Shown in pieces: positions 1-64,000 of a stretch of 64,000 nucleotides of DNA. The notes below the pieces were generated by a model. The model was not told the DNA's origin, made no database searches, and saw only the letters and a program-made list of their open reading frames with translations. The translations under genes were made by a program, and so were the position numbers. Source of the stretch: a virus; IMG/VR virus record IMGVR_UViG_3300032294_002823. One strand, written 5' to 3'. How positions within the stretch are numbered: the stretch's first letter is position 1; each line of letters starts with the position of its first letter.

Positions 1-394
1 AGGGGTTCCATTATATCCCACACTAATGATGCGCCGTGAGGGACGATGCCAAATGACACATCCCACACGGGCACGAACAGCCCGACTGCGTTGAGATAAT
101 GCTCGAATGGTTTGAATACAGAAGCGCATGTCCCCAGGATGCATCTGAGACTTATGATTGAAAAGTGTCATAGAGTATTTTATATATGAAAAACAATATC
201 ATGAGACATGATAATAAAAGAACACAGAGAATGCCAGAAACAAGAAAGATAGTCTGCGAGATGAAGGAAGTCAAGAGAGAACACCAGAAGAAATGAGTTG
301 TACTAAGACTAGAGATTGTGGATAATAGACTATTTATAAGGGTTTGAAATGAAGTAATCCCCCGCCTGCTCCCCATGTCCACTGTGACCAGAAC

Positions 395-482
395 TGCGGG
401 TGTTATTGCGGGATATATCACGGGAAAAAATGCGGGTTATTCTGCGGGAAAAAATGCGGGTGGTGTGCGGGTGGTGTGCGGG
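395..482 (+). repeat. Phased array of eight TGCGGG (one CACGGG) hexamers, 11-12 bp period
   Basis: Copies start at 395, 407, 419, 431, 443, 455, 466, 477; inverted CCCGCA copies at 514 and 549. Confidence 0.8.
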
Positions 483-588
483 TTGTGCACGTTCTCTTAT
501 ACGCAATGCGCACCCCGCACCATGTAGCGCGCACCATCTAACACGCACCCCGCACATGATGATACGTAACCCCATGTACCCACGCATC

Positions 589-617
589 TTGACATATCAT
601 GGAACATCATGTATATT
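589..617 (+). promoter_or_regulatory. sigma70-type early promoter
   Basis: TTGACA(589-594)-17 bp-TATATT(612-617) with TG upstream of the -10. Confidence 0.75.
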
Positions 618-648
618 CAGAGATATACCCCACACACAGGAGATGGTT

Positions 649-879
649 ATGGGAAATTCTGGAGCGCGTGCTGACCGTGAAATGCAGGCCCTGATGCGGA
701 AAGTGCGCAAGTTGGCGGCTCGACAGCGCGGGACCCCCCAGGAGCAGCAGGACCGGGAGGACCAGGAGGCGGCGCCGGCGAAGAGGCGGTTCGTGGATGT
801 GTCAGGCGAACATGATGTCCGCGTGGAGGATGCCACCGCCGACGAGATTTTCCGCGAAATGAAGCGCCGGGATTTTTAA
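649..879 (+). CDS. Hypothetical early protein
   Basis: AGGAG SD at 638-642, ATG 649, downstream of promoter; 3' part of ORF 400..879. Confidence 0.6.
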   Translation: MGNSGARADREMQALMRKVRKLAARQRGTPQEQQDREDQEAAPAKRRFVDVSGEHDVRVEDATADEIFREMKRRDF

Positions 880-900
880 AATTGGGAAATCCTCAGGTAC

Positions 901-994
901 CTCAGCGCTGAACATCTCAACGCTGGGAATCTCAGCACGAAGATATTTTTGGGAATTTCGGAATTTCAGCACTGGGAATCTCAGCACTGAGACA
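901..994 (+). repeat. Five imperfect 15-bp repeats, consensus CTCAGCACTGGGAAT
   Basis: Units at 901, 916, 931, 965, 980 in a non-coding gap. Confidence 0.7.
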
Positions 995-1063
995 CCTGGA
1001 AATCGGAAAAAAATATTTTCCAAAAGCACTTGACAAATGGTTCCTGGGGTGCTAGATTGCGGT

Positions 1064-1249
1064 ATGATGAAAAACGACACCGAACTCCGCCTCGAGCTGA
1101 CGTTCCATCCCGAGGCGTCCGAGGCAGAAAAAACGCAAATCACGCGCATGCTGGCAACGGCAATCGCCGACATCATGGATGATGAAATGCGTTTCACGGA
1201 TCTAGGCGAGCTGTTGCAGGATTACACGGTGAAGATGCACAGGGCTTGA
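1064..1249 (+). CDS. Small early protein (probably leaderless)
   Basis: ATGATG 5 nt after -10 box; stop TGA lies inside the next -35 box. Confidence 0.65.
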   Translation: MMKNDTELRLELTFHPEASEAEKTQITRMLATAIADIMDDEMRFTDLGELLQDYTVKMHRA

Positions 1250-1279
1250 CACATGGTGCCCCCTAGTGTATACTACAGT

Positions 1280-1471
1280 ATGATGAAAAACGACAACACA
1301 ACCGAACAGGCGCAGCAGGCGCAGCAGGCGCAGCAGGCGCAGCAGGATCAGTCCCTCATGGGCGGCTACTATCATGGCCCCAGCAATGAGGCGGGGCTCA
1401 CCGCCCGGGAATACTGGGACGCCCGGTGGGAATATGAGGATGAGCAGGAACGCCTCAGGAACGATTGGTAA
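1280..1471 (+). CDS. Small early protein with QAQ repeat (probably leaderless)
   Basis: ATGATG 5 nt after -10; (CAGGCGCAG)4 at 1307-1342. Confidence 0.65.
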   Translation: MMKNDNTTEQAQQAQQAQQAQQDQSLMGGYYHGPSNEAGLTAREYWDARWEYEDEQERLRNDW

Positions 1472-1472
1472 C

Positions 1473-1778
1473 ATGATGCGTAGACGCATACAACCCAAGC
1501 CCCCCACGGGCACCCAGGCTCTACTCGCGGCAGAGCGCGAGGCGCGCAAGCAACGGTTACAATCCCGGGTCAGGCTCAGCCCAGGTGGGCGCCCCATGTG
1601 CCAGTACTGCGGGGTGCATGAGGCCCAGCATACGGGGCATCGCAGAAAGGATGGGAGCGTGATTTTGCGAAAACATGAAAAGCTGTACACTTGCGCAGAA
1701 TGCCATAATACACGCTATGACATCACCCCCTATTGGGGACCGCGATATAAACGCGAGGATGTTGCTGAGGCCTACTAA
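1473..1778 (+). CDS. Zn-finger-like hypothetical protein
   Basis: CQYC...CAECH motifs; starts 1 nt after previous stop. Confidence 0.6.
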   Translation: MMRRRIQPKPPTGTQALLAAEREARKQRLQSRVRLSPGGRPMCQYCGVHEAQHTGHRRKDGSVILRKHEKLYTCAECHNTRYDITPYWGPRYKREDVAEAY

Positions 1779-1800
1779 GTGCATGGAAATCAAGCACTTA
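1776..1800. promoter_or_regulatory. 25-bp imperfect palindrome TAAGTGCATG-N5-CAAGCACTTA (copy 1; others at 3223-3247, 5231-5255, 5270-5294)
   Basis: Four near-identical dyad copies, upstream of promoter repeats. Confidence 0.8.
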
Positions 1801-1864
1801 CCCCAGGGCTTGACAAATGGTGGAAACCAGTTTATACTACGGTATACACTCAAAGGAGAACAGC

Positions 1865-2032
1865 ATGACGGTGTTCGTGGTGATGGGTTCAGGCGACAAA
1901 AATGGCACCCTGCCTGAGTATACGCTTCGGGTGTTTGCTGAGCGCAAGGATGCCGTGCAGTATAAAAAGGAATTGCGGAACCAGGCCTTCAGCTACGTGA
2001 CCATCACCGAACGTCAGGTGAACAGGGCTTGA
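1865..2032 (+). CDS. Small early protein
   Basis: AAAGGAG SD; stop inside next -35 box. Confidence 0.7.
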   Translation: MTVFVVMGSGDKNGTLPEYTLRVFAERKDAVQYKKELRNQAFSYVTITERQVNRA

Positions 2033-2084
2033 CAAATGGTGGAAACCAGTTTAGCTTTAGGTATACACTCAAAAGGAGAACAGC

Positions 2085-2375
2085 TTGTCCCAGTATAACG
2101 GTTGGACGAACTATGAAACGTGGCGCGTGAACCTGGAAATGCTCGACGGGATGACCATCGAGGACTTCGGATACACGGTTCGCTACAGCGACCCCGACGA
2201 CATGGAGAAGTTGGTGGAGGACCTGGCAGGCAGCTTGGAAGAGTATGTGAATGAGCTAGTGGAGCAGGACTCCAAGGGGTTCGCGCTCGACCTCGCCCAG
2301 AGTTTCCTCAGCAAGGTGGATTGGGAGGAAATCGCGGAGCACATGGTGGATGACTACGCAGCGGAGATGGTGTAA
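2085..2375 (+). CDS. Conserved phage protein (YNGWTNYETW type)
   Basis: AAGGAG SD, TTG start; N-terminal motif recurrent in phage hypotheticals. Confidence 0.8.
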   Translation: MSQYNGWTNYETWRVNLEMLDGMTIEDFGYTVRYSDPDDMEKLVEDLAGSLEEYVNELVEQDSKGFALDLAQSFLSKVDWEEIAEHMVDDYAAEMV

Positions 2376-2650
2376 TGGTAAATCGTAACCAGGTGGCATT
2401 TGTGAACATTGTTCCGGTGTTGGAGCATATGGGATACTCCGAGGATGAGCAGGATCAGATTCTGGATGCTGGGTTCAGCAACGTCACTTGGGGAGATGCC
2501 ACCTACACGCTGATTGGCAACAACTTCGCCTTGGATTGCATTCACCGGGGCAACGTGTATCTGGACACGCCTCTGGCTGAGGATGCTGTCACTATGCGAT
2601 ATTGGGAAGTGGTGGGACAGGATGATTACATCAACATGGAGTGGTTCTAA
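2375..2650 (+). CDS. Hypothetical acidic early protein
   Basis: TAATG coupling to upstream gene. Confidence 0.7.
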   Translation: MVNRNQVAFVNIVPVLEHMGYSEDEQDQILDAGFSNVTWGDATYTLIGNNFALDCIHRGNVYLDTPLAEDAVTMRYWEVVGQDDYINMEWF

Positions 2651-2871
2651 TGGATCAGCATTTCACGGACACGGAACGCAAGGCCATCACCGACGCCTAC
2701 ATCCACCGGGTCATGGATAATATGTCCATGGCAGAGCTCTGCCAGTTTATGTATGAAAAGCTGGACGAGGAGTTGAATGAGCTGAATGACATTCAGCTGG
2801 AGTCGCAGGTTGCTGAGTATGCGCCGGACATTATCGAGGATGTAATGTTTCCCACCATCAAGGAACACTAA
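2650..2871 (+). CDS. Hypothetical acidic early protein
   Basis: TAATG coupling. Confidence 0.7.
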   Translation: MDQHFTDTERKAITDAYIHRVMDNMSMAELCQFMYEKLDEELNELNDIQLESQVAEYAPDIIEDVMFPTIKEH

Positions 2872-3044
2872 TGCTTTGGCGATTTGAGGATGCCACGGGT
2901 GTGTGGCGGACGGGCAAGATGGAACGGTTTTCGGATTTCGGTGGCACCGATGTCACCTATTGGTTCAAGGATCAGGATGGACGCATCCACCTGGTGTCAG
3001 GCGCACGACTCAAGGCAGCATACCCCTTTCCAGAGGCAAACTAA
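2871..3044 (+). CDS. Hypothetical 57-aa protein (MLWRFEDATG...), not in ORF track
   Basis: TAATG coupling; open frame to TAA 3042-3044. Confidence 0.6.
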   Translation: MLWRFEDATGVWRTGKMERFSDFGGTDVTYWFKDQDGRIHLVSGARLKAAYPFPEAN

Positions 3045-3045
3045 C

Positions 3046-3225
3046 ATGGCGGAACGCATTCTCGGTGCACTGTACGAAGGCAAGGAATATCAGCAGGCGA
3101 TGGCAGAGGCCAAGCGGGAGTTCCAAGCCTGGGAGCGGGATAAAAAGCGCAACCGCGTGTCCACCAAGGAGAAATACAAGGCGCAGCGCCTCGCCAAGCT
3201 CCATATGATGGAGATGATGCGCTAA
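3046..3225 (+). CDS. Hypothetical basic helical protein
   Basis: GAGG SD, ATG 3046. Confidence 0.6.
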   Translation: MAERILGALYEGKEYQQAMAEAKREFQAWERDKKRNRVSTKEKYKAQRLAKLHMMEMMR

Positions 3226-3292
3226 GTCCATGTAAATCAAGCACTTACGCCAGGGCTTGACAAATGGGGGAAACGGTGCTATATTACACTAT

Positions 3293-3637
3293 ATGATGAA
3301 TAACACCTACTCCGATGATGTGCGCGTGATGACTGCCGCGCTCCTGGTGTCCACGCAGTGCTATGAAAACTACGCCTTCACGCCGGAAGGGGATGTGGAT
3401 GGGGAGAACCCCTACTGGAAGGCGAAGGGGGGATCGGACTACCTGATCCTCAACGTGGACGCAGAGTCCACGGGGCTGGAGATCCAGTATGTACTGGATG
3501 CCGTGGCTCCGCAGGTGGAGACGGACAACCCCCTCTTCCGGGAGTACATCATTGGATCCCGGGTGGTGCCTGCCAACTTCACCTTCGGGGATTGGCGGGA
3601 TGACTTCCTGGAAACCATTCCCAACCCCAGGGCTTGA
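3293..3637 (+). CDS. Conserved phage hypothetical (ENY...PYWKAKGG), probably leaderless
   Basis: ATG 7 nt after -10; stop inside next -35. Confidence 0.75.
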   Translation: MMNNTYSDDVRVMTAALLVSTQCYENYAFTPEGDVDGENPYWKAKGGSDYLILNVDAESTGLEIQYVLDAVAPQVETDNPLFREYIIGSRVVPANFTFGDWRDDFLETIPNPRA

Positions 3638-3669
3638 CAAACCCGGAATCCGGTGCTATATTACAGTAT

Positions 3670-3861
3670 ATGAAAACATACACCATTAATCGGTTCGCTG
3701 AGGTTGAGGGCTTCGCCTCCACGTGGTACGTCATTAACATGGTGACGGGTCTGGCGCAGGACACCGTGTACCGCACCTACACCGAGGCGCGCGCTGCCGC
3801 GGATTTCCTGAAAACCTATTATCAGGCAGTGGAGCGGGGGCACCCACCCCGATCCTGGTGA
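3670..3861 (+). CDS. Small early protein (probably leaderless)
   Basis: ATG 7 nt after -10. Confidence 0.7.
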   Translation: MKTYTINRFAEVEGFASTWYVINMVTGLAQDTVYRTYTEARAAADFLKTYYQAVERGHPPRSW

Positions 3862-3901
3862 GCACTTGACAAATGGTTCCCCGGGTGCTATATTACATGG
3901 T

Positions 3902-4078
3902 ATGATGAATATTTACCAAATCCGAGAATACCCCGACGGCATCGCCGTGGTGGACGTGCGCACCAACTCCACGATTAATACGTGGAACCCCGAGCTCAAG
4001 CACATGGCGGTGCACTTCTGCCAGCTCCTGAATGAGCGCCTGGACCGGGAAATTTGGTCGAAACCCATTTACGCCTAG
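3902..4078 (+). CDS. Small early protein (probably leaderless)
   Basis: ATG 7 nt after -10. Confidence 0.7.
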   Translation: MMNIYQIREYPDGIAVVDVRTNSTINTWNPELKHMAVHFCQLLNERLDREIWSKPIYA

Positions 4079-4137
4079 GGCTTGACAAATGGTTCCCAGG
4101 GTGCTATATTACAGTATACACTCAAAGGAGATTAAGC

Positions 4138-4320
4138 ATGTACCATGTCCCGATGTGCAAGGTGTGCGGCGAGCATGAGGTGGGCACGTTCATCGGTAGC
4201 GCGGAGTTTTGCTCGGAGAAGTGCCAGACGGAGGCTTGCTACTCCTATGATGCCCCGGGCGACGGATGGGGGTATGATGACTGCGAAGCCCTCTATGCAG
4301 GATCCTACTCTGAGGAGTAG
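4138..4320 (+). CDS. Small Cys-rich Zn-finger protein
   Basis: AAAGGAG SD; CKVC...FCSEKC. Confidence 0.7.
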   Translation: MYHVPMCKVCGEHEVGTFIGSAEFCSEKCQTEACYSYDAPGDGWGYDDCEALYAGSYSEE

Positions 4321-4393
4321 GGCTTGACAAATGGTTGAAACGGTGCTAGATTACGCAGTATAGTCACTCAACACAACACACATCCCAGGAACT

Positions 4394-5233
4394 ATGTCTC
4401 TCCAGATTAAGCGTCGTGGTCGTCCCTCCAAGCAGATGCTCGCCGAGCGCGCCTCGAAGGCAACCGTCAAGGCTCGCACCGATATCGAGGTTCTCACCGA
4501 CCTCAAGGATCGGTTCGACATGTTGGGCAAGCTCACGCAGGGTAGCACCAAGGGTGACATTCGCAGCATGGTGGTGACGGGTGCCCCAGGCGTAGGCAAG
4601 ACCTACACGGTGAGCAACATCCTTGAGAATACGCCGAACATTGTCACGGAGTCGGTGTCGGGCGCCATCAGCGCGGTCGAGCTCTACAAGCTCGGGTATC
4701 GCAATCGCAAGCACGGCAACGTGATTGTCCTGGATGACGCCGACAGCATCTTCACCGATGAGGACGCGCTCAACATCCTCAAGGCGCTCTGCGACTCCAG
4801 CGCCAATCGCCGCGTGTCTTGGCTCAAGGACAGTCACACGCTCAAGCAGGATGATGTTCCGCAGAGCTATGAATTTCACGGCTCATTCATTTTCATTTCC
4901 AACCTTGACTTCCAGAAGTATGTAGACATGGGCGGGAACAAGTATGTCACGCATTTCGAGGCGCTCATGTCACGTAGCCTCTACTTGGATCTGCGTCTCC
5001 ATGACCGGCAGGCCATTAGTCTCTGGATCGAGCACATTGCCACGGGCGGCAAGCTCTTTGCGCGGGAAAATGTCAAGCCAGACGTTGGGAATAAGATTCT
5101 CGCCTTCATTAAGCAGCATCGGGACGACCTGCGTGAGCTGAGTCTGCGTACGGTCATGAAGCTCTGCGCGCTTGCCAAGAGTCACCCCACGGACTGGGAG
5201 CGCATGGGACGGGTTCTCTTGACGCGAGGCTAA
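4394..5233 (+). CDS. AAA+ family ATPase
   Basis: Walker A GAPGVGKT, Walker B VIVLDDAD, ALMSRS arginine finger. Confidence 0.85.
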   Translation: MSLQIKRRGRPSKQMLAERASKATVKARTDIEVLTDLKDRFDMLGKLTQGSTKGDIRSMVVTGAPGVGKTYTVSNILENTPNIVTESVSGAISAVELYKLGYRNRKHGNVIVLDDADSIFTDEDALNILKALCDSSANRRVSWLKDSHTLKQDDVPQSYEFHGSFIFISNLDFQKYVDMGGNKYVTHFEALMSRSLYLDLRLHDRQAISLWIEHIATGGKLFARENVKPDVGNKILAFIKQHRDDLRELSLRTVMKLCALAKSHPTDWERMGRVLLTRG

Positions 5234-5338
5234 GTGCATGGGACGTAAGCACTTATCCCCTCGCGCCCGTAAGTGCATATAAATCAAGCACTTAGCCAGG
5301 GCTTGACAAATGGTTCCCCGGGTGCTATATTACGCTAT

Positions 5339-5512
5339 ATGACTAAAACGACCAAGACAATCGACGCAACGCCCACGTGGGAATCACTGGTTCCCGTTCT
5401 CCTCTACCTTGTCCGAAACGCGCGCACCGTGAGCGCGGATATTGAGCAGGAGCTGGTTCGCATGGCTCAAGCAGCCGATAAGTGGAACGCTCACTGCAAG
5501 GAGACCCGCTAA
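5339..5512 (+). CDS. Small early protein (probably leaderless)
   Basis: ATG 7 nt after -10. Confidence 0.65.
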   Translation: MTKTTKTIDATPTWESLVPVLLYLVRNARTVSADIEQELVRMAQAADKWNAHCKETR

Positions 5513-6225
5513 TGTTTACGGAAGTGAACCCCAAGCTGGTGAAGGGTGAAATCCTCGGGTACAAGAGCTTCGGGATCCATTTTGCCCCGGCGCGGATCTC
5601 GGGGTATCAGGTGTGCAGTTCCGCGAGCGAAGGATGCACCACGGCGTGCCTCTACACCTCGGGACATGGCAGGTTCACGCGCACGCAGGAATCGCGCATC
5701 GCCAAGACCCGTCGGTTTTTCGAGGAGCGTCCTGAGTTCCTCACGGAGCTGGTGAAGCACGTGGAAGCTGCCATCCGGAAGGCGAAGCGGTTGCAGCTCA
5801 CCCCAGCATTCCGGTTCAACCTCACTTCCGACGTGCGCTGGGAACTGGTCCCCGTCATGGTGAAGGGTGTCCAGTATGAAAACATCATGCAGGCATTTCC
5901 GCAGGTGCAATTTTACGATTACACCAAGCATACGAACCGCAGGAACATCCCCGCAAACTACCACCTCACGTTCTCACGCAGCGAAAGCAATGATGGTGAC
6001 GTAGAGGAGATGTTTTTCCAGGGATACAACGTGGCGGTGGTGTTCGACACCAAGAAGGGTGAACCCCTGCCCACCACGTACAAGGGTCGCCCCGTAATTG
6101 ACGGCGACGAACATGACCTGAGGTTCCTAGACCCCAAGGGTGTTTGGGTGGGTCTGCGCGGCAAGGGGGAAGCCAAGAAGCACGACCACAATGGGTTTGT
6201 CATCATCACACGCAACAGGAGCTAA
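5512..6225 (+). CDS. Gp88-like Cys-motif (radical-SAM-related) phage protein
   Basis: CSSASEGCTTACLY..G.G, RFNLTSD, QFYDYTK, DGDEHDLRFLD motifs. Confidence 0.75.
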   Translation: MFTEVNPKLVKGEILGYKSFGIHFAPARISGYQVCSSASEGCTTACLYTSGHGRFTRTQESRIAKTRRFFEERPEFLTELVKHVEAAIRKAKRLQLTPAFRFNLTSDVRWELVPVMVKGVQYENIMQAFPQVQFYDYTKHTNRRNIPANYHLTFSRSESNDGDVEEMFFQGYNVAVVFDTKKGEPLPTTYKGRPVIDGDEHDLRFLDPKGVWVGLRGKGEAKKHDHNGFVIITRNRS

Positions 6226-6227
6226 TT

Positions 6228-6350
6228 ATGGATAACGTGACATATTTCTTTGCATTTCTCGGCGCCACTCTGACCGGATCCCTTGTAGGCATTTTGCTTG
6301 CGGAATTGGTGCTGCGCGCGAAGGACGCCATCCAAGGGGTGTCGTCATGA
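6228..6350 (+). CDS. Small membrane protein
   Basis: AGGAG SD; one hydrophobic helix. Confidence 0.55.
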   Translation: MDNVTYFFAFLGATLTGSLVGILLAELVLRAKDAIQGVSS

Positions 6351-6433
6351 TGAACATCCTCATGATGCTGATGATCCTGGCGATAGGAGTGCTGGCAGGC
6401 GGCGTTATGATATATGTTCTGGACAGGACATGA
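6347..6433 (+). CDS. Small membrane peptide
   Basis: ATGA overlap; 28 aa hydrophobic. Confidence 0.45.
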   Translation: MMNILMMLMILAIGVLAGGVMIYVLDRT

Positions 6434-6579
6434 AAACCGAGGTAGGGAAATCTCTAGTCATCCATAGTGTGTAAGGCGACATAAACCCCCTATTGACAGG
6501 TATCGTGTCTTTCCCCCTTACATGAAAAACTCCATACATTGTCAGAATTCCCTATAGAAAAAATTTTTCCCAGCAAAAC

Positions 6580-6780
6580 ATGACTCTTATACTGTTTTCC
6601 ATCTTTCTGTTATGCATCACCCTGTTACCCGGGGTGTTGTATCGAAAATCTCAGGGACATGATGTTCCTCCCATTCTTGCCATTCTTTCCACAACATTGT
6701 TCTTTTTCTCACCCATTGTGTTGTTGTTGGGCATCATTTATTACATCCTTCATCTCATCATTGTTGGAGTGTTTTCATGA
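6580..6780 (+). CDS. Small membrane protein
   Basis: Hydrophobic segments. Confidence 0.5.
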   Translation: MTLILFSIFLLCITLLPGVLYRKSQGHDVPPILAILSTTLFFFSPIVLLLGIIYYILHLIIVGVFS

Positions 6781-7130
6781 AAAAATACATGATACTGTGT
6801 TGTGTGTTTCTCTCTGCCTGTTTCCCCATGTATGTTCTGGCACCCAACATGTCAGGATACATTGTGCGCATTGAAAGTGATGCTGCCTGGGAAGGGGTGG
6901 TGAATGACACATGGGTGTCGGGTGTGACCACAATGAGCATTCCCGTCACGCCTCAAGTGGGGCGCGTGGTGTGTTGGGACATTAGAAAATCTCCGCCCGC
7001 GCCGGGACTGCTGCGTGTATTCATGACATATCGTGATTATCACACCGGGAGCACCACACATCCGCGATGGGGTGATGATGCCACCGTGTCCGTCCTGGGA
7101 AGAATTCGGGGATGTAGTTCTGGGTGGTGA
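6777..7130 (+). CDS. Putative lipoprotein
   Basis: MKK + hydrophobic + LSAC lipobox; ATGA overlap. Confidence 0.6.
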   Translation: MKKYMILCCVFLSACFPMYVLAPNMSGYIVRIESDAAWEGVVNDTWVSGVTTMSIPVTPQVGRVVCWDIRKSPPAPGLLRVFMTYRDYHTGSTTHPRWGDDATVSVLGRIRGCSSGW

Positions 7131-7209
7131 AAAATCGTTTCACAACGAACCATCATGTTTCACCGCCTCAGATAAATAACAATGTCCACTTTAACACGAA
7201 CACCATCTT

Positions 7210-7446
7210 ATGAAAATACCTGACATTTCAGAAATCATTGTGTCATGGCATCGGGCACGGAAACCCACGCCTGAACAAGAACATGTTGCCAATCAGCGGG
7301 CGAACATTTGCGATACCTGTGATGAACGTGAATTCATGCCCATCATTAAAATGTGGAAGTGCGGTGCCTGTGGATGTCCCATCACCAAGAAGATTTACAC
7401 ACCCAAGGGCCCAGGTGCCTGTCCCCGAGACAAATGGCCTATTTAA
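7210..7446 (+). CDS. Cys-rich Zn-binding protein (DUF6171-like)
   Basis: CDTC...CGACGC...CPRDKW; GATAAATA late-promoter variant at 7171. Confidence 0.7.
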   Translation: MKIPDISEIIVSWHRARKPTPEQEHVANQRANICDTCDEREFMPIIKMWKCGACGCPITKKIYTPKGPGACPRDKWPI

Positions 7447-8069
7447 ACGCCAACATTCCCGTGATGAGTTGTTTGGTGCGCGGAGAATATCTTCAAAATC
7501 ATGAACGCGGGTGGGGCGAATATTATCCCTGCATTGCCTTTGCCATTATGAGCCGTCCGGGTGAAGCCACGTTGTTCAACATTCTCATGGAAGATGGGGG
7601 TGTCTGGTGGGGTGTGCCCATCAGTGCCTTGTGCTGGAAAGAATGTGAACATCGTCCTTTGGAACAATTGCAACTCTGGAACAATTTCAGCTACAACGTG
7701 AGTGTAACCACGTTTGCCGCGTTGAGCCATTTGTCATGCATCTATTATGATAGAGACAATGTAAAACATCTCGGAGAATATCTGTTCACCATAGATTGGA
7801 GTCAGGGTGATTATTCAGAATTGCGCTATGGCTATGCCGAAACAGCAGACAATCATAAATGCGGGCATGTGATAAAGTTGGATTCCGGGCATTTTGCCAT
7901 ACAACCCAATAATCGAATGCGCTTCTTTGACCCCAGCTTCACGGTGAAGAAAGACTTGGTGGTGCACCGCCTCATCTCCGATAAGAAATATCGTGTGGAG
8001 AACACGCCGAAATATTCCACGGAAGATAGTAACGCCTTTTATTACAACATCATCCAAGATAACACTTAA
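7434..8069 (+). CDS. Conserved phage hypothetical (MAYLNANIP type)
   Basis: Likely start ATG 7434; YLFTIDW, HKCGH, QPNNR motifs. Confidence 0.75.
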   Translation: MAYLNANIPVMSCLVRGEYLQNHERGWGEYYPCIAFAIMSRPGEATLFNILMEDGGVWWGVPISALCWKECEHRPLEQLQLWNNFSYNVSVTTFAALSHLSCIYYDRDNVKHLGEYLFTIDWSQGDYSELRYGYAETADNHKCGHVIKLDSGHFAIQPNNRMRFFDPSFTVKKDLVVHRLISDKKYRVENTPKYSTEDSNAFYYNIIQDNT

Positions 8070-8082
8070 CCCGAGAAGAATT

Positions 8083-9156
8083 ATGGCATCCGATTTACGT
8101 CCCGCGGAATTGTTTAAATATGATTGGCGTGTAGAGAAGTTTCTAGAAAAATATAAAACAAAAAGTGCCTTCACCACCACGGACAGAAAACAGGTGGTGC
8201 TTCTCCCACAAGAACACATCATTGCTCTCATAGAAGCGCGCAACACCTTGGAGATGAACAAAGCCCTACTCGTCACCGAGAAAGGTGTCGGGATGAAACT
8301 CTCTCAGTTACAAAAGACGGCTGAGTTTGGAGGCAAAGGGGGTGCCGTGGGCACTGTGGTGGCTAGTCCCTCAGGAGAGGCGGTACATGGATTATTGGCG
8401 CGAATGCATCACTTGGATACACGATATGCATTGAACGCACCCACCGCCACGGAGCGCGGTGAATTAATGGTGTTACAAGACATTAATCAATACATTTTAA
8501 AGTTGGAAACCCCAATTGATGTGAACATTGGGGGCAAGGTGTATAAAAACATTTATGGTGCCAACAAAGTGAAGGGCACACCCAAGGCGGACATTACATT
8601 GGTTTCATTCAATGACACCACAAAGAAATTTCAGGATGTCTATTTTCTATCACATAAATTAGGTACGGACTCCAGTGGGTTCCAACAATATTCAGGCGTG
8701 AGTGCCGATGCCGATGGTAGTAAACCTGGCGCCATTAGTCAACATCCAGAAGTGTTGGCATTTCTCCGACAATTGGCAGAAGTGTATGATGCCATTGTTG
8801 ATGGGCGCCAACGATTTTATGCCGATATTAAAGATGATGCATTAATAGGGAAGGCGGTGTATGGTCCGGAATTCAGTGGGTATGGTAGACATGCCGATAA
8901 CGTGAACATGATTGCCCAAGGTAACCCAATTCTGCGCCCACAGGGCAATACCCATGCCCTATCATTTTCTGCTGTGGCATCATCATTTTCCACAGACATT
9001 TCTCATTTTAAATCCAATGGGTATAAAGCCATATTGGGTGCTCGATATGGTGCCGACAGAAAATTTCAAGTGGATGGAAAAGTGTATAACCATGTGCGCG
9101 TGGGCATCATGCCCATAAAGTTGCTGGGGAGTAACGCCAAACCAATTGGCTCTTGA
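8083..9156 (+). CDS. Putative PD-(D/E)xK-fold nuclease-like protein
   Basis: GTPKADI...FLSHK motif, FQQYSG. Confidence 0.55.
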   Translation: MASDLRPAELFKYDWRVEKFLEKYKTKSAFTTTDRKQVVLLPQEHIIALIEARNTLEMNKALLVTEKGVGMKLSQLQKTAEFGGKGGAVGTVVASPSGEAVHGLLARMHHLDTRYALNAPTATERGELMVLQDINQYILKLETPIDVNIGGKVYKNIYGANKVKGTPKADITLVSFNDTTKKFQDVYFLSHKLGTDSSGFQQYSGVSADADGSKPGAISQHPEVLAFLRQLAEVYDAIVDGRQRFYADIKDDALIGKAVYGPEFSGYGRHADNVNMIAQGNPILRPQGNTHALSFSAVASSFSTDISHFKSNGYKAILGARYGADRKFQVDGKVYNHVRVGIMPIKLLGSNAKPIGS

Positions 9157-9180
9157 CAACGAGAAGAACAGTTATATATT
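9153..9180 (+). promoter_or_regulatory. sigma70-type promoter
   Basis: TTGACA (contains upstream stop codon)-16 bp-TATATT. Confidence 0.6.
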
Positions 9181-9207
9181 TCATATATACTTTCACTGGG
9201 AGATATT

Positions 9208-9420
9208 ATGCGTACTTGTGCTCGATGCAAATCCATGATTCCACAATCTCGGTTAGACATTCTGCCTGACACACAAACATGTGTGGGATGTTCGGGTGTT
9301 CAGAAATATGTAGGCGCCATGGTGTATGACCACAAGACGGCAGGACGATTGGAATTTGTCCGCCCAGAAAACACACAAGCAGTACAAACTTTAATTCGTT
9401 TTGTTAACCGAGGACGATAA
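9208..9420 (+). CDS. DksA/TraR C4-type zinc-finger protein
   Basis: CARC..IPQSRLDILPDTQTCVGC. Confidence 0.8.
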   Translation: MRTCARCKSMIPQSRLDILPDTQTCVGCSGVQKYVGAMVYDHKTAGRLEFVRPENTQAVQTLIRFVNRGR

Positions 9421-9740
9421 TGAATATTCACGTAACTGATAACGCTATCACAGAACTCCGTGCCAACAAGGAGCATGATGTGCAACATTATCGCATGGGT
9501 GTGATGCCCGGCGGATGTTCAGGATTTAAGTATACACTCATGTTGGAAGATGTTGCTGCCGATGATGATGTGCTCATTGATGCCGCCGCCGATGTGAAAA
9601 TCATTGTTGATCCTTTCTCAGCACAATATCTTGAAGGTGCTGAATTGGATTATGTCAAGACATTGACGGAATCCGGATTTACATTTAAAAATCCCAACGC
9701 CACAGGCGGATGCGGATGTGGGTCAAGTTTCTCGGCATAA
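9420..9740 (+). CDS. iscA: A-type Fe-S cluster carrier (HesB/IscA family)
   Basis: GGCSG and GCGCGSSF motifs. Confidence 0.92.
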   Translation: MNIHVTDNAITELRANKEHDVQHYRMGVMPGGCSGFKYTLMLEDVAADDDVLIDAAADVKIIVDPFSAQYLEGAELDYVKTLTESGFTFKNPNATGGCGCGSSFSA

Positions 9741-9759
9741 CTACACATAGGATTATATT

Positions 9760-10782
9760 ATGATTAAACATGCAGACATTGTAATTGATTTACAGGCAGG
9801 TGACACAGGAAAGGGTAAGGTGTCACATCATTTGGCAAAACAGCGTGACTATGATGTAGTCTTACGTTTCAATGGCGGCGCCAATGCCGGACACACCATC
9901 TATCATGAAGGACAAAAGGTGGTGACACATCAAGTTCCTGTGGGGGTGTTCTACAACATTCCCTGCATTATTGGTCCTGGGTGTGTCGTAAATATTCCAG
10001 CCTTGGTTGAAGAAATTAACATGTTGAAGAAGTTGGGATTTGAAACCAACATTTATGTTGATAAGCGTTGTCACATCACGGCACCCGCCCATATTGCCGA
10101 AGATGGTCAAGATAATAAAATTGGGACAACACGCCAAGGCATTGGTCCCACCTATCGGGACAAGTATGCCCGTACAGGAAATCGTCTGGGTGATTTAGTT
10201 ACATTCAATGATTTCACTCGACCCTATGGCGTAATTGATGTTGCTCAATATTTTTTTCAGATGCCGCGTGAATTAACTGTATTGTGTGAGGGAGCTCAAG
10301 GATTTCAAATTGACATTGATTGGGGAGATTATCCCTATGTCACAAGTTCACATTGCACGACCGGTGCCGTGGCATTGAATGGTATTGCTCCGCGCACATG
10401 GCGCAATGTGTATGGTGTCATGAAGGCATATGAAACCTACTCAGGATTTAAAACACATTACACGCAAGATGATGCTGTGTTTACATCCATTCAAGAAGTG
10501 GGGCAAGAATTTGGCGCCACGACAGGCAGAAAGCGACAGGTGCGTTGGTTACATCTTGATGATGTCATCCAAGCCATGCATGTGAATGACGTTACAGATT
10601 TAATTATCAACAAGGTGGATGTATTGGAAGTAGTGGGTGTGTTTGGTGTTGTGCATCAAGGAACAAATCATATGTTCCGTAATGTTGATGATTTTAGGCG
10701 ATTTGTAGAAAGGACAATTCGTAATGAATATAAGTATAAACTGAATAGCATTGTTTGGTCAACTTCACCGGAGACAGTATGA
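9760..10782 (+). CDS. purA: Adenylosuccinate synthetase (short type)
   Basis: QAGDTGKGK, GGANAGHT, GTTRQGIGP, EGAQG, YPYVTSS, GATTGRKR, NKVD. Confidence 0.92.
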   Translation: MIKHADIVIDLQAGDTGKGKVSHHLAKQRDYDVVLRFNGGANAGHTIYHEGQKVVTHQVPVGVFYNIPCIIGPGCVVNIPALVEEINMLKKLGFETNIYVDKRCHITAPAHIAEDGQDNKIGTTRQGIGPTYRDKYARTGNRLGDLVTFNDFTRPYGVIDVAQYFFQMPRELTVLCEGAQGFQIDIDWGDYPYVTSSHCTTGAVALNGIAPRTWRNVYGVMKAYETYSGFKTHYTQDDAVFTSIQEVGQEFGATTGRKRQVRWLHLDDVIQAMHVNDVTDLIINKVDVLEVVGVFGVVHQGTNHMFRNVDDFRRFVERTIRNEYKYKLNSIVWSTSPETV

Positions 10783-11552
10783 AAATTTTAGTTATGGGAT
10801 TACCTGGTTCAGGCAAGACCACCTTGGCAAAGGTGCTTGCTGAAAAGCTCAAGGCGGCATATTTCAATGCCGATGAAGTGCGTAAGATGTTCAATGATTG
10901 GGACTTTTCAGAAGAAGGAAGAATTCGTCAGGCTTCACGCATGCGCGACTTATCACATGTAGCCAACACGGAATATAGTGTTGCTGATTTTGTATGCCCC
11001 ACACCAGATACGCGCTGGGCATTTGAACCTGATTTCGTCGTGTTCATGAACACCATTGAGGCAGGACGATTTGAAGATACCAATAAGGTGTTTATTCGCC
11101 CAGATTTTGTTGATGTTGAAATCACAGCTTGGGGCGATGTAAATGTTCAGACAGATGACATTGTTGCCAAGATTGAAAAGACATTTGCTCCGAAGCCTGT
11201 GTTCGATTGGAAGGCACCCACGGGATTGATGATTGGACGTTTTCAACCCTTCCATGATGGTCATGTGAAGTTGTTTGAAACCATCTTGGAAAAGGAAGGG
11301 CAGGTATTGATTGGTATCCGTGACACTCACGGCACGGATGCAAAGAATCCGTTTACTTCATATGAAGTTGAAACTTTCATTGATGAAAAATTGCGCGACA
11401 AGTATGAAGGACGGTATCACATCTATTATCTTCCTAACATCACCGGTGTGTATTATGGGCGAGATGTTGGGTACAAGGTGGAACAAATTCATCTAGATGC
11501 CCAAACAGAATCCATCTCGGCAACTAACGTGCGTAAGGAGATGGGATTGTAA
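10779..11552 (+). CDS. Adenylyl-sulfate kinase-like domain fused to HxGH nucleotidyltransferase domain
   Basis: GLPGSGKTT, NADEVR, DWDFSEEGR; GRFQPFHDGH, YGRDVGY, ISATNVR. Confidence 0.8.
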   Translation: MKILVMGLPGSGKTTLAKVLAEKLKAAYFNADEVRKMFNDWDFSEEGRIRQASRMRDLSHVANTEYSVADFVCPTPDTRWAFEPDFVVFMNTIEAGRFEDTNKVFIRPDFVDVEITAWGDVNVQTDDIVAKIEKTFAPKPVFDWKAPTGLMIGRFQPFHDGHVKLFETILEKEGQVLIGIRDTHGTDAKNPFTSYEVETFIDEKLRDKYEGRYHIYYLPNITGVYYGRDVGYKVEQIHLDAQTESISATNVRKEMGL

Positions 11553-11767
11553 TGGTTCAGCGTAAACGACACATTGCTAAAGCCATTAGTTGGCGAATAC
11601 TAGGTACTATAGACACCATGATAATTGCCGGATTAATTTCCGGCAGTTGGAAAATTGGTGTATCAGTTGGCGGTGTGGAAGTCATCACAAAGATTGCCTT
11701 ATATTATTTCCATGAACGTCTATGGTATAATTATGTTCCCTTTGGTCTAGAAAAAGACAACGATTAA
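11552..11767 (+). CDS. DUF2061 membrane protein
   Basis: RHIAKAISWR...YYFHERLW. Confidence 0.85.
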   Translation: MVQRKRHIAKAISWRILGTIDTMIIAGLISGSWKIGVSVGGVEVITKIALYYFHERLWYNYVPFGLEKDND

Positions 11768-12405
11768 TGTTCTGTATTGTTTCCTTACCTAGAACCTCGT
11801 CTACCTACACATATCACTTGTTATATGGTAGTGTCATGATGGTGAATCCAGGTGCTGTCCGAACTCCTTTATCAAGTAAGTTTTCTGCATTCAATCCTAG
11901 ATATACGCAGAATATAGATGCTAAAGTGAAAAAAATTTTAAGCAGTAATCCTTTACCGCTGATTAAAATCATCTCCAATCACGATTTTTCCATCGTGAAT
12001 AAAGTACTAGAAAGTAACTACACTACAGTATTCATTGAACCACACAACTTACAAAAACAGATATTGAAAGTTTTAGTCGCAAAAAAGACCGATACATTTG
12101 TTAACAAAGATGAACGAAAAAATTATAAAGGAACAGTAGTAATTACTGCTGATGAAATATTACAAAGATTTGAATATTACACACAACACATGTCATTTAA
12201 ACATAGATGTGATTATCATTTCACTGATAATTTCATTGTAAATAATCCTGATGAAGTACAACAAGTTCTACAACTGCCTGTTATAAAAACTAAATATACG
12301 TACACTCCATTTGAAATATCAGATGAAGAAATGCTTGAAAATGTGACTGATTTTTATTCGCTATATGATGAACTTTCAATGGAATATTTTGGAGAGATAA
12401 AATGA
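11767..12405 (+). CDS. Sulfotransferase-like P-loop protein
   Basis: N-terminal SLPRTSSTY resembling the PAPS-binding loop. Confidence 0.5.
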   Translation: MFCIVSLPRTSSTYTYHLLYGSVMMVNPGAVRTPLSSKFSAFNPRYTQNIDAKVKKILSSNPLPLIKIISNHDFSIVNKVLESNYTTVFIEPHNLQKQILKVLVAKKTDTFVNKDERKNYKGTVVITADEILQRFEYYTQHMSFKHRCDYHFTDNFIVNNPDEVQQVLQLPVIKTKYTYTPFEISDEEMLENVTDFYSLYDELSMEYFGEIK

Positions 12406-12620
12406 ACGGTAAAGGAGATAGGCCCAGACCATTGAGTGTAGATAAAAACACCTACAATGACAATTGGGATAGAATCTTTGGTACACAAGAAGAAATTTGT
12501 GAGTATAGCGGATTACCTAACACGGAGAGTTATAATGCATCCAAACGAAGTGCAACTTACACGGGAGAATATCCCAGAATTGATGAAGATGGCAACCGAA
12601 TTGAGCGCGAACCATGTTAA
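12402..12620 (+). CDS. Conserved small phage protein
   Basis: GKGDRPRP...NWDRIF motif. Confidence 0.7.
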   Translation: MNGKGDRPRPLSVDKNTYNDNWDRIFGTQEEICEYSGLPNTESYNASKRSATYTGEYPRIDEDGNRIEREPC

Positions 12621-12674
12621 TGCTCTCAAAGAACAAATCATTAGACAAGGATTGTCTTAACAATACAAAGTAAA

Positions 12675-13337
12675 ATGATAACGAATCCCCCTTTCATTGC
12701 ATATTTTTCAACGCCGCCGGGTATTTTATTGGTATCGGCCAATAAATGTGCTTCCACATTTTTAGATGGACTTCTAATAAAAAGAAAGGGGTTCAAAAAA
12801 CTTTCTGTTACAGATGATAGTTCTAATGAACTATTAAATGATCCCTCTTTATATAAGAAAATTTTTATATACAGAGACCCCATTGATAGATTTATAGGTT
12901 GGTATAATCTTTATGCCTATACGCCGTTCATTGAAGATGCAGCTGAATATCCACTAACGTATAAACAGCTACACTCAGAGGCATATAAACACATATCATA
13001 CAGAAGAAATATGATAGAAAATATTCATTATTTTTTATCTTTATATTCTGAGAATGACTTAAAAGAATTGTTAAAATGGGATACACACACCGTCCCATTA
13101 TCGACATATTTTGAGTATACAAATTGTTCCATGGATGATTATCACATACTCGACATGTATAACTTATCCCAATTCACTCAGGATAGATTTGGTGAATCAT
13201 CACAATCCTATAGTTCTAAAAATATTCAACTCACTACATCAAATATTGTTTTGTTAAATAGAATTCGTGACATTATATACCCACTATATCAACAAGACTA
13301 TGATGTGTTATACCCTAAAGTTAAACCTTATTATTAA
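12675..13337 (+). CDS. Sulfotransferase family 2-like protein
   Basis: KCASTF, IYRDPIDRF, DTHT, YQQDY motifs. Confidence 0.65.
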   Translation: MITNPPFIAYFSTPPGILLVSANKCASTFLDGLLIKRKGFKKLSVTDDSSNELLNDPSLYKKIFIYRDPIDRFIGWYNLYAYTPFIEDAAEYPLTYKQLHSEAYKHISYRRNMIENIHYFLSLYSENDLKELLKWDTHTVPLSTYFEYTNCSMDDYHILDMYNLSQFTQDRFGESSQSYSSKNIQLTTSNIVLLNRIRDIIYPLYQQDYDVLYPKVKPYY

Positions 13338-13355
13338 TTGCACTAAGGAGAAATA

Positions 13356-13448
13356 ATGCCACATCCACACAAGAACCGTCCACGTAAAGGACGGCGAAAG
13401 GTTGGTAGCAAAAAGCGTCGAGCACGCAATATTCGTAGAAAGAGATAA
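13356..13448 (+). CDS. 30-aa Arg/Lys-rich peptide MPHPHKNRPRKGRRKVGSKKRRARNIRRKR (not in ORF track)
   Basis: TAAGGAG SD, ATG 13356, TAA 13446-13448. Confidence 0.7.
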   Translation: MPHPHKNRPRKGRRKVGSKKRRARNIRRKR

Positions 13449-13564
13449 TGGCGAATAAATATATCGCTGAAGTTTGGCGTAAGATAAAGAATAAGAAAAC
13501 AGGAACCGTGAAGAAGGTTCGCGTGAAACCACATCTTCGAAAACCAAAAAAGACAAAAAGTTAA
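13448..13564 (+). CDS. 38-aa Lys-rich peptide (not in ORF track)
   Basis: TAATG coupling; MANKYIAEVWRKIKNKKTGTVKKVRVKPHLRKPKKTKS. Confidence 0.55.
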   Translation: MANKYIAEVWRKIKNKKTGTVKKVRVKPHLRKPKKTKS

Positions 13565-13569
13565 CGCTA

Positions 13570-14136
13570 ATGAATCTCATTCAACCACTTAACGGAAACA
13601 TCGGAGTCTTATTATCAGGTGGTATGGATAGTGCAGTAATGTTATATCTTATAGCAAAGGAAGCTCCGTCATGTATTCAACCTTTTACGGTTGCCAAGCA
13701 TGACGGAGCTTCCATGTATGTTCAACCCATAGTAAACTGGATTTCTAAAAGATTGCATGTTTCAATAAACGATCCTATTATTATTGGAAATCCAAATTTA
13801 CCTCATGATGAAATTATAGGGGATGTTTTGAATCGTGTTATTCGACATAATTTAGCTGATGTTTTTTATGTCGGTGACAACATCTACCCTAAAAATGAAT
13901 TACCAGGTGGTCCTAATAGAGTAAAATATCATGATAGTAAGGTTATATATCCACTATTTCATTTAACCAAAATAGATATAGTTCAGTTATATTTGACGCA
14001 CAATCTAATGGATTTATTACCACTCACACATACATGTACTGAACAAAAACTTGGGCGATGTAACGTTTGTTGGCAATGCAAAGAGCGCGCTTGGGCATTT
14101 AAACGCTGTGGACTGGAAGACTTGACAACTACATAA
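13570..14136 (+). CDS. QueC-like PP-loop ATPase
   Basis: SGGMDS; THTC...CNVCWQCKER. Confidence 0.75.
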   Translation: MNLIQPLNGNIGVLLSGGMDSAVMLYLIAKEAPSCIQPFTVAKHDGASMYVQPIVNWISKRLHVSINDPIIIGNPNLPHDEIIGDVLNRVIRHNLADVFYVGDNIYPKNELPGGPNRVKYHDSKVIYPLFHLTKIDIVQLYLTHNLMDLLPLTHTCTEQKLGRCNVCWQCKERAWAFKRCGLEDLTTT

Positions 14137-14150
14137 TAGGATGTTATATT
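14122..14150 (+). promoter_or_regulatory. sigma70-type promoter for uvsE cluster
   Basis: TTGACA-17-TATATT with TGn extension. Confidence 0.75.
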
Positions 14151-14177
14151 ACAATATGACTCTAATCGTGAGGTGTT

Positions 14178-15086
14178 ATGCCACATCAGGTAGGTTACTG
14201 TTGCATCAATGTCACACTAGGTAAGCAAAAAATCACCACTGGGCGGACGATGCGCCAGGCCTCATTCCAACAGGATACAGGTTTGGTTCGCACGTCCGCT
14301 TTAGCCTTACAGAATGCCAAGGACTTGGTGACTATCTTGAATTGGAATGTTGCAAATAACATTAAGGTGTTTCGTATTGGCAGTAACATCTTCCCATGGA
14401 ATTCAGAATATGTGATTGATGATTTACCTGACATGGTTGACATTGTAGATGTCATGAAGGATGCCGGTAAAATTATTCGTGACAGCGGTCAACGTGTCTC
14501 ATTTCATCCTGACCATTTTGTCAAACTCGGTACTGTGAAGGATGAGGTGGCTCGGCGTTCCATTCATGACTTGAATCATCACAATGATTTGATGACCATG
14601 ATGCAATTACCTGCCAATCATTATTATCCACTAAATATTCATGTCGGGATGAATTACAGTAAGGATGTTATTGACCGATTCATTGACCGATTCCATATGC
14701 TCAAGGAAGATACACAAAAGCGATTGGTTGTGGAGAACGATGACAAGGCGAATGCCTTCTCGGTTAAGCAATTGTATGATGACATTTATTCACAAATCAA
14801 TACACCCATCACCTTTGACTATTTTCATCATACCTTTCATCCTGATGGTATGACAAGTCATGGTGCCGCGCATTTGGCATCAACCACGTGGGATTGTACA
14901 CCGCTGTTTCACTACAGCGAAAGTAAAAATCTCAATGAGAATGTACAGGGCAATCCTCGTGCCCATTCTGATTATGCATTCAACTTCATTGATGATTATG
15001 GACTAAATATTGACATAGACCTTGAGACCAAGGCGAAAGAACTTGCACTGATGAAATATCGGGAGATACAACATGAAATGGTATAG
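14178..15086 (+). CDS. uvsE: UV DNA damage endonuclease
   Basis: GYCCIN, SFHPDHF, NIHVG, VENDDK, FDYFHH, HYSES, AHSDY, ETKAKE. Confidence 0.92.
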   Translation: MPHQVGYCCINVTLGKQKITTGRTMRQASFQQDTGLVRTSALALQNAKDLVTILNWNVANNIKVFRIGSNIFPWNSEYVIDDLPDMVDIVDVMKDAGKIIRDSGQRVSFHPDHFVKLGTVKDEVARRSIHDLNHHNDLMTMMQLPANHYYPLNIHVGMNYSKDVIDRFIDRFHMLKEDTQKRLVVENDDKANAFSVKQLYDDIYSQINTPITFDYFHHTFHPDGMTSHGAAHLASTTWDCTPLFHYSESKNLNENVQGNPRAHSDYAFNFIDDYGLNIDIDLETKAKELALMKYREIQHEMV

Positions 15087-15339
15087 AAGTGAAACTAACA
15101 AGAAGTTTGGGGGAGTATGTGGCGGTATTGGTGAGATGTACGATTGGGATGTTACTGTCGTACGCATTGCAGCATTTTGCCTATTGTTCACCCCGGTACC
15201 CATTGTGATTGCATATTTTGCCGCCTGGTTCATCATCCCCACAAAAGGAGAACTAGATGCTGGCAACACTATCACTAGCAGTGATGCTACAACTCGCAGC
15301 AGCAGAACCAAAGATAAAAAAGAATTTCTTGCCGGGTAA
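15073..15339 (+). CDS. PspC-domain membrane protein
   Basis: YRSETNKKFGGVCGGIGE...VVRI...AYFAAWFIIP. Confidence 0.85.
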   Translation: MKWYRSETNKKFGGVCGGIGEMYDWDVTVVRIAAFCLLFTPVPIVIAYFAAWFIIPTKGELDAGNTITSSDATTRSSRTKDKKEFLAG

Positions 15340-15781
15340 GGTTCCCCGTGACACAACAAAAAATTATGTTGTTATTCATAATGATGGAGGGAATTTAAAT
15401 GCGAGTGCAACACGATTGGTTTTACGGGCAAGAAAATTGGCATACCATTATTTCATCCAAACTGATGGGTCAATTTTTCAATTCATGGATTTAAGCCATA
15501 GTGCAAAACATGCAGGCGATTCACGTTGGGGTGGTATGTTTGGTTGGAATGGCTTTAGCATAGCCATTGCACTACAAGGAACAAATTCCACCAATTATAG
15601 CTGTAAGCAGTACGAGAGCTTGAAAAATTTATTATCTTATATTAGATTGCGGTATCCTGATAATGTTGAGAAACCCATACTAGGTCATTCAGATATTGCA
15701 TGGCCTCGGGGTAGAAAACATGACCCAGGGAAAAACTTTGACTTGAGGAATATAGAACATGACTCTACCTGCATCACCTGA
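15257..15781 (+). CDS. N-acetylmuramoyl-L-alanine amidase (Amidase_2) with N-terminal signal-like segment
   Basis: VVIH, AYHYFI, HAG, GHSDIA..RKHDPG; AAAGGAG SD. Confidence 0.85.
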   Translation: MLATLSLAVMLQLAAAEPKIKKNFLPGKVPRDTTKNYVVIHNDGGNLNASATRLVLRARKLAYHYFIQTDGSIFQFMDLSHSAKHAGDSRWGGMFGWNGFSIAIALQGTNSTNYSCKQYESLKNLLSYIRLRYPDNVEKPILGHSDIAWPRGRKHDPGKNFDLRNIEHDSTCIT

Positions 15782-16019
15782 AGATAAGCTGAAGTTACTT
15801 GACGCCTTAAAGGAAATTTCAGCCAGCATGACCCGCGTTGAGGCGGAGCGTGACCTGATGAAAACATTAAAGAACGATATCTGCGACGACCTACAATTGA
15901 ATCGTAAGGTGCTCAACAAGTTGGCACGCACCTATCACAAGGGTAATTACAGTGAAGAAGTTGAACTGCATAAGGATTTTGAGCAGTTGTATGAAACTGT
16001 AACCAAGAAGGCGTCATAA
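15759..16019 (+). CDS. T4 DsbA-like dsDNA-binding protein
   Basis: EISASMTRVEAERD...KLARTYHK pattern. Confidence 0.75.
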   Translation: MTLPASPEDKLKLLDALKEISASMTRVEAERDLMKTLKNDICDDLQLNRKVLNKLARTYHKGNYSEEVELHKDFEQLYETVTKKAS

Positions 16020-16020
16020 T

Positions 16021-17031
16021 ATGGTCAAGTTGGATTTTGATGATGTCTTAATTGTACCACAATTTTCTGACATTACATCACGTAGTCAGGTAGATGTGAC
16101 TACAACAATCCAAGGCAGGTGGGGCACATCCATCACGGGTGTCCCCATCATTGCTGCCAATATGGATGGTGTCGGTACATTTAGTATGCATCGTGCATTA
16201 AAGAAGTTCGATATGTTTACTGCCATCACAAAACATCACATGTTAGATGATTGGATGGTGCAAGAAGATATCTCCCATGCCTTCTTAACAATTGGTATGA
16301 GTGATGATGACCTGTGTAAGGCGGTAGATGTGTCACAATATATGCGCAACAAGGGACTGAAGCCGAAAATTGTCATTGATGTGGCGAATGGTTACATGAA
16401 CACCTTCTATGATTTCGTTTCGCGTGTGCGCGAGAGCATACCTGACGCCTTCATCATGGCAGGAACCGTAGTTACACCTGAGGCAGTTGAGCGTGTGATC
16501 CTGTCAGGCGCAGATTTAGCGCGGGTGGGCATTGGAACCGGTGCTGTATGTACTACACGGCGTGTTGCGGGTGTGGGTTATCCGCAATTTTCTGCTCTCA
16601 TGGAGTGTGTTCCTGCTGCTGAAGGCGTAGGAGGCGGTGTTCAGAGCGACGGCGGGTGTGTTTTTCCTGGTGATTTCTCAAAAGCACTAGCCGTGGGAGC
16701 ACAAATGGTGATGGCAGGCAGTATTTTTGCCGGTCATGATGAGTCTGAACAAGAAATCCGTGATGGAAAAGTGACTTTTTACGGCATGAGTAGCCATGCA
16801 GCTCAAAAAAAGCACAATCAAGTGAAAAATTACCGTGCTTCCGAAGGGCGGGTCGTACAAATCCCGTACAAGGGACTGGTGGAACACACTGTTATTGATA
16901 TTTTGGGTGGAATTCGTTCAACGTGTGCCTATATTGACGCGATAAATATCTCAGAAATGCCTGAAAAGGCACAATTCATCCAAGTAAACAATGTCCTTAA
17001 CCGCTCTTTAGAGCAATACACGGTGCGATGA
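16021..17031 (+). CDS. guaC: GMP reductase
   Basis: KLDFDDVLI, AANMDGVGT, IDVANGY, GIGTGAVCTTR, FYGMSS, YRASEG. Confidence 0.92.
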   Translation: MVKLDFDDVLIVPQFSDITSRSQVDVTTTIQGRWGTSITGVPIIAANMDGVGTFSMHRALKKFDMFTAITKHHMLDDWMVQEDISHAFLTIGMSDDDLCKAVDVSQYMRNKGLKPKIVIDVANGYMNTFYDFVSRVRESIPDAFIMAGTVVTPEAVERVILSGADLARVGIGTGAVCTTRRVAGVGYPQFSALMECVPAAEGVGGGVQSDGGCVFPGDFSKALAVGAQMVMAGSIFAGHDESEQEIRDGKVTFYGMSSHAAQKKHNQVKNYRASEGRVVQIPYKGLVEHTVIDILGGIRSTCAYIDAINISEMPEKAQFIQVNNVLNRSLEQYTVR

Positions 17032-17141
17032 TGAAAATTATAGATAAAATTGTTGATTGGCTCATAGAAAAACTTTATAACTACAAATTAAAGCGAAGAA
17101 TGGAAGATATTCGAAAGAAAGATCCTTTCATTTATCCATAA
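17028..17141 (+). CDS. Small protein ending KKDPFIYP (not in ORF track)
   Basis: ATGA overlap with guaC; 37 aa open frame. Confidence 0.55.
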   Translation: MMKIIDKIVDWLIEKLYNYKLKRRMEDIRKKDPFIYP

Positions 17142-17144
17142 GTT

Positions 17145-17744
17145 ATGAAAAATTTGATTTCACATCATCGTGTAATAGATTGGATGAATATTATCCGAGA
17201 AACACCTGATAATTATCGTATTCTAGAAAATTTCTGGGCAAGTCAACTGAATAGTAAGGCTTGGCTCGTTAATATATTGAATGCATATACAGATATACCA
17301 CCTGGCACTGTGTATATTTTTGGTGGATGGTATGGAATACTAGCACAAATGATTGTTGACAATTTTCAAGAGGTGAATGTCATCTCCATTGACAAGGATC
17401 CTGAGTGTGCTAGTCTAGGATCAAGATTATGTAACTATGATAGTAGAATTACATTTGTGTGCGATGACATGCAAACGTTTTCATCCTATGAGAAAACATC
17501 CTTGGTCATAAATACGTCTACTGAACATGTTACACAAGAAATTTTTAATGATTGGTTAAATAAAATCCCTGAATGTAGTTTAGTTGCTTTACAAGGCAAC
17601 AATTATTTTTCATGTCTAGAGCATGTTCGGTGTTTTTCTACACTACAAGAATTCACATCACATAATCCTCTTTCACGCACACTATTTTCAGGAAACTTAG
17701 ATTGTATACAGTTCACCCGATATATGAGTTTAGGATATAAATGA
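17145..17744 (+). CDS. Class I SAM-dependent methyltransferase
   Basis: YIFGGWYG, SIDKD, INTSTEH. Confidence 0.8.
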   Translation: MKNLISHHRVIDWMNIIRETPDNYRILENFWASQLNSKAWLVNILNAYTDIPPGTVYIFGGWYGILAQMIVDNFQEVNVISIDKDPECASLGSRLCNYDSRITFVCDDMQTFSSYEKTSLVINTSTEHVTQEIFNDWLNKIPECSLVALQGNNYFSCLEHVRCFSTLQEFTSHNPLSRTLFSGNLDCIQFTRYMSLGYK

Positions 17745-18721
17745 CCAACAAAGAATATAGAAAGTATGTACATGATATGTACATGAATAATTTTGTACGC
17801 CAAGGAAAAAAACCTAAAGCGTTACAAATATTTGGTGATAGTTTTGGGCATTTTAGTGGTGATGATACTTGGATAGGAGTGTTAGCAAAAAAATTTGACA
17901 TCCCTGTATTCAACTATGCATGGGCTGGCAGTAATTTATCTTTTACTCTGAGTCAATTTTATAAAAATTATGACAAAGAATGTTTAAATATTTTTTTAGT
18001 AACCGGAGAAGGACGAATTTCTGCAAAATCTGACCTTTTAAAGTCAGGAGAGTATTTAACAAAACAATTTATTCCTGATATATTTGCATGTGGTGCTGCA
18101 GGTGACGCAACTGACCATATTGTTCAGTTTGTAAATCATGCAAACTTACTTCCTGATAACATTAAGAAAGAATATAAAGATGCCATAGGTGGTTATTTTA
18201 AAATGTTATATGATCCTGTAATCGAGGCAATGATTTGGCGTCCAGTTCTAGAAAATTTATTTGTGCATTACGATAACACAGTATTTTTAAACTGTTTTAA
18301 TACTTTGAAGATACAGGAATATATAGGAAACGTTAGAAAAGAATTTCGTATTCCTAATTTATTAGAATGCGATTTATTTCAATTATCAACTGCTAAATCA
18401 TATTTTGAAGTTCCTACATCTAACACGTTGATTGCATTATCTGAAATATCATGCTCCTTTGACCGAGTTCATCAGGCTAAATGGAACAATATGAAAAATC
18501 ATTTTTCTGCAAAAATGAATAGTTTAATTGGTGAGCAATTGTACGCAATTTTCATATCCAATGAAAAAATTTTCATTACATATGATGATTGTTGTGATTT
18601 GTCTGAAAATGATTTACTTACAGATGGTATACCATGGCGCAACGAAGCTAACTTGCGTTTAAAAATTGCAAAAGATTACAACAACCCTAATATGAAAAAC
18701 GTTTTACCGGTGGGGCTATAA
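17741..18721 (+). CDS. SGNH/GDSL hydrolase-like protein
   Basis: IFGDSF, NYAWAGS, NHF. Confidence 0.65.
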   Translation: MTNKEYRKYVHDMYMNNFVRQGKKPKALQIFGDSFGHFSGDDTWIGVLAKKFDIPVFNYAWAGSNLSFTLSQFYKNYDKECLNIFLVTGEGRISAKSDLLKSGEYLTKQFIPDIFACGAAGDATDHIVQFVNHANLLPDNIKKEYKDAIGGYFKMLYDPVIEAMIWRPVLENLFVHYDNTVFLNCFNTLKIQEYIGNVRKEFRIPNLLECDLFQLSTAKSYFEVPTSNTLIALSEISCSFDRVHQAKWNNMKNHFSAKMNSLIGEQLYAIFISNEKIFITYDDCCDLSENDLLTDGIPWRNEANLRLKIAKDYNNPNMKNVLPVGL

Positions 18722-19884
18722 TGAAAAATTTTTGCGCTGAACCTTGGAAGCAGTTGTTTATTGGTCCGGATAGTAAGGTTAAGACCTGCTGTTCAGGAAG
18801 AGATCCTATAGGAGACCTTCAAGAGAATAATTTATCAGAAATTATTCAAGGTGAAAAGCTTAGAGAAATAAAACTGTCCATTTTAGAGGATAAACAACAT
18901 TCTAATTGTGGACTTTGTTATGAACTAGAAGCTAATGGAGCCTTCACTGCATCTCAAAGAAATAGAACAAAGGATGACTATCTTACCAACTTAGATTTCT
19001 ATAAAAATAACATTGATTATCATACCCCGGAAATTTTAGATATCAGATGGGATAATACATGTAATTTGGCATGTAATTATTGTATGCCATATTTTAGTTC
19101 AGTGTGGGCTTCAATTAAAAAGGAAACTCAGGTTGCTCCTAGAACAAATGATGGGGTATTAGAATATGCCATATCAAAGAAGGATGAAATACAGAGCTTG
19201 TATCTTTTAGGAGGAGAACCTTTCTTACAAAAAAGAAATCTTTCGCTATTAGAAAATATATCCGAAAAAATTCATCCTGTAGTTGTAACAAATTTAAGTG
19301 TTCCTCTAGGTACAAATAAAATATATGAAGTGTTATCATCTAAATTTAAAAGAGTGTCTTTTAATCTAAGTTTTGATACTATCGGTGATAGATTTGAATA
19401 CGTTAGACATGGTGCCTCATGGTCTGTATTTCTTGATAACTTAGAAATTATTAAAAAAGATTTTAACGAACATCCCATGGCGCGCCCTTTATATTGTATC
19501 TACTCTGCATTCAATATTGAAGAATATTACGATTTTTGTGTAGCGAATGATTTAACAATTCTTTGGCAAAAAATGGAGCATCCCAGAGAACTTAACGTAA
19601 ATTTATTGCCCGCAGAATTGAAACAAAAAGCCATACAAGAGATTGACAATGTAGTAAAGAAATTTAGTAAATATGATAAGAATATAAATTGTGGTCACTT
19701 ACAACATTTAGACCTCGATAATCTAAAAAGTATAGGTGATAGCTTGAAAGAAAATACAACACATAATGCACATGATGTGTTGGAATATCACAAAACTTTA
19801 GAAAACGTTTATCATAATAAAAAACATACATTACAAGATTTGTGGCCTGAAGTTTACAATGAACTAATAAAATATACGGTATGA
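18721..19884 (+). CDS. Radical SAM protein with N-terminal Twitch/SPASM-like Cys domain
   Basis: CAEPW..TCC..CGLC; CNLACNYC; GGEPF. Confidence 0.9.
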   Translation: MKNFCAEPWKQLFIGPDSKVKTCCSGRDPIGDLQENNLSEIIQGEKLREIKLSILEDKQHSNCGLCYELEANGAFTASQRNRTKDDYLTNLDFYKNNIDYHTPEILDIRWDNTCNLACNYCMPYFSSVWASIKKETQVAPRTNDGVLEYAISKKDEIQSLYLLGGEPFLQKRNLSLLENISEKIHPVVVTNLSVPLGTNKIYEVLSSKFKRVSFNLSFDTIGDRFEYVRHGASWSVFLDNLEIIKKDFNEHPMARPLYCIYSAFNIEEYYDFCVANDLTILWQKMEHPRELNVNLLPAELKQKAIQEIDNVVKKFSKYDKNINCGHLQHLDLDNLKSIGDSLKENTTHNAHDVLEYHKTLENVYHNKKHTLQDLWPEVYNELIKYTV

Positions 19885-21401
19885 CATCTGAATATGGTGA
19901 CCGCGCTCAGTTAATGCGCGAAAAATTAAATAGTACTAGCCCGTCATTATGCTTGGCAAAATGGCTTCAAGTAAGTCTACATTTACCACAGGGAAGAACG
20001 CAAAGTTGCTATCATCCCCCAACACATTCCATTCCAGTAGAACTGTTAAAAAAGAATCCCGGTACACTTCATAATACACCCACGAAAATTGCTGAACGTG
20101 AACAAATGATGAACGGTGAGCGTCCAGAAGGATGCTCATATTGTTGGAAAATTGAGGATGCAAAAAGTGATGATCCCAAGGGGCATATGAGTGACCGCCA
20201 CTATCGTAGTAGTGAATGGTGGGCAGCACCCGCCTTTGACGAAATTGTTGCTGATGGCAGTAAATGGTCAGGTGCGCCGCGATATGTTGAGGTAAATTTC
20301 AATCAAGCGTGTAATTTTAAATGTATGTATTGTAGTCCACATCTGAGTACCACATGGCAAGAGGACATTGAAACTCATGGACCGTTTACATTACATGACC
20401 ATGTACACAATGACATCTCAGCCTTGGAACAAAATGGCATGATGCCTTTAAAAATTTCTTCTAAAGAAAATCCTTATGTGCAGGCATTCTGGGAATGGTG
20501 GCCTGAGATATACAGAAAGTTGCGTGTTTTCCGTATGACTGGCGGCGAACCTTTAATGGATAAAAACACTTTCAAAATTCTTGATTATGTGAATGAAAAT
20601 CCTCATGGTCAACTTGAGCTAAGTATCACTAGTAATTTTTGCCCCCCTGACCAAAAATTATTCGAAACATTTTTAGATAAGGTAAAGAAGTTAGAAGAAA
20701 TTCGTGTGTGGGATGATCCCGAGAATTTCAATGAAAATTCAGGAAATTATGCCTACGTTGCCCCCGCCTACAAACACTTCATGCTATTCATTAGCCTTGA
20801 TGGTGTAGGGGAGCAGGCAGAATACATGCGCGATGGATTAAATTATGAAAGATTACTTGAAAATGTTCGCACATTCCTTCGTGAAACTCATCATACAAGT
20901 GTTAGTTTTATAAACACGTTTAATCTACTTAGTATTCCTAGCCTTCAAAAATTCATGGAGCTAATATTAGAGCTTCGAAAAGAATTTGGAGGAAAAAATC
21001 AAAAACGTATATTGTTTACTCCTCCCCCATCGCATAATATAATTCATCCTCCATATGAATTGAAAAAATTTCAGAGAGTGTGGTTTGATATTCCTTTGTT
21101 ACGCTATCCCAATTGGTTCAGTGTTCAAAATGCTCAACCAAAGGAACTTGAAGAAGTAAAGAAGGTGTTGGCGTTTATGGAAGAACATGTTCAAGATGAA
21201 AATTATGCCGATACCTTCGAAGGATTTAAGCCTTATGAAATCCTTAAATTGAAACGTGATATTGCTGTGATGGAAGAGGGGCTAAATAGTTTTCAGATAG
21301 ACTTGAATCGTAAAAATTTACAAAAGTTTATTGTACAATATGATGCTCGTAGAAACAAATCTTTCATCAATACATTCCCAACGCTGGTCGAATATGTCTG
21401 A
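19881..21401 (+). CDS. Radical SAM protein with N-terminal Cys domain
   Basis: CLAKW, CSYCW; CNFKCMYC; TGGEP. Confidence 0.9.
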   Translation: MTSEYGDRAQLMREKLNSTSPSLCLAKWLQVSLHLPQGRTQSCYHPPTHSIPVELLKKNPGTLHNTPTKIAEREQMMNGERPEGCSYCWKIEDAKSDDPKGHMSDRHYRSSEWWAAPAFDEIVADGSKWSGAPRYVEVNFNQACNFKCMYCSPHLSTTWQEDIETHGPFTLHDHVHNDISALEQNGMMPLKISSKENPYVQAFWEWWPEIYRKLRVFRMTGGEPLMDKNTFKILDYVNENPHGQLELSITSNFCPPDQKLFETFLDKVKKLEEIRVWDDPENFNENSGNYAYVAPAYKHFMLFISLDGVGEQAEYMRDGLNYERLLENVRTFLRETHHTSVSFINTFNLLSIPSLQKFMELILELRKEFGGKNQKRILFTPPPSHNIIHPPYELKKFQRVWFDIPLLRYPNWFSVQNAQPKELEEVKKVLAFMEEHVQDENYADTFEGFKPYEILKLKRDIAVMEEGLNSFQIDLNRKNLQKFIVQYDARRNKSFINTFPTLVEYV

Positions 21402-22281
21402 AAAATTTCTTTATTTTACCGGGGATAGTTTCACGGCAGGATCAGAACTTGCTGATGATTATTTTGTAGAATGGCCTGGATTACTAGACTATGAAGACCG
21501 TATGTATAGAAATCCAGAAAATATTGAAAAATGGTTAAAAAGTGTATCTAATTTAGTAGACTGTTTACCTGAGGACGAATTTAAAAAATTTGATGCCATA
21601 GAAAAACAAAGAGTCTGGGCTAATATTGTATCCCGTGAATTGGGCGTAAAGCATTTCAATGGAGCATCAGGTGGTTCTTCCTTAGAGGCCATGTTACATA
21701 GAAGTGTAATTCATTTCAAAGAACTAGAAAAACAGAATATTTTTCCTTCTCTTGCTGTTGTGCAACTAACGGATGTATTTCGAATTGGTGGGTTCTATGA
21801 CACCATAAATATGTCAAGAAGATTTCGCGGTAGTTTCAGAAATAAGTTCGACGTATCGTATATGCTAAATACTTTTGCTGTTAATATGAAAGCGGCTCAA
21901 TTTTATATAGGATCTGAAGGTAATTTTGGTATATGGATACGTTATCTTAACACATTATCGTTGATTAATAATTTCTTTTTAGCTAAAACAGGAAAACTTC
22001 CTATTTTTGTTGATGTATACTTACAAACTATGCGAGGGGAAGAACTTAACGAGCTAATAAAGAATGCAGGTGATAATAAAGATTTTCAAAATCTTTTAGA
22101 GGAATCAAGGATTTTGACGCTTCAGGACACAGAGTTAGATATGTCAAAATTCCAACGAGAGTTAAACAAAAACGAAGAAAATCATAAATTGAAATTGTGG
22201 TCACCTGGAGGGCATTTCAGTCCTCTGTTTAATGAAATGTTTGGTATACATGCAGCTAAAATTATTGGAGAACATCTATGA
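21394..22281 (+). CDS. SGNH/GDSL hydrolase-like protein
   Basis: FTGDSFTAG, NGASGGSS, GGHF. Confidence 0.7.
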   Translation: MSEKFLYFTGDSFTAGSELADDYFVEWPGLLDYEDRMYRNPENIEKWLKSVSNLVDCLPEDEFKKFDAIEKQRVWANIVSRELGVKHFNGASGGSSLEAMLHRSVIHFKELEKQNIFPSLAVVQLTDVFRIGGFYDTINMSRRFRGSFRNKFDVSYMLNTFAVNMKAAQFYIGSEGNFGIWIRYLNTLSLINNFFLAKTGKLPIFVDVYLQTMRGEELNELIKNAGDNKDFQNLLEESRILTLQDTELDMSKFQRELNKNEENHKLKLWSPGGHFSPLFNEMFGIHAAKIIGEHL

Positions 22282-23696
22282 GTAGAGTTGAATTTATTAA
22301 AAAAACCCGTGATAAGTTAAATGCCGTAAGTCCTAGCCTATGTGCGATGAAATGGTTGCACGAAACCTTGTACTTGCATACAGGTGATAATCATAGCTGT
22401 TATCATCCTCGTCCGCAGCATATCCCTCTACATGAGATTGAGGCTAATCCTGCCGCCCTCCATAACACCCAGTGGAAAAAAGAACGTCGAAAAGAAATGT
22501 TATCGGGTGTGCGTCCAGAAGAATGTTACTATTGTTGGAATGTAGAAAATCTCGGTCCTGATTATATCAGTGATAGAATGATTCATAGCTCTAGCGATTT
22601 CGCCGAACCTTTGATTGAAAAATTAGGACAAACACCATGGGACGCTGATGTCAATCCGCGTTATCTTGAATTGAGCTTCGGTAATGCCTGTAATTTTAAG
22701 TGTGGCTATTGCTGCCCACAGGCATCTACTTCATGGATGGATGAAATTAAAAAACATGGCAATTATGATTTGACATATAATCAATATGGTGTTGAGTTTT
22801 TACAAAGACAGCTCCCTGATGGTCATGGCAAAAGTTATTATTCACCACGCGAAGAAAATCCATATGTAGACGCATTTTGGAAATGGTGGCCGAGTTTGCG
22901 TAAGGACCTACACACACTTCGGTTGACAGGTGGAGAACCTTTGATGAATCCTCCCACCTATCGCTTTTTAGATATTCTTGACCAAGAACCCTCACCGGGA
23001 TTAAATTTGTCTATGAATTCTAACATGGGTATTAGTTTTGAAAAATTTGATACAGCCATTGACAAAATACGTAAGTTGCTGGATGAAAAGAAAATCAAGA
23101 GTTTCACCCTATTCACTTCAATAGATAGTTGGGGACCAAAGGCAGAATATATGCGCGGAGGACTAGACTGTGCGCATTGGGAACGCAATCTACGATATTA
23201 TCTGCACATGTTCCCACACGCCACAATCAATTTCATGTGTACATTCAATGTATTATGTGTCACTAACTTCCAGTTGTTGTTTGAAAAAATCATTGAGTGG
23301 AGAAAAGAATTTGGTGCAGGTAGAATTTCTTTTGACACGCCATACTTGAAAGAACCTCCACATTGGATGATTAACATTCTTCCTGAATCCTTTCATAAGT
23401 ATATGGATGATAACATGAAGTTCTTACAAGATAATCAAGAGTGGTTCACTGATGTTGAAATTGAAAAGTGGAAGCGCGTTACCGACTACATGAAAACACC
23501 ATTAAATACATCTGCACATCCTCACTTAACCGATGATTTGATTCGTCGTGGTCGCCGGGATTTCTGGGTGTTCTTTAATGAATATGATGCTCGTCGTGGA
23601 TTAAATTTCGATGAAACATTCCCCGAGTACGTAGAATTTAAAAATTTCTGTAAAACAATTTACGAAGAATACGAAAATGATAAACGAGCACAATAA
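22278..23696 (+). CDS. Radical SAM protein (paralog of 19881..21401)
   Basis: CAMKW, CYYCW; CNFKCGYC; TGGEP. Confidence 0.9.
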   Translation: MSRVEFIKKTRDKLNAVSPSLCAMKWLHETLYLHTGDNHSCYHPRPQHIPLHEIEANPAALHNTQWKKERRKEMLSGVRPEECYYCWNVENLGPDYISDRMIHSSSDFAEPLIEKLGQTPWDADVNPRYLELSFGNACNFKCGYCCPQASTSWMDEIKKHGNYDLTYNQYGVEFLQRQLPDGHGKSYYSPREENPYVDAFWKWWPSLRKDLHTLRLTGGEPLMNPPTYRFLDILDQEPSPGLNLSMNSNMGISFEKFDTAIDKIRKLLDEKKIKSFTLFTSIDSWGPKAEYMRGGLDCAHWERNLRYYLHMFPHATINFMCTFNVLCVTNFQLLFEKIIEWRKEFGAGRISFDTPYLKEPPHWMINILPESFHKYMDDNMKFLQDNQEWFTDVEIEKWKRVTDYMKTPLNTSAHPHLTDDLIRRGRRDFWVFFNEYDARRGLNFDETFPEYVEFKNFCKTIYEEYENDKRAQ

Positions 23697-24906
23697 GAAC
23701 ACCTGGTGTGTTAATGCTGAACATAGTTTAAGTGTTGGCAATGATGGCGGCGCAAAAATTTGCTGTATGATTGAACATGACTTAACTAACGAGGGTGTTC
23801 CTTTTAACGTAGCAAAAAATTCGTTGGATGAAATTTTTAATTGCTCGACCGCATCTAAAATACGAACAAGCCTTCGTGAAGGCATTCGTCATGAACAATG
23901 CAGAAAGTGTTGGGAGGAAGAAGATGCAGGGAGAAGTAGTAAAAGATTGCGTGATAATCAAGATTCGTATAGAAAATTTAACGGATCCGGATTAAAAATA
24001 TTGGAAATGAATCTAGGAACAACATGCAACATTAAATGTAGAACATGTAGTCCCTGGAGTAGTAGTCAATGGATTCGTGAATGGTATGAACAGAAAGTAA
24101 AGGCAAGCGGTAAATCTTGGGAAGTATATTTAAAGGAACAAACAAAATTTGGAAGTTCATATGACGCAGAATCATTATTTTGGGATAGTGTGCATACTGT
24201 TCTACCAAATTTAGAACTAATGGATTTTTATGGAGGAGAACCTTTCCTCAGTAAAAAACAGTGGGAATTGATTAAGACAAGTGCAGAGAAGGGATACTCA
24301 AAAAATCAAAAGCTACATTATAATACCAATTGCACAATCTGGCCAGAAGAACATCTTGATTATCTTAATCAATTTAAACTCTTGGACATCGCCTTCAGTA
24401 TTGATGGTGTAGGAGAACGAGGAGAATATGTTCGTTATCCTGCTCAATGGGATGTTGTTCAACAAAATGTAGATAGATGGCTACAATGGGCAGCGAACAA
24501 ACCTAATGTTCAATTAAATGTCTGTTATACAATTAGTCCTCTAAATGTCTATTATATGAACGAAATGATAGAATGGGTAGAACAAAAGAAAAAAGAATAT
24601 GGAGAACATAAATTTGGTCTCTACTTAAATCTTGTTCATTATCCTGTCTATTATAATATACAGTTTATTCCCGATTACTATAAGAAGGCAGTCACAGAAA
24701 AACATAAATCACTGTTAAATACAAATCAGTATCTAGAAGGTATAATACAATTCATGAACAATGGTGTATATAATGAAAATCATTGGAAAGATTTCATTAA
24801 ACATACAAAAATGTCTGATGATTTTAGAAAACAAGATTTTAAAAAGGTGTTCCCTGAGGTATTTTCTATAATGGAGGAAAATGATGTCCTATCAATGGAA
24901 CTATGA
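23677..24906 (+). CDS. Radical SAM protein with N-terminal Twitch/SPASM-like domain
   Basis: ICC, CRKCW; CNIKCRTC; YGGEPF. Confidence 0.9.
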   Translation: MINEHNKNTWCVNAEHSLSVGNDGGAKICCMIEHDLTNEGVPFNVAKNSLDEIFNCSTASKIRTSLREGIRHEQCRKCWEEEDAGRSSKRLRDNQDSYRKFNGSGLKILEMNLGTTCNIKCRTCSPWSSSQWIREWYEQKVKASGKSWEVYLKEQTKFGSSYDAESLFWDSVHTVLPNLELMDFYGGEPFLSKKQWELIKTSAEKGYSKNQKLHYNTNCTIWPEEHLDYLNQFKLLDIAFSIDGVGERGEYVRYPAQWDVVQQNVDRWLQWAANKPNVQLNVCYTISPLNVYYMNEMIEWVEQKKKEYGEHKFGLYLNLVHYPVYYNIQFIPDYYKKAVTEKHKSLLNTNQYLEGIIQFMNNGVYNENHWKDFIKHTKMSDDFRKQDFKKVFPEVFSIMEENDVLSMEL

Positions 24907-26197
24907 TACAATTAATCAAGTACACATAGAACTTTCCACGTACTGTAATGCCGCCTGCCCAATGTGTCCTCGACATGTGGTTGGTCCTGACCAAAGCGCC
25001 CTTCCCATTGTTCGACCTGAATTAGTATTAGAATCCATTACATATGAAAATTTTATAAAATGGTTTCCTGAAGATTTTGCAAAGAAAGTTAACATGTGGG
25101 TATTGTGTGGTACTCATGGTGATCCTATGATGAACAAGGATATTTTAAAAATTGTTCGGTACATTTGCGAAACCGGCGGTTCTATTTGGGCAAATACCAA
25201 TGGCGGTATGCGAGACAAGGAGTTTTGGAAAGAGCTTGCTGAAATTACTCAGATAAACAAAAAACCATATTCAGAAAGATTAGTAATTTTTTCTATGGAT
25301 GGGTTATGGGACACCAATCATTTATATCGTAGAAATGTTCCGTTTGAAAAAGCTGTAGGTAACGCCAAGGCATACATTGACGCCGGGGGCGCTGCATCTT
25401 GGGATTATTTAATCTTTAAGCATAATGAGCATCAAATTGATGAAGCCGAAAAATTATCTAAGGAATTAGGTTTCAGATATTTTGTTCCTAAGAAAGCTTT
25501 AGGATTTGATCCTCCAACCAATAGAACAGATGGGTTGATAGCTAAGACGGTGAGAAACAAAGATGGCAGTTTTGCCTATATGCTAGAACCTCCAACTGAA
25601 GGCATGAACGTTAATCACAATAAGGATCTTGTAAAAATTGAAAAACGTAACCCAGAAAATTTTTGTTTTAACGTAGATGAGTTCATGGAAAATAGGAATA
25701 CAAAAAAAGATTACGAACATTCTAGAAAAAAATATTTGGAAATCTTAGATAGTAATTATGAACCAACGGAAGCAGAAAAATCAACAAATATAGTTTGCAA
25801 GAGTCACGTGGCATGCAAACAAGATTATCAACAGCATGAAATTTATGTGGATGCATATGGTAATGTATTTCCTTGTTGTTATGTTGGTACAAATTTTTCC
25901 GCCAATTTCAATATACCTACTAATTATCAACTAACATCAGAAATTGTGAATTTTGGCTTAGAAAAAATTTCCTTGAAAAACCATTCACTAAAGGAAATTA
26001 TAGAAAGTGGATATTTACAGCACACGTTTGAGGACAAGTGGGGTAAATCCTGGCCTCAAGGTATGTTATTTTGTAATGAGACATGCGGAGAAAAAAGTTT
26101 AATTGATAAAATTTTTACACATGAGAAAGATAATAGACCGGATGAATTTAAAACACATCAGTCTGTTAGTAAGAAACGTATGAGTCAAAATGTTTAA
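24881..26197 (+). CDS. Radical SAM protein with C-terminal SPASM-like domain
   Basis: CNAACPMC; GTHGDP; YVDAYGNVFPCC...CNETC. Confidence 0.9.
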   Translation: MMSYQWNYDTINQVHIELSTYCNAACPMCPRHVVGPDQSALPIVRPELVLESITYENFIKWFPEDFAKKVNMWVLCGTHGDPMMNKDILKIVRYICETGGSIWANTNGGMRDKEFWKELAEITQINKKPYSERLVIFSMDGLWDTNHLYRRNVPFEKAVGNAKAYIDAGGAASWDYLIFKHNEHQIDEAEKLSKELGFRYFVPKKALGFDPPTNRTDGLIAKTVRNKDGSFAYMLEPPTEGMNVNHNKDLVKIEKRNPENFCFNVDEFMENRNTKKDYEHSRKKYLEILDSNYEPTEAEKSTNIVCKSHVACKQDYQQHEIYVDAYGNVFPCCYVGTNFSANFNIPTNYQLTSEIVNFGLEKISLKNHSLKEIIESGYLQHTFEDKWGKSWPQGMLFCNETCGEKSLIDKIFTHEKDNRPDEFKTHQSVSKKRMSQNV

Positions 26198-27080
26198 GAA
26201 TATTAAAAATTTTCCCCCTAAAGATATAGTTGGATATCGTGATATTGCCTGGTCAGAACCTAAGCGATATAAACCCGGTCACGAAGAAGCCGTTAAAAAT
26301 TTACGTACATATGAAGATGGTGATGTATTAGTTGAATATAATGCATTAGGATTTCGCGGACCCGACATCACACAATACCCTGACAAGAAAAAAATTGTGT
26401 GTATTGGATGTTCCATGACGGAAGGTGAAGGCGTAAAATATGAACACACGTGGCCAGCACAATTTCAAGAAAGAATCAAAGAGAAGTTAGATATAGATAT
26501 TCCGGTGTTTAATTTAGGACGAAGAAGTTTAGGTACCGCGTCATTTTTTCGTGTGTTGCTTAGTTTAGTTGAGGGAAGAAAAATTAAACCGGATGTTGTA
26601 ATTGTTCTCTTTCCTGAATTTGAACGCCACGAATTGGTGTATGGGGAATGGGATATATTTTTTCGGACCTTTACGGATTTTGAAGATCCTAATGATATTC
26701 GGAAACGCCTATCACATAAGTGGTTCGAGGCCGTGGATTCTTCAACTGCATTTTATCTATGGCTTCAGCAGTATTTTTTAATTAAATATTTTCTGAAGTC
26801 CCATGGCATCATGACGGTTCTTACCTCATGGTCATCCGAATGTCAGAGTTTTCTGAGAGATTTTGATGATGAATATAACGATAGTGGCTATATAGAATGG
26901 GATGCTAAAGATGTCAGTAATGAATTCTATGGTATAGATATCGCTATAGACCATTTACATCCCGGTCCCAAAGGATATAAATTATTTGTAGACAACTTAG
27001 AAAATACATTGTTCACAAACGAACATTTTTTACGAGCAATAACACATGATAATCTGGGGAATTTCAGCCAACAGCCATGA
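26190..27080 (+). CDS. SGNH/GDSL hydrolase-like protein
   Basis: IGCSMTEG, FNLG, DHLHPG. Confidence 0.75.
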   Translation: MFKNIKNFPPKDIVGYRDIAWSEPKRYKPGHEEAVKNLRTYEDGDVLVEYNALGFRGPDITQYPDKKKIVCIGCSMTEGEGVKYEHTWPAQFQERIKEKLDIDIPVFNLGRRSLGTASFFRVLLSLVEGRKIKPDVVIVLFPEFERHELVYGEWDIFFRTFTDFEDPNDIRKRLSHKWFEAVDSSTAFYLWLQQYFLIKYFLKSHGIMTVLTSWSSECQSFLRDFDDEYNDSGYIEWDAKDVSNEFYGIDIAIDHLHPGPKGYKLFVDNLENTLFTNEHFLRAITHDNLGNFSQQP

Positions 27081-28500
27081 TGCTGCCATCTCTGTGGTCC
27101 AAGATGGCGAAATCTTGTATGCATCACAATCTGAACGATATTCAGGAATAAAAAATGATGCTCATTTAAATCCGGGCATTGTTACAGACGCCAAACGATA
27201 TGGTGAGCCTGATGTTGTTGTGTGGTATGAGAATCCTTGGCTGAAAACGTTACGGCAACTTCGTGCAGGACAAGGATGGATCAATAATAGTATTAGAGGG
27301 TATCTAAACAAATACAACATCACGGCACCCGTCACTACTGTAGGACATCACCATAGTCATGCAGCGGGAGGATATTATACCTCCCCATTTAAAGAAGCGG
27401 CTGTATTAGTAATTGATGCCATCGGTGAGTTTGACACTACAACTATTTGGCATGGCACAGATAACAATCTGACAAAGAAATTCTCTGTTAAGTATCCGCA
27501 TAGTTTAGGGTTGTGGTATTCAGCCATGACCCAACGAATAGGATTAAAACCCAATGAAGAAGAATATATTCTCATGGGCATGGCGGCATATGGGGATCCT
27601 TTGAAGTATACTCCAATGATTTTGGAAGATTTCTTTGATAGCAGAGACATTTTGAAGTTGAATGATAATCTTCATCGAGGATGCATGAACTGGCGTCCTG
27701 AATTGAAATCTCAACAAGACTTGTATGATATTGCCGCGGCAACACAATTTGTCTACGAACTATATTTTCATGATTTAGTAGATAAGGCACAAAAACTCAC
27801 AGGAAGTAAAAACTTAGTGTTGGGTGGCGGGTGTGCCTTGAATTGTGTTGCCAATAATATTGCCTTCCAATATTTTGAGAATGTCTGGATTATGCCAAAT
27901 CCGGGCGATGCGGGGAATAGTCTTGGTGCCATTGCTGCTCATCAACAAGAATTCTTGAACTGGCGAGGTCCCTATCTTGGATTTGATATGGGTGTGAAAT
28001 ATCCCACGGGACAATTGATTGAAACACTACAGAAAGATGGCATTGCAGGTGTGGCATTTGGTCGTGCAGAATTTGGTCCTCGTGCTTTAGGACATAGAAG
28101 TTTATTGGCTGATCCTCGCGGTGATGACATCAAGGATAAGGTGAATGTCATCAAGAAACGACAGAAATTCCGTCCCTTTGCGCCTGCCATTCTTGCCGAA
28201 CATGCCCATGAGTATTTCCACATGCCCACTATGGAAAGTCCCTATATGCAATACACGGCATTGTGCAAACATCCTTTACAATTCCCTGCCATTGTACACG
28301 CAGATGGGACATCTCGCGTACAAACGGTTTCTCAAAAGGATTCACCCTACTTTCATAGTTTTTTACAAGAATGGTACAAAGAAACTGGATGCCCGATGAT
28401 TTTAAATACCAGTTTAAACATTAAAGGTAAACCTATGGTGAACAACCGCATTGATGCTATAGAGTTTTCCAAACGATATTCGGTGCCTGTACATACTTGA
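27046..28500 (+). CDS. Carbamoyltransferase (NodU/CmcH family)
   Basis: SHDAA, HHHSHAA, GGCALNC, GDAG, EFGPRALG, RPFAP, HADGTSRVQT, LNTSLN. Confidence 0.93.
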   Translation: MIIWGISANSHDAAISVVQDGEILYASQSERYSGIKNDAHLNPGIVTDAKRYGEPDVVVWYENPWLKTLRQLRAGQGWINNSIRGYLNKYNITAPVTTVGHHHSHAAGGYYTSPFKEAAVLVIDAIGEFDTTTIWHGTDNNLTKKFSVKYPHSLGLWYSAMTQRIGLKPNEEEYILMGMAAYGDPLKYTPMILEDFFDSRDILKLNDNLHRGCMNWRPELKSQQDLYDIAAATQFVYELYFHDLVDKAQKLTGSKNLVLGGGCALNCVANNIAFQYFENVWIMPNPGDAGNSLGAIAAHQQEFLNWRGPYLGFDMGVKYPTGQLIETLQKDGIAGVAFGRAEFGPRALGHRSLLADPRGDDIKDKVNVIKKRQKFRPFAPAILAEHAHEYFHMPTMESPYMQYTALCKHPLQFPAIVHADGTSRVQTVSQKDSPYFHSFLQEWYKETGCPMILNTSLNIKGKPMVNNRIDAIEFSKRYSVPVHT

Positions 28501-28525
28501 CAAACCACAATGAATGATGTATATT
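28497..28525 (+). promoter_or_regulatory. sigma70-type promoter for DNA ligase
   Basis: TTGACA (contains stop)-17-TATATT. Confidence 0.75.
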
Positions 28526-28558
28526 ACATATAGACTCTTAAACGAGGATATATCATTC

Positions 28559-29851
28559 ATGGTGAACCAAATCTTTGAGCAACTTGCCGCGACTACCAGC
28601 CGCCTAGAAAAAGAAGCCATTCTTAAGGAACACCTTGCGGACCTAACACTCCGCAAGGTGTTATTTCTTGCTCTTGATCCATATACACAGTTTTACATTC
28701 GACGCATCATGCCATATAAGACGGGTGTGAGAAACACGCATATCACACTTACACAAGCATTGGATGAATTGGAAAAGTTTTCTTCTCGGACCTTGACGGG
28801 AAATGCAGCATTTCATCATCTTCACTGGATCCTGGAATCTCTTGATGCCGATGATGCCAAGGTGATTGAACGTGTCATTGAAAAAGATTTGAAGTGTGGG
28901 GTGTCTGAGGCTACAGTAAACAAGATTTGGCCTAACTTGATTCCCACATATCCTGTCATGTTGGCATCTGGATTTGATGAGAAAATCATGAATAAAATGA
29001 CCTATCCCGCCTATGTGCAATTGAAGTTGGATGGGATGCGATTCAATGCCATCGTGGAAAATGGTAAAGTGGACTTTCGTTCACGAAACGGTAAGCAAAT
29101 TGATTTGCTTGGAAATCTTGAAGCCGAGTTTCTACAATTGGCAGGTGAACTCCCTGTGGTGTTTGATGGTGAATTGATTGTGAGAGAACGTTCTGGCAAC
29201 ATCATGAACCGTCAGAAAGGTAATGGCATCTTAAACAAGGCGGTAAAGGGTACCATCTCTGAGAACGAAGCCGGTATGGTGGAAGCTGTGGTCTGGGATA
29301 TCATTCCTTTGGGTCATTTCAAGCAAGGTGAGTCCAATTGTTCCTATGAGTCGCGCTTTCAAATTCTTGAAGCAATGGAGATGCCTGAACGTGTTTCACT
29401 GATTGAAAACATTGAAGTCATTTCAGAGGACGAGGCTCATCATTTGTTCGAGGAATATTTCGCCAAGGGAGAGGAAGGTATCATTCTCAAGGACATCACC
29501 AAGGGATGGGAAGATAAGCGCGTAAAGCATCAAGTGAAGTTCAAGGGTGAGTTGGAATGTGACCTTCGTTGTGTGGATTGGCAAGAAGGTACGGGGAAAA
29601 ATGTGGGAAGATTGGGGGCACTGGTACTAGAATCTGCTGACGGCATCATTCAGGTGAATGTTGGGTCAGGATTCACAGATGAACAGCGTGATAAATATAC
29701 AAAGAGTAATACTGTAGGTAAGATTGTTGCCGTCAAGTATAACGCACGTATTTGTGACAAAAAGACCAACGTGGAAAGTCTATTTCTACCGGTTTTTCTT
29801 GAATTACGTGAGGATAAGAGTGTTGCTGATTCGTCAACCATTATTAAATGA
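28559..29851 (+). CDS. gp30: ATP-dependent DNA ligase (gp30)
   Basis: KLDGMR, FDGE, EGIILK, VGSGF, LFLPVF; GAGG SD before ATG 28559. Confidence 0.93.
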   Translation: MVNQIFEQLAATTSRLEKEAILKEHLADLTLRKVLFLALDPYTQFYIRRIMPYKTGVRNTHITLTQALDELEKFSSRTLTGNAAFHHLHWILESLDADDAKVIERVIEKDLKCGVSEATVNKIWPNLIPTYPVMLASGFDEKIMNKMTYPAYVQLKLDGMRFNAIVENGKVDFRSRNGKQIDLLGNLEAEFLQLAGELPVVFDGELIVRERSGNIMNRQKGNGILNKAVKGTISENEAGMVEAVVWDIIPLGHFKQGESNCSYESRFQILEAMEMPERVSLIENIEVISEDEAHHLFEEYFAKGEEGIILKDITKGWEDKRVKHQVKFKGELECDLRCVDWQEGTGKNVGRLGALVLESADGIIQVNVGSGFTDEQRDKYTKSNTVGKIVAVKYNARICDKKTNVESLFLPVFLELREDKSVADSSTIIK

Positions 29852-29858
29852 GGTCGTT

Positions 29859-30047
29859 ATGACTAAGCATGAAGAATATACCGAAGCATTAATGGAACAA
29901 TGTGAGCAAAAAATTCATTATATTTTTCTTGATATTGAAGATGAGTTGGACAACATTGAACAAGAACTAGAAACAGAAGCATCCAAAATTTTATTGAGTT
30001 GGGTACGCGATAGTATCCGGCGTGTTTCAGACAACTACAAAGTATAA
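29859..30047 (+). CDS. Hypothetical acidic protein
   Basis: GAGG SD, ATG 29859. Confidence 0.6.
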   Translation: MTKHEEYTEALMEQCEQKIHYIFLDIEDELDNIEQELETEASKILLSWVRDSIRRVSDNYKV

Positions 30048-30050
30048 ATA
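30043..30050 (+). promoter_or_regulatory. T4-type late promoter TATAAATA (others: +31862, +32736, +42336, +49109, +53988, +62390; minus strand 331-338, 40671-40678)
   Basis: Exact gp55 consensus upstream of late/structural genes; gp33 present. Confidence 0.8.
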
Positions 30051-30055
30051 ATTTT

Positions 30056-30322
30056 ATGCCGACATATGAATATCAGTGTGAAAAATGTGAGCATTATTTC
30101 ACGAAGTATACTAGCATCTCTAACATGAACCTAGCCGAGGAAGAGCCATGTCCTAATTGTACAGAACTGGCAGTCAAGAAGGTGATGTTTACCGCTCCTT
30201 CTATTGGTGACCCCGTGCGTCTACGTATTCGACGCCCTGATGGTGGATTCAAAGAGGTACTACAAAAAATTCATGAAAAGACCCCAGGTTCACGTATCAA
30301 TAACAACAGTAGTTTCATTTAA
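30056..30322 (+). CDS. FmdB-family zinc-ribbon protein
   Basis: MPTYEYQCEKC...CPNC. Confidence 0.85.
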   Translation: MPTYEYQCEKCEHYFTKYTSISNMNLAEEEPCPNCTELAVKKVMFTAPSIGDPVRLRIRRPDGGFKEVLQKIHEKTPGSRINNNSSFI

Positions 30323-30343
30323 ACATCTTTCATTTCACGGTTT

Positions 30344-30379
30344 AACTCCGGCGGAGCCTGCGCTCTGTCGGAGTTTTTT
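30344..30379 (+). terminator. Intrinsic terminator
   Basis: AACTCCGGCGGAGC-CTGC-GCTCTGTCGGAGTT followed by T run. Confidence 0.7.
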
Positions 30380-30403
30380 CACCCCCTACCATGCGAGAAC
30401 GTC

Positions 30404-31150
30404 ATGTCACGTAAAAAGCGTCTCAAACTTGTTGCTCCTGAAATCCCCACGTTCAACAAGAATATCTTAACTTCCTCTGACCTCAAAAACATTTACCCCT
30501 TAACCCACAATCAAGAAACATTTTTCAATTTGTATCGTAAAGGACATTGTGCCATGTTACTACATGGTGTTGCAGGAACAGGTAAAACGTATATCGCCAT
30601 GTATAATGCATTTCAGGAAATTTTAAGTGAAGATGCTGAAGTTAAGAAACTTGTGATTGTTCGTTCAGCAGTACCATCAAGAGATATTGGGTTTCTCCCA
30701 GGCAATGAAAAAGATAAAGTAGAAGTCTATTCCCAACCTTACCAAGAAATATGTGAGGATTTATTTCCAAGATTTGGACCCAAGGCATACACAAAACTAA
30801 AGGAACAAAATCTTGTTAATTTCATGGTGACGTCCTATGTTCGCGGATTGACACTAGACAACTGTATTGTCATTGTGGATGAAGTTCAAAATCTCAACGA
30901 CATGGAATTGAATAGCATCATGACTCGCGTTGGACAAAACACCAAGATTATTTTCTGCGGAGATTTTCGTCAAACCGATTTGAATAGAAAACATGATGTG
31001 TCTGGATTAAGAAAGTTCATGCAAATTGCCAATCATATGCAATCATTCCGTCATGTGGAATTCCAAGTGCAAGATATTGTTCGTAGCCAATTGGTGAAAG
31101 AATATATCATTGCCAGAATGCAATGCGAGGATTTACAACTCGTATCTTGA
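30404..31150 (+). CDS. phoH: PhoH-like ATPase
   Basis: GVAGTGKT, IGFLPG, RGLTL, DEVQN, GDFRQTDL, DIVRS. Confidence 0.93.
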   Translation: MSRKKRLKLVAPEIPTFNKNILTSSDLKNIYPLTHNQETFFNLYRKGHCAMLLHGVAGTGKTYIAMYNAFQEILSEDAEVKKLVIVRSAVPSRDIGFLPGNEKDKVEVYSQPYQEICEDLFPRFGPKAYTKLKEQNLVNFMVTSYVRGLTLDNCIVIVDEVQNLNDMELNSIMTRVGQNTKIIFCGDFRQTDLNRKHDVSGLRKFMQIANHMQSFRHVEFQVQDIVRSQLVKEYIIARMQCEDLQLVS

Positions 31151-31181
31151 CAAACACAACGTAATAAGATAATTTTATATC

Positions 31182-31859
31182 ATGAAAACATTTATACACA
31201 ACCCCGTTGAAATTGAAGAAATCTCAGCCACTACTGGTACTGATGGGAATAGAGTTTATCAAACGCCTGACGGTAAACTCTATCCCTCAGTAACCACAGT
31301 GTTATCTCAGCATACCAAAAAAGGTATCATGGAGTGGAGAGAACGTGTAGGTGCGGATGAAGCCAATAAGATATCTCGGCAAGCCGCCACACGTGGCACC
31401 AAGTTTCATACCCTGGCGGAACGATATCTGAAAAATGCTTCTCAGGAAAAACTGTTCCCAGATAGTTCATTAAAGTCAGTGCTAGACCAAGAACTGTTTG
31501 AGATTGCTAAATCAGAACTGAATAAGATTGACAACATTCGGGCTCAAGAAGTTGCATTATGGTCCCATCACTTACGATTGGCGGGGCGGGTGGATTGCAT
31601 TGCTGAATATGAAGGAAAACTGAGTGTCATTGACTTCAAGACAGCTCGTAGAGAAAAAGATGTGGAGCATATTCAACATTACTTCATGCAGGCGTCCGCG
31701 TATGCTGTGATGTTTGAAGAACGTACAGGCATTCCTGTGAATAGATTGGTGATTGCCATTGCAGTTGAAGATGGATTCATGCAAGTATTTCAAAGTAAAC
31801 GAGATGCTCATATTGAAGGATTATTATACTATCGTGATATGTACGAAGTAATGAAGTGA
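31182..31859 (+). CDS. PD-(D/E)xK exonuclease (T4-like phage exonuclease A type)
   Basis: YPSVTTVL, RGTKFH, AGRVDCI, IDFKT, YFMQ..AY; preceded by TTGACA(31147)-17-TAATTT. Confidence 0.85.
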   Translation: MKTFIHNPVEIEEISATTGTDGNRVYQTPDGKLYPSVTTVLSQHTKKGIMEWRERVGADEANKISRQAATRGTKFHTLAERYLKNASQEKLFPDSSLKSVLDQELFEIAKSELNKIDNIRAQEVALWSHHLRLAGRVDCIAEYEGKLSVIDFKTARREKDVEHIQHYFMQASAYAVMFEERTGIPVNRLVIAIAVEDGFMQVFQSKRDAHIEGLLYYRDMYEVMK

Positions 31860-31874
31860 TGTATAAATAGTATT

Positions 31875-32160
31875 GTAGGATGGTAGTAGATTGCTTAAAT
31901 AGAAACTTTTCTTGGACAGGGGTTCGACTCCCCTCACCTCCACTCAGAAGTACTCAGAAGTATGTTGGTTCGTAGTTTAGGGGGTGCCTGGTTTCGACAG
32001 GGGAAGAAGTACAGGAGAGAGCTACCCGAGAGGCGACTGCCGCAAGCAGAGCAAAAACAATTAAATGACAACAATTACATGTCATTCGCTACCTCTTACG
32101 CCTTAGCTGCGTAAGACACTTTAGCCGGGTTAAGGGGGTTCCTGGGAACAGAATACCCCC
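31875..32160 (+). ncRNA. ssrA: Circularly permuted (two-piece) tmRNA; tag (A)DNNYMSFATSYALAA
   Basis: T-arm AGGGG-TTCGACT-CCCCT and 3' acceptor CACCTCC-A (31918-31942) precede the 5' acceptor GGGGGTG + CCTGGTTTCGAC (31980-); G3:U70 pair; tag ORF 32067-32114; outer ends approximate. Confidence 0.9.
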
Positions 32161-32172
32161 ATTCCCCTTTCT

Positions 32173-32751
32173 ATGAATATGATACCTGAAAACACAGAAA
32201 AAATACACATATTATTTTCAGGAGGTGCCGATAGCACCATTTTGTTGTATTTGCTCTGTAAAGAAAAACAGGACAAAAATTTGTCAGTTCCCATAACATG
32301 TCATGTGATGCTTAATAAACCTAAGCATATTGATGAAATTATTGAGTATATTTCACAGACATTTTCACAGCAAATAGATTGTGTATTCTGGAAACGAAAG
32401 TTTTTTATTCGTATATTCGTGGAATCTATACAGAAAATTTATGGGGGTGTGGTGTTTTCTGGGTGCAATAAGGTTTTAACTGAAGAATTTACTCCTACAT
32501 TCTATCTCCCCGGCGATACCCCTCCTGTTCGGGGTCCTGCTCTTAATGAGTATCATATTCGCCCATTCATTGATATGGACAAGGCGGAAATTATAAAATT
32601 CTATATAGATAATAATGAAATTGAGCTACTACACAAAACCATATCTTGTGGAACTTATAATGATGTCACAGGGACTGAATGTGGGGGGAAGTGTTATTTT
32701 TGTCTTGAGCGAGATTGGGCACTGAAACAAGTTAATATAAATAGTAGATAA
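32173..32751 (+). CDS. QueC-like PP-loop ATPase
   Basis: SGGADS; TISC...CGGKCYFCLER. Confidence 0.75.
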   Translation: MNMIPENTEKIHILFSGGADSTILLYLLCKEKQDKNLSVPITCHVMLNKPKHIDEIIEYISQTFSQQIDCVFWKRKFFIRIFVESIQKIYGGVVFSGCNKVLTEEFTPTFYLPGDTPPVRGPALNEYHIRPFIDMDKAEIIKFYIDNNEIELLHKTISCGTYNDVTGTECGGKCYFCLERDWALKQVNINSR

Positions 32752-32772
32752 TAACCAAACTTTGGAGATTCT

Positions 32773-34317
32773 ATGCTGAAATATAACGTCATTTATCACT
32801 CTGATGCAGATGTTGCTGCATTAAAGACAACATTATCTGAAATGGGTGTTGTTGTTCATGAAGAATTTTCTGAACTAAAAGTCTTAAACATTTCAGCAAA
32901 TGATACCACTTTTTCAAGTGTCACCGGCATTGTGGCATTTGAAGAAGATAAGGAAGTTAGTGTTGCCGCCTCCTCAACTCCTTGGCATCTATTAAGATTA
33001 TCTAGTCTAAGCTTACCAATGAAACCTTCTTACGTTCCTAAAAATTTTGGTGAACAAGGAGTTGTATATTTGGTGGATTCAGGTGTTGATAGTACACATG
33101 AACAATTTTCTCACACAACCATTGTAAATCTCCATACTTATCTTGAAAATGATTTCACTGATACTGTAGGTCATGGTACATCAATGGCAAGTTTGATTGT
33201 AGGTAATACATTGGGTGCATCAAAAAATGCCACGCTGAAAAATGTAAAGATTCCCATGTCAGCCAATACCACATTGAGTGTATTGTTGTCAGCATTCAAT
33301 AGTATTTTGTCAGACCATGCATTAACATCAGGTGTTAAAGTTGTAAACTGTTCGTGGACAATACCTAAGAGTCAAATACTTGACACCAAAATTCAAGAAC
33401 TTCAAAACGCCGGATTGGTAGTTGTGGCTGCAGCAGGTAACACGGGTGAAGCTGCCGACAACTTTTCACCTGTTGGTTTAGATACAGTAATAGGTGTGGC
33501 TGCTTCTGATGCCTATGACCGTGTTATTTCATGGGCGACCGGTGCGTCAAGTAACTGGGGGCCTGAAGTTGATGTAACAGCACCTGGTATTGGTATTGAT
33601 ACGGCATCAATACACAGTGAAACAGGATATGATGTTTCATCTGGAACATCAGTGGCAAGCGCACTTGTTTCAGCCGTAATTTGTCAGCACATTACCGGAG
33701 ATGCAACGTTAACAGCAACACAAATTAAATCTCGAATTATGTTACAACCATATTCTTCAGAAGATGTTTTGTTCCGCAATGAAACCATTTATGGCACAAC
33801 TCCTAATCGTTTAATGCATTGTCTTTTCATTGATGCGTTGATTAACAACATCAAAGATCCTGTCGTCATCAAGGCTGGAGAAACGTCAACATTTACACTA
33901 CAATTAACACAATATGTAGATACTGTTAATGTTCATAATGTTGTTATAGGAGCAAGACAGCATGAAATTCCTTCATGGACATCGTTTGATGTGGCAACCA
34001 ATACATTCACATTCAATCCTCCTGTAGATATTACAATGAAGCGTATTGTTATCATGACGGAATTGTTTTTTGAGGGTGAAAAAGTAGGTGTCCCTGGCTT
34101 TGAACTTCGAATTTATCATAACGATGTCAGTGAGTTTGATACAGAAGAAACCTATCATTTGGTATTACGTGAAAATGAAAATGATGTTGTGTTCGTCACA
34201 CCCGGCTCATGTCAGGGAAATTGTACCGCGTGGTCACCATGTCCTCCAGGTGGAAAGCAGGGTTGTAATTGCTCTAGTGATTGGAGCGGTTGGTGTGTTG
34301 TACCCCTTCAGAGTTAA
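32773..34317 (+). CDS. Subtilisin-like S8 protease with propeptide-like N-terminus and six-Cys C-terminal tail
   Basis: VDSG (Asp), GHGT (His), AAAGN (oxyanion Asn), SGTS (Ser). Confidence 0.9.
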   Translation: MLKYNVIYHSDADVAALKTTLSEMGVVVHEEFSELKVLNISANDTTFSSVTGIVAFEEDKEVSVAASSTPWHLLRLSSLSLPMKPSYVPKNFGEQGVVYLVDSGVDSTHEQFSHTTIVNLHTYLENDFTDTVGHGTSMASLIVGNTLGASKNATLKNVKIPMSANTTLSVLLSAFNSILSDHALTSGVKVVNCSWTIPKSQILDTKIQELQNAGLVVVAAAGNTGEAADNFSPVGLDTVIGVAASDAYDRVISWATGASSNWGPEVDVTAPGIGIDTASIHSETGYDVSSGTSVASALVSAVICQHITGDATLTATQIKSRIMLQPYSSEDVLFRNETIYGTTPNRLMHCLFIDALINNIKDPVVIKAGETSTFTLQLTQYVDTVNVHNVVIGARQHEIPSWTSFDVATNTFTFNPPVDITMKRIVIMTELFFEGEKVGVPGFELRIYHNDVSEFDTEETYHLVLRENENDVVFVTPGSCQGNCTAWSPCPPGGKQGCNCSSDWSGWCVVPLQS

Positions 34318-34332
34318 TATCTTGTTTTTATT

Positions 34333-35001
34333 ATGGCTTCAAAAATTATAAGTAGTAAAAACTCTGAGTTGAAATTTTGGTGGATTAAAATACCTCGAAC
34401 AGGAACATATGCATATTCAAGGTTGTTTGGGTTGTACAATTCTGAAATGTTGTATCAACCCAAACACACCCATGAATCCTACAGACAGTTACAAGATATT
34501 GAAAAATTACCAGCATTCACTGTTGTACGAAATCCCGTAGATAGACTATTTTCATCACTTTCTCATTACTTACATTTACAGGAACGGTGTAGACAAGGAA
34601 ACTGCCTTTATGAAAGTAATACCGTGTGTGCCTGGCATAGTACAGACATCCCTGTTGATAGTGTAGAAGTAATGTATAAATTTTTTACTGAGTATGCTAC
34701 TAGAGACATGATGGATGTAAAAGCACAAATAATATTCAGTGATAATATTTTTAGGTCTCAAACATGGTATGCATATCATCCTAAGGTGAAAATATTTCGT
34801 TATGAGAACATCACGGAATTCAATGATTGGATCTCAACCACATTAGGATATGATGTTTCACCATTACAACGTATTAATGAAACTCAACCAAGATTTCTGT
34901 ATAATATAGACAAACAACATCCATTATTCATTAAAACAGCAGAACATCTCTATAACATAGATTTTAAAACCTTTAACTACCCCTTGCAGTACTTGACATA
35001 A
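34333..35001 (+). CDS. Sulfotransferase family 2-like protein
   Basis: IKIPRTGT, VVRNPVDRLFSS, YNIDFKTFNY. Confidence 0.75.
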   Translation: MASKIISSKNSELKFWWIKIPRTGTYAYSRLFGLYNSEMLYQPKHTHESYRQLQDIEKLPAFTVVRNPVDRLFSSLSHYLHLQERCRQGNCLYESNTVCAWHSTDIPVDSVEVMYKFFTEYATRDMMDVKAQIIFSDNIFRSQTWYAYHPKVKIFRYENITEFNDWISTTLGYDVSPLQRINETQPRFLYNIDKQHPLFIKTAEHLYNIDFKTFNYPLQYLT

Positions 35002-35044
35002 GGCTGCAAGGGTGTTAAGTTTAATAGAAACGAATGGAGGATTA

Positions 35045-35554
35045 ATGACGAAATTCATTAGCATACTAGTAGCATGTGTTCTATTAGCTGTGGTGCCTAC
35101 CACTCTCTCGCGTGCGCACGTGCCTGTACTACCCAAAAAGCCATTCAAGGTTATTTCAGAAAAGGAATTGACTTGTTTGGCAAAGAACATAGCATTTGAA
35201 GCTCCTGATGAATCATACGAAGGAAAGTTGGCAGTAGCCACTGTTACCATGAATCGTGTGAAATCTCGGTCATTCCCTAAGACGGTGTGTGGTGTTGTCT
35301 ACCAGAGAAATCCTCGGGGATGCCAATTCTCTTGGACATGCGGTCCACGTGGACGATTGGAAAAAGACATCTATGCTGAGTCACGAAGAATTGCACGAGC
35401 AGTATTGACACAGAATCTTCGACTCACTAGTTTAAAGAATGCCTTGTATTTTCATAATACAAGTGTGAGCCCCAATTGGAGTTTCGCTGAACCCATTAAA
35501 CAAATAGGAAATCATATATTTTATGCCCCAAGAAGAAACAACCCAACCACCTGA
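35045..35554 (+). CDS. Cell-wall hydrolase SleB/Hydrolase_2
   Basis: CLAKNIAFEA, VTMNRV, CQFSW, IGNHIFY; signal-like N-terminus; promoter TTGACA(34993)-17-TAAGTT. Confidence 0.88.
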   Translation: MTKFISILVACVLLAVVPTTLSRAHVPVLPKKPFKVISEKELTCLAKNIAFEAPDESYEGKLAVATVTMNRVKSRSFPKTVCGVVYQRNPRGCQFSWTCGPRGRLEKDIYAESRRIARAVLTQNLRLTSLKNALYFHNTSVSPNWSFAEPIKQIGNHIFYAPRRNNPTT

Positions 35555-35813
35555 GTTAGAGAATGTTGCCCTTACGGTAACCTATCTCATTACTAGAGAA
35601 TTCACAAATCCCACAGATTTCTCTATGCACATTGAAAAAGAAGCAGTGCGTAGAAAGATTGGTTACATGGAAGCCATTGTGGATTATTGTGAAGAAAATG
35701 ATATTGACACCGGGGCGTTGACTGGATTGATTTCCAATTCTCTGAAAGAAAAAATTCGTGCCGAAGCGGAAGAAATGAATTTGCTCAAGAAAACAAGTAA
35801 ACTTCCTCTATGA
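35523..35813 (+). CDS. gp33: Late transcription co-activator
   Basis: YMEAIVDYCEENDID...SLKEKIRAEA; synteny 33-59-32. Confidence 0.85.
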   Translation: MPQEETTQPPELENVALTVTYLITREFTNPTDFSMHIEKEAVRRKIGYMEAIVDYCEENDIDTGALTGLISNSLKEKIRAEAEEMNLLKKTSKLPL

Positions 35814-36394
35814 CCATTAACGAAGCCTACAAAATTTACACGGCGTTACGATTACACTTCACAACAGACAACTTTGATATACGAAATGGTGTTCCTCCCA
35901 GAGCACCTAAGACAGGTGTAAAGACGGCGTTCAGTAAAAAGCTAGAACAAATGATGAAGCAGTATAATTATGATTCAGAAGCATTTGTAGGATTTCTCGT
36001 ATCAAATTTTTTGTCTGGGCATGAATGGGGTGCCATTTTTGAACCCACAGGGCATGAAGTATATCTTGAATGGAAAAAGATTCAAGAAAGATTAACATAT
36101 ACATTTACACAAGACATTGACTTTCTCGCATTGCAAGTGAATAAAGTGGATGATTTATGGAAATGTACTGGCGAACATCCGGTGATATTGAAGTCGTATT
36201 GTGGTAAAAAAAGTCGGTTGGAAACACTTGTAATTCTAAATAAATTATATAAGTTTAGAGAACAGTTAGATGAACAACTAAAAAATGACCCCGTATGGGC
36301 ATCAACATCTAGACTGGTATACAAATATTCACCGTTTGTTAACATCAACAAGGAAAAATTTTCAATGATTGTAAAGAAGGCCTTCAATGAGTAA
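35810..36394 (+). CDS. gp59: Helicase loader
   Basis: YTALRLHFT, VSNF, ETLVIL, KYSPF. Confidence 0.85.
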   Translation: MTINEAYKIYTALRLHFTTDNFDIRNGVPPRAPKTGVKTAFSKKLEQMMKQYNYDSEAFVGFLVSNFLSGHEWGAIFEPTGHEVYLEWKKIQERLTYTFTQDIDFLALQVNKVDDLWKCTGEHPVILKSYCGKKSRLETLVILNKLYKFREQLDEQLKNDPVWASTSRLVYKYSPFVNINKEKFSMIVKKAFNE

Positions 36395-36575
36395 ACATCA
36401 CGATTGGGAAGATGATGACTATCGTAGTTTCAAGAAGCCCAAAAGAGTAGAAAAAGACAAGTTCGGTAAGCATCGTAAGGCAATTTACGATATGCTTGAC
36501 ACTGAGTTTGACGAAGATTATTTTAATGATGCATACTCTGATGAAGATTATGATGAGGTTGATGATAGGTATTAA
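36387..36575 (+). CDS. Small basic/acidic hypothetical protein
   Basis: ORF between gp59 and gp32. Confidence 0.6.
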   Translation: MSKHHDWEDDDYRSFKKPKRVEKDKFGKHRKAIYDMLDTEFDEDYFNDAYSDEDYDEVDDRY

Positions 36576-36646
36576 TATCATGGCAGGTCCGTAGTATCAT
36601 ACGTTTTACACACTAACATACAACGCTATACGCAAGGAGTAACACA

Positions 36647-37564
36647 ATGTCTTACACAAGTTTATCCGATTTACGCAAGTCACGTGGCAATTTCGACAGT
36701 CTCATGAAGGAAGTTGAAAAGATTGCCAACCCCACAAACGAACGCCGCGAAGATGACCGTTTTTGGTCTCCTTCAGTTGACAAGGCAGGTAATGGATATG
36801 CCGTGATTCGTTTTCTTCCTCCCACAAAGGGTGAGGAGCTTCCTTGGATTCGTGTTTGGAATCATGGGTTTCAAGGACCATCAGGTCGCTGGTACATTGA
36901 AAACAGCTTGACCACATTGAATCTTCCCGATCCTGTATCTGAATTGAATTCAGAACTTTGGAACTCCGGAATTGAGAGCAATAAGGAAATTGCTCGTAAG
37001 CAGAAGCGTCGTTTAAATTACATCGCTAACATTCTTGTTGTAAAGGACTCTGCCAATCCTCAGAACGAAGGTAAGGTGTTCCTGTACAAGTTTGGCAAGA
37101 AGATTTTCGATAAGATTAAGGACATCATGCAGCCTCAGTTTGAGGATGAGGAGCCCATCAATCCCTTTGATTTCTGGAAGGGTGCAAACTTCAAGCTCAA
37201 GATTCGTAATGTCGAAGGATATCGCAATTACGACAAGTCTGAATTCGAACCTGTCTCAGCCATTGCTGACTCAGATGATGACATCGAAACAGTTTGGAAT
37301 CAACAACATGCACTTCAACCCTTCGTTGATCCCAAGAACTTCAAGAGCTACGAAGAATTGAAGAAGAAGCTCGACATGGTATTGAAGGGAAGCCCGGTTG
37401 CTTCCATGACGGCTGATAAGATTTCTGAGAGCCGGATGGATGAAGAGCCAGTTGCAGAATCTCCTAAGGTGCGTTCTGCCCCAGCTCCAACCTTCAAGTC
37501 ATCAGGTGCTGACGAAGATGACGATGATACTCTAAGTTACTTCGCCAAGTTGGCTGAAGATTAA
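36647..37564 (+). CDS. gp32: Single-stranded DNA-binding protein
   Basis: DKAGNGYAVIRFLP, WYIENSLTT, GANFKLK, YRNYDKS, acidic tail. Confidence 0.95.
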   Translation: MSYTSLSDLRKSRGNFDSLMKEVEKIANPTNERREDDRFWSPSVDKAGNGYAVIRFLPPTKGEELPWIRVWNHGFQGPSGRWYIENSLTTLNLPDPVSELNSELWNSGIESNKEIARKQKRRLNYIANILVVKDSANPQNEGKVFLYKFGKKIFDKIKDIMQPQFEDEEPINPFDFWKGANFKLKIRNVEGYRNYDKSEFEPVSAIADSDDDIETVWNQQHALQPFVDPKNFKSYEELKKKLDMVLKGSPVASMTADKISESRMDEEPVAESPKVRSAPAPTFKSSGADEDDDDTLSYFAKLAED

Positions 37565-37583
37565 TTCTTAGATATAGCTAAAA

Positions 37584-37613
37584 AGAAAAGGGAGCCCGAA
37601 AGCTCCCTTTTCT
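37584..37613. terminator. Bidirectional intrinsic terminator
   Basis: AGAAAAGGGAGC-CCGAAA-GCTCCCTTTTCT between convergent genes. Confidence 0.88.
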
Positions 37614-37614
37614 G

Positions 37615-39747
37615 CTATACTCGCGCAACTCGCTTATCTTGGAATCGAACAAAACTATTGTCTTGTATTCGTATTTCTGTGGGTCCTATTGCAGGAGCGC
37701 CGCCGCCGCCTCCTGACACATTGGTGACGACCGTACTGCCACCGCCACCTGTTGGTGCTACCATGGCAGGTATTGAATTTTCTGTTGCCGTTGATACCAT
37801 CCCTGCTGTATCTCCAGGTGCGCCTTCTATGGAAGCATTTGACATATCTCTTGCTGCCAATCCGGCATCTATGGCAGCACTTGCTGCCGTGCCTATGCCA
37901 GGCACTGTTGATGCAGCACCTGAGGCAACTTCTCCTAAGGCACCTTTCCAATCACCTGATAGTAATCGTGATGCTCCAAATCCCAATCCTGCCACTAATC
38001 CTATACCAGGTATTTTCTTTAGTAATGATTTACCTAATGCTTTGGCACCTACTTTACCTGCTGCTCGCGCACCCAATCCGCCTGCAACTCTGGACGCCAA
38101 AGGTGCTGCGCGTGATAGTAATGACCCTCCCTTGCTCATTAATCTTGAGGATCCGCGCATTAAACTTCCCCCTAATCCCTTGGTCTTTGAGAGCATTCTT
38201 CCTCCCAAGCGATCCATAATCATTTGTCCCATTCCACCACCACCTGATTGTTGTTCTGCACTGGCAACTTGTTGTGCTTCTGCACTGCCCACTTTTGCAG
38301 ATTGAACAGCTTCTACTTGCCCCTTCACTTCTTCATCGGTGAGTGTAGATTGCCCTGAATCTTCTTCACTATCACGTTCTTTATCGACCTTTGCACTAGT
38401 CCCTGTATTATCAGCAATTTTTTCTAAGGCACTAAGAATATTACTTTGTACTTTACCTTGTTCTTCTAATGCAGACAACAATTCAGTAGGAGCAGCAATG
38501 CTTTCCGCCGTTCTTTCTATCGGAGAAATTCTTCCTTCTTCTGCTGCCATTTGTTCCAATTCTTTTATACTGGTCTTTTTCAATTCAGAAGATGAAAGAC
38601 CCAATTGTTGATTCAATTCATCCTTACTGAACAATCCTCTGCCTGATGTGCGCGCAGTTTCTTTACTGATATACTGTCCAGTATCAGTGTCCCGATATTT
38701 ACCACCCTTGTCTCGTTGTAGACTACCTTCCACGATGCCACGAATTACTGATACTTCTTGTAGCAGAGATTGTAGTGTTACCAGTACAGCACTATCTTCC
38801 GATGCATTTTCTGTGGCATCACCTATTGCATCCGCCATATCAGAAGTAGTTTCAGGATTTACAGAACCTTGTTCCATTCTACCCATTAATCCTTGTAACT
38901 CCTCTTGCTGACGCATTGCCTCACGTTCAGATTCTATGAGTTGTGCGTTACTAGGAGCTTTTTTATCAGGTTCCAATAGAACACTACCAAAGGCTTGCAT
39001 GAATCCTTTACCGGTCGTCACCTTCTTTAAGTTGCCCGTGAGCATATCTTTATATGATTGTCCTTCTTCGGGATTCCAACTTAATCCAGGTGCAAACTTT
39101 CGTAAAGCGGCTGTGGTGTCACCCTTAATGGCATCCATCATGGTAAGACGCTTTTCTTCAGGTTCTTGCATCTTGTTCTGTATTTCTTCAGACAACTTTT
39201 TCTGCGTTTCCAGAGACTTTGTTAAGCGTTCTTTATCTTTCTTCAATGTTGTTAATTCCACAACACGCGCTTCAAGGTCTCTCTTGATTTCTTCTTTTTC
39301 TTTCTCTGTGACAGTTTTATCTTCTTGTGCCTTTTCTTGCCAGTATTTCAGATAACGAACTTCTTCTTCCTTACTTTCCACTTCTTTCTCATTGACGACA
39401 ATATCCTTCTCCACCTTTTCTGTTTGCTTTTCGGTTTGTACAACCATTTTTGCAAACATGGTTCGTAATTCTTCTCTGTCTTTGGTTGTATCACCTTGAC
39501 TGGTTGCCATTTTTTTCAAGGCGTCAAGCATGTCTTGAAAAATCTTCTTCTGTTCATCTGAAAAATCTACTTCGTTTTGAACAGACAAGTTTTCAATTAT
39601 TGAACCAATACTGGTTGACATTTGCCCAGCAAATTCCATGTTTCTTTGCAAGTTGTCAGCAGGCGAGATTTTTAACATACTTGCCTGTAGATTTTTTGCA
39701 ATCTCATCCTTTGTTTTATTTGCCTTGGGCTTACTTTTACGAGCCAT
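37615..39747 (-). CDS. Tape-measure / baseplate hub protein (gp29-like)
   Basis: Coiled-coil N-half, Gly/Ala-rich GKSLLKKIPGIG segment; position downstream of gp26/gp51. Confidence 0.65.
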   Translation of the reverse strand: MARKSKPKANKTKDEIAKNLQASMLKISPADNLQRNMEFAGQMSTSIGSIIENLSVQNEVDFSDEQKKIFQDMLDALKKMATSQGDTTKDREELRTMFAKMVVQTEKQTEKVEKDIVVNEKEVESKEEEVRYLKYWQEKAQEDKTVTEKEKEEIKRDLEARVVELTTLKKDKERLTKSLETQKKLSEEIQNKMQEPEEKRLTMMDAIKGDTTAALRKFAPGLSWNPEEGQSYKDMLTGNLKKVTTGKGFMQAFGSVLLEPDKKAPSNAQLIESEREAMRQQEELQGLMGRMEQGSVNPETTSDMADAIGDATENASEDSAVLVTLQSLLQEVSVIRGIVEGSLQRDKGGKYRDTDTGQYISKETARTSGRGLFSKDELNQQLGLSSSELKKTSIKELEQMAAEEGRISPIERTAESIAAPTELLSALEEQGKVQSNILSALEKIADNTGTSAKVDKERDSEEDSGQSTLTDEEVKGQVEAVQSAKVGSAEAQQVASAEQQSGGGGMGQMIMDRLGGRMLSKTKGLGGSLMRGSSRLMSKGGSLLSRAAPLASRVAGGLGARAAGKVGAKALGKSLLKKIPGIGLVAGLGFGASRLLSGDWKGALGEVASGAASTVPGIGTAASAAIDAGLAARDMSNASIEGAPGDTAGMVSTATENSIPAMVAPTGGGGSTVVTNVSGGGGGAPAIGPTEIRIQDNSFVRFQDKRVARV

Positions 39748-39759
39748 GATGGATTCCTA

Positions 39760-39942
39760 TTAGTATTGTTGATTCTTTTTTTGAGCCTTTTTTTCTAAAT
39801 GACGTATTAACATACCAACGTACACATCTCTTTCCCATGGCATCATATTCTCTAGCTCAGATAAAGAATATTGATGTTCTTGCATCAATATGAAATTTGT
39901 TTCGTAATAATTGATGACAGAATCATGAGAAAGAGTTAAACG
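39760..39942 (-). CDS. gp51: Baseplate hub assembly protein gp51 (no start before the conserved region; likely reached by -1 frameshift from gp26)
   Basis: LSHDSVINYYETNFILMQEHQYSLSELENMMPWERDVY; first ATG only at 39885. Confidence 0.8.
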   Translation of the reverse strand, partial: RLTLSHDSVINYYETNFILMQEHQYSLSELENMMPWERDVYVGMLIRHLEKKAQKKNQQY

Positions 39943-40634
39943 AAAAAATTGACTATCTCATTGATGTTTACAATATTATTTCTTGCACACTTTGGACATG
40001 CAAAACGAATATCGTGATGAATTGCTGGCATTGTATCAAAAAACAATTTCATCATTTCAAACTGTGTACTTGTCACATTGTCAACAAATTCACGAAAATC
40101 TTCTTGTGTAGCATTTTCTCGGTTGTATACTTCTTCGTTCGTTTGAATAGTTTCAATACAGTGTGCCACCATATCGTAGATGTCATCAACCGTGGCATCT
40201 GGATTTGATAACAATGCCAAATGTTCAATTTTTGGATATCGCATCATCACAATTAAATCTTTCGATAACTCTAACCGATTGGTATGATGTTCATTGTATA
40301 ATACTTCTACTTGATTGATATCAATTGTTGATGATGTTGAATGTTTACAATTACCACAGATGAGATTGAATTCAATGATTTCACCCACAGATTTTCCACG
40401 TATTTCTAAAAATAATTTCTGTACGTCAACCATAGAATGAGTATCACATGAGACTGTTCCTTTTGTACACGCCAATACAGCTTCATTTAATGCACGCAAC
40501 ACGGCATTTCTATCACCACTTTCAGATGCCAATAACAATAATTTTTCTTCTCTCATGACAAACGGACGAAACGTCACTTTTTGTTTTGATACGGGTAATG
40601 TAGTTTCAAAAGTTGGTAAATGATTTATTTTCAT
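39936..40634 (-). CDS. gp26: Baseplate hub assembly protein
   Basis: FRPFVMREEKLLL, IRGKSVGE, CGNC, MRYPK, CPKC, ends NFFV. Confidence 0.88.
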   Translation of the reverse strand: MKINHLPTFETTLPVSKQKVTFRPFVMREEKLLLLASESGDRNAVLRALNEAVLACTKGTVSCDTHSMVDVQKLFLEIRGKSVGEIIEFNLICGNCKHSTSSTIDINQVEVLYNEHHTNRLELSKDLIVMMRYPKIEHLALLSNPDATVDDIYDMVAHCIETIQTNEEVYNRENATQEDFREFVDNVTSTQFEMMKLFFDTMPAIHHDIRFACPKCARNNIVNINEIVNFFV

Positions 40635-40642
40635 AATTTATC

Positions 40643-41206
40643 CTATGTTGTAATGTTTTCAACCGTCCAATATTTATAGGCAAATCCAATATTCAAACGA
40701 TGAATTCCTACGGCAGAATATGATGTCTGCATCAAATTCATTGACTTAGGAAATGCCTCATGCAATTTCACTTTATATCGTGTTGTTTCTTTGTATCCCT
40801 GAACAGGCGTGGGACCAATGGGACCTTCATGTACAGCCTCAATAATGATGTCACCGATGATGTCTCTGTATGGTGCCACTTCACGGGAAGTGCCAATAAT
40901 GGCATTCATCCAATCATCAAAAAACTTTTTCACCTTCCATTCAGAGTCAACAAAAAATGTAAAGTTGGCTGACTCTCCAAAAAAGTCAACCGCAGAAGGA
41001 CGTTGAATGTTTAAATTGTGTATTCGTGCTGGTCGTGTAATAATGGTTTTACCCGGAAACGCGGCTTCTTCACAAAACAATGTGAGTAGCTGGTCAGCAG
41101 GAGCTGTAACTATGTTGGGTTTGGAAACAATAGTTACAGAAAATTTTTCAGATTTTGCCAATCCTTTGGCACGTACTACTGTGAGAAAATTTTCTATACT
41201 AGGCAT
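40643..41206 (-). CDS. Tail tube / baseplate-tube initiator (gp19/gp54 family)
   Basis: FCEEAAFPG, FFDDWMN, LHEAFP, FAYKYW. Confidence 0.75.
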   Translation of the reverse strand: MPSIENFLTVVRAKGLAKSEKFSVTIVSKPNIVTAPADQLLTLFCEEAAFPGKTIITRPARIHNLNIQRPSAVDFFGESANFTFFVDSEWKVKKFFDDWMNAIIGTSREVAPYRDIIGDIIIEAVHEGPIGPTPVQGYKETTRYKVKLHEAFPKSMNLMQTSYSAVGIHRLNIGFAYKYWTVENITT

Positions 41207-41786
41207 CTATGTTTTGTTTGGAGAGTTGATAGACAGATGATTTAGTTTCTCCTTGGAATGATTCAACAGGAAGAAATATAGCAGCACGCCAATCTTGAGG
41301 ATTTATCTCAAGGAAACGAGATTGTATATTGGGATATAGATATCGTTTCACACAAGGTTTTGCTTCTGGGAACCGAGAAAAATTCCCAATAATATTCCAA
41401 GACATACGGAGTTGTGTGGTCTTTGAAATGGTGGGTTTATCCGCCAATTTCATTAGTTCATCTAACAACTTCATACGCAAGAGTGGTGGTAGATAATGTA
41501 AGTTCAATCCCAAGAATCCCCCTTTAATCACGTTGAAGGGCATCACCAAGGGAAACTCATCATAATAGGGAAGTTTCGCTGCCATTTTAGGATTATACAT
41601 GAACAAGTACATTCGACCAGGTTCTATGTTACTTGTCAACTTACCTATGCCTGATTCCAATGCCTTGTTCGCAGTCATGGTATTCAATCCCAACTTTCGT
41701 ATTTGCGCTTGATACCATTGGTAGGATTTCACACCCTTCCCATCAGGTCTCATTTGCTCAAATGGATTCTGTTTCTTAGATTTCAT
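41199..41786 (-). CDS. gp2: DNA end protector protein
   Basis: YNPK..KLPYYDEFPLV, GLNLHYLPP, KPCVKRYL. Confidence 0.9.
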   Translation of the reverse strand: MKSKKQNPFEQMRPDGKGVKSYQWYQAQIRKLGLNTMTANKALESGIGKLTSNIEPGRMYLFMYNPKMAAKLPYYDEFPLVMPFNVIKGGFLGLNLHYLPPLLRMKLLDELMKLADKPTISKTTQLRMSWNIIGNFSRFPEAKPCVKRYLYPNIQSRFLEINPQDWRAAIFLPVESFQGETKSSVYQLSKQNIDA

Positions 41787-41868
41787 AAAGTGGTGAAATT
41801 GGGGGCTTGACTACTACTTGACAAGGTGATAAATTCACTATGTTAGGGATGAATAGATAATTCTGTTA

Positions 41869-42336
41869 CTATTTATCTCTGTTCTGTAAAAGCCCTAAGT
41901 CTTTCTCCGTGATGAGCATAAATTCCCATCCGTATTGAGCAGCAGCTTTACGCGCCGCTTCCCATTTGGCATTGTTCACAGCCCATTGTACAACCTCACT
42001 AATAAATCGCTTCGTTTTTCTACTAGGGATTTGAGGTTCTTGCGTGAATCGAAATGGCTTCACTTCAATCAAATACTTTTTTATAGTACCATTCTTAGTT
42101 TTTACTTTGATGAAGAAATCCACAAAATATCGGTGAATTTTATTGTCTACGGGACTTAAATATGGGACGACAATTTCTTCTGAACCCCATTCTATTACAC
42201 CTTCGTTGAAATCACACCATTTCATAAATCGCACTTCATAACTGCTACGATAAATGATGTTTGTGACATCCCCACGATATTTGCGGGGATTTTTTGGTGT
42301 ATATTTGCCTTTGTACGTATCTTTAGTATAAGCCAT
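41869..42336 (-). CDS. gp4: Head completion nuclease
   Basis: YRSSYE, WGSEE, HRYFVDF, IEVKP, NNAKWEAA. Confidence 0.92.
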   Translation of the reverse strand: MAYTKDTYKGKYTPKNPRKYRGDVTNIIYRSSYEVRFMKWCDFNEGVIEWGSEEIVVPYLSPVDNKIHRYFVDFFIKVKTKNGTIKKYLIEVKPFRFTQEPQIPSRKTKRFISEVVQWAVNNAKWEAARKAAAQYGWEFMLITEKDLGLLQNRDK

Positions 42337-42374
42337 ATAAATAATAGGTAAACGTTCTTCACGGGATTATTTAG

Positions 42375-43496
42375 ATGGCGCAAATTCCATTAGCACCAAA
42401 CAGAAACAGAGATGCCACACAGGATTCAAGTGTCCGCCAACAGCGCATCCCAGAAGGATACCGCGAGGCGTTAACACAAGGTGCCATTCGTCAGAATGAG
42501 TCACGAAACACATTTCGTTCAACCCAACAACTTCGATATCCCAAAGAAACTGGATTGTTAGCAGAACAACCCCATTGGTTGAAAATTCTTATTCGCGTGC
42601 GTGAACAAAATAGCCAAGCCACAGGGGGCAATGTTGTGGGCGGCACATATACAGAAACAGGTGCGCGTCGAATTAGTGGTGAAGATGCTACAGCAATAGC
42701 AGCAACTGTGGGCGCGGCATCAGGAGCCTCACGCCCCACGGGTGGATTAACCGGAAAAAATCCTATACTAAATTTTGCAACTAAGGCGGTGAAGGGATTA
42801 ACAGGAGCAGCGGCAGGTGCCTTGGCAACCGCCGCTTCAGGTAGTAACAAATCAACAACATTATCAACGTCAATATGTTTAGGCTTACAAGAACCTCCAA
42901 AAGCTGATTATTCTGTGGAATGGGAAGAACAAGCATTGGGTTCTGTGTTGGGTGGGGGTAAACAAGGATTGTTAAATACGGTAAAAGGTTTAGCCGGAGA
43001 AACATTACTTAGACAGATTAATCCGGGTAAGATAGGTGAAATTGCAGGTGTTGACCAGGCGGCAGCAACTGCTGCTGTAAATAAATCGTTAGGAAAAATT
43101 CGTAATCCTTATCGTGAACAAATTTTCAAACAAGTGAATTTTCGAGAATTCACCTTTGAGTATACGTTCTTACCTGAAAGTGTGCAAGAAGCAGAACAGG
43201 TTTTAGCAATATTAAAAGTTCTTCGTCAAAACATGTTACCCGAAGTTGCACAAAATAGTTTTTATATGATATATCCTGCAGAATTCTCATTGTATTACAT
43301 GTACAAAGAAAACATCAATCCCCATGTGCACCAATTCAGTGATTGTGTACTCACTTCAATGTCAGTGAAATATGGTGGTCAAGATTTCGTGACGTTTAAA
43401 GGGACGCCAGGATTGCCCGCTGAAGTTACCATGACATTGAAGTTTAAGGAAATTGTTCCCATCACAGGTGATAGAGTTTACGGAGAAAATCTATAA
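42375..43496 (+). CDS. gp48: Baseplate tail-tube cap
   Basis: NPYREQIFKQVNFREFTFEY, YPAEF, TLKFKE. Confidence 0.85.
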   Translation: MAQIPLAPNRNRDATQDSSVRQQRIPEGYREALTQGAIRQNESRNTFRSTQQLRYPKETGLLAEQPHWLKILIRVREQNSQATGGNVVGGTYTETGARRISGEDATAIAATVGAASGASRPTGGLTGKNPILNFATKAVKGLTGAAAGALATAASGSNKSTTLSTSICLGLQEPPKADYSVEWEEQALGSVLGGGKQGLLNTVKGLAGETLLRQINPGKIGEIAGVDQAAATAAVNKSLGKIRNPYREQIFKQVNFREFTFEYTFLPESVQEAEQVLAILKVLRQNMLPEVAQNSFYMIYPAEFSLYYMYKENINPHVHQFSDCVLTSMSVKYGGQDFVTFKGTPGLPAEVTMTLKFKEIVPITGDRVYGENL

Positions 43497-44245
43497 TGCT
43501 ACGAGGACTGCCACAAATTGTTGTACCAGTTTCAACATTTACTGGAACTGATACACAACTATCCGGTGTGATTACCATCACGGAAAAGCAGATTACAGGA
43601 GTCAATACAAAGTTCATTGAAGAAATTGTAATTGGTGCTGAATTGTATGTTAATGATGTTATGGTGGGCATCATCTCTCGCATTGAATCAGATGTATTAT
43701 GTTTTCTAGAAGAACCTGCATCTGATACATATACAGGTGTTGCAACAATTCGAAATTTCCAAGTAAGTGATACAGGACGTCCAATTACAATATCAGACAT
43801 CTTGTATCGCATTGCAATCAATAAAGACTTTTCACACAAAGCATCTTTTTTGATGCCCTATACTGTGGTTGAAGGTGATACACCTGAAATTGTTTCCTTT
43901 AAGTTTTATGGGACACCATTATATCATTGGGTAATTCTAATCATCAATGACATTGTGAATCCCCGCGAAGAATGGCCCTTGTCAGAAAAACAATTACTAG
44001 AAAAAATTGCACTACAGTATCCTGATGATTTACCATCCGATGTGTATGAGTGGAGAGAAATAAATTATGGATACGTTGTAGATTATAACGCAGGATTGGC
44101 GGCGCAACAACAAATATATTCTGTTTCAATCTATGATTATGAAACAGAAAAGAATGAAGCAAAGCGTACCATTAAGGTACTAGACCCCAATTTCATTACT
44201 GATTTCATTACAGCATATTCACGAGCATATACTGATATAACATAA
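43496..44245 (+). CDS. gp53: Baseplate wedge subunit with N-terminal extra beta module
   Basis: EGDTPEIVS..YG..YHWVILIIN..NP.EEWP, NEAKRTIK. Confidence 0.85.
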   Translation: MLRGLPQIVVPVSTFTGTDTQLSGVITITEKQITGVNTKFIEEIVIGAELYVNDVMVGIISRIESDVLCFLEEPASDTYTGVATIRNFQVSDTGRPITISDILYRIAINKDFSHKASFLMPYTVVEGDTPEIVSFKFYGTPLYHWVILIINDIVNPREEWPLSEKQLLEKIALQYPDDLPSDVYEWREINYGYVVDYNAGLAAQQQIYSVSIYDYETEKNEAKRTIKVLDPNFITDFITAYSRAYTDIT

Positions 44246-44247
44246 TT

Positions 44248-45660
44248 ATGGCAAATCCTATAGATGCCCCAGCGTTAAATCCTGGGTCTGTTAACATTAA
44301 AGAGGTCACATTGTTCAAGGCGGGACAGGAATATCCATTAAAGGATTTCATTGTTGAACTATCTGTGTTTGAAGATATGTTTTCCAATACCATGTCAGCT
44401 ACAATGATTTTATCTGACGGATTAAATTTGGTGGGATCACTTCCTATTACAGGCGGTGAGATTATTAATATTTCATATACTGTACCAGGATTTGAAGATT
44501 CACAAATTTTTGGTCGTGCCTTTTATGTGTTTGCTGTTCGTGATAGATTTCCTTCAAGTACAGACCGTCAACAAATGTACATGTTATCTCTCATGTCATT
44601 GGAAGCAGCTGTAGATTCTGTTACTGTTGTTTCAAAAAAATATACAGGTAAACCTAGTGAAATTGCAAAACAGATATTTGATGAATATCTTTCAATGCCT
44701 CGTTTTTGGAGCAAAGAGTACGATATGCCTGCTGGATTAAGTGACGAAGAAACATTGACACGCCCTGCATGGAAAAAATCAGTACCGCAGCAAAATAGAA
44801 CATCATTACAATTGATGCCAAACTCAGAGTCTAAAAATAAAGTTACCTGGGTTGTACCCATGTGGAGTCCAATGAAGTGCATCAATTGGTTGGCAAATCG
44901 TCATCTTGATGAAGGTAGTAAAGCAGCCAACACCTTGGCATGGGAATCATCACAACAATTTTATTTTGCAACTGTTGATAGCATATTCAAAGCTCAAGAA
45001 AATGTGAATGAGCGCAAGGTGTATTATTACGGATTTGATGATGCCATGATTGAACGTATCACAAAAAATAATTCTACAAAAAATACGTTGATAGAAGGAT
45101 ACAAGAAGGTGGAAGATGTTGCCATACCTACAAACTATGACATTCTTCGTAGTCAAGAAATGGGACATTATTCATCAACAATGCACGTGTTCGATGTGGT
45201 CACTAAAAAGTATGATGAATATGTGTTTGATTACATCAACAACTATTCACAGTTTGAACACTTACATGGCAAAACAAATCCCACGTTTCCTTCACAACAA
45301 CTACGAAATGTTCATTCATATGTAACATTCCGTCCTAAGCATAAGAAAATTTTCAATGATTTTGAAGACCCAAAATTTGAAGATTGGGTTCTACAGAGAA
45401 CAAGTTTACTATACGATATTAGTAATTTGAAAATTGAAATCACAGTTCCTGGTTTGGCAGGAACACAGGCAGGTGAAGTTGTACAATTCTATTATCCAAA
45501 AATGGCGGCAAAGGGTAGTGATGAAAATGTTGAGAATTTGATTGATAGATATCTATCAGGAAGTTATCTGGTGACTGCTGTACGTCATATTATTGCGCGA
45601 GATAAGTATACAATGAAATTGGAAATGGTAAAAGAATCACTTGCTTCAGGATTAGGATAA
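44248..45660 (+). CDS. Baseplate hub protein (gp27-like)
   Basis: FEDMFS, LPITGGE, SGSYLVTAVRH; position before gp5. Confidence 0.7.
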   Translation: MANPIDAPALNPGSVNIKEVTLFKAGQEYPLKDFIVELSVFEDMFSNTMSATMILSDGLNLVGSLPITGGEIINISYTVPGFEDSQIFGRAFYVFAVRDRFPSSTDRQQMYMLSLMSLEAAVDSVTVVSKKYTGKPSEIAKQIFDEYLSMPRFWSKEYDMPAGLSDEETLTRPAWKKSVPQQNRTSLQLMPNSESKNKVTWVVPMWSPMKCINWLANRHLDEGSKAANTLAWESSQQFYFATVDSIFKAQENVNERKVYYYGFDDAMIERITKNNSTKNTLIEGYKKVEDVAIPTNYDILRSQEMGHYSSTMHVFDVVTKKYDEYVFDYINNYSQFEHLHGKTNPTFPSQQLRNVHSYVTFRPKHKKIFNDFEDPKFEDWVLQRTSLLYDISNLKIEITVPGLAGTQAGEVVQFYYPKMAAKGSDENVENLIDRYLSGSYLVTAVRHIIARDKYTMKLEMVKESLASGLG

Positions 45661-46145
45661 TGCATACAAATGTATATAATAATGGGGGCTTCTATTGGTT
45701 CATGGGTGTTGTGGAAGATAGACAAGACCCTGAGGCGCTAGGAAGATGCCGTGTTCGTATTGTGGGATATCATAATCCCGACAAAACTATTTTGCCTACT
45801 GAAGATTTACCGTGGGCAATACCTCTTATGCCCATGACATCGGCTTCTATTTCTGGGACAGGACATGCACCCGTGGGTCCTGTAGAAGGAACATTGGTAA
45901 TGGGATTTTTCCTTGACGGTGATGAATGTCAGTTACCTGTCATGTTAGGCACGTTCCCGGGACGTGCTGAACCGGTCAACTTGGTAACATTACTACAAAA
46001 ACTTGCCGAGGCATTATCAAAAACTCTTACATTACCTACAACTGGGTTGTCCAGTTTGGCAATTCCTACTGTGAATGTATTGGCTACCAATGAGACTCAA
46101 CGAAATGATGCCTTAAATAACAGCGTTACGGTACAAGAATCATGA
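45660..46145 (+). CDS. gp5: gp5 N-terminal OB-fold domain (separate ORF)
   Basis: WFMGVVEDRQDPEALGRCRVRI.G.H, LPWA, GFFLDG. Confidence 0.88.
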   Translation: MHTNVYNNGGFYWFMGVVEDRQDPEALGRCRVRIVGYHNPDKTILPTEDLPWAIPLMPMTSASISGTGHAPVGPVEGTLVMGFFLDGDECQLPVMLGTFPGRAEPVNLVTLLQKLAEALSKTLTLPTTGLSSLAIPTVNVLATNETQRNDALNNSVTVQES

Positions 46146-49102
46146 TAGATAGACGTTTAATTATCAATGAAATACAAAGACAGTTTCCGAAAGATAATGA
46201 TAATAGTATTGAATCATTATTGCGTATTTCACCCACCTTACGTGGATTAATTGAATCAGAAGAAGGCGCCGAAACTTTTACAACAACATTTGGGACATTT
46301 TCTCTTCCCCAATTTCTAACTCCTTCCATTATCAATCAGATTGTTCGTGAAATTGCGGAAGCACGAAATGTTGATGGCACCTCAATTAACAGTGTTAATG
46401 CATTGTCAGCGTTAACTGAAGTTTTGCAGATTGCTCAATCTCAAAATCCATTCACAGTAACACCTGATGACATTTACGCTGCATCACAATATGAAAATTA
46501 TGAAGATATCCCATTACAAGAAAATACATTATTAACGACATTTGATGGTGATGTATTCATTGACCCAACAACAGGAGCATTGGCATTAGCACCCACTCCT
46601 AATTCTCGTATTCTTGCACCAGAAAAAAGTCCCGAAGGACACATTGGACCATTAACTCCCGAAGATGTTGAAATCTTTGCCTTGTTACTCGAAGATGAAA
46701 TTCGTCAAGAACGTGCGGCACAAGGATCACCTCATGGGTTAGATGTCATTGATGAAAATGAAAAAATGGGTTTATATGGATTAACGGTTCCTGATTTAGT
46801 GTCAATTGGTGTCGTGAGTCAGGGAGCCATTGATGATTGGAACTCCATTCCTGAAAATGCACGTGAAGATTATGCCAAACAAGCTGTATTGGCAGGCGTC
46901 ATCTCATTGGCATTTTACAATAACATCCCATATATTCTACGAACATCATTAAGTTGGTATGTCATGGCGAATGCTCGCTTTTGGCTTGAAAGACTTATTG
47001 GTCCTAAAAACTTCATGACGTTACAAAGAATACAGCGTTTGTTAATGTATCGTCATGTATTGCGTCAGTGGAAAACAACGTTTGCATATTTTGTTAAAAA
47101 TCTCATCACCCGCAAATCACAGATATTAGGACATTTATTGGCGGCACGATTAGTGGGTGAACGTGCTGCACGTGCATTTGGATTAGGTGGGCAATTCGCC
47201 TCGGTGATTGGAAGAACAGCAGAAGAAATTTATAATCGAGGTGTGAAAGCAGTAGAAAGTGGTATACGAAATCCTACGTCAGCTGCTCAAATTGACCAAG
47301 CGGCTCGTACAGTACCAACACCACCCACACCTCGTCCAACAACATCTCGCAAGTATAAGTTCTTCCCTAACATCCTGCAGCAAAACACGAATGAACCTTT
47401 ACGCCGAGTCCCAGATAATCAAGGATTCTATGACCCCAATCGTGTATATCCGCGTGTCACACATATAGGTGAACCTGATACAAATCGGTTGGCACGTAAT
47501 CATAAAATTAAGGACACGATTGTACAAACAAAGGATGAAGAACGCATACTTGATGTTCCTGTTGCACGAAAATCATCGCCCACCAAATGGAGTCAACCCA
47601 AGTCCCCATATAACACAAAATATCCTTACAATCATGTGTATGAGTCTGAATCTGGACACGTAATTGAATATGATGACACACCAAACAATGAACGTATGCA
47701 TTGGTATCACCGTGAAGGCACCTTCATGGAAATTGATAGAAATGGTACTATGGTGCGTAAAATTGTGGGTGATGGTTATGAAATATGGGAACGAGATGGG
47801 TATGTGTACATTGGGGGCAAGTGCAATGTAACCGTAGAAGGTAATTGTAATCTGTATGTGAAGAACAATGTGAATCTTCAAGTTGACGGAAATCTTACTG
47901 CCGATGTTCACAAGACAGTGACTTTCAATGTTGCCAAAGATTTCAATGTTACAGCAGGCGGCACAATTAATTTGAAGGCCAAGAAAAATGTCAACGTGGA
48001 GTCAGGTGCCACTATTAATGCCAAGGCGAAAAACAACTTTAATGCGTCAGGCAAAAATGTCAACATCCAAGCTCAGGCAGTAATGAAACTGTCAGGTAAG
48101 TTGAAGGCTTCATTGGCAGCACCACAGGGACAAGCATTATTACTATCAGGTGCGGGTACGGTTGTTGTGAACGGTACAGGATTGGCATTGCTACCATTGC
48201 CAGGTGCCGCTGCAGCAACTTTGGCTAAATCGAATGAAGCATCTACAGCAGGATCTGCTGATATTGGTGATCCTCCAGGTGAACGTAATCCCCGCGAGCC
48301 TCAACTTGTACCTTTGACATTGGAAGATAGAGTTGATGAGTGGGCGTCATCATTGTCTACATTGGCGGAAAATCCTGAAGATAATCGGGACGCCATTAAT
48401 GCCTTGAAGAAGAAAGGCGTTGATGAAGGATTAGTCACAAATGAAGATTTGAATCGCCCATTGGCAGAAGGAACAAGAGATGAAACACCACCTCCGGCAG
48501 CGAGACCGGCGGCAGTTGCCTCATGTCAGCTCATCTATTCACAATCTTCATTCCCAAGTTCATATAGTTTAACTCCGAATGTTACATTAGGATCCCTACC
48601 CGGATATAATGTACTTCGCGGACAATATGGATTAACTGTACAAGACATGGTGTGTAATTTACGTCAATTGGCAGTAAATGTCATAGAACCCATGTTTGAA
48701 TTAGTTGGGAAGGGTAACATCATCATCACCTCGGTGTTTAGAACTCCTGAATCTGTAACTGGATCCTTGAATCCACCCCGAGGCGTATCATTCCATCAAC
48801 AAGGTCTGGGTATTGATGTATGCTTCCATAGAAAAAACTTCTCAGAATACTATAATATTGCTGTACAATTGAAAAACTCCATTCAGTACGATAAACTACT
48901 TCTTGAATATCGTTTAGGAAATGTTCGTGGGGTGTCATCATATAAACCTTGGATTCACATACAATGGCAACAACAGGGTATTAATTTAGCAAATGGGAAC
49001 AAGGGAGGACAGGCTAGATTACAAGCATTTACTCTCAAAAATGATAGAACATATTCTCAGACACTTGTTAACCTATTACCAGACTCCACATTAAGATATT
49101 AA
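46142..49102 (+). CDS. gp5 remainder: lysozyme-like segment, beta-helix spike and C-terminal M15-type peptidase
   Basis: YPYNHVYESESGHVIEYDDTP; V.GN repeats; ITSVFR...SFHQQGLGID...WIHI. Confidence 0.8.
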   Translation: MIDRRLIINEIQRQFPKDNDNSIESLLRISPTLRGLIESEEGAETFTTTFGTFSLPQFLTPSIINQIVREIAEARNVDGTSINSVNALSALTEVLQIAQSQNPFTVTPDDIYAASQYENYEDIPLQENTLLTTFDGDVFIDPTTGALALAPTPNSRILAPEKSPEGHIGPLTPEDVEIFALLLEDEIRQERAAQGSPHGLDVIDENEKMGLYGLTVPDLVSIGVVSQGAIDDWNSIPENAREDYAKQAVLAGVISLAFYNNIPYILRTSLSWYVMANARFWLERLIGPKNFMTLQRIQRLLMYRHVLRQWKTTFAYFVKNLITRKSQILGHLLAARLVGERAARAFGLGGQFASVIGRTAEEIYNRGVKAVESGIRNPTSAAQIDQAARTVPTPPTPRPTTSRKYKFFPNILQQNTNEPLRRVPDNQGFYDPNRVYPRVTHIGEPDTNRLARNHKIKDTIVQTKDEERILDVPVARKSSPTKWSQPKSPYNTKYPYNHVYESESGHVIEYDDTPNNERMHWYHREGTFMEIDRNGTMVRKIVGDGYEIWERDGYVYIGGKCNVTVEGNCNLYVKNNVNLQVDGNLTADVHKTVTFNVAKDFNVTAGGTINLKAKKNVNVESGATINAKAKNNFNASGKNVNIQAQAVMKLSGKLKASLAAPQGQALLLSGAGTVVVNGTGLALLPLPGAAAATLAKSNEASTAGSADIGDPPGERNPREPQLVPLTLEDRVDEWASSLSTLAENPEDNRDAINALKKKGVDEGLVTNEDLNRPLAEGTRDETPPPAARPAAVASCQLIYSQSSFPSSYSLTPNVTLGSLPGYNVLRGQYGLTVQDMVCNLRQLAVNVIEPMFELVGKGNIIITSVFRTPESVTGSLNPPRGVSFHQQGLGIDVCFHRKNFSEYYNIAVQLKNSIQYDKLLLEYRLGNVRGVSSYKPWIHIQWQQQGINLANGNKGGQARLQAFTLKNDRTYSQTLVNLLPDSTLRY

Positions 49103-49121
49103 ATTTAATATAAATAATGTC

Positions 49122-49511
49122 ATGACCATACCTAATAGAATTTACCAAGATTTAGACTTAACATTCAGCGTTACTGCAACAAAAGATGTTGCAAAACGTT
49201 TGGATGTTAATGCTGTCAAACAATCCATAAAAAATCTCTTGTTTATTCGGAAGGGAGAAAAGTTATTTCGTCCTGAAATTGGTTCAGATTTGCAAAGAAT
49301 TTTGTTTGAACCTATGGATTTTTTAACTGTAGACTTACTTCGTGACGTTATTAGTGAAACGATACAGAAATTTGAACCACGTGTTCGCATAGAAAATATT
49401 GAGATTATTCCTGACTATGACACCAATTCATATGATTTAACATTGTATTTTTATGTGATTGGCATCTACACACCTGTTACATTTAATCTAACCTTACAGA
49501 GACTTCGCTAA
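49122..49511 (+). CDS. gp25: Baseplate wedge subunit
   Basis: YQDLDL, AVKQSIKNL, GEKLFRPEIGS, FEPRV. Confidence 0.92.
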   Translation: MTIPNRIYQDLDLTFSVTATKDVAKRLDVNAVKQSIKNLLFIRKGEKLFRPEIGSDLQRILFEPMDFLTVDLLRDVISETIQKFEPRVRIENIEIIPDYDTNSYDLTLYFYVIGIYTPVTFNLTLQRLR

Positions 49512-51382
49512 TGGCCGAACTAAGAGTCACGGAACTAGAATTTCAACAAATCAAAGAGAATTTAATTCGTTATTTAGGTGCATCTGAACAGTTCTCAGAT
49601 TACAATTTCGAAGGTTCAGGTATCAGTAATTTATTGGATGTGTTGGCATATAACACACATTACAATGCCATATTGGCACATCTACAAGCCAATGAAATGT
49701 TTATTGATACGGCTGTCAAGCGTTCATCTGTTGTATCTATTGCAAAAACACTAGGATACACACCCAGAAGTGTTATCTCCCCTAAGGCGAGAGTTAATGT
49801 CACAGTGGCAAGTGCTCAGGCAGGACCTTTATCACTACCTGCAAATACAAAATTTTCAGCATCAGTTGATGGGCAAAGTTTTACATTCGTATCATTAGTT
49901 GAGCATATTGCAACAAAAGTTGCCGGATCATTCACATTTAGTAATGTTGATATTGTTGAAGGTGTTGTCATCTCACAACAACAAACAGTCACATCTGACA
50001 TTGTGACAGGTCCCATCACTATTAAAAATAGTAACATTGATTTGTCCACATTGGCCGTCACTGTTCAAAATAGTCAAGCAGATTTAACAACAACAGCATG
50101 GAAACGTTCAGAAACCGTTATTGATATTACAAGTAGTGATACAGTCTATTGGGTGGAAGAAGGTCAAGATGGATATTATAAGTTGTTTTTTGGTGACAAC
50201 ATCATAGGTAAAAGTTTGACATCAGGAAATATTGTTAACATTCAATATGTGGCATCGTTGGGTGATAGTGCAAATGGTGCACAAACCTTCTCAATTCAAA
50301 CAACACTAGGCGGCGGATCTCCAATCACAACGTTAGTGCATGCTGCATCAGGCGGTTCTGACAGAGAAAACATTGATAGTATTCGTTTTAACGCACCTCG
50401 ATATAATGCCACACGCGGTAGAGCTGTTACTGTTGAAGATTACAAGTCATTAATTTTAGCAAACTTTGATAAAGCAAAATCTGTTGCCGTTTGGGGTGGT
50501 GAACAAAATGTTCCTCCCATTTATGGCAAAGTATTCATGTCAATTGATCCTAAAGAAGATTACATCATCACTGAATCTGACAAAGACAACATCATCAACA
50601 GTGTAATTCGTCCTCGTAGTGTATTGTCACTACAGCATGAATTTGTTGATCCTACATATCTTCATGTTGGCATGGATGTGAAAGTTTCGTATAATCCTAA
50701 AATTACACCATACACATCCAATCAAATTTCAAGTTTAGTTGCAGGGGAAATTCGTCGCTACTTTTCTAATGAATTGTCAACATTGGATAAGAAATTCTAT
50801 TATGGTCAATTGATTAATAGAATACAAACTTCACAGCGTTCCATCTTAGGAACACTGGTAGATTTACGTTTGCAACGTAGACTTGTTCCCATTTTAAATG
50901 TCCCTGAATCATTGAATGTGTATTTCACAACAGCCATTGAACCCAACTCGTTTAAGAGTACAAATTTCAAGACCACAATCCAAGGTGTTCAATACACCGC
51001 CTATATTCAAGATTATCCAGATGAAACTCCGCCTTCACGTACAGGAACGGGCACGTTAAAACTTCTGGATGCATCAACCAATAGAATCATTGATAACAAC
51101 TACGGTAAAATTTACTATAGTGATTCAGGATTATTTGTTATCAACCGTTTATTGGTTACACAATTAATTGCAGGTGCATTTGATGTCCGTTTTTCTGCGT
51201 TACCGCAAGATTTAAATAAAGATTTAGCACCCACCATTGTAAGAACTACTCCTGTTGTGGAACGTGCTGTTTATCCCTATCCTTCACAAAACATTGTGGT
51301 TGTGTTAGATGATAGTCAACAAAATAAAGCCCTAGGAACATTGTCTGGTTTAACCGTTACAGCACAACCATTTGAAGGATAA
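49511..51382 (+). CDS. gp6: Baseplate wedge subunit
   Basis: DYNFEGS, LAYNTHY, RAVTVEDY, WGGE. Confidence 0.93.
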   Translation: MAELRVTELEFQQIKENLIRYLGASEQFSDYNFEGSGISNLLDVLAYNTHYNAILAHLQANEMFIDTAVKRSSVVSIAKTLGYTPRSVISPKARVNVTVASAQAGPLSLPANTKFSASVDGQSFTFVSLVEHIATKVAGSFTFSNVDIVEGVVISQQQTVTSDIVTGPITIKNSNIDLSTLAVTVQNSQADLTTTAWKRSETVIDITSSDTVYWVEEGQDGYYKLFFGDNIIGKSLTSGNIVNIQYVASLGDSANGAQTFSIQTTLGGGSPITTLVHAASGGSDRENIDSIRFNAPRYNATRGRAVTVEDYKSLILANFDKAKSVAVWGGEQNVPPIYGKVFMSIDPKEDYIITESDKDNIINSVIRPRSVLSLQHEFVDPTYLHVGMDVKVSYNPKITPYTSNQISSLVAGEIRRYFSNELSTLDKKFYYGQLINRIQTSQRSILGTLVDLRLQRRLVPILNVPESLNVYFTTAIEPNSFKSTNFKTTIQGVQYTAYIQDYPDETPPSRTGTGTLKLLDASTNRIIDNNYGKIYYSDSGLFVINRLLVTQLIAGAFDVRFSALPQDLNKDLAPTIVRTTPVVERAVYPYPSQNIVVVLDDSQQNKALGTLSGLTVTAQPFEG

Positions 51383-53982
51383 TGTCAAACTTAAAGAACA
51401 AGTTACAGCATTTAGTTGAAGGACAGATACCTGAATATCTTCGCGTATCATATCCTAGATTTGCTTCGTTCATTAAAGAGTACTATACATTTCTTGACAC
51501 CAATCGTCAAGCCAATGCAGTACTTCTTAATTCTAACACTTGGACAGACGTTGATTTAACACTAGATTTATTTGTGGATGAAATGCGTAAGCAACATGCT
51601 TATGATATTTCCTCAGAAGCCTTAACTGAACAGCGTCGTTTAATTAAGTTTATCAATCAATATTACGAAGCAAAGGGAACAGAAAACGCTGCGGAATTGT
51701 ATTTCCGTATGATGTATAATGATACCGCAACTATTAAATATCCCGGTGATTATGTTCTACGTGCTTCTGATGGCGTTTGGCAGTCGAAAAAAACACTGAA
51801 GATTGATACTGATTTCACACAAATTGATCCTGCCTCATTAGATTTAGCGCCCGCTGATTTACGTGAAGTCGCTGATGATGTATTTTCTCTGAAAGAAAAA
51901 ACAATATATTTAAAGTATCATCGTCGTGAACCTACCGGATTGAAACTATACTCACATGAATTGGGGTGTGTTGAGGTTGGTCGTATCATTACAAACAATG
52001 ATATTTTTGAACTAGAAGTTGACGTTCCTAAAACCATCAACGTAAAAGATTTCAATGAAGCTTTAGCAACCTTATCATATTATGATACGGTATGGGTTAC
52101 AGCATTTGTTAATGGTGTTGAATATGTGTATGGTTTTTTGACACAGCAACTTATAGGATACACCATTCTTTCCGGCGGTGAAAATTTCCGCCGCCGTGAT
52201 ACCTTCACAGTAGAAGTGGAAGAAAGTCCGTTATATCCTATCCCAGGACAAGAAAATAACAATGGCATCATTCGTGTAACAAGTGTAACCAAAAAAGATG
52301 TTGAAGAATATTTTGCGTCTGATTATGTTTCAATAGGTTCAGAGTATGCTGCCAGTGATACTGAAGGTGTCATTAATAACTTTCGTTTCATTTCTACCGG
52401 ACATCGCTTTGATGTCACGGGTGATTACTTTGCAGAATTATATAATGAAGATGACGATTACACAACATATAAAGATTTCACCCGCGTATTAGAAAATCCC
52501 AGAAAAAGTAGATTCTCTACATTAGTAACAGGTGATTATTTTGAAGAACGCGAAGGTGTTACATCATACATGGAATTCAATGATGACCGAGGTTATACTG
52601 ATTTCAATGAAACAATATATAATCTCAGTTCTGCCACAGTACGATTCGAAGTAGGATACATTTACGAACATCCCGGTGCATGGAAAAATAATGCTGGCTT
52701 CTTGTCAGATATCAATAAATTACAAGACAACTATTATTATCAGGCATATTCCTATGTGGTACAAACTAAAAATGTACCATATGAAACTTGGAACACCTTA
52801 TATAAAAATAGTGCCCATCCTGCAGGGTTCATTGTGTTTGGTGAATTACTTGTTGAAAATGACATTACATTTACACCGATAGATATTACAAGTACACAAT
52901 ACATCATTAGTAATTTTGATGATGGCATTCAACCAGTTGATACAGTTGCAAAACATGTCGCAAAACCGGTCACTGATACTTTCTCTGTAAGTGAAAATTC
53001 CATATACAATTTCAATAAGTCGTTGACTGATACGGCGGTTGTAGATGACGTATCAGGATTGGAGTTAAATATTCAACCAGTCTTTAGTGATATTGTAGTA
53101 TCGTCTGATATCCTTGCGAAAGACATTAACATTGCCAATATTACTGATGGTGTTGTTACCTCAGAAACATTCTTTGCAGAAATTACTATTGAACGTTCAT
53201 TGGAAGATACAATAATTACTAGTGATACAGTATCCACAAAGAATGTTAGTAAATTAGTGGAAGACAATACCTCTAGCAGTGATATTCTTTCATACTCTCT
53301 CACGAAAACAAATATAACTGACTCAGTTAATACCTTAGATTCGGTTGAAAAAAATATCAGTATACAAATTGATGGTAATACGTATAATATAGAAAATTTC
53401 TTTGAAGAAGAATATGTAAGTGATAACGTGGTTACTGTGTCGGATGAGTTTTTACTTACCCGTACATATTTCTATACCGATACAGTTACAGTAGATGATA
53501 CACCTTCTGTAAATTTACAACTTAATAAAACAGAAGATGTTGAGACAACTGATACTGTGGATACTATTTTCATCGAAAAAAATATTGCCGATTCTGTTAT
53601 TGTCAGTGATATAAAAAATATTGTCTTTTCACAAGAAGATGATGTAACAAGTGATTTGACTGAACAAGTGTCTATAACTGATAGCATAGAAATTTTCAGA
53701 GCATATTCTACAGATGAAACGGTAAATATCAATGACTCAAATGTTCTTCTTGTTGGAAAAAATGTTTCAGATAGTGTATCTTCATCAGAAACTATAAACA
53801 CGTTTGATGTCGATAAAAACATTATTGATACTGTGTTAACAGGTGAAATTGTAATTCGTGATTTCGAAAAGTTTTTCAATAACACAACATCATTGTCTGA
53901 TTTGATTTGTATCGCCCTAGACGATTATATTGCAACAGGGTATGTTGATATAGGATATGCAGGATCGGTCAACTGTACTTAA
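51382..53982 (+). CDS. gp7: Baseplate wedge initiator (gp7-like) with acidic repeat C-terminus
   Basis: QIPEY, YEAKGT, LQDNYYYQAYSY, HPAG. Confidence 0.75.
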   Translation: MSNLKNKLQHLVEGQIPEYLRVSYPRFASFIKEYYTFLDTNRQANAVLLNSNTWTDVDLTLDLFVDEMRKQHAYDISSEALTEQRRLIKFINQYYEAKGTENAAELYFRMMYNDTATIKYPGDYVLRASDGVWQSKKTLKIDTDFTQIDPASLDLAPADLREVADDVFSLKEKTIYLKYHRREPTGLKLYSHELGCVEVGRIITNNDIFELEVDVPKTINVKDFNEALATLSYYDTVWVTAFVNGVEYVYGFLTQQLIGYTILSGGENFRRRDTFTVEVEESPLYPIPGQENNNGIIRVTSVTKKDVEEYFASDYVSIGSEYAASDTEGVINNFRFISTGHRFDVTGDYFAELYNEDDDYTTYKDFTRVLENPRKSRFSTLVTGDYFEEREGVTSYMEFNDDRGYTDFNETIYNLSSATVRFEVGYIYEHPGAWKNNAGFLSDINKLQDNYYYQAYSYVVQTKNVPYETWNTLYKNSAHPAGFIVFGELLVENDITFTPIDITSTQYIISNFDDGIQPVDTVAKHVAKPVTDTFSVSENSIYNFNKSLTDTAVVDDVSGLELNIQPVFSDIVVSSDILAKDINIANITDGVVTSETFFAEITIERSLEDTIITSDTVSTKNVSKLVEDNTSSSDILSYSLTKTNITDSVNTLDSVEKNISIQIDGNTYNIENFFEEEYVSDNVVTVSDEFLLTRTYFYTDTVTVDDTPSVNLQLNKTEDVETTDTVDTIFIEKNIADSVIVSDIKNIVFSQEDDVTSDLTEQVSITDSIEIFRAYSTDETVNINDSNVLLVGKNVSDSVSSSETINTFDVDKNIIDTVLTGEIVIRDFEKFFNNTTSLSDLICIALDDYIATGYVDIGYAGSVNCT

Positions 53983-54028
53983 AGTAGTATAAATACTAAT
54001 AACAACTTTTACTTTTTAGGAGAAAGAA

Positions 54029-54475
54029 ATGCAAGAAAACATCAAGGCAACAGGTAAGTTGAACATTGTTCTTCGTGATGAAAATGGTAACATCAAAGAA
54101 GAACACACCCACGACAACTTAGTTGTAACAACAGGTTTACAACACATTGCATCCCGTATGGCAGGCACATCACAAGGCGTCATGTCACACATGGAAGTGG
54201 GCACAAACAACACCGCAGCATCCGCAGGACAAACAGGTCTTTTAGGCGGAGGCCTAACTGATGGTCGTCAAGGTCTTGACTCATACACAGCCTCAGGTGC
54301 AACTGTAACTGCCGTTGCAAGTTTTGCTGCAGGTGAAGGCACAGGCGCATTGACAGAAGCAGGCATCTTCAATGCTAGCTCATCAGGCACTATGTTGTGC
54401 CGTACAGTGTTCCCAGTGGTTAACAAGGGATCATCTGATAGTATGTCAATCACTTGGACCATCACCATCTCATAA
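54029..54475 (+). CDS. Virion structural protein (fibre/baseplate associated)
   Basis: Late promoter 53988, AGGAG SD; NLVVTTG, TEAGIFNA, ITWTI. Confidence 0.7.
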   Translation: MQENIKATGKLNIVLRDENGNIKEEHTHDNLVVTTGLQHIASRMAGTSQGVMSHMEVGTNNTAASAGQTGLLGGGLTDGRQGLDSYTASGATVTAVASFAAGEGTGALTEAGIFNASSSGTMLCRTVFPVVNKGSSDSMSITWTITIS

Positions 54476-54492
54476 TTCAGTAAGTAAACAAT

Positions 54493-56634
54493 ATGGCTAA
54501 CCTGATTCCTGCTCAAACCAGGCACGAAATTGCTCGGTCAATTTATCGTGATATCATTACAGGACATGACTTTTTCTATGTTTTCGCAGGAAAATCATTT
54601 GAAGAAGCCGATACTCCTGTAGATACTCGACACTACATTTCCGACGTACATAGAAATATGTTGTTGGCAAAACGTGTCGTACCTGGTCCTTATGATGTGG
54701 TTTATATGATTCGTCGTAAGGATTGGGAATCAGGAACCATATATGTTGAATATAGTGATTACGAAGAATTGGCATATGATGACGACGGTGTTTTTGTTGT
54801 AGAAGATTTTTATGTCATGACTGACGAATATAATATTTACAAGTGTATTCGTGTCGGAAGAAATAGTCAAGGTGTTGCCATTGCCTCAACTATAAAACCA
54901 ACATCAACAACTCCTGAGCCTGTTGTATTAAGTGATGGGTATTGTTGGAAGTTCATGTATGAAGTTCCTGTCATTGATAGAATTAAATTTCTTACAACAG
55001 ATTATATTCCTGTACGAAATGTATCAGACGGTGTTAATTTCAATGTGAATGGTGTTATTGAAGAAGTTCGTATTGAAAATCCAGGTGAAGGCTACAATAC
55101 GCCATACCTAGTAATCAAGGGTGACGGATTAGTACCTACAACCATTACATTTAATGGTAGTGCAGCTGTAGATTCTGCAAACGATACCATTGAATATCCT
55201 GGACATAATTTTGCAACAGGTGATGCCGTAACATATAATACAGGTGGCGGAACTGCCATCGGCAATCTAACAAATAATACTGTTTATTATACTATATTTT
55301 ATACCAACAATAAAATTCGTTTAGCAGCATCATTAGTTGATGCTGAAAATGGCGCATATATCAATATTGCGTCAGGTGTAGGATTGTCACACTCATTAAC
55401 TCCCGTAGGTACAACATCAAACGTGACAATTGACGGTTCAGGAAGTATAACTTCTGTTACTGTCACAAACTCAATGCGCGGATATACACATGCCCGTGCA
55501 ATCATGTATGATGCTAAAACCACACCCGCTGATTATAGTCCATCAATTTCTGGCTCAGAAAATTACTCAGGAACCATCACCACTGATTCTACAACGCGAT
55601 TGGTGTTGGGCACAGATACAGATTTCACAAATGAATTGGAAGATGGGTGGACCATTGTAGATTCAGCGAACAATGTGGTTGGTGTTGTATCTAATATCAT
55701 CTCTTCCACTGAATTGGAATTGGTCACATTCCCAGAAGTTGAACTTGCCAACTCAACATATAGTGCATTTTCGGGTAATGGATTTCAAGGTATAGTTGTT
55801 TTAGGCGCTGAAACAGCAAGTGGTATCAATCAAGATGTGGTACTTGAAACAATTCATGGGGCCATTTATAAAGTTGATATCCTTGACGGTGGCGCTGGAT
55901 ATGATACAGCAACCGTTGAAGTTATTGGTGATGGTACGGGAGCAGAATTATACATTGATCCCGATGATGATATTGTAAATGGTGTAATCAAGAATGTTCA
56001 AATTTTAGATTACGGACAAAATTACAATTATGCTCGCATTGTAATTAATGGATTGCCCACTGAAGTGGCATCTGTGCGAGCAAACGTAGGTCCTCAACGA
56101 GGGCATGGATTCAACATCGCCCAAGAATTGTTTGCTCATACATTGTGTATTAGTACAACAATCACCACAGAAAATGCCGATTTATTCCAAGGTAATGATT
56201 ATCGTCAACTCGGAATCGTAAAGAATCTCAAGTTGTATAATGCAACACAAGATGTTGATATTGGGTATTTTCAAAAGGATACAGGAACAAGTTCTTTCAT
56301 CGTCACCGTTCCTGAAGATGAATATAATGAATATTCCATTGACGATGAAATTGAGTCATCAACAGGTGGTATATATAAAGTATTAACAAAGTTGTTTGAT
56401 GCATCAACAGAAACGTATAAGGTCTATCTGTCATATATCGAAGGAACAGAAGGACTCACAACAGAAAATACGTTCACGAACAACACAACAGAATTTGAAA
56501 ACTTGACCTGTACAAATGTGGAAGACCCTGAATTTGATAAAAATACAGGCACCATCATTTACGTGAACGATTTCTCTCCCATCACACGTACAGCAGAACA
56601 GATTGAAACTATTAAACTCTTTTTACACTTCTAG
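54493..56634 (+). CDS. gp8: Baseplate wedge subunit (gp8-like, extended)
   Basis: RKDWESG, FYVMTDEYNIYKCI, DGYCWKFMY, YRQLGIVKN. Confidence 0.8.
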   Translation: MANLIPAQTRHEIARSIYRDIITGHDFFYVFAGKSFEEADTPVDTRHYISDVHRNMLLAKRVVPGPYDVVYMIRRKDWESGTIYVEYSDYEELAYDDDGVFVVEDFYVMTDEYNIYKCIRVGRNSQGVAIASTIKPTSTTPEPVVLSDGYCWKFMYEVPVIDRIKFLTTDYIPVRNVSDGVNFNVNGVIEEVRIENPGEGYNTPYLVIKGDGLVPTTITFNGSAAVDSANDTIEYPGHNFATGDAVTYNTGGGTAIGNLTNNTVYYTIFYTNNKIRLAASLVDAENGAYINIASGVGLSHSLTPVGTTSNVTIDGSGSITSVTVTNSMRGYTHARAIMYDAKTTPADYSPSISGSENYSGTITTDSTTRLVLGTDTDFTNELEDGWTIVDSANNVVGVVSNIISSTELELVTFPEVELANSTYSAFSGNGFQGIVVLGAETASGINQDVVLETIHGAIYKVDILDGGAGYDTATVEVIGDGTGAELYIDPDDDIVNGVIKNVQILDYGQNYNYARIVINGLPTEVASVRANVGPQRGHGFNIAQELFAHTLCISTTITTENADLFQGNDYRQLGIVKNLKLYNATQDVDIGYFQKDTGTSSFIVTVPEDEYNEYSIDDEIESSTGGIYKVLTKLFDASTETYKVYLSYIEGTEGLTTENTFTNNTTEFENLTCTNVEDPEFDKNTGTIIYVNDFSPITRTAEQIETIKLFLHF

Positions 56635-56640
56635 GTACAT

Positions 56641-59600
56641 ATGGCTATCAATTTAGGAACTTCTCCCTACTATGATGATTTTGATGTTGAAAAGAATTTT
56701 CACCGAGTTCTTTTCAAGCCCGGTTATGCGGTTCAAGCCCGTGAACTTACTCAACTTCAAACCATTTTACAAAACCAAATACAACGTTTTGGTGACCATG
56801 TATTCAAAGATGGTTCTGTTGTAGTTGGTTGTGCTGAAACATTTCAGTTCAATGTACCATTTGTAAAAGTAAAAAACACCGATTCGGCAGGTATCACAAT
56901 TGGTAGTTCTGCCTATGAGTTATATAAAACAACGCTTGTGAACGCAGTTGTTAGTAACGAACTGGGTGTGTCTGCCAAAATTGTGCGCGTTGATGAAGAT
57001 TCAGCAGGACAACGAGTTCTATATTTGAATTACCAATCATCATTCTACGATGAAACAGCACAAGAACTCATCACTGTGTTTGCTGAAGATGAAGCACTCA
57101 CTGTAGTTGATTCAACCGGTATAACACAATCATTTAGATTTTCTGTTTCAAGTAGTTCAGCCACAGGTGTAGGTTCACTCTACACCATTGATGATGGCAT
57201 TGTCTATGTTGATGGAACATTTGTCCGTCATAACTCACAGACTAAAGTTCTGAGTTTCTATAGTAGTACACCAACAAAAAATATTGGATTCAGAATTATT
57301 GCCAGTACGGTAACATCAAATGATGATGTAAGTTTACTTGATCCTGCTGCAGGGTCTTACAATTATGCAGCACCTGGCGGTGACCGATATAAACTTACCA
57401 CACAACTTGAATCTTACGAAATAACAACGACACCTGACCAAGGATTCCATCTTCTATTCTTAGTTGAAGAAGGAAAGGTGAAGCGCGCATTTAACAAGCC
57501 ACAATATTCAGAATTACAACGAGTATTGGCACAACGAACATATGATGAATCAGGCAACTATGTTGTCACAGGATTAAACGTCAATGTTCGTGAACATTTA
57601 AAAACATCAACAAATAATGGTAAGTACACCGTAGAAACTATTGGTGATGCTTCCAAGTTGGTGTATGGTGTTGAACCCGGTAAAGCCTACGTGGAAGGAT
57701 TTGATACAGAATTAAAATCCACTGATTATCTTGCAGTTGATAAGGCAACTGATACATCATTGGTTGTCGAACAGCAAATTCCTACATTGTTTGGTAATTA
57801 TGTTTATGTAAAGTCTGTGACCGGTAGTTGGTCATTGGCTGAAAACAATGCCACACTCAATCTTCGTGACGGTAGTAGTGTTTTAATTGCCACGGCAAAA
57901 TTCCGTCTATTACGTTTCTATCGTGATGTTACAGGAACAGGAAGTTCAAAATTCTACAAGTTATATCTGTATGGCATCACACTAGAAGCGGGCAAGACGG
58001 TTGATGATTTAACAACTATTCGTAACATCACAACAACAAATTCTAGCGCCACGGTTGCCATTACACCTGGAGATGATTTAGGTTCAGTTACACAAACTGG
58101 ATTTAAATTACACGAAGGCACATATAATTCACTACTATTTCCTACAGGATCCCAAGCTGTTGTACAGTATGAAAATGATACTGACTACTTCTTCTGGAAA
58201 TATTTGGGTGAATATACATTCAACGGTTCAGGTAATGGTAGTATTGCCGTAAGTGGTGTGGGACAAACCTTGGCAGGCACTAGTTCTTCCTTTAAGGATG
58301 ATTTCATTGTTGTTGAACCTTCAGGTGCGTCATACAATTTAGCAGAAATCACAGGATACACACCAACCAATACAACGTCAGGTACATTGGCAGTTGCCGT
58401 GGGTGATGCAGGCGCAAACAGACGAGTATATGCACGAGTTCGTCAAGGTAATGGTGCGCCTATTGATTTGACACTTGACACCACATTCTTGGCAGTAAAT
58501 GGCTCAACCTTAACTTCTACTAGTGCCACTAATTTAGCAGCAGGTAGAATTTACTTGGGCGTGTCACATACCTTACAACTTTTGTCAGTACATATTGCTG
58601 ACGATACTGAAGCATACCCATCAACTGAAAGTGGATTGAGTGCATGGAGTAATGTCACTTCAGAATTTACTCTATATGAAAACTCAAACGACAACGTATA
58701 CAATACGTCATATGTTGAATATACAGGTGCTGAAGATTTAACTGAAAAGAAAATTGTATTGAAGTTCAAAAACTTCACACGCTCATCAACACTAGGTTAC
58801 CTGAATAGAAATTCATATCAAAGTGCCTTGATTGATTTTGATCCAACAACACTTGATTACAACAAGCAAATCTTCACATATGAATTACCTGTGTATACAT
58901 CAGAATCAACAGGCATCACATATGATATTCGTGATGTAATTGATTTCCGACCAACTGTTGAATTACGTTCGGGATATTCAGGTCAAACATATGTTGACGC
59001 TAAAAACAACAATATGAATGCATCACATAATGTGCCTATCACAACGTTGGATACAACAAATGGTATCACGGTACCTGATCCTGATAGCACATTGACGGCA
59101 TCATTCACCATTAATTTACCCAGAAAGGATAAAGTTGTATTAACCCGCGATGGTGAATTTAAGGTGATTACTGGTGTGTCAGCACTTAACCCACAAACAC
59201 CTGCCGATGCCATTAACGCCATGACATTGGCAGTCATAGAATTGGCACCTTACCCATCATTATCAACATTTGCTTCTCGCGTGTACGACCGAGAAGATTA
59301 TGCATCAATTGTTCGTTTAGTAGATAATCGTCGTTACACAATGCGTGACATTGGTGAACTTGAACAACGTGTGAATAGACTTGAATACTACACAGCATTG
59401 TCAATTGCTGAAAATCGTGCTGCCAACATGTTGATTACAGACGATTCAGGTAACGCCATGGTTAAGAAGGGTATTCTTGTTGATGCCTTCGATGGACATG
59501 ATATTGGTAACGTGTTTGATGCTGATTACTATGCATCAATTGATACCAAGAATAAAATATTACGAGCACCCTTCGCATTAAACAACATTGAACTTCATTT

Positions 59601-62349
59601 ACCTTCTGATGACTCTGAGGTCATCACAACAGGATATTCAGGTACATTTACCACTATCACAGAAAATAAATTTGCGTCAAAGGGTCGTGTCTGTGGTAAT
59701 TTGTTACTAGGTAATTACATGGCAGGCGATTTACGTTTGGATCCGCCACAAATCACATGGGTAGATACACAAGTTCGTCCTGATGTTCAAGTAAATTATA
59801 ACGGCGTTAATGATGGATGGGAATTCAATACAAACGCCTTCAAGTTACACTGGAACAGTTGGAAAACCATATGGCAAGGTGTTGAAACAACCAATCTTCC
59901 TGTATTGAGTGTCACTACAGTTGCAGGTTTGGTAGGTGTTCGTGGTAGTGAAGCGGCACCATTAATTTCAGATGTCACAAAAAACATCATTACATCAGGT
60001 AAACTCCCAGAAAACAATCTTAGAAATATTGGTGTTCGTGTATTAGACGTTTCTGTTGTCCCATACATTGAAAAGCAAATCATCACATTCACTGCAACAG
60101 GATTGAAACCCGGTACGGCTGTTCAGGCATATTTTGACGGCGAAGATGTTTCAGCACATTGCCGTTACTTTACATTGCCTACAGGTGTTACTGTAAATAC
60201 AATACGTAATTTGTCAGAAGGCATATTGTCATCACAATATACACCAAGTGCTTCGGCATACGGTGATCCATTAATTGTTGCAACCGATGGTACCTTAGTG
60301 GGACAATTCTTAATCCCTGCGAATACATTCCGCGTGGGAAATAAGGTGTTCAAATTAACAGATATCTCAGAAACAACATCAGCGGCTGCACAATTACAAT
60401 CATCAGGTGTCCCTAACATTGATGATGGTTCAATTTCATCAACACGATTCCCAGCAATTCGTCAAGATGCTCTTTCTGAAACACAAAACAATGTTGTGAG
60501 TCGTTTGTTGTTGTCCAACCCATCAACATTCAATCCCGCATCATTTGGCGATCCCATGGCACAGACCTTCATCATTGAAGGACATCCCGATGGTGTGTTC
60601 TTGAATAAGATTGAATTGTTCTTCAAGAGAAAGTCATCAACCAAGAAGTTCACCATTCAAATCCGTGAAGTCATTAATGGATTCCCGGGCAATAAAATTG
60701 TACCGTTCAGTACCAAGACATTAAATGCATCAGAAATTTCCGTCTCAGGTACTGCAAACACAGCAACCACATTTACATTTGAATCTCCGGTATATCTAAA
60801 GAACAACACAGAATATGCTCTTATGTTATTGCCTGAAAACAACACGACTGAATATGAAGTGTGGGTTTCTGAATTGGGTGAAAATTTAATAGGTACTAAC
60901 GAACGTATCACACAACAACCTTATGTTGGTGTATTGTTCATTCCTAATAATAACACCATCTGGACAGCATTAGAATCTGAAGATTTGAAATTCAAAATGT
61001 ATTCTAGAAGTTTTGAAACAACACGTACCGTCATTCTTGAATCTAAGCCCATTGATTACGTCACCATTTCACAAACAGGTACGTATGTTTTGAAACCAGG
61101 TGATGTTGTTCAAGTATTTGATGACACACAAACAGTGTTGCCCGGAACAATTCAAGTATCAGAAAATGATACCATTGCGGGTTCAAGTACAGACTTCACT
61201 GACCTATCAGTAGGTGACCAACTTCGTGTATTTGCACCTTCGACAACAACCAATTTTACAGGTACTATCAGTATAACAGGTACGGCTGTCACTGGTTCAG
61301 CCACAACATTCACCTCAGACCTACGTGTGGGTGACATTCTATATCAAGATGATAACATCACTGTGATTGGAAAGGTGGCATCAATTCAATCTGACACAGC
61401 ATTAACACTTGAAGCCTCAGGGTCAGGTACTACATTGAATTATCGAGCACGCGCTTTGTTAGGTACAGTAAAAGACATCATCTCTGATACAAGTTTAGTT
61501 CTTGAAAATGATGCAGTGAATATCACAGGAACAGGATTAACCTTCTATAAGGATGATACAACAGCTACAGGTTATGTAACGAAAGTGTATGGCACAACGG
61601 CTGAAATATTCATAACCTCAGGTAGTTTGGCAACAAACGATACATTCACACATGGTGCGTCTACATTCACCATTGATAGTATTGATAACAAGCAAGCTAC
61701 AGCACTTTCACCTAACTTAGGTATCTTGAGTTTAAATCCCTCAACACAAGTGAAATTATCATACACACTACTTGATACATCAAGTACATATTATCCCGGG
61801 TTAGGCGCATATATTACTGTGAACAATAATGATACTGTTGAGTTGCCTAAAGAATTCACAATTTATTCTCATTCAAACACAACAGGAAACATTCCTACAT
61901 TGAAGATAAAGGCGGAATTATCAACCAATAATTCATTGTTAACACCTGTGTTAGACACACGAAAAATTTCTGTTCTAACATTGGCGAATGACATTGCCGC
62001 ATCTGGTTCTTCAGATGCCGTGTATGTCACACGAACTGTAACATTGGATGGTGACGGCGCCGATGACTTGCGTGTATTCTTCGATATGATTCGTCCTGAA
62101 CAATGTTCTGTAATTGTAGAAGCCAAGATGCAGAATGTAGAAGATGATAGACCGTTTGCTGATGTTGATTGGGTAACGTTGAATGAACAGGCTCCTGTTG
62201 TATACAATGGTAACATCTATCAAGAATATAGTTACAGTGTGTCAGCTCCTTCATCATTCGCCAAGTTTGCTGTGAAAATCACAATGAACTCTACTGATAA
62301 GAGCAAAACTCCTCTCATTAAGAATCTTAGAGCAGTAGCGGTGATTTAA
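56641..62349 (+). CDS. Large virion structural protein (VrlC/DUF4815-like)
   Basis: PYYDDF, VLFKPG..VQARELTQLQ, RTYDESGNY, RYTMRDIG, DPMAQTF. Confidence 0.88.
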   Translation: MAINLGTSPYYDDFDVEKNFHRVLFKPGYAVQARELTQLQTILQNQIQRFGDHVFKDGSVVVGCAETFQFNVPFVKVKNTDSAGITIGSSAYELYKTTLVNAVVSNELGVSAKIVRVDEDSAGQRVLYLNYQSSFYDETAQELITVFAEDEALTVVDSTGITQSFRFSVSSSSATGVGSLYTIDDGIVYVDGTFVRHNSQTKVLSFYSSTPTKNIGFRIIASTVTSNDDVSLLDPAAGSYNYAAPGGDRYKLTTQLESYEITTTPDQGFHLLFLVEEGKVKRAFNKPQYSELQRVLAQRTYDESGNYVVTGLNVNVREHLKTSTNNGKYTVETIGDASKLVYGVEPGKAYVEGFDTELKSTDYLAVDKATDTSLVVEQQIPTLFGNYVYVKSVTGSWSLAENNATLNLRDGSSVLIATAKFRLLRFYRDVTGTGSSKFYKLYLYGITLEAGKTVDDLTTIRNITTTNSSATVAITPGDDLGSVTQTGFKLHEGTYNSLLFPTGSQAVVQYENDTDYFFWKYLGEYTFNGSGNGSIAVSGVGQTLAGTSSSFKDDFIVVEPSGASYNLAEITGYTPTNTTSGTLAVAVGDAGANRRVYARVRQGNGAPIDLTLDTTFLAVNGSTLTSTSATNLAAGRIYLGVSHTLQLLSVHIADDTEAYPSTESGLSAWSNVTSEFTLYENSNDNVYNTSYVEYTGAEDLTEKKIVLKFKNFTRSSTLGYLNRNSYQSALIDFDPTTLDYNKQIFTYELPVYTSESTGITYDIRDVIDFRPTVELRSGYSGQTYVDAKNNNMNASHNVPITTLDTTNGITVPDPDSTLTASFTINLPRKDKVVLTRDGEFKVITGVSALNPQTPADAINAMTLAVIELAPYPSLSTFASRVYDREDYASIVRLVDNRRYTMRDIGELEQRVNRLEYYTALSIAENRAANMLITDDSGNAMVKKGILVDAFDGHDIGNVFDADYYASIDTKNKILRAPFALNNIELHLPSDDSEVITTGYSGTFTTITENKFASKGRVCGNLLLGNYMAGDLRLDPPQITWVDTQVRPDVQVNYNGVNDGWEFNTNAFKLHWNSWKTIWQGVETTNLPVLSVTTVAGLVGVRGSEAAPLISDVTKNIITSGKLPENNLRNIGVRVLDVSVVPYIEKQIITFTATGLKPGTAVQAYFDGEDVSAHCRYFTLPTGVTVNTIRNLSEGILSSQYTPSASAYGDPLIVATDGTLVGQFLIPANTFRVGNKVFKLTDISETTSAAAQLQSSGVPNIDDGSISSTRFPAIRQDALSETQNNVVSRLLLSNPSTFNPASFGDPMAQTFIIEGHPDGVFLNKIELFFKRKSSTKKFTIQIREVINGFPGNKIVPFSTKTLNASEISVSGTANTATTFTFESPVYLKNNTEYALMLLPENNTTEYEVWVSELGENLIGTNERITQQPYVGVLFIPNNNTIWTALESEDLKFKMYSRSFETTRTVILESKPIDYVTISQTGTYVLKPGDVVQVFDDTQTVLPGTIQVSENDTIAGSSTDFTDLSVGDQLRVFAPSTTTNFTGTISITGTAVTGSATTFTSDLRVGDILYQDDNITVIGKVASIQSDTALTLEASGSGTTLNYRARALLGTVKDIISDTSLVLENDAVNITGTGLTFYKDDTTATGYVTKVYGTTAEIFITSGSLATNDTFTHGASTFTIDSIDNKQATALSPNLGILSLNPSTQVKLSYTLLDTSSTYYPGLGAYITVNNNDTVELPKEFTIYSHSNTTGNIPTLKIKAELSTNNSLLTPVLDTRKISVLTLANDIAASGSSDAVYVTRTVTLDGDGADDLRVFFDMIRPEQCSVIVEAKMQNVEDDRPFADVDWVTLNEQAPVVYNGNIYQEYSYSVSAPSSFAKFAVKITMNSTDKSKTPLIKNLRAVAVI

Positions 62350-62540
62350 TGGAAACGCCATTTGTACGTGATAAGCATTCCAAGGCACTTATAAATACTG
62401 ACACAACAGTTATTTTTGCTCGGCGTCAAGAAAAGCGTCAAGTGCAGAAGATATCCGAGCTTCAAGAAGAAATTACTGAAGTCAAAAACGACTTATTAGA
62501 AATAAAACAATTATTACAATCAATAATCAACAGAGGATAA
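62349..62540 (+). CDS. Small coiled-coil protein
   Basis: RDKHSKALINTD + coiled coil; TAATG coupling. Confidence 0.75.
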   Translation: METPFVRDKHSKALINTDTTVIFARRQEKRQVQKISELQEEITEVKNDLLEIKQLLQSIINRG

Positions 62541-62543
62541 CTT

Positions 62544-63494
62544 ATGGCTACTTTAACGCTTCGCCAAACAGCCCCAGCAGCAGGAACAAACAAAGGTGCC
62601 CCACTTACTAATGCAGAAGTTGACGCCAACTTCAACAGTTTAGATGTTGCCAAATTGGAAAAATCAGGCGGCACAATGACGGGAACTTTAGTTCTTGTAA
62701 CAGGAACAACAACCATTGCTCCTGTAAAACTTGTGTCTGGAACAAACTTAACAACTCCACAAGCAGGTGCCGTAGAATTTAACGGTACGAACTTGTTTTT
62801 CACCCCAAGTTCAACACGCAAAACTGTCGCCTTCACTGATAGTAATATCACAGGAACATCGGCAGGTTGGACAACTGCTCGCACTGTGACATTCGCCACA
62901 GGTGATGTAACAGGTAACTTCACCATTGATGGTTCTGCAAACGTATCAAACGTAGCGTTAACAATTGCCGCCAACTCAGTTGCTTTAGGTACCGATACTA
63001 CAGGTGATTATGTCGCATCACTAGTGGCAGGCACAGGCGTGACATTAACAAATAATAGTGGCGAAAACGCCACACCCACTGTTGCCATTGGTCAAGCCGT
63101 AGGAACAGCAAGTAACGTGACATTTGGAAGTATCAATGTGGGCTCAGCAACAGGTGCTGCCACAGGACAAATCAAGGCATCAGGTGACATCATTGCCTTC
63201 TCATCCTCAGATGCAGGATTAAAGACAGATGTTGCAGTTATTTCTGATGCTCTCACAAAGGTGAAGGCACTTCGTGGTGTCACATATACTTGGAATGAAG
63301 AAGCCAATGCATTAGGATTACATGGGGCAGATACAGGTGTTATTGCACAAGACGTTGCCGGTGTACTACCTGAAGTTGTAACAACCCGTGAAAGTGGTCA
63401 CATGGCTGTGAAGTATGAAAAGATGATTGGATTATTGATTGAAGCCATTAAGGAATTGGATGATAAGTTAAGTAAGTGCAACTGCACTAAGTAA
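62544..63494 (+). CDS. Tail fibre protein with peptidase S74 intramolecular chaperone
   Basis: PLTNAEVDANF; SSDAGLK, GVIAQDV, LIEAIKEL. Confidence 0.85.
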   Translation: MATLTLRQTAPAAGTNKGAPLTNAEVDANFNSLDVAKLEKSGGTMTGTLVLVTGTTTIAPVKLVSGTNLTTPQAGAVEFNGTNLFFTPSSTRKTVAFTDSNITGTSAGWTTARTVTFATGDVTGNFTIDGSANVSNVALTIAANSVALGTDTTGDYVASLVAGTGVTLTNNSGENATPTVAIGQAVGTASNVTFGSINVGSATGAATGQIKASGDIIAFSSSDAGLKTDVAVISDALTKVKALRGVTYTWNEEANALGLHGADTGVIAQDVAGVLPEVVTTRESGHMAVKYEKMIGLLIEAIKELDDKLSKCNCTK

Positions 63495-63515
63495 TAACAC
63501 AGGAGAACATAGACA

Positions 63516-64000
63516 ATGGCCATCGTATCCAGCGGGCAAATTTCAATTAAAGATGTAGGCGACGAAAAGGGATTGCCGTCAAGTGAACTATCCCTTCAGT
63601 CATTGTCTACAAACAATGTTAACACATTGGATCCTTCTCCTAAGGTGCCTGCCAACACTTCGGGTGCGGTAGGTAATTATCCTGACGGTTCAACACCTCA
63701 TGCTATCAGTGAGTTTTACGCATATAATCATAATTACACAACAACTACAACGTCAACAACAACCACGACAACTGCGGCACCAACTACAACTACCACTTCG
63801 ACAACGACAACAACCGCAGCACCAACAACAACCACAACAACAGCGGCACCGACAACAACGACAACAACGACAACAGCGGCACCGACAACAACGACAACAA
63901 CTGAAGCTCCAACGACAACCACAACAACAGCGGCACCGACAACAACGACAACAACTGAAGCTCCAGCAACAACGACAACAACTGAAGCTCCAACGACAAC
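63516..64000 (+). CDS. Fibre-tip/adhesin-like protein with mucin-like Thr-rich repeats (3' truncated; not in ORF track)
   Basis: AGGAG SD; MAIVSSGQIS...ISEFY then repeated TTTTT(T)AAP/EAP. Confidence 0.8.
   Translation, partial: MAIVSSGQISIKDVGDEKGLPSSELSLQSLSTNNVNTLDPSPKVPANTSGAVGNYPDGSTPHAISEFYAYNHNYTTTTTSTTTTTTAAPTTTTTSTTTTTAAPTTTTTTAAPTTTTTTTTAAPTTTTTTEAPTTTTTTAAPTTTTTTEAPATTTTTEAPTT

Follow-up and report, generated by a model that had tools for sequence, protein, structure and literature searches.

What does an aquatic phage make with an array of radical SAM enzymes, and on which molecule does the product end up? Radical SAM arrays in marine T4-like phages have already been noted in the literature and their function is uncharacterised. 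The array considered here forms part of an 11.5-kb cassette in a distant T4-like aquatic phage, a T4-like myovirus whose gp6 is closest to that of HTVC008M. The window, i.e. the whole stretch of viral DNA analysed, covers 64 kb, and the cassette was compared with a set of 80 IMG/VR radical SAM loci, a relative being encoded in 172 IMG/VR stretches.

Organization and integrity of the cassette

The cassette consists of ten coupled genes (g01 to g10), abutting or overlapping on the + strand from 17145 to 28500. This agrees with the ten-enzyme run described in the initial annotation except at its beginning, since the ORF beginning at position 17028 is not the methyltransferase, as read there, but a conserved one of 37 aa (17028-17141, +), which heads the operon and is ATGA-coupled to the guaC stop. 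Every cassette gene is under purifying selection (dN/dS 0.02-0.38) and, with the cluster cysteines conserved and an Fe-S carrier encoded nearby, the enzymes are intact as judged from their sequences; the gene decay envisaged earlier as a possible outcome was not seen. Identity to the sister phage L080 is very uneven, at 95% for g06 (dN/dS 0.016), 87% for g04 (dN/dS 0.06), 38% for the fast-diverging g02 and 29% for g05, which gives a mosaic pattern like that of variable glycan loci.

The cassette is located in an early-type region, among purA-like, guaC, uvdE, DNA ligase, phoH and gp32 genes. The nearest strong consensus match upstream is a sigma-70-type promoter-like site (TTGACA-17-TATATT with TG; 14122-14150, +) upstream of uvdE, which has 11/12 matches and is a consensus match only. 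Another promoter-like site (TTGACA-17-TATATT, 11/12 matches; 28497-28525, +) overlaps the stop codon of g10 and marks where the cassette ends on its 3' side; the DNA ligase gene probably starts at 28559. The late promoter TATAAATA was found nowhere on the + strand upstream of 30043, and thus not in the cassette. Outside the cassette, a 106-aa A-type Fe-S cluster carrier of the IscA/ErpA-like kind is encoded at 9420-9740 (+; PF01521 Fe-S_biosyn, 1.1e-19, with Cys motifs), and an A-type carrier gene is also found near the cassette of the related locus L082. This carrier is likely to assist in supplying the five radical SAM enzymes with their clusters, which would number ten or more.

Radical SAM enzymes

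The five radical SAM enzymes are g03 (387 aa; 18721-19884), g04 (506 aa; 19881-21401), g06 (472 aa; 22278-23696), g07 (409 aa; 23677-24906) and g08 (438 aa; 24881-26197), all on the + strand and all carrying CX3CX2C, as first described. Their auxiliary cysteines are also distributed as had been proposed, N-terminally in four and C-terminally in one. The former group, g03, g04, g06 and g07, scores 227, 295, 316 and 307 bits, respectively, against NF033640 (N_Twi_rSAM), whose whole-protein cut-off is 170 bits, and all four are therefore members of this N-terminal-Twitch family. PF04055 (Radical_SAM) gives 41.2 bits for g03 against a threshold of 29.5, and 19.5-29.1 bits for the other four, one of which (g08) has no NF033640 membership. 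The SPASM model PF13186 matches residues 5-66 of g03 (35.5 bits) and residues 11-79 of g07, placing the auxiliary Cys module N-terminal to the core, where CX3CX2C begins at residue 114 in g03. Across 75 aligned sequences, the N-terminal C11, C29, C75 and C78 and the core C117, C121 and C124 (g07 numbering) are invariant. To date, no characterised member or known reaction of NF033640 was found in the literature searched.

The fifth enzyme, g08, has the opposite arrangement, with an N-terminal core (CX3CX2C at residue 22) and a C-terminal Cys-rich auxiliary region. Six extra cysteines (C76, C306, C332, C333, C398 and C402), five of them C-terminal, are kept in 99-100% of 84 relatives. Its SPASM score (18.4 bits) is below the cut-off and its NF033640 score (37 bits) does not make it a member of that family; the g08 family is present in 78 of the 80 viral loci. 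The two radical SAM enzymes earlier singled out as clear paralogs are indeed so, g04 and g06 being 35% identical to each other, and g06 is 35% identical to one gene of the Ralstonia phage RsoM2USA. For g07, which has 711 relatives at E <= 1e-5, the predicted model (pLDDT 92) finds only generic radical SAM cores as PDB neighbours (TM 0.3-0.4), and these low-TM neighbours are split between enzymes of nucleotide-linked substrates (viperin, BlsE, MoaA, DesII) and peptide maturases (CteB, SkfB, anSME).

SGNH proteins and a methyltransferase-like protein

Membership of the SGNH/GDSL family was defined by the SGNH fold, a block I Ser and a block V His. Of the three SGNH proteins initially announced, g05 and g09 show these features, whereas g02 is only probable. 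The phage-type SGNH hydrolase-fold protein g05 (21394-22281, +) has its longest ORF from a TTG at 21331, but its relatives begin at the Met of 21394, which is the more likely true start. Nearly all of the best PDB matches of its AF2 model (pLDDT 90) are GDSL/SGNH hydrolases, with TesA at TM 0.62-0.64 by target, and the matches include carbohydrate esterases. Among 65 relatives, G-D-S is kept almost throughout and one His without exception, and the family HMM matches every phage cassette locus tested and none of the cellular loci. The GDSL/SGNH protein g09 (296 aa; 26190-27080, +) matches PF00657 at 30 bits (cut-off 23.6), has G-C-S in block I as well as a D-x-x-H motif, and aligns with the g05 family in hhalign at 91% probability. 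In the case of g02 (326 aa; 17741-18721, +), the same comparison gave 25%, which is not significant; a GDS motif near residue 32 and nearest Atlas clusters that are all viral (TM 0.5-0.6), some with DUF6071 or Lipase_GDSL, make it a probable SGNH-like protein. No signal peptide is visible by eye on the SGNH proteins, which would fit a cytoplasmic substrate.

The first gene, g01 (199 aa; 17145-17744, +), probably encodes a Rossmann protein resembling class I SAM-dependent methyltransferases. Its family conserves a glycine-rich G-G-W-Y-G motif along with acidic residues, and occurs in 15/80 viral loci and also in Bdellovibrionota loci (dN/dS 0.09). The Methyltransf_25 match is below the cut-off (18.2 bits vs 27; E 0.004), and the family profile reaches spermidine synthases and methyltransferases in the PDB at E 0.09-0.4 only. 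The methyltransferase of the initial annotation may thus be kept as methyltransferase-like, on motif conservation, with no significant methyltransferase model or structure match.

A carbamoyltransferase and its companion peptide

The last gene, g10 (27046-28500, +), encodes an O-carbamoyltransferase (CT) of a short form, 484 aa in length, with Kae1-like and YrdC-like domains. Both domains exceed their cut-offs (Carbam_trans_N 2.5e-41, 142.7 bits vs 24; Carbam_trans_C 1.5e-51, 174.7 bits vs 27), the PDB relatives NovN, GdmN and TobZ are matched at 1e-41 to 1e-51 and phrog_1601 at 1.5e-103, the H-H-x-S-H motif is invariant, and the protein is 47% identical to the CT of RsoM2USA. The earlier label of NodU-type carbamoyltransferase is therefore accurate at the level of the superfamily; NodU proper (NF041651 equivalog) was rejected, at 133 bits against a cut-off of 1000.

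The 37-aa peptide has a basic helical N-terminal part and a C-terminal [RK][RK]-x-D-P-[FY]-I-Y motif followed by 0-2 residues, in which D, P and Y are invariant. L080 and L081 have the ORF in the equivalent place (78% identical), and its homologs in RsoM2USA, marine virus AG-345-D19 and L082 span T4-like, jumbo and uncultured marine phages; 476 clusters were found in metagenomes, and dN/dS is 0.27. The statement that no precursor peptide is visible was thus mistaken, although the small ORF is linked to the CT and not to the radical SAM genes. It is present in 6/7 CT loci compared to 2/73 other loci (Fisher p = 6e-7), usually overlaps the CT start, and accompanies the CT without any radical SAM gene in four loci (L167-L170), in one of which, L167, a g09-like gene precedes the two. 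From these distributions, the peptide is a partner of the CT module, tracking the CT rather than the radical SAM enzymes. No paper describing this pairing was found in the literature searched, and it constitutes a separate lead that is easy to test.

It could be argued that the peptide is itself the substrate, D-P-[FY]-I-Y being cross-linked or altered by the radical SAM enzymes, then carbamoylated or methylated and trimmed to a RiPP-like or cofactor-like product. SPASM/Twitch radical SAM enzymes often mature peptides, a SPASM radical SAM enzyme builds mycofactocin and PQQ from the C-terminus of a small peptide, and HypF, which is related to the CT family, places a carbamoyl group on the last residue of a protein. 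The ORF itself is genuine and conserved, its invariant Asp-Pro and Tyr adjoin the stop codon in all three phage groups, the overlap with the CT start is frequent, and the peptide maturases are among the top fold matches of g07. However, the peptide is missing from 72 of the 80 radical SAM loci and goes with the CT, even where radical SAM genes are absent; no peptide-recognition (RRE) domain is listed for the radical SAM enzymes in the family scans, and five to seven such enzymes are many for a five- or six-residue core. We therefore regard this reading as unlikely. A RiPP cluster, understood as a precursor co-occurring with its maturase radical SAM enzyme, was rejected as a description of the locus, the peptide occurring in 8/80 radical SAM loci. 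Alternatively, the peptide may serve as a ribosomal acceptor or primer, in the way that glycogenin is glucosylated on its own tyrosine; the invariant Tyr would be carbamoylated or carry a sugar made by the radical SAM enzymes, and the phage would produce a peptide-anchored glycoconjugate or a peptide-derived cofactor. This is distinctly unlikely in our estimation, but if true such a compound would represent a new class of phage product from a domain-permuted radical SAM family.

Genomic context and proposed function in carbohydrate tailoring

At least three N-Twitch radical SAM genes and a g08-like gene are kept in 76/80 IMG/VR loci, and glycosyltransferase (GT) families, fam3 (GT8-like) and/or fam2 (GT2-like), occur in 65/80 viral loci. 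For fam3, the assignment comes from a profile match to glycogenin (GT8) at 1.5e-5 that spans the DxD region; for fam2, it comes from a D-A-D motif and from a few relatives with PF00535, PF13641 or a glycosyltransferase name. In two Bdellovibrionota MAG loci (L023 and L029), the neighbours of the arrays and of a CT include GT2 and NDP-sugar epimerase/dehydratase genes and an AT3 acyltransferase gene, and other cellular array loci contain NTP_transf_3, APH kinase and mannose-P isomerase families. In L167 and L168, where radical SAM genes are absent, a g09-type SGNH gene, the peptide and a short CT are found beside UDP-glucose/GDP-mannose dehydrogenase, DegT aminotransferase and NDP-sugar epimerase genes, and a related CT in P-SSM2 abuts heptose-nucleotide genes. 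No consistent neighbourhood was found for solitary cellular homologs and no informative families in locus L035; many neighbouring genes have no family assignment. A GT8-like gene occurs in only 1/6 CT loci and CT-type cassettes are mostly without GT families, so that the strongest context comes from the other cassette type. That no glycosyltransferase lies inside the operon, as initially reported, extends to the 64-kb window, in which a Pfam scan of the ORFs found no glycosyltransferase or nucleotide-sugar gene.

We propose, with confidence that is about evenly balanced, that the cassette is a modular, cytoplasmic carbohydrate-tailoring pathway of aquatic T4-like and jumbo phages. Carbohydrate is suggested as the theme because the radical SAM arrays adjoin GT8-like and GT2-like genes in most viral loci and sugar genes in Bdellovibrionota, because the SGNH-peptide-CT module adjoins UDP-sugar dehydrogenase and DegT genes, and because solved CT relatives act on sugar or metabolite hydroxyls and carbohydrate esterases are among the PDB matches of g05. 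Gene content, conservation, co-occurrence and purifying selection are observed directly; the substrate class, the chemistry of each enzyme and the final target are what we infer, the context evidence being guilt by association. The radical SAM enzymes that nearly always occur together (the paralogs g04 and g06, g07 and g08) would form the core, with g03 added in this phage, and may act one after another on a sugar by radical chemistry (oxidation, epimerisation, deoxygenation or C-C chemistry), most likely while it is linked to a nucleotide or a lipid, to give an unusual sugar; we know of no radical SAM enzyme that acts on a polymerised glycan. Variable accessory modules would decorate or transfer this sugar, by GT8-like and GT2-like glycosyltransferases in most phages and here by the three SGNH-fold esterase/acyltransferase-like proteins, the methyltransferase-like protein and the O-carbamoyltransferase working with the small peptide. 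The phage Fe-S carrier may help cluster loading, and the cassette is probably expressed early. A host envelope glycan and a virion glycan appear roughly equally likely as targets, and DNA less likely. The initial suggestion of an uncharacterised glycan-tailoring pathway is therefore retained for an intact multi-enzyme pathway, with carbohydrate chemistry best supported, but not for its virion-fibre or DNA target, as neither a DNA-modification hallmark gene nor a glycosyltransferase was found in the 64-kb window, nor a late promoter in the cassette.

Alternatively, the enzymes may act on phage DNA bases or dNTP precursors, assembling or modifying a group there so that host nucleases are evaded. 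The cassette lies among early-type nucleotide and DNA metabolism genes and has no late promoter, the fold neighbours of g07 include several nucleotide-acting enzymes (viperin, MoaA, QueE, BlsE), two short QueC-like PP-loop genes are found within the window, and Kae1/YrdC relatives of the CT modify tRNA adenine. This possibility appears quite improbable, as no base hydroxymethylase, DpdA/TGT, 5-HMUDK-type kinase or DNA glycosyltransferase is among the Pfam matches of the 64-kb window ORFs, the radical SAM core occurs in bacterial polysaccharide-type loci and beside GT8/GT2-like genes in most phages, and the purA-like gene is nearer PurA than PurZ; the known radical SAM enzyme of thymidine hypermodification reportedly belongs to a different pathway layout. 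BtrN-type Twitch radical SAM enzymes and TobZ-type carbamoyltransferases are both found in aminoglycoside pathways. An aminoglycoside-like, nucleoside-like or lipid metabolite, made during infection and acting on host or competitors with no polymer decorated, is in keeping with the match of g10 to TobZ, with BlsE and DesII as fold neighbours of g07 and with speculation on phage 'antibiotic synthesis' genes, a radical SAM gene among them, in a cyanophage paper (PMC12801897), but is the least probable reading, since neither the window nor related loci showed a scaffold-forming enzyme (cyclitol synthase, NRPS/PKS or nucleoside core enzyme) and the frequent association with glycosyltransferase-like genes suggests that the product is transferred to an acceptor.

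Significance

The radical SAM core set is very common yet uncharacterised in aquatic phages, as illustrated by the 711 relatives of g07 and the 172 IMG/VR stretches, and solving one cassette would assign a chemistry to a large domain-permuted family. Such work would also reveal how abundant phages of oceans and lakes alter sugars during infection, and hence host surfaces, virions or DNA. A minimal version of the cassette is carried by RsoM2USA, a cultured phage, which makes bench work possible.

Comparison with known systems

The locus resembles that of mycofactocin (the peptide MftA, the SPASM radical SAM enzyme MftC, the glycosyltransferase MftF and a methyltransferase) in combining a small peptide whose C-terminal Tyr region is conserved with SPASM-type radical SAM enzymes and with sugar and methyl tailoring; it differs in that the sequences were not found to be related, the peptide goes with the CT and not the radical SAM enzymes, and no MftB-like chaperone or peptidase was seen. 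With TobZ, NovN, GdmN and NodU, g10 shares the two-domain Kae1-like and YrdC-like architecture and the invariant His motif, whereas it is about 90 residues shorter and genetically tied to a small conserved peptide, which to our knowledge none of the characterised enzymes needs. Cyanomyovirus LPS/nucleotide-sugar islands, such as that of P-SSM2, likewise place a CT next to sugar-nucleotide genes in a variable region of a T4-like marine phage; in contrast, the cyanophage CTs are of the long form and lack the peptide, and the annotation of three cyanophage CT loci lists no radical SAM or SGNH gene.

Arrays in phages of the same kind have been reported, with an Fe-S carrier paired with radical SAM genes in T4-like marine viral genomes (PMC5332604) and with radical SAM cassettes together with glycosyltransferases in the host-recognition cluster of pelagimyophages (PMC7029224). 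The A-type carrier, the several radical SAM genes and the cassette-like presence or absence are common to these and to the present phage, whereas the papers record presence only and describe neither the N-Twitch architecture nor the constant core set, the association with SGNH proteins or the peptide-CT module; compared to the pelagimyophage cassettes (PMC7029224), the one described here lies in the early region and does not adjoin tail fibres. As for NF033640 itself, g03, g04, g06 and g07 resemble the family in score, in the four N-terminal cysteines and in CX3CX2C, and differ from it in forming, as four paralogs with a fifth radical SAM enzyme whose auxiliary cysteines are C-terminal, a fixed set within a phage cassette.

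The cassette and its enzymes

The operon-like run of enzymes described in the initial annotation was borne out with two soft spots; ten plus-strand ORFs (g01 to g10) overlap or abut between 17145 and 28500. The assigned functions held for the five radical SAM proteins (g03, g04, g06, g07 and g08), for the O-carbamoyltransferase (CT; g10, 27046-28500) and for the SGNH proteins g09 and g05, whereas g02 is only probably SGNH-like and the methyltransferase assignment of g01 is weak. With scores of 227-316 bits on NF033640 (cut-off 170 bits), g03, g04, g06 and g07 are N-terminal-Twitch (N-Twitch) radical SAM proteins; four N-terminal and three core cysteines of this class are invariant in 75 aligned sequences, and g04 and g06 are paralogs sharing 35% identity. 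The core of g08 lies at the N-terminus, and six further cysteines are kept in 99-100% of 84 relatives. NovN, GdmN and TobZ are relatives of the g10 product, a clear two-domain CT whose His motif is invariant. The g09 protein scores above the threshold of the GDSL Pfam model, and the best PDB matches to the predicted model of g05 (pLDDT 90) are nearly all GDSL/SGNH hydrolases. A fold search with g07 returned only generic radical SAM cores (TM 0.3-0.4), and therefore no substrate class follows; g08 and g01 gave no match or insignificant matches to PDB sequences.

Compared with a sister phage, all cassette genes show dN/dS ratios of 0.02-0.38, which are rough because dS is mostly saturated. Identity to this phage is very uneven (g06 95%, g05 29%, g02 38%), a pattern that suggests allele replacement of accessory genes. 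In its two near-identical contigs, the g08 ortholog is intact (448 aa) in one and split (95 + 338 aa) in the other (L080:11232-12578 / L081:10120-11466), the break being either natural or an artefact of assembly.

Phage background and timing of expression

The window derives from a distant T4-like myovirus encoding the gp5, gp6, gp7, gp25 and gp53 baseplate genes and gp32; its gp6 is ~35% identical to gp6 of Pelagibacter phage HTVC008M and Methylophilales phage Melnitz, and a search of a phage collection for near-identical DNA gave no match. A contig of about 167 kb encodes the same proteins. An IscA/ErpA-type Fe-S carrier is encoded at 9420-9740; the pairing of such carriers with radical SAM genes has been reported, with 12 of the latter in one T4-like genome (PMC5332604). 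A gene at 9760-10782 (+) encodes a short adenylosuccinate synthetase-like protein of 340 aa. It was considered as PurZ and rejected, and is not an obvious Z-genome marker, since PDB searches matched PurA far better (1e-54) than PurZ (only 1e-16 to 1e-24). Further plus-strand genes encode a fusion of a P-loop kinase with a cytidylyltransferase-like domain (10755-11552), a protein resembling Sulfotransfer_2 (E 1.3e-4; 12675-13337) and two QueC-like PP-loop proteins, both short (13570-14136 and 35012-35554). ARAGORN detected a permuted tmRNA (31853-32205, +) whose tag ends in YALAA, with a late promoter sequence, TATAAATA, at 31862. Positions 1-6000 have a G+C content of 52-56%, against ~38% elsewhere, and few long ORFs.

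TATAAATA sites lie 5' of the late genes from 30043 on, and none occurs on the plus strand of the window upstream of that position. Strong sigma-70-like sites, which are consensus matches only, were found at 14122 and 28497, the latter (TTGACA-17-TATATT) overlapping the CT stop codon. These promoter matches suggest early expression of the cassette. For the DNA ligase that follows, the probable start is ATG 28559, preceded by a GAGGA site, rather than 28514. A hairpin at 28629-28662 was rejected as the operon terminator, lying as it does inside the ligase coding frame.

Distribution and modular organization

Searches with g07 retrieved 711 relatives (E <= 1e-5), and phage contigs of large size (79-345 kb) carry the same arrays. 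Of 80 IMG/VR loci that a radical SAM profile identified, 76 carry at least three N-Twitch radical SAM genes and a g08-like gene, and each of g04, g06, g07 and g08 has a counterpart in almost all of the loci. Accessory genes are variable across phage loci, the methyltransferase-like family occurring in 15 of the 80 and the CT in 6-7. A phage-only SGNH family was found in all phage cassette loci tested and in none of the cellular loci.

Two adjoining families, fam2 (GT2-like) and fam3 (GT8-like), one or both of which occur in 65/80 loci, are missing from the window and mostly from other CT-type cassettes. The fam3 profile matches glycogenin (GT8; 1.5e-5). A D-A-D motif is present in fam2, whose link to GT2 rests on a few relatives with that annotation; its profile gave no significant match to the PDB or to fam3. 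Three further families, fam4 (116 aa), fam5 (~300 aa, Gly/Ser/Thr/Asn-rich) and fam6 (~200 aa), are conserved and accompany the radical SAM core in the majority of phages (L002:1727-7258 and the corresponding stretches of 41-68 of 89 loci), and none matched a known family or structure. The fam5 gene sits 5' of many cassettes; a "fibre acceptor" role for it is unsupported, as it matched neither the PDB nor the fibre proteins of the window's phage. Pfam searches with ten unknown neighbours at two phage loci (L002/L003) gave only a weak DUF6492 match.

Cellular arrays are found chiefly in Bdellovibrionota MAGs, and a CT and a methyltransferase-like gene accompany some of them. Two of these arrays (L023/L029) are surrounded by GT2 genes, NDP-sugar epimerase/dehydratases and one AT3 acyltransferase, and other cellular loci include nucleotidyltransferase, APH-kinase and mannose-P isomerase families. 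The neighbourhoods of 21 solitary cellular homologs showed no recurring theme, and Pfam searches with ten neighbours at another locus (L035) identified only further radical SAM proteins. In Myxococcales MAGs (L012/L014, 11240-14860), an N-Twitch radical SAM gene precedes a 1206-aa protein whose first 520 residues are a TobZ-like CT and whose last ~690 residues have no match.

A small peptide paired with the carbamoyltransferase

The earlier view that no precursor peptide is visible does not hold, as position 17028 opens a 37-aa ORF (17028-17141) coupled to the guaC stop. The ORF occupies the same position in both sister-phage contigs (78% identity), and look-alikes occur in an unannotated gap of the Ralstonia jumbo phage RsoM2USA, in marine virus AG-345-D19, where the CT gene follows directly, and at one further locus (L082). 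All peptides end in [RK][RK]-x-D-P-[FY]-I-Y plus 0-2 residues, with D, P and Y invariant; the family comprises 476 metagenome clusters and matches no Pfam family. Among the 80 IMG/VR loci, the peptide is present in 6/7 with a CT as against 2/73 without (Fisher p = 6e-7, the loci not being independent), and both of the latter are incomplete, ending near the peptide. The peptide gene usually overlaps the CT start, and peptide, g09-like SGNH genes and CT also occur together where radical SAM genes are wholly absent; the peptide is therefore assigned to an SGNH-peptide-CT module and not to the radical SAM core. The motif is absent from the cyanophage CT loci checked. Given this assignment, a peptide-derived product of the cassette appears unlikely, even with a small ORF at its 5' end.

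In the cultured phage RsoM2USA (MG752970), the unannotated 36-aa ORF (L001:14038-14148, between ORF201 and ORF200) shares the C-terminal motif in the form D-P-F-I-Y. It lies in a mini-cassette in which three genes are SGNH-like, at least one encodes an N-Twitch radical SAM protein and another a CT; all are annotated as hypothetical, and none is mentioned in the RsoM2USA paper. A Bdellovibrionales MAG carries, ~110 bp 5' of an N-Twitch radical SAM gene, a short frame ending R-R-D-P-F-I-Y-stop (L030:9827-9868); as its start codon is missing, this frame may be a chance occurrence or a broken peptide gene.

Possible product and target

Carbohydrate tailoring is the best-supported theme and has about an even chance of being correct, the support being by association throughout. 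The radical SAM core would produce an unusual sugar, and decorating or transferring it would fall to the variable modules. Counting against it, the lack of a glycosyltransferase inside the operon, already remarked on in the initial annotation, extends across the window, and a literature search found no member of the N-Twitch family with known chemistry. Modification of DNA or nucleotides is improbable, somewhat more so than a peptide-derived product, and a free small molecule is the least probable of these alternatives. For carbohydrate tailoring, the fibres or DNA originally proposed are no likelier a target than the host envelope, because the enzymes are apparently cytoplasmic and the cassette position is early.

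Relation to known systems

Literature searches on N-terminal Twitch radical SAM proteins, the enzyme combination and the peptide motif yielded nothing relevant, and no report was found of the core set, its SGNH partners or the peptide-CT pairing. The presence of radical SAM arrays in such phages is already published, such cassettes having been noted in pelagimyophages (PMC7029224); what is new is that the radical SAM core is a fixed set, that its SGNH partners are specific to phages and that the peptide is paired with the CT.

Follow-up and report, generated by a model that had tools for sequence, protein, structure and literature searches.

Knottins, a group that includes the cyclotides, PA1b, squash inhibitors, asteropsins and wrightides, derive from secreted precursors and follow a cysteine spacing of C-x3-7-C-x3-8-C-x0-7-C-x1-4-C-x4-13-C. 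Subtilases of the proteinase K type, among them proteinase K, aqualysin I, the cold-adapted proteinases of Vibrio and Serratia, and PCSK9, combine an S8 fold and an intact D/H/S triad with an N-terminal I9-type prodomain, a mature N-terminus of the form W-x-L-x-R and a further C-terminal domain that in PCSK9 is rich in cysteine. Cap9 of type IV CBASS, which is small (about 190 residues) and has a QueC-like PP-loop, is encoded beside its target protein and acts as a protein-modifying ligase of the QueC family (PMC13329287; bioRxiv 10.1101/2025.04.06.647259), and QueC-family ATPases of this kind have recently been shown to modify proteins in bacterial immunity. Proteases are also paired with an ATP-dependent PP-loop enzyme in lasso-peptide systems (the B and C proteins), and the QhpE/QhpD system of QHNDH couples an S8 protease to Cys-rich peptide chemistry.

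We analyzed a 64,000-nucleotide stretch of DNA, hereafter the window, from an uncultured, aquatic, T4-like phage (IMG/VR record IMGVR_UViG_3300032294_002823) and find a module that unites three things not known together: a phage proteinase-K-type enzyme, a knottin-like variable mini-domain and a minimal QueC-family ATPase. A literature search found no description of a protease/PP-loop/sulfotransferase module and no knottin from prokaryotic viruses, and we know of none that has been described. The phage subtilase shares with its proteinase-K-type relatives the S8 fold (TMt ~0.9, rmsd ~2 Å), triad, predicted prodomain, mature N-terminus and additional C-terminal region listed above, and like PCSK9 is Cys-rich in that region. 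Unlike them, it is phage-encoded, late and without a signal peptide, has an obligatory PP-loop neighbor, and ends in a He_PIG Ig-like domain followed by a knot of 30–40 residues. Our best explanation, offered tentatively, is a late, self-activating proteinase-K-type subtilase with a swappable recognition knob whose lysine is modified by the PP-loop enzyme.

Domain architecture of the phage subtilase

The subtilase ORF (32773..34317, + strand) encodes 514 residues plus a stop and was delineated by Pfam, alignment and an AF2 model with a mean pLDDT of 89.9. A T4-type late promoter consensus, TATAAATA, lies 30 nt before the subtilase ATG (32736..32743, + strand); the consensus occurs at nine sites in the window, mostly just 5′ of structural genes, and among 31 distinct Cys-tail loci, 15 have an exact copy 29–49 nt 5′ of the protease. 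Pfam Peptidase_S8 matches the protein at 81 bits (cut-off 21.8), and residues D102, H134 and S293, in the expected D-H-S order, are unchanged together with the oxyanion residue N223 across 120 homologues, bearing out the intact triad read from the sequence alone. The absence of a signal peptide was likewise confirmed, with no hydrophobic signal at the N-terminus. The S8 catalytic domain (residues 71–350; 32983..33822, + strand), assigned by Foldseek and alignment, superposes on 1s2n, 2prk, 4dzt and 2b6n (E ~1e-23, TMt 0.86–0.92, rmsd 2.0–2.5 Å), with proteinase K, aqualysin, Vibrio and Serratia proteinases and the PCSK9 catalytic domain among its matches. By sequence and predicted structure, the protein belongs to the proteinase K subfamily of peptidase family S8. 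Searches of a phage collection returned no megablast match for positions 30000–38000 and, by tblastn, S8 domains only, at 31% identity or less; PADLOC reported nothing at the locus beyond generic QueC and subtilase matches. A low lysine content of the protease (3.5%) was dropped as a signal, being ordinary for subtilases.

The model also corrects the sequence-only reading at the N-terminus, where the first 62 residues are, by predicted topology, an I9-like prodomain (32773..32958, + strand) with the order β-α-β-β-α-β. The junction that follows (residues 63–70) is disordered, with pLDDT below 50 at residues 63–67 of the AF2 model, and BFVD matches carry the annotation 'Peptidase inhibitor I9'; Pfam I9 was not detected on the prodomain at E 0.01. 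On the C-terminal side, what had been taken for a β-rich linker is indeed β-rich and is instead a confidently folded Ig-like β-sandwich of the He_PIG type (residues 351–477; 33823..34203, + strand), all β with pLDDT of 86–96 in the AF2 model. A profile of the C-terminal region matches 5–33 repeats within giant proteins, the two best matches being He_PIG/Big_9/Cadherin_5 repeat proteins, and an ESM Atlas search with residues 351–514 gave only sub-threshold Big_2 leads. Ig-like domains of this kind are present in giant surface adhesins, and cyanophage proteins annotated as baseplate or fibre also combine S8 and Ig domains.

Beyond the Ig-like domain lies a six-Cys knottin-like core (C480 to C508; 34210..34296, + strand), defined from the alignment and an AF2 model of the tail, whose C-x3-C-x5-C-x7-C-x-C-x7-C pattern agrees exactly in coordinates and spacing with the sequence-only reading. 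Homologues of the tail family are metagenomic, and more than 100 keep the Cys framework: among 120, the tail has six cysteines in 101, four in 16, 14 in one and an odd number in none, a pattern far beyond chance. CII and CV are missing jointly from the 16 four-Cys tails, and tails of the CC form have a compensating additional terminal Cys; from this joint loss and compensation we infer a CII–CV pair. The window tail (3-5-7-1-7) fits the knottin consensus, as do most of the 101 six-Cys relatives, some of which have third loops of up to 12 residues, outside it, and the knottin/cyclotide-type spacing first proposed for one protein holds family-wide, with C-x-C at CIV–CV or CC at CIII–CIV. Aligning homologues, as suggested with that proposal, revealed hypervariable loops on a fixed Cys frame, with a non-Cys identity of 0.15 and 39% gaps in the tail versus 0.60 in the catalytic domain. 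Tail pN exceeds that of the rest of the protein 10–17-fold in three close pairs; pS is likewise elevated, suggesting that tails are swapped. Ratios of dN to dS gave no sign of positive selection on the tail, with omega below 1 everywhere and dS saturated or recombination-raised.

The AF2 model of the tail (pLDDT 74.9) matches cystine-knot peptides alone, including a cyclotide and PA1b, both kinds named in the sequence-only reading; the matches themselves are weak, comprising two Foldseek rows (E ~8, TMt 0.54–0.67) and three of 48,161 VIA rows (2n2g, 1r1f and 1p8b at Z 2.1–2.3), and the model perhaps just echoes knottins from the Cys spacing. Disulfides are favored over thioethers or metal binding because Cys counts are even, CII and CV are lost jointly, and the predicted fold matches only knottins. 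In contrast to described knottins, the phage knot is fused to an enzyme C-terminus and carries an invariant loop lysine; its matches to the knotted three-strand fold are weak, and of the I–IV, II–V and III–VI disulfides of knottins the sequences support II–V only. If the knottin assignment is correct, no cystine-knot domain would, to our knowledge, have been reported from a prokaryotic virus before.

The PP-loop neighbor and the exchanged cassette

The gene immediately upstream encodes a QueC-like PP-loop ATPase of 192 residues (32173..32751, + strand), whose recognition from sequence alone is upheld by Pfam QueC (33.9 bits, cut-off 22) alongside ATP_bind_3. An SGGxDS motif (S16-G-G-x-D20-S21), RPF(x)4K and a Cys zinc motif (C159, C170, C174 and C177) do not vary among 32 homologues. 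Of the solved structures the best match is Cap9 (9nto_B, E 4.9e-6), which has the same SGGxDS, PF(x)4K and Cys zinc motifs, a similar size and a gene likewise placed beside that of its target, here the candidate target protease. Wherever a locus of the Cys-tail clade includes upstream DNA, the PP-loop gene lies directly 5′ of the protease, and it adjoins the protease in 76 of 76 such loci when both clades of the family are counted. Canonical QueC substrate motifs are YxQxHxxE, VPxRN and YPDC (PMC13329287). These are absent from the phage alignment, which has GCNKV and GDTPPVRG instead, and the NCBIfam QueC model scores 22 bits against a cut-off of 150, which together rule out a preQ0 synthase. 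Protein deazaguanylation of the type seen with Cap9 and QatC (QatABCD), which calls for a partner with an N-terminal Gly acceptor, a supply of 7-deazaguanine and a TGT-like reader, is not supported either: the YxQ, RN and YxDC motifs of the Cap9 active site are lost, the protease N-termini show no Gly, and the nearest record (G001, 66% complete) yielded no TGT partner. The phage enzyme further differs from Cap9 and QatC in that its proposed acceptor is a lysine side chain and in being phage-encoded rather than part of a defense system. A search for fused PP-loop–protease forms (longer QueC-like proteins) gave none, which counts for little. Identity of the QueC-like protein tracks that of the protease body (r 0.91), and tail-specific co-variation with it is weak (partial r 0.16).

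Comparison of the window with three related loci (L001–L003) revealed a divergent allele island of three genes (32254..34945), with 19–71 mismatches per 200 bp inside and 0–7 outside. All three genes have dS of 0.70–0.74, versus 0.008–0.07 in flanking genes. The PP-loop, protease and sulfotransferase genes are a sharply bounded, exchanged cassette, and the same cassette is swapped as a unit in other phage pairs too; that the flanking enzymes belong with the protease, as the sequence-only reading held, is therefore supported by their inheritance as one cassette.

An invariant lysine and the role of the tail

A single non-Cys tail residue is invariant, Lys495 (codon 34255..34257, + strand). All 117 of the four- and six-Cys tails place a lysine in the loop leading to CIV, with G/T/P/S before it and G/S/N/A after it, and 114 of 120 tails contain exactly one Lys. 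A sister clade, 27–38% identical to the protease, has no Cys tail, an absence that the sequence-only reading had named as counting against its own proposal, and here Lys is the last or penultimate residue in 114 of 118 relatives versus 10% for control windows. Because this clade keeps both the C-terminal Lys and a PP-loop neighbor, in its case Asn-synthetase-like, the knot is an add-on rather than an essential substrate.

These observations are consistent with a mechanism in which the subtilase, made up of the I9-like prodomain, the S8 and He_PIG Ig-like domains and a knottin-like mini-domain closed by two or three disulfides, would keep its knot attached as an exchangeable recognition or stabilizing knob. 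The enzyme would work where disulfides can form, either on the virion or once the host has lysed, and its probable target would be material of the host envelope or surface; because the protein has no signal peptide, an extracellular or virion-borne place of action is a guess. The knob, or the short C-terminal peptide of the sister clade, would display one invariant exposed Lys, and the PP-loop ATPase, as obligatory partner, would adenylate a carboxylate and ligate it to that Lys, by analogy with Cap9 and QatC, which act on protein N-terminal amines, and TilS, which acts on a lysine ε-amine. A carbohydrate-type sulfotransferase would be a frequent accessory. Extended further, the module would be a lysine-directed protein-tailoring system, new to description, in aquatic T4-like phages, with conjugation of the adenylated carboxylate to the knob or C-terminal Lys arming, anchoring or retargeting the protease; we regard this version as possible but doubtful, and the invariant Lys could instead be a structural or binding residue.

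Of the competing accounts, the strongest is the RiPP-like protease-precursor fusion suggested by the sequence-only reading, which we nonetheless consider unlikely. Here the subtilase itself or a host protease would cut after the Ig-like domain, ahead of the first Cys, to free a 35-residue knottin-like peptide, which the PP-loop enzyme may process by amidation, Lys acylation or head-to-tail cyclization of an adenylated C-terminus and on which the sulfotransferase may act too. Residues P1–P2 before CI are mostly small or aromatic and acceptable to proteinase-K-type enzymes, but CI lies only about three residues after the last strand of the folded Ig-like domain, and the family alignment contains neither a linker nor a conserved cleavage motif before the tail. 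At the other end, the tail of one relative (P0227) runs straight into a Hint domain, implying that chemistry takes place at the tail C-terminus, whereas residues after CVI vary and the conserved Asn/Asp of the cyclotide cyclization site is absent. Hypervariable loops on a constant Cys frame resemble toxin and cyclotide families, protease bodies exchange tail classes, and the modifying enzymes are inherited together with the protease; yet the knot-less sister clade retains the PP-loop partner and terminal Lys, the sulfotransferase belongs to the carbohydrate type and is missing from 22 of 52 loci, and a search of 80 loci and the window for stand-alone knottin-like small ORFs gave off-frame noise only, with none near tail-less proteases.

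A second account, distinctly improbable in our estimation, holds that the subtilase matures another substrate (a small peptide of the radical SAM (rSAM) cassette, or a virion or host protein), in a partnership with the PP-loop enzyme like that of the lasso-peptide B and C proteins or of QhpE with QhpD, while the Cys tail serves as a stabilizing or targeting appendage. It would explain why the PP-loop/protease pair is kept whatever the tail, and in the tail-less clade the pair sits amid rSAM, SPASM-like and GT2 genes. Models for QhpE and PatA/PatG nevertheless give generic, weak matches, far under the cut-offs for RiPP protease families (43 versus 165 bits for QhpE), lasso systems use a transglutaminase-like Cys protease together with a cyclase that is a full Asn-synthetase homologue, and, unlike in lasso and QhpE systems, a separate precursor gene was not found at the phage locus. 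Nor does this account explain the invariant C-terminal Lys, and the rSAM cassette it invokes, 6.5 kb away, is swapped independently of the protease cassette.

The same genomic evidence makes it very unlikely that the phage SPASM/rSAM enzymes act on the tail, turning it into a ranthipeptide or SCIFF-like thioether peptide, and argues against the link to the rSAM operon drawn in the sequence-only reading. The tail does hold six Cys in 29 residues, and the window encodes several rSAM proteins with SPASM/twitch-like domains. The nearest of these genes, however, ends 6.5 kb upstream, beyond genes for a ligase, PhoH, an exonuclease and tmRNA, so that no SPASM rSAM maturase adjoins the putative precursor, the arrangement that defines ranthipeptides and SCIFFs. 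The window and L001–L003 have the same tail class despite unalignable rSAM regions, indicating independent replacement of the operon; 13 of ~26 loci with 9–10 kb of upstream DNA show no rSAM hit within it; and the clade that adjoins rSAM genes is the tail-less one. Even Cys counts and the pairing of Cys gains and losses fit Cys–Cys bonds rather than thioethers from Cys to other residues. A cytoplasmic metal-binding module (Zn or Fe-S), conceivable for six tail Cys made without a signal peptide in the reducing cytoplasm, is about as improbable, given tails with neither CxxC pairs nor His, loops of 0 to 12 residues, four- and 14-Cys variants and fold matches to disulfide knots only.

Distribution and the sulfotransferase

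Among the matches listed, which come from lake and marine metagenomes, relatives of the subtilase fall into more than 240 clusters at 90% identity. A relative is encoded on 158 viral contigs; the module is common, intact and under purifying selection. If the tail is a recognition knob, as in our preferred explanation, knobs would be exchanged between phages much like receptor-binding modules, repeated cassette exchange would mark an arms race over host interaction in abundant uncultured phages, and the family would amount to a library, ready-made in nature, of small binders rich in disulfides. Should the PP-loop enzyme modify the invariant Lys, QueC-family conjugation would extend from defense to phages and from N-termini to lysine.

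The third cassette gene encodes a Sulfotransfer_2-like protein of 222 residues (34333..35001, + strand). The window copy itself falls below the Pfam cut-off (16.9 bits), but PF03567 recognizes 16 of 18 homologues, with E 2.3e-7 for the best, in agreement with the sulfotransferase neighbor named in the sequence-only reading. Its PAPS-binding motifs (5′-PSB and 3′-PB: P21-x-T23-x-T25 and R66-x-P68..R71..S74) are invariant or nearly so, and the best solved relative, a weak match, is heparan sulfate 2-O-sulfotransferase. The gene is present in 30 of 52 Cys-tail loci and absent from the remaining 22. Sulfation of a tail Tyr was considered and rejected: inspection by eye found no link between sulfotransferase presence and tail Tyr, and the window tail lacks Tyr. 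Elsewhere in the window (12675–14136), a paralogous QueC-like gene lies beside another sulfotransferase, which could mean that the PP-loop enzyme works in sulfation or glycan chemistry instead.

A subtilase cassette in a T4-like phage

The window comes from a T4-like myovirus: gp32 is encoded at 36647-37564, and the genes for baseplate and tail proteins start at 39.9 kb. The plus-strand cassette of QueC-like (32173-32751), protease and Sulfotransfer_2-like (34333-35001) genes lies shortly after those for PhoH, DNA ligase and a PD-(D/E)XK exonuclease. No close cultured phage was found in a 50,697-record phage collection, and the nearest relatives are IMG/VR contigs. G+C content is 48-56% in positions 1-8000 versus 32-45% in the remainder. 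A permuted two-piece tmRNA at 31882-32114 (Rfam RF04321, 119.9 bits; alpha_tmRNA, 60.4 bits) is preceded by a TATAAATA copy at 31862 and followed directly by the QueC-like gene. The protease ORF is itself preceded by TATAAATA at 32736-32743; eight further copies occur in the window, most just upstream of structural genes, and an exact copy lies ahead of the protease in 15 of 31 distinct related loci.

The protease ORF (32773-34317) encodes 514 residues and scores well over the Peptidase_S8 cut-off. A word-indexed protein search returned 532 proteins at E ≤ 0.001, and across the 120 listed (~500 residues each, query coverage 68-100%) the catalytic residues D102, H134 and S293 and the oxyanion residue N223 are unchanged. 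An AF2 model built from these 120 homologue sequences (mean pLDDT 89.9) predicts an N-terminal β-α-β-β-α-β prodomain (residues 1-62), a disordered junction (residues 63-70), a catalytic domain that Foldseek groups with those of proteinase K, aqualysin and PCSK9 (TMt ~0.9), an all-β domain modeled with confidence (residues 351-477) and a tail of lower confidence (pLDDT 60-67). The profile built from residues 348-514 matches 5-33 repeats per giant protein, and because its best two giant-protein matches are He_PIG/Big_9/Cadherin_5 repeat proteins, the segment described as a β-rich linker in the sequence-only reading is better assigned as an Ig-like adhesin-type domain.

A variable cysteine-rich tail

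The six-cysteine core of the tail lies exactly at 34210-34296, and both its position and its knottin-like spacing hold as originally described. Among the 120 listed homologues of the 532, the tail carries six cysteines in 101, four in 16, 14 in one and none in two, with an odd count in none. Loop lengths are highly variable around a retained C-x-C (or CC); the second and fifth cysteines (CII and CV) are jointly missing from four-cysteine tails, and where CC stands at CIV-CV, CII is missing and an additional cysteine is present at the C-terminus. Since cysteines are gained and lost in pairs, they behave as disulfide partners would, in a way that fits a II-V bond as in knottins; thioethers to non-cysteine residues and a fixed metal site are each at odds with this pattern. 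The 14-cysteine tail, in a 535-aa relative (P0086), is extended and possibly a double knot, with a lysine in the first part. A tail-only AF2 model (pLDDT 74.9) yielded exclusively knottins as fold matches, namely MCh-1 and wrightide R1 by Foldseek against 350,542 chains (E ~8) and asteropsin F, the cyclotide palicourein and PA1b by VIA against 48,161 representatives (Z 2.1-2.3). These scores are weak, as expected at ~35 residues, and the cysteine spacing may bias the model, so we term the predicted fold knottin-like, not proven.

The expected hypervariability of loops on a cysteine frame is clear, with non-cysteine tail positions averaging 15% identity and 39% gaps versus 60% identity in the catalytic domain, and a relative 82% identical to the protease sharing just 34% identity in the tail. 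Close pairs have both pS and pN raised in the tail, and some distant pairs are more alike in the tail than in the body, which indicates that tails form classes swapped among protease bodies. Omega > 1 was never seen.

Exchange of the three-gene cassette

Positions 27038-44310 align to three related metagenomic loci (L001-L003) at 96% identity overall and ~99% outside the protease island. Differences cluster in 32254-34945, a stretch that coincides exactly with the three cassette genes, upholding the proposal that the flanking enzymes are co-inherited with the protease. The three genes have dS of 0.70-0.74 and dN/dS of 0.10-0.17, versus 0.008-0.07 and 0.00-0.31 in seven flanking genes, a comparison that rejects local hypermutation and indicates an old allele imported by recombination, with purifying selection apparent on all three genes. 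Like patterns separate L010 from L034-L038 (flanks 93-95%, pair ~60%) and L027 from L030 and L046 (flanks 92%, pair 39%). The rSAM region upstream of 27038 is unalignable to L001-L003, which indicates that the rSAM cassette was replaced independently of the protease cassette and does not sustain the suggested link to the rSAM operon. This second independently replaced cassette, an rSAM/SGNH cassette at 17000-27037 upstream of the carbamoyltransferase gene, shares no nucleotide similarity with L001-L003. At 42600-43000, inside the baseplate tail-tube-cap gene (42375-43496), divergence from L003 rises locally to 35 mismatches in 400 bp (background ~2 per 200 bp).

A PP-loop partner and an invariant lysine

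A PP-loop ATPase gene adjoins the protease in 76 of 76 loci with upstream DNA; four further loci, where the contig end cuts off this DNA, fall outside the count. The partner in the Cys-tail clade is QueC-like, ~190 aa and on the same strand as the protease, and in a tail-less sister clade it is a 335-396 aa PP-loop protein with Asn_synthase-like matches and mostly divergent orientation. Sister-clade proteases (27-38% identity) share the prodomain, S8 and Ig-like architecture and stop a few residues past the last strand without cysteines there, and lysine is last or penultimate in 114 of 118 full-length members (any lysine at all is present in just 10% of six-residue control segments). Lysine likewise occupies the loop ahead of CIV in all 117 four- or six-cysteine tails (Lys495 in the window protease, 34255-34257), flanked by small residues and in nearly all cases the only one in the tail. 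Because a PP-loop neighbor and one exposed C-terminal lysine persist with or without the knot, the most economical hypothesis is that the PP-loop enzyme modifies this lysine. TilS, also a PP-loop enzyme, uses a lysine ε-amine. QueC-like identity tracks that of the protease body (r 0.91) and, with the body controlled for, only weakly that of the tail (partial r 0.16), which fits recognition of invariant features and not variable loops. The window QueC-like protein retains the SGGxDS, RPF(x)4K and zinc cysteine motifs, and its best solved relative is Cap9, but the substrate motifs of QueC and Cap9 are absent, and it has GCNKV and GDTPPVRG motifs of its own. Both Cap9 and QatC use ATP to ligate 7-carboxy-7-deazaguanine to a partner protein at its N-terminal amine (PMC13329287; bioRxiv 10.1101/2025.04.06.647259).

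This phage module is real and widespread, and undescribed as far as we could find in the literature. Our best reading, held tentatively and at somewhat below an even chance, is a late-expressed protease bearing an exchangeable disulfide knob, on which the PP-loop partner would tailor the invariant lysine. The cassette sulfotransferase is a Sulfotransfer_2 protein of the carbohydrate type whose PAPS-binding motifs are intact, and 30 of 52 Cys-tail loci encode one, in some cases one gene farther downstream. A paralogous QueC-like gene at 13570-14136 (hhalign probability 99.8% to the QueC-like homologue profile, 25% identity) adjoins a second Sulfotransfer_2 gene (12675-13337), and owing to this second pairing, joint action of the PP-loop enzyme and sulfotransferase on a glycan stays a live alternative. 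An APS-kinase/nucleotidyltransferase fusion (10755-11552) also lies beside the paralogous gene. Release of the knot peptide from a protease-precursor fusion, as originally proposed, is unlikely given that no linker precedes the knot and no separate knottin ORF was found near the proteases of the tail-less clade, although a Hint/Vint domain directly after the tail of one 648-aa relative (P0227; E 1.2e-5, 25.7 bits, just below the cut-off of 27), beginning with a cysteine five residues past the last knot cysteine, would make a thioester at the tail C-terminus and is a clue to chemistry there.

In some relatives a second QueC-like gene (L015, 7831-8409; L031 and L032, 7176-7757; L052, 7833-8420) precedes the QueC-like/protease pair by 1.6-2.8 kb and matches the QueC-like profile at E 1e-27 to 1e-32. 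In a tail-less-clade locus (L059, 5900-13600), the PP-loop/protease pair lies among genes for a GT2 glycosyltransferase, a radical SAM protein, a DUF6445-like protein and a protein whose N-terminal segment is SPASM-like.
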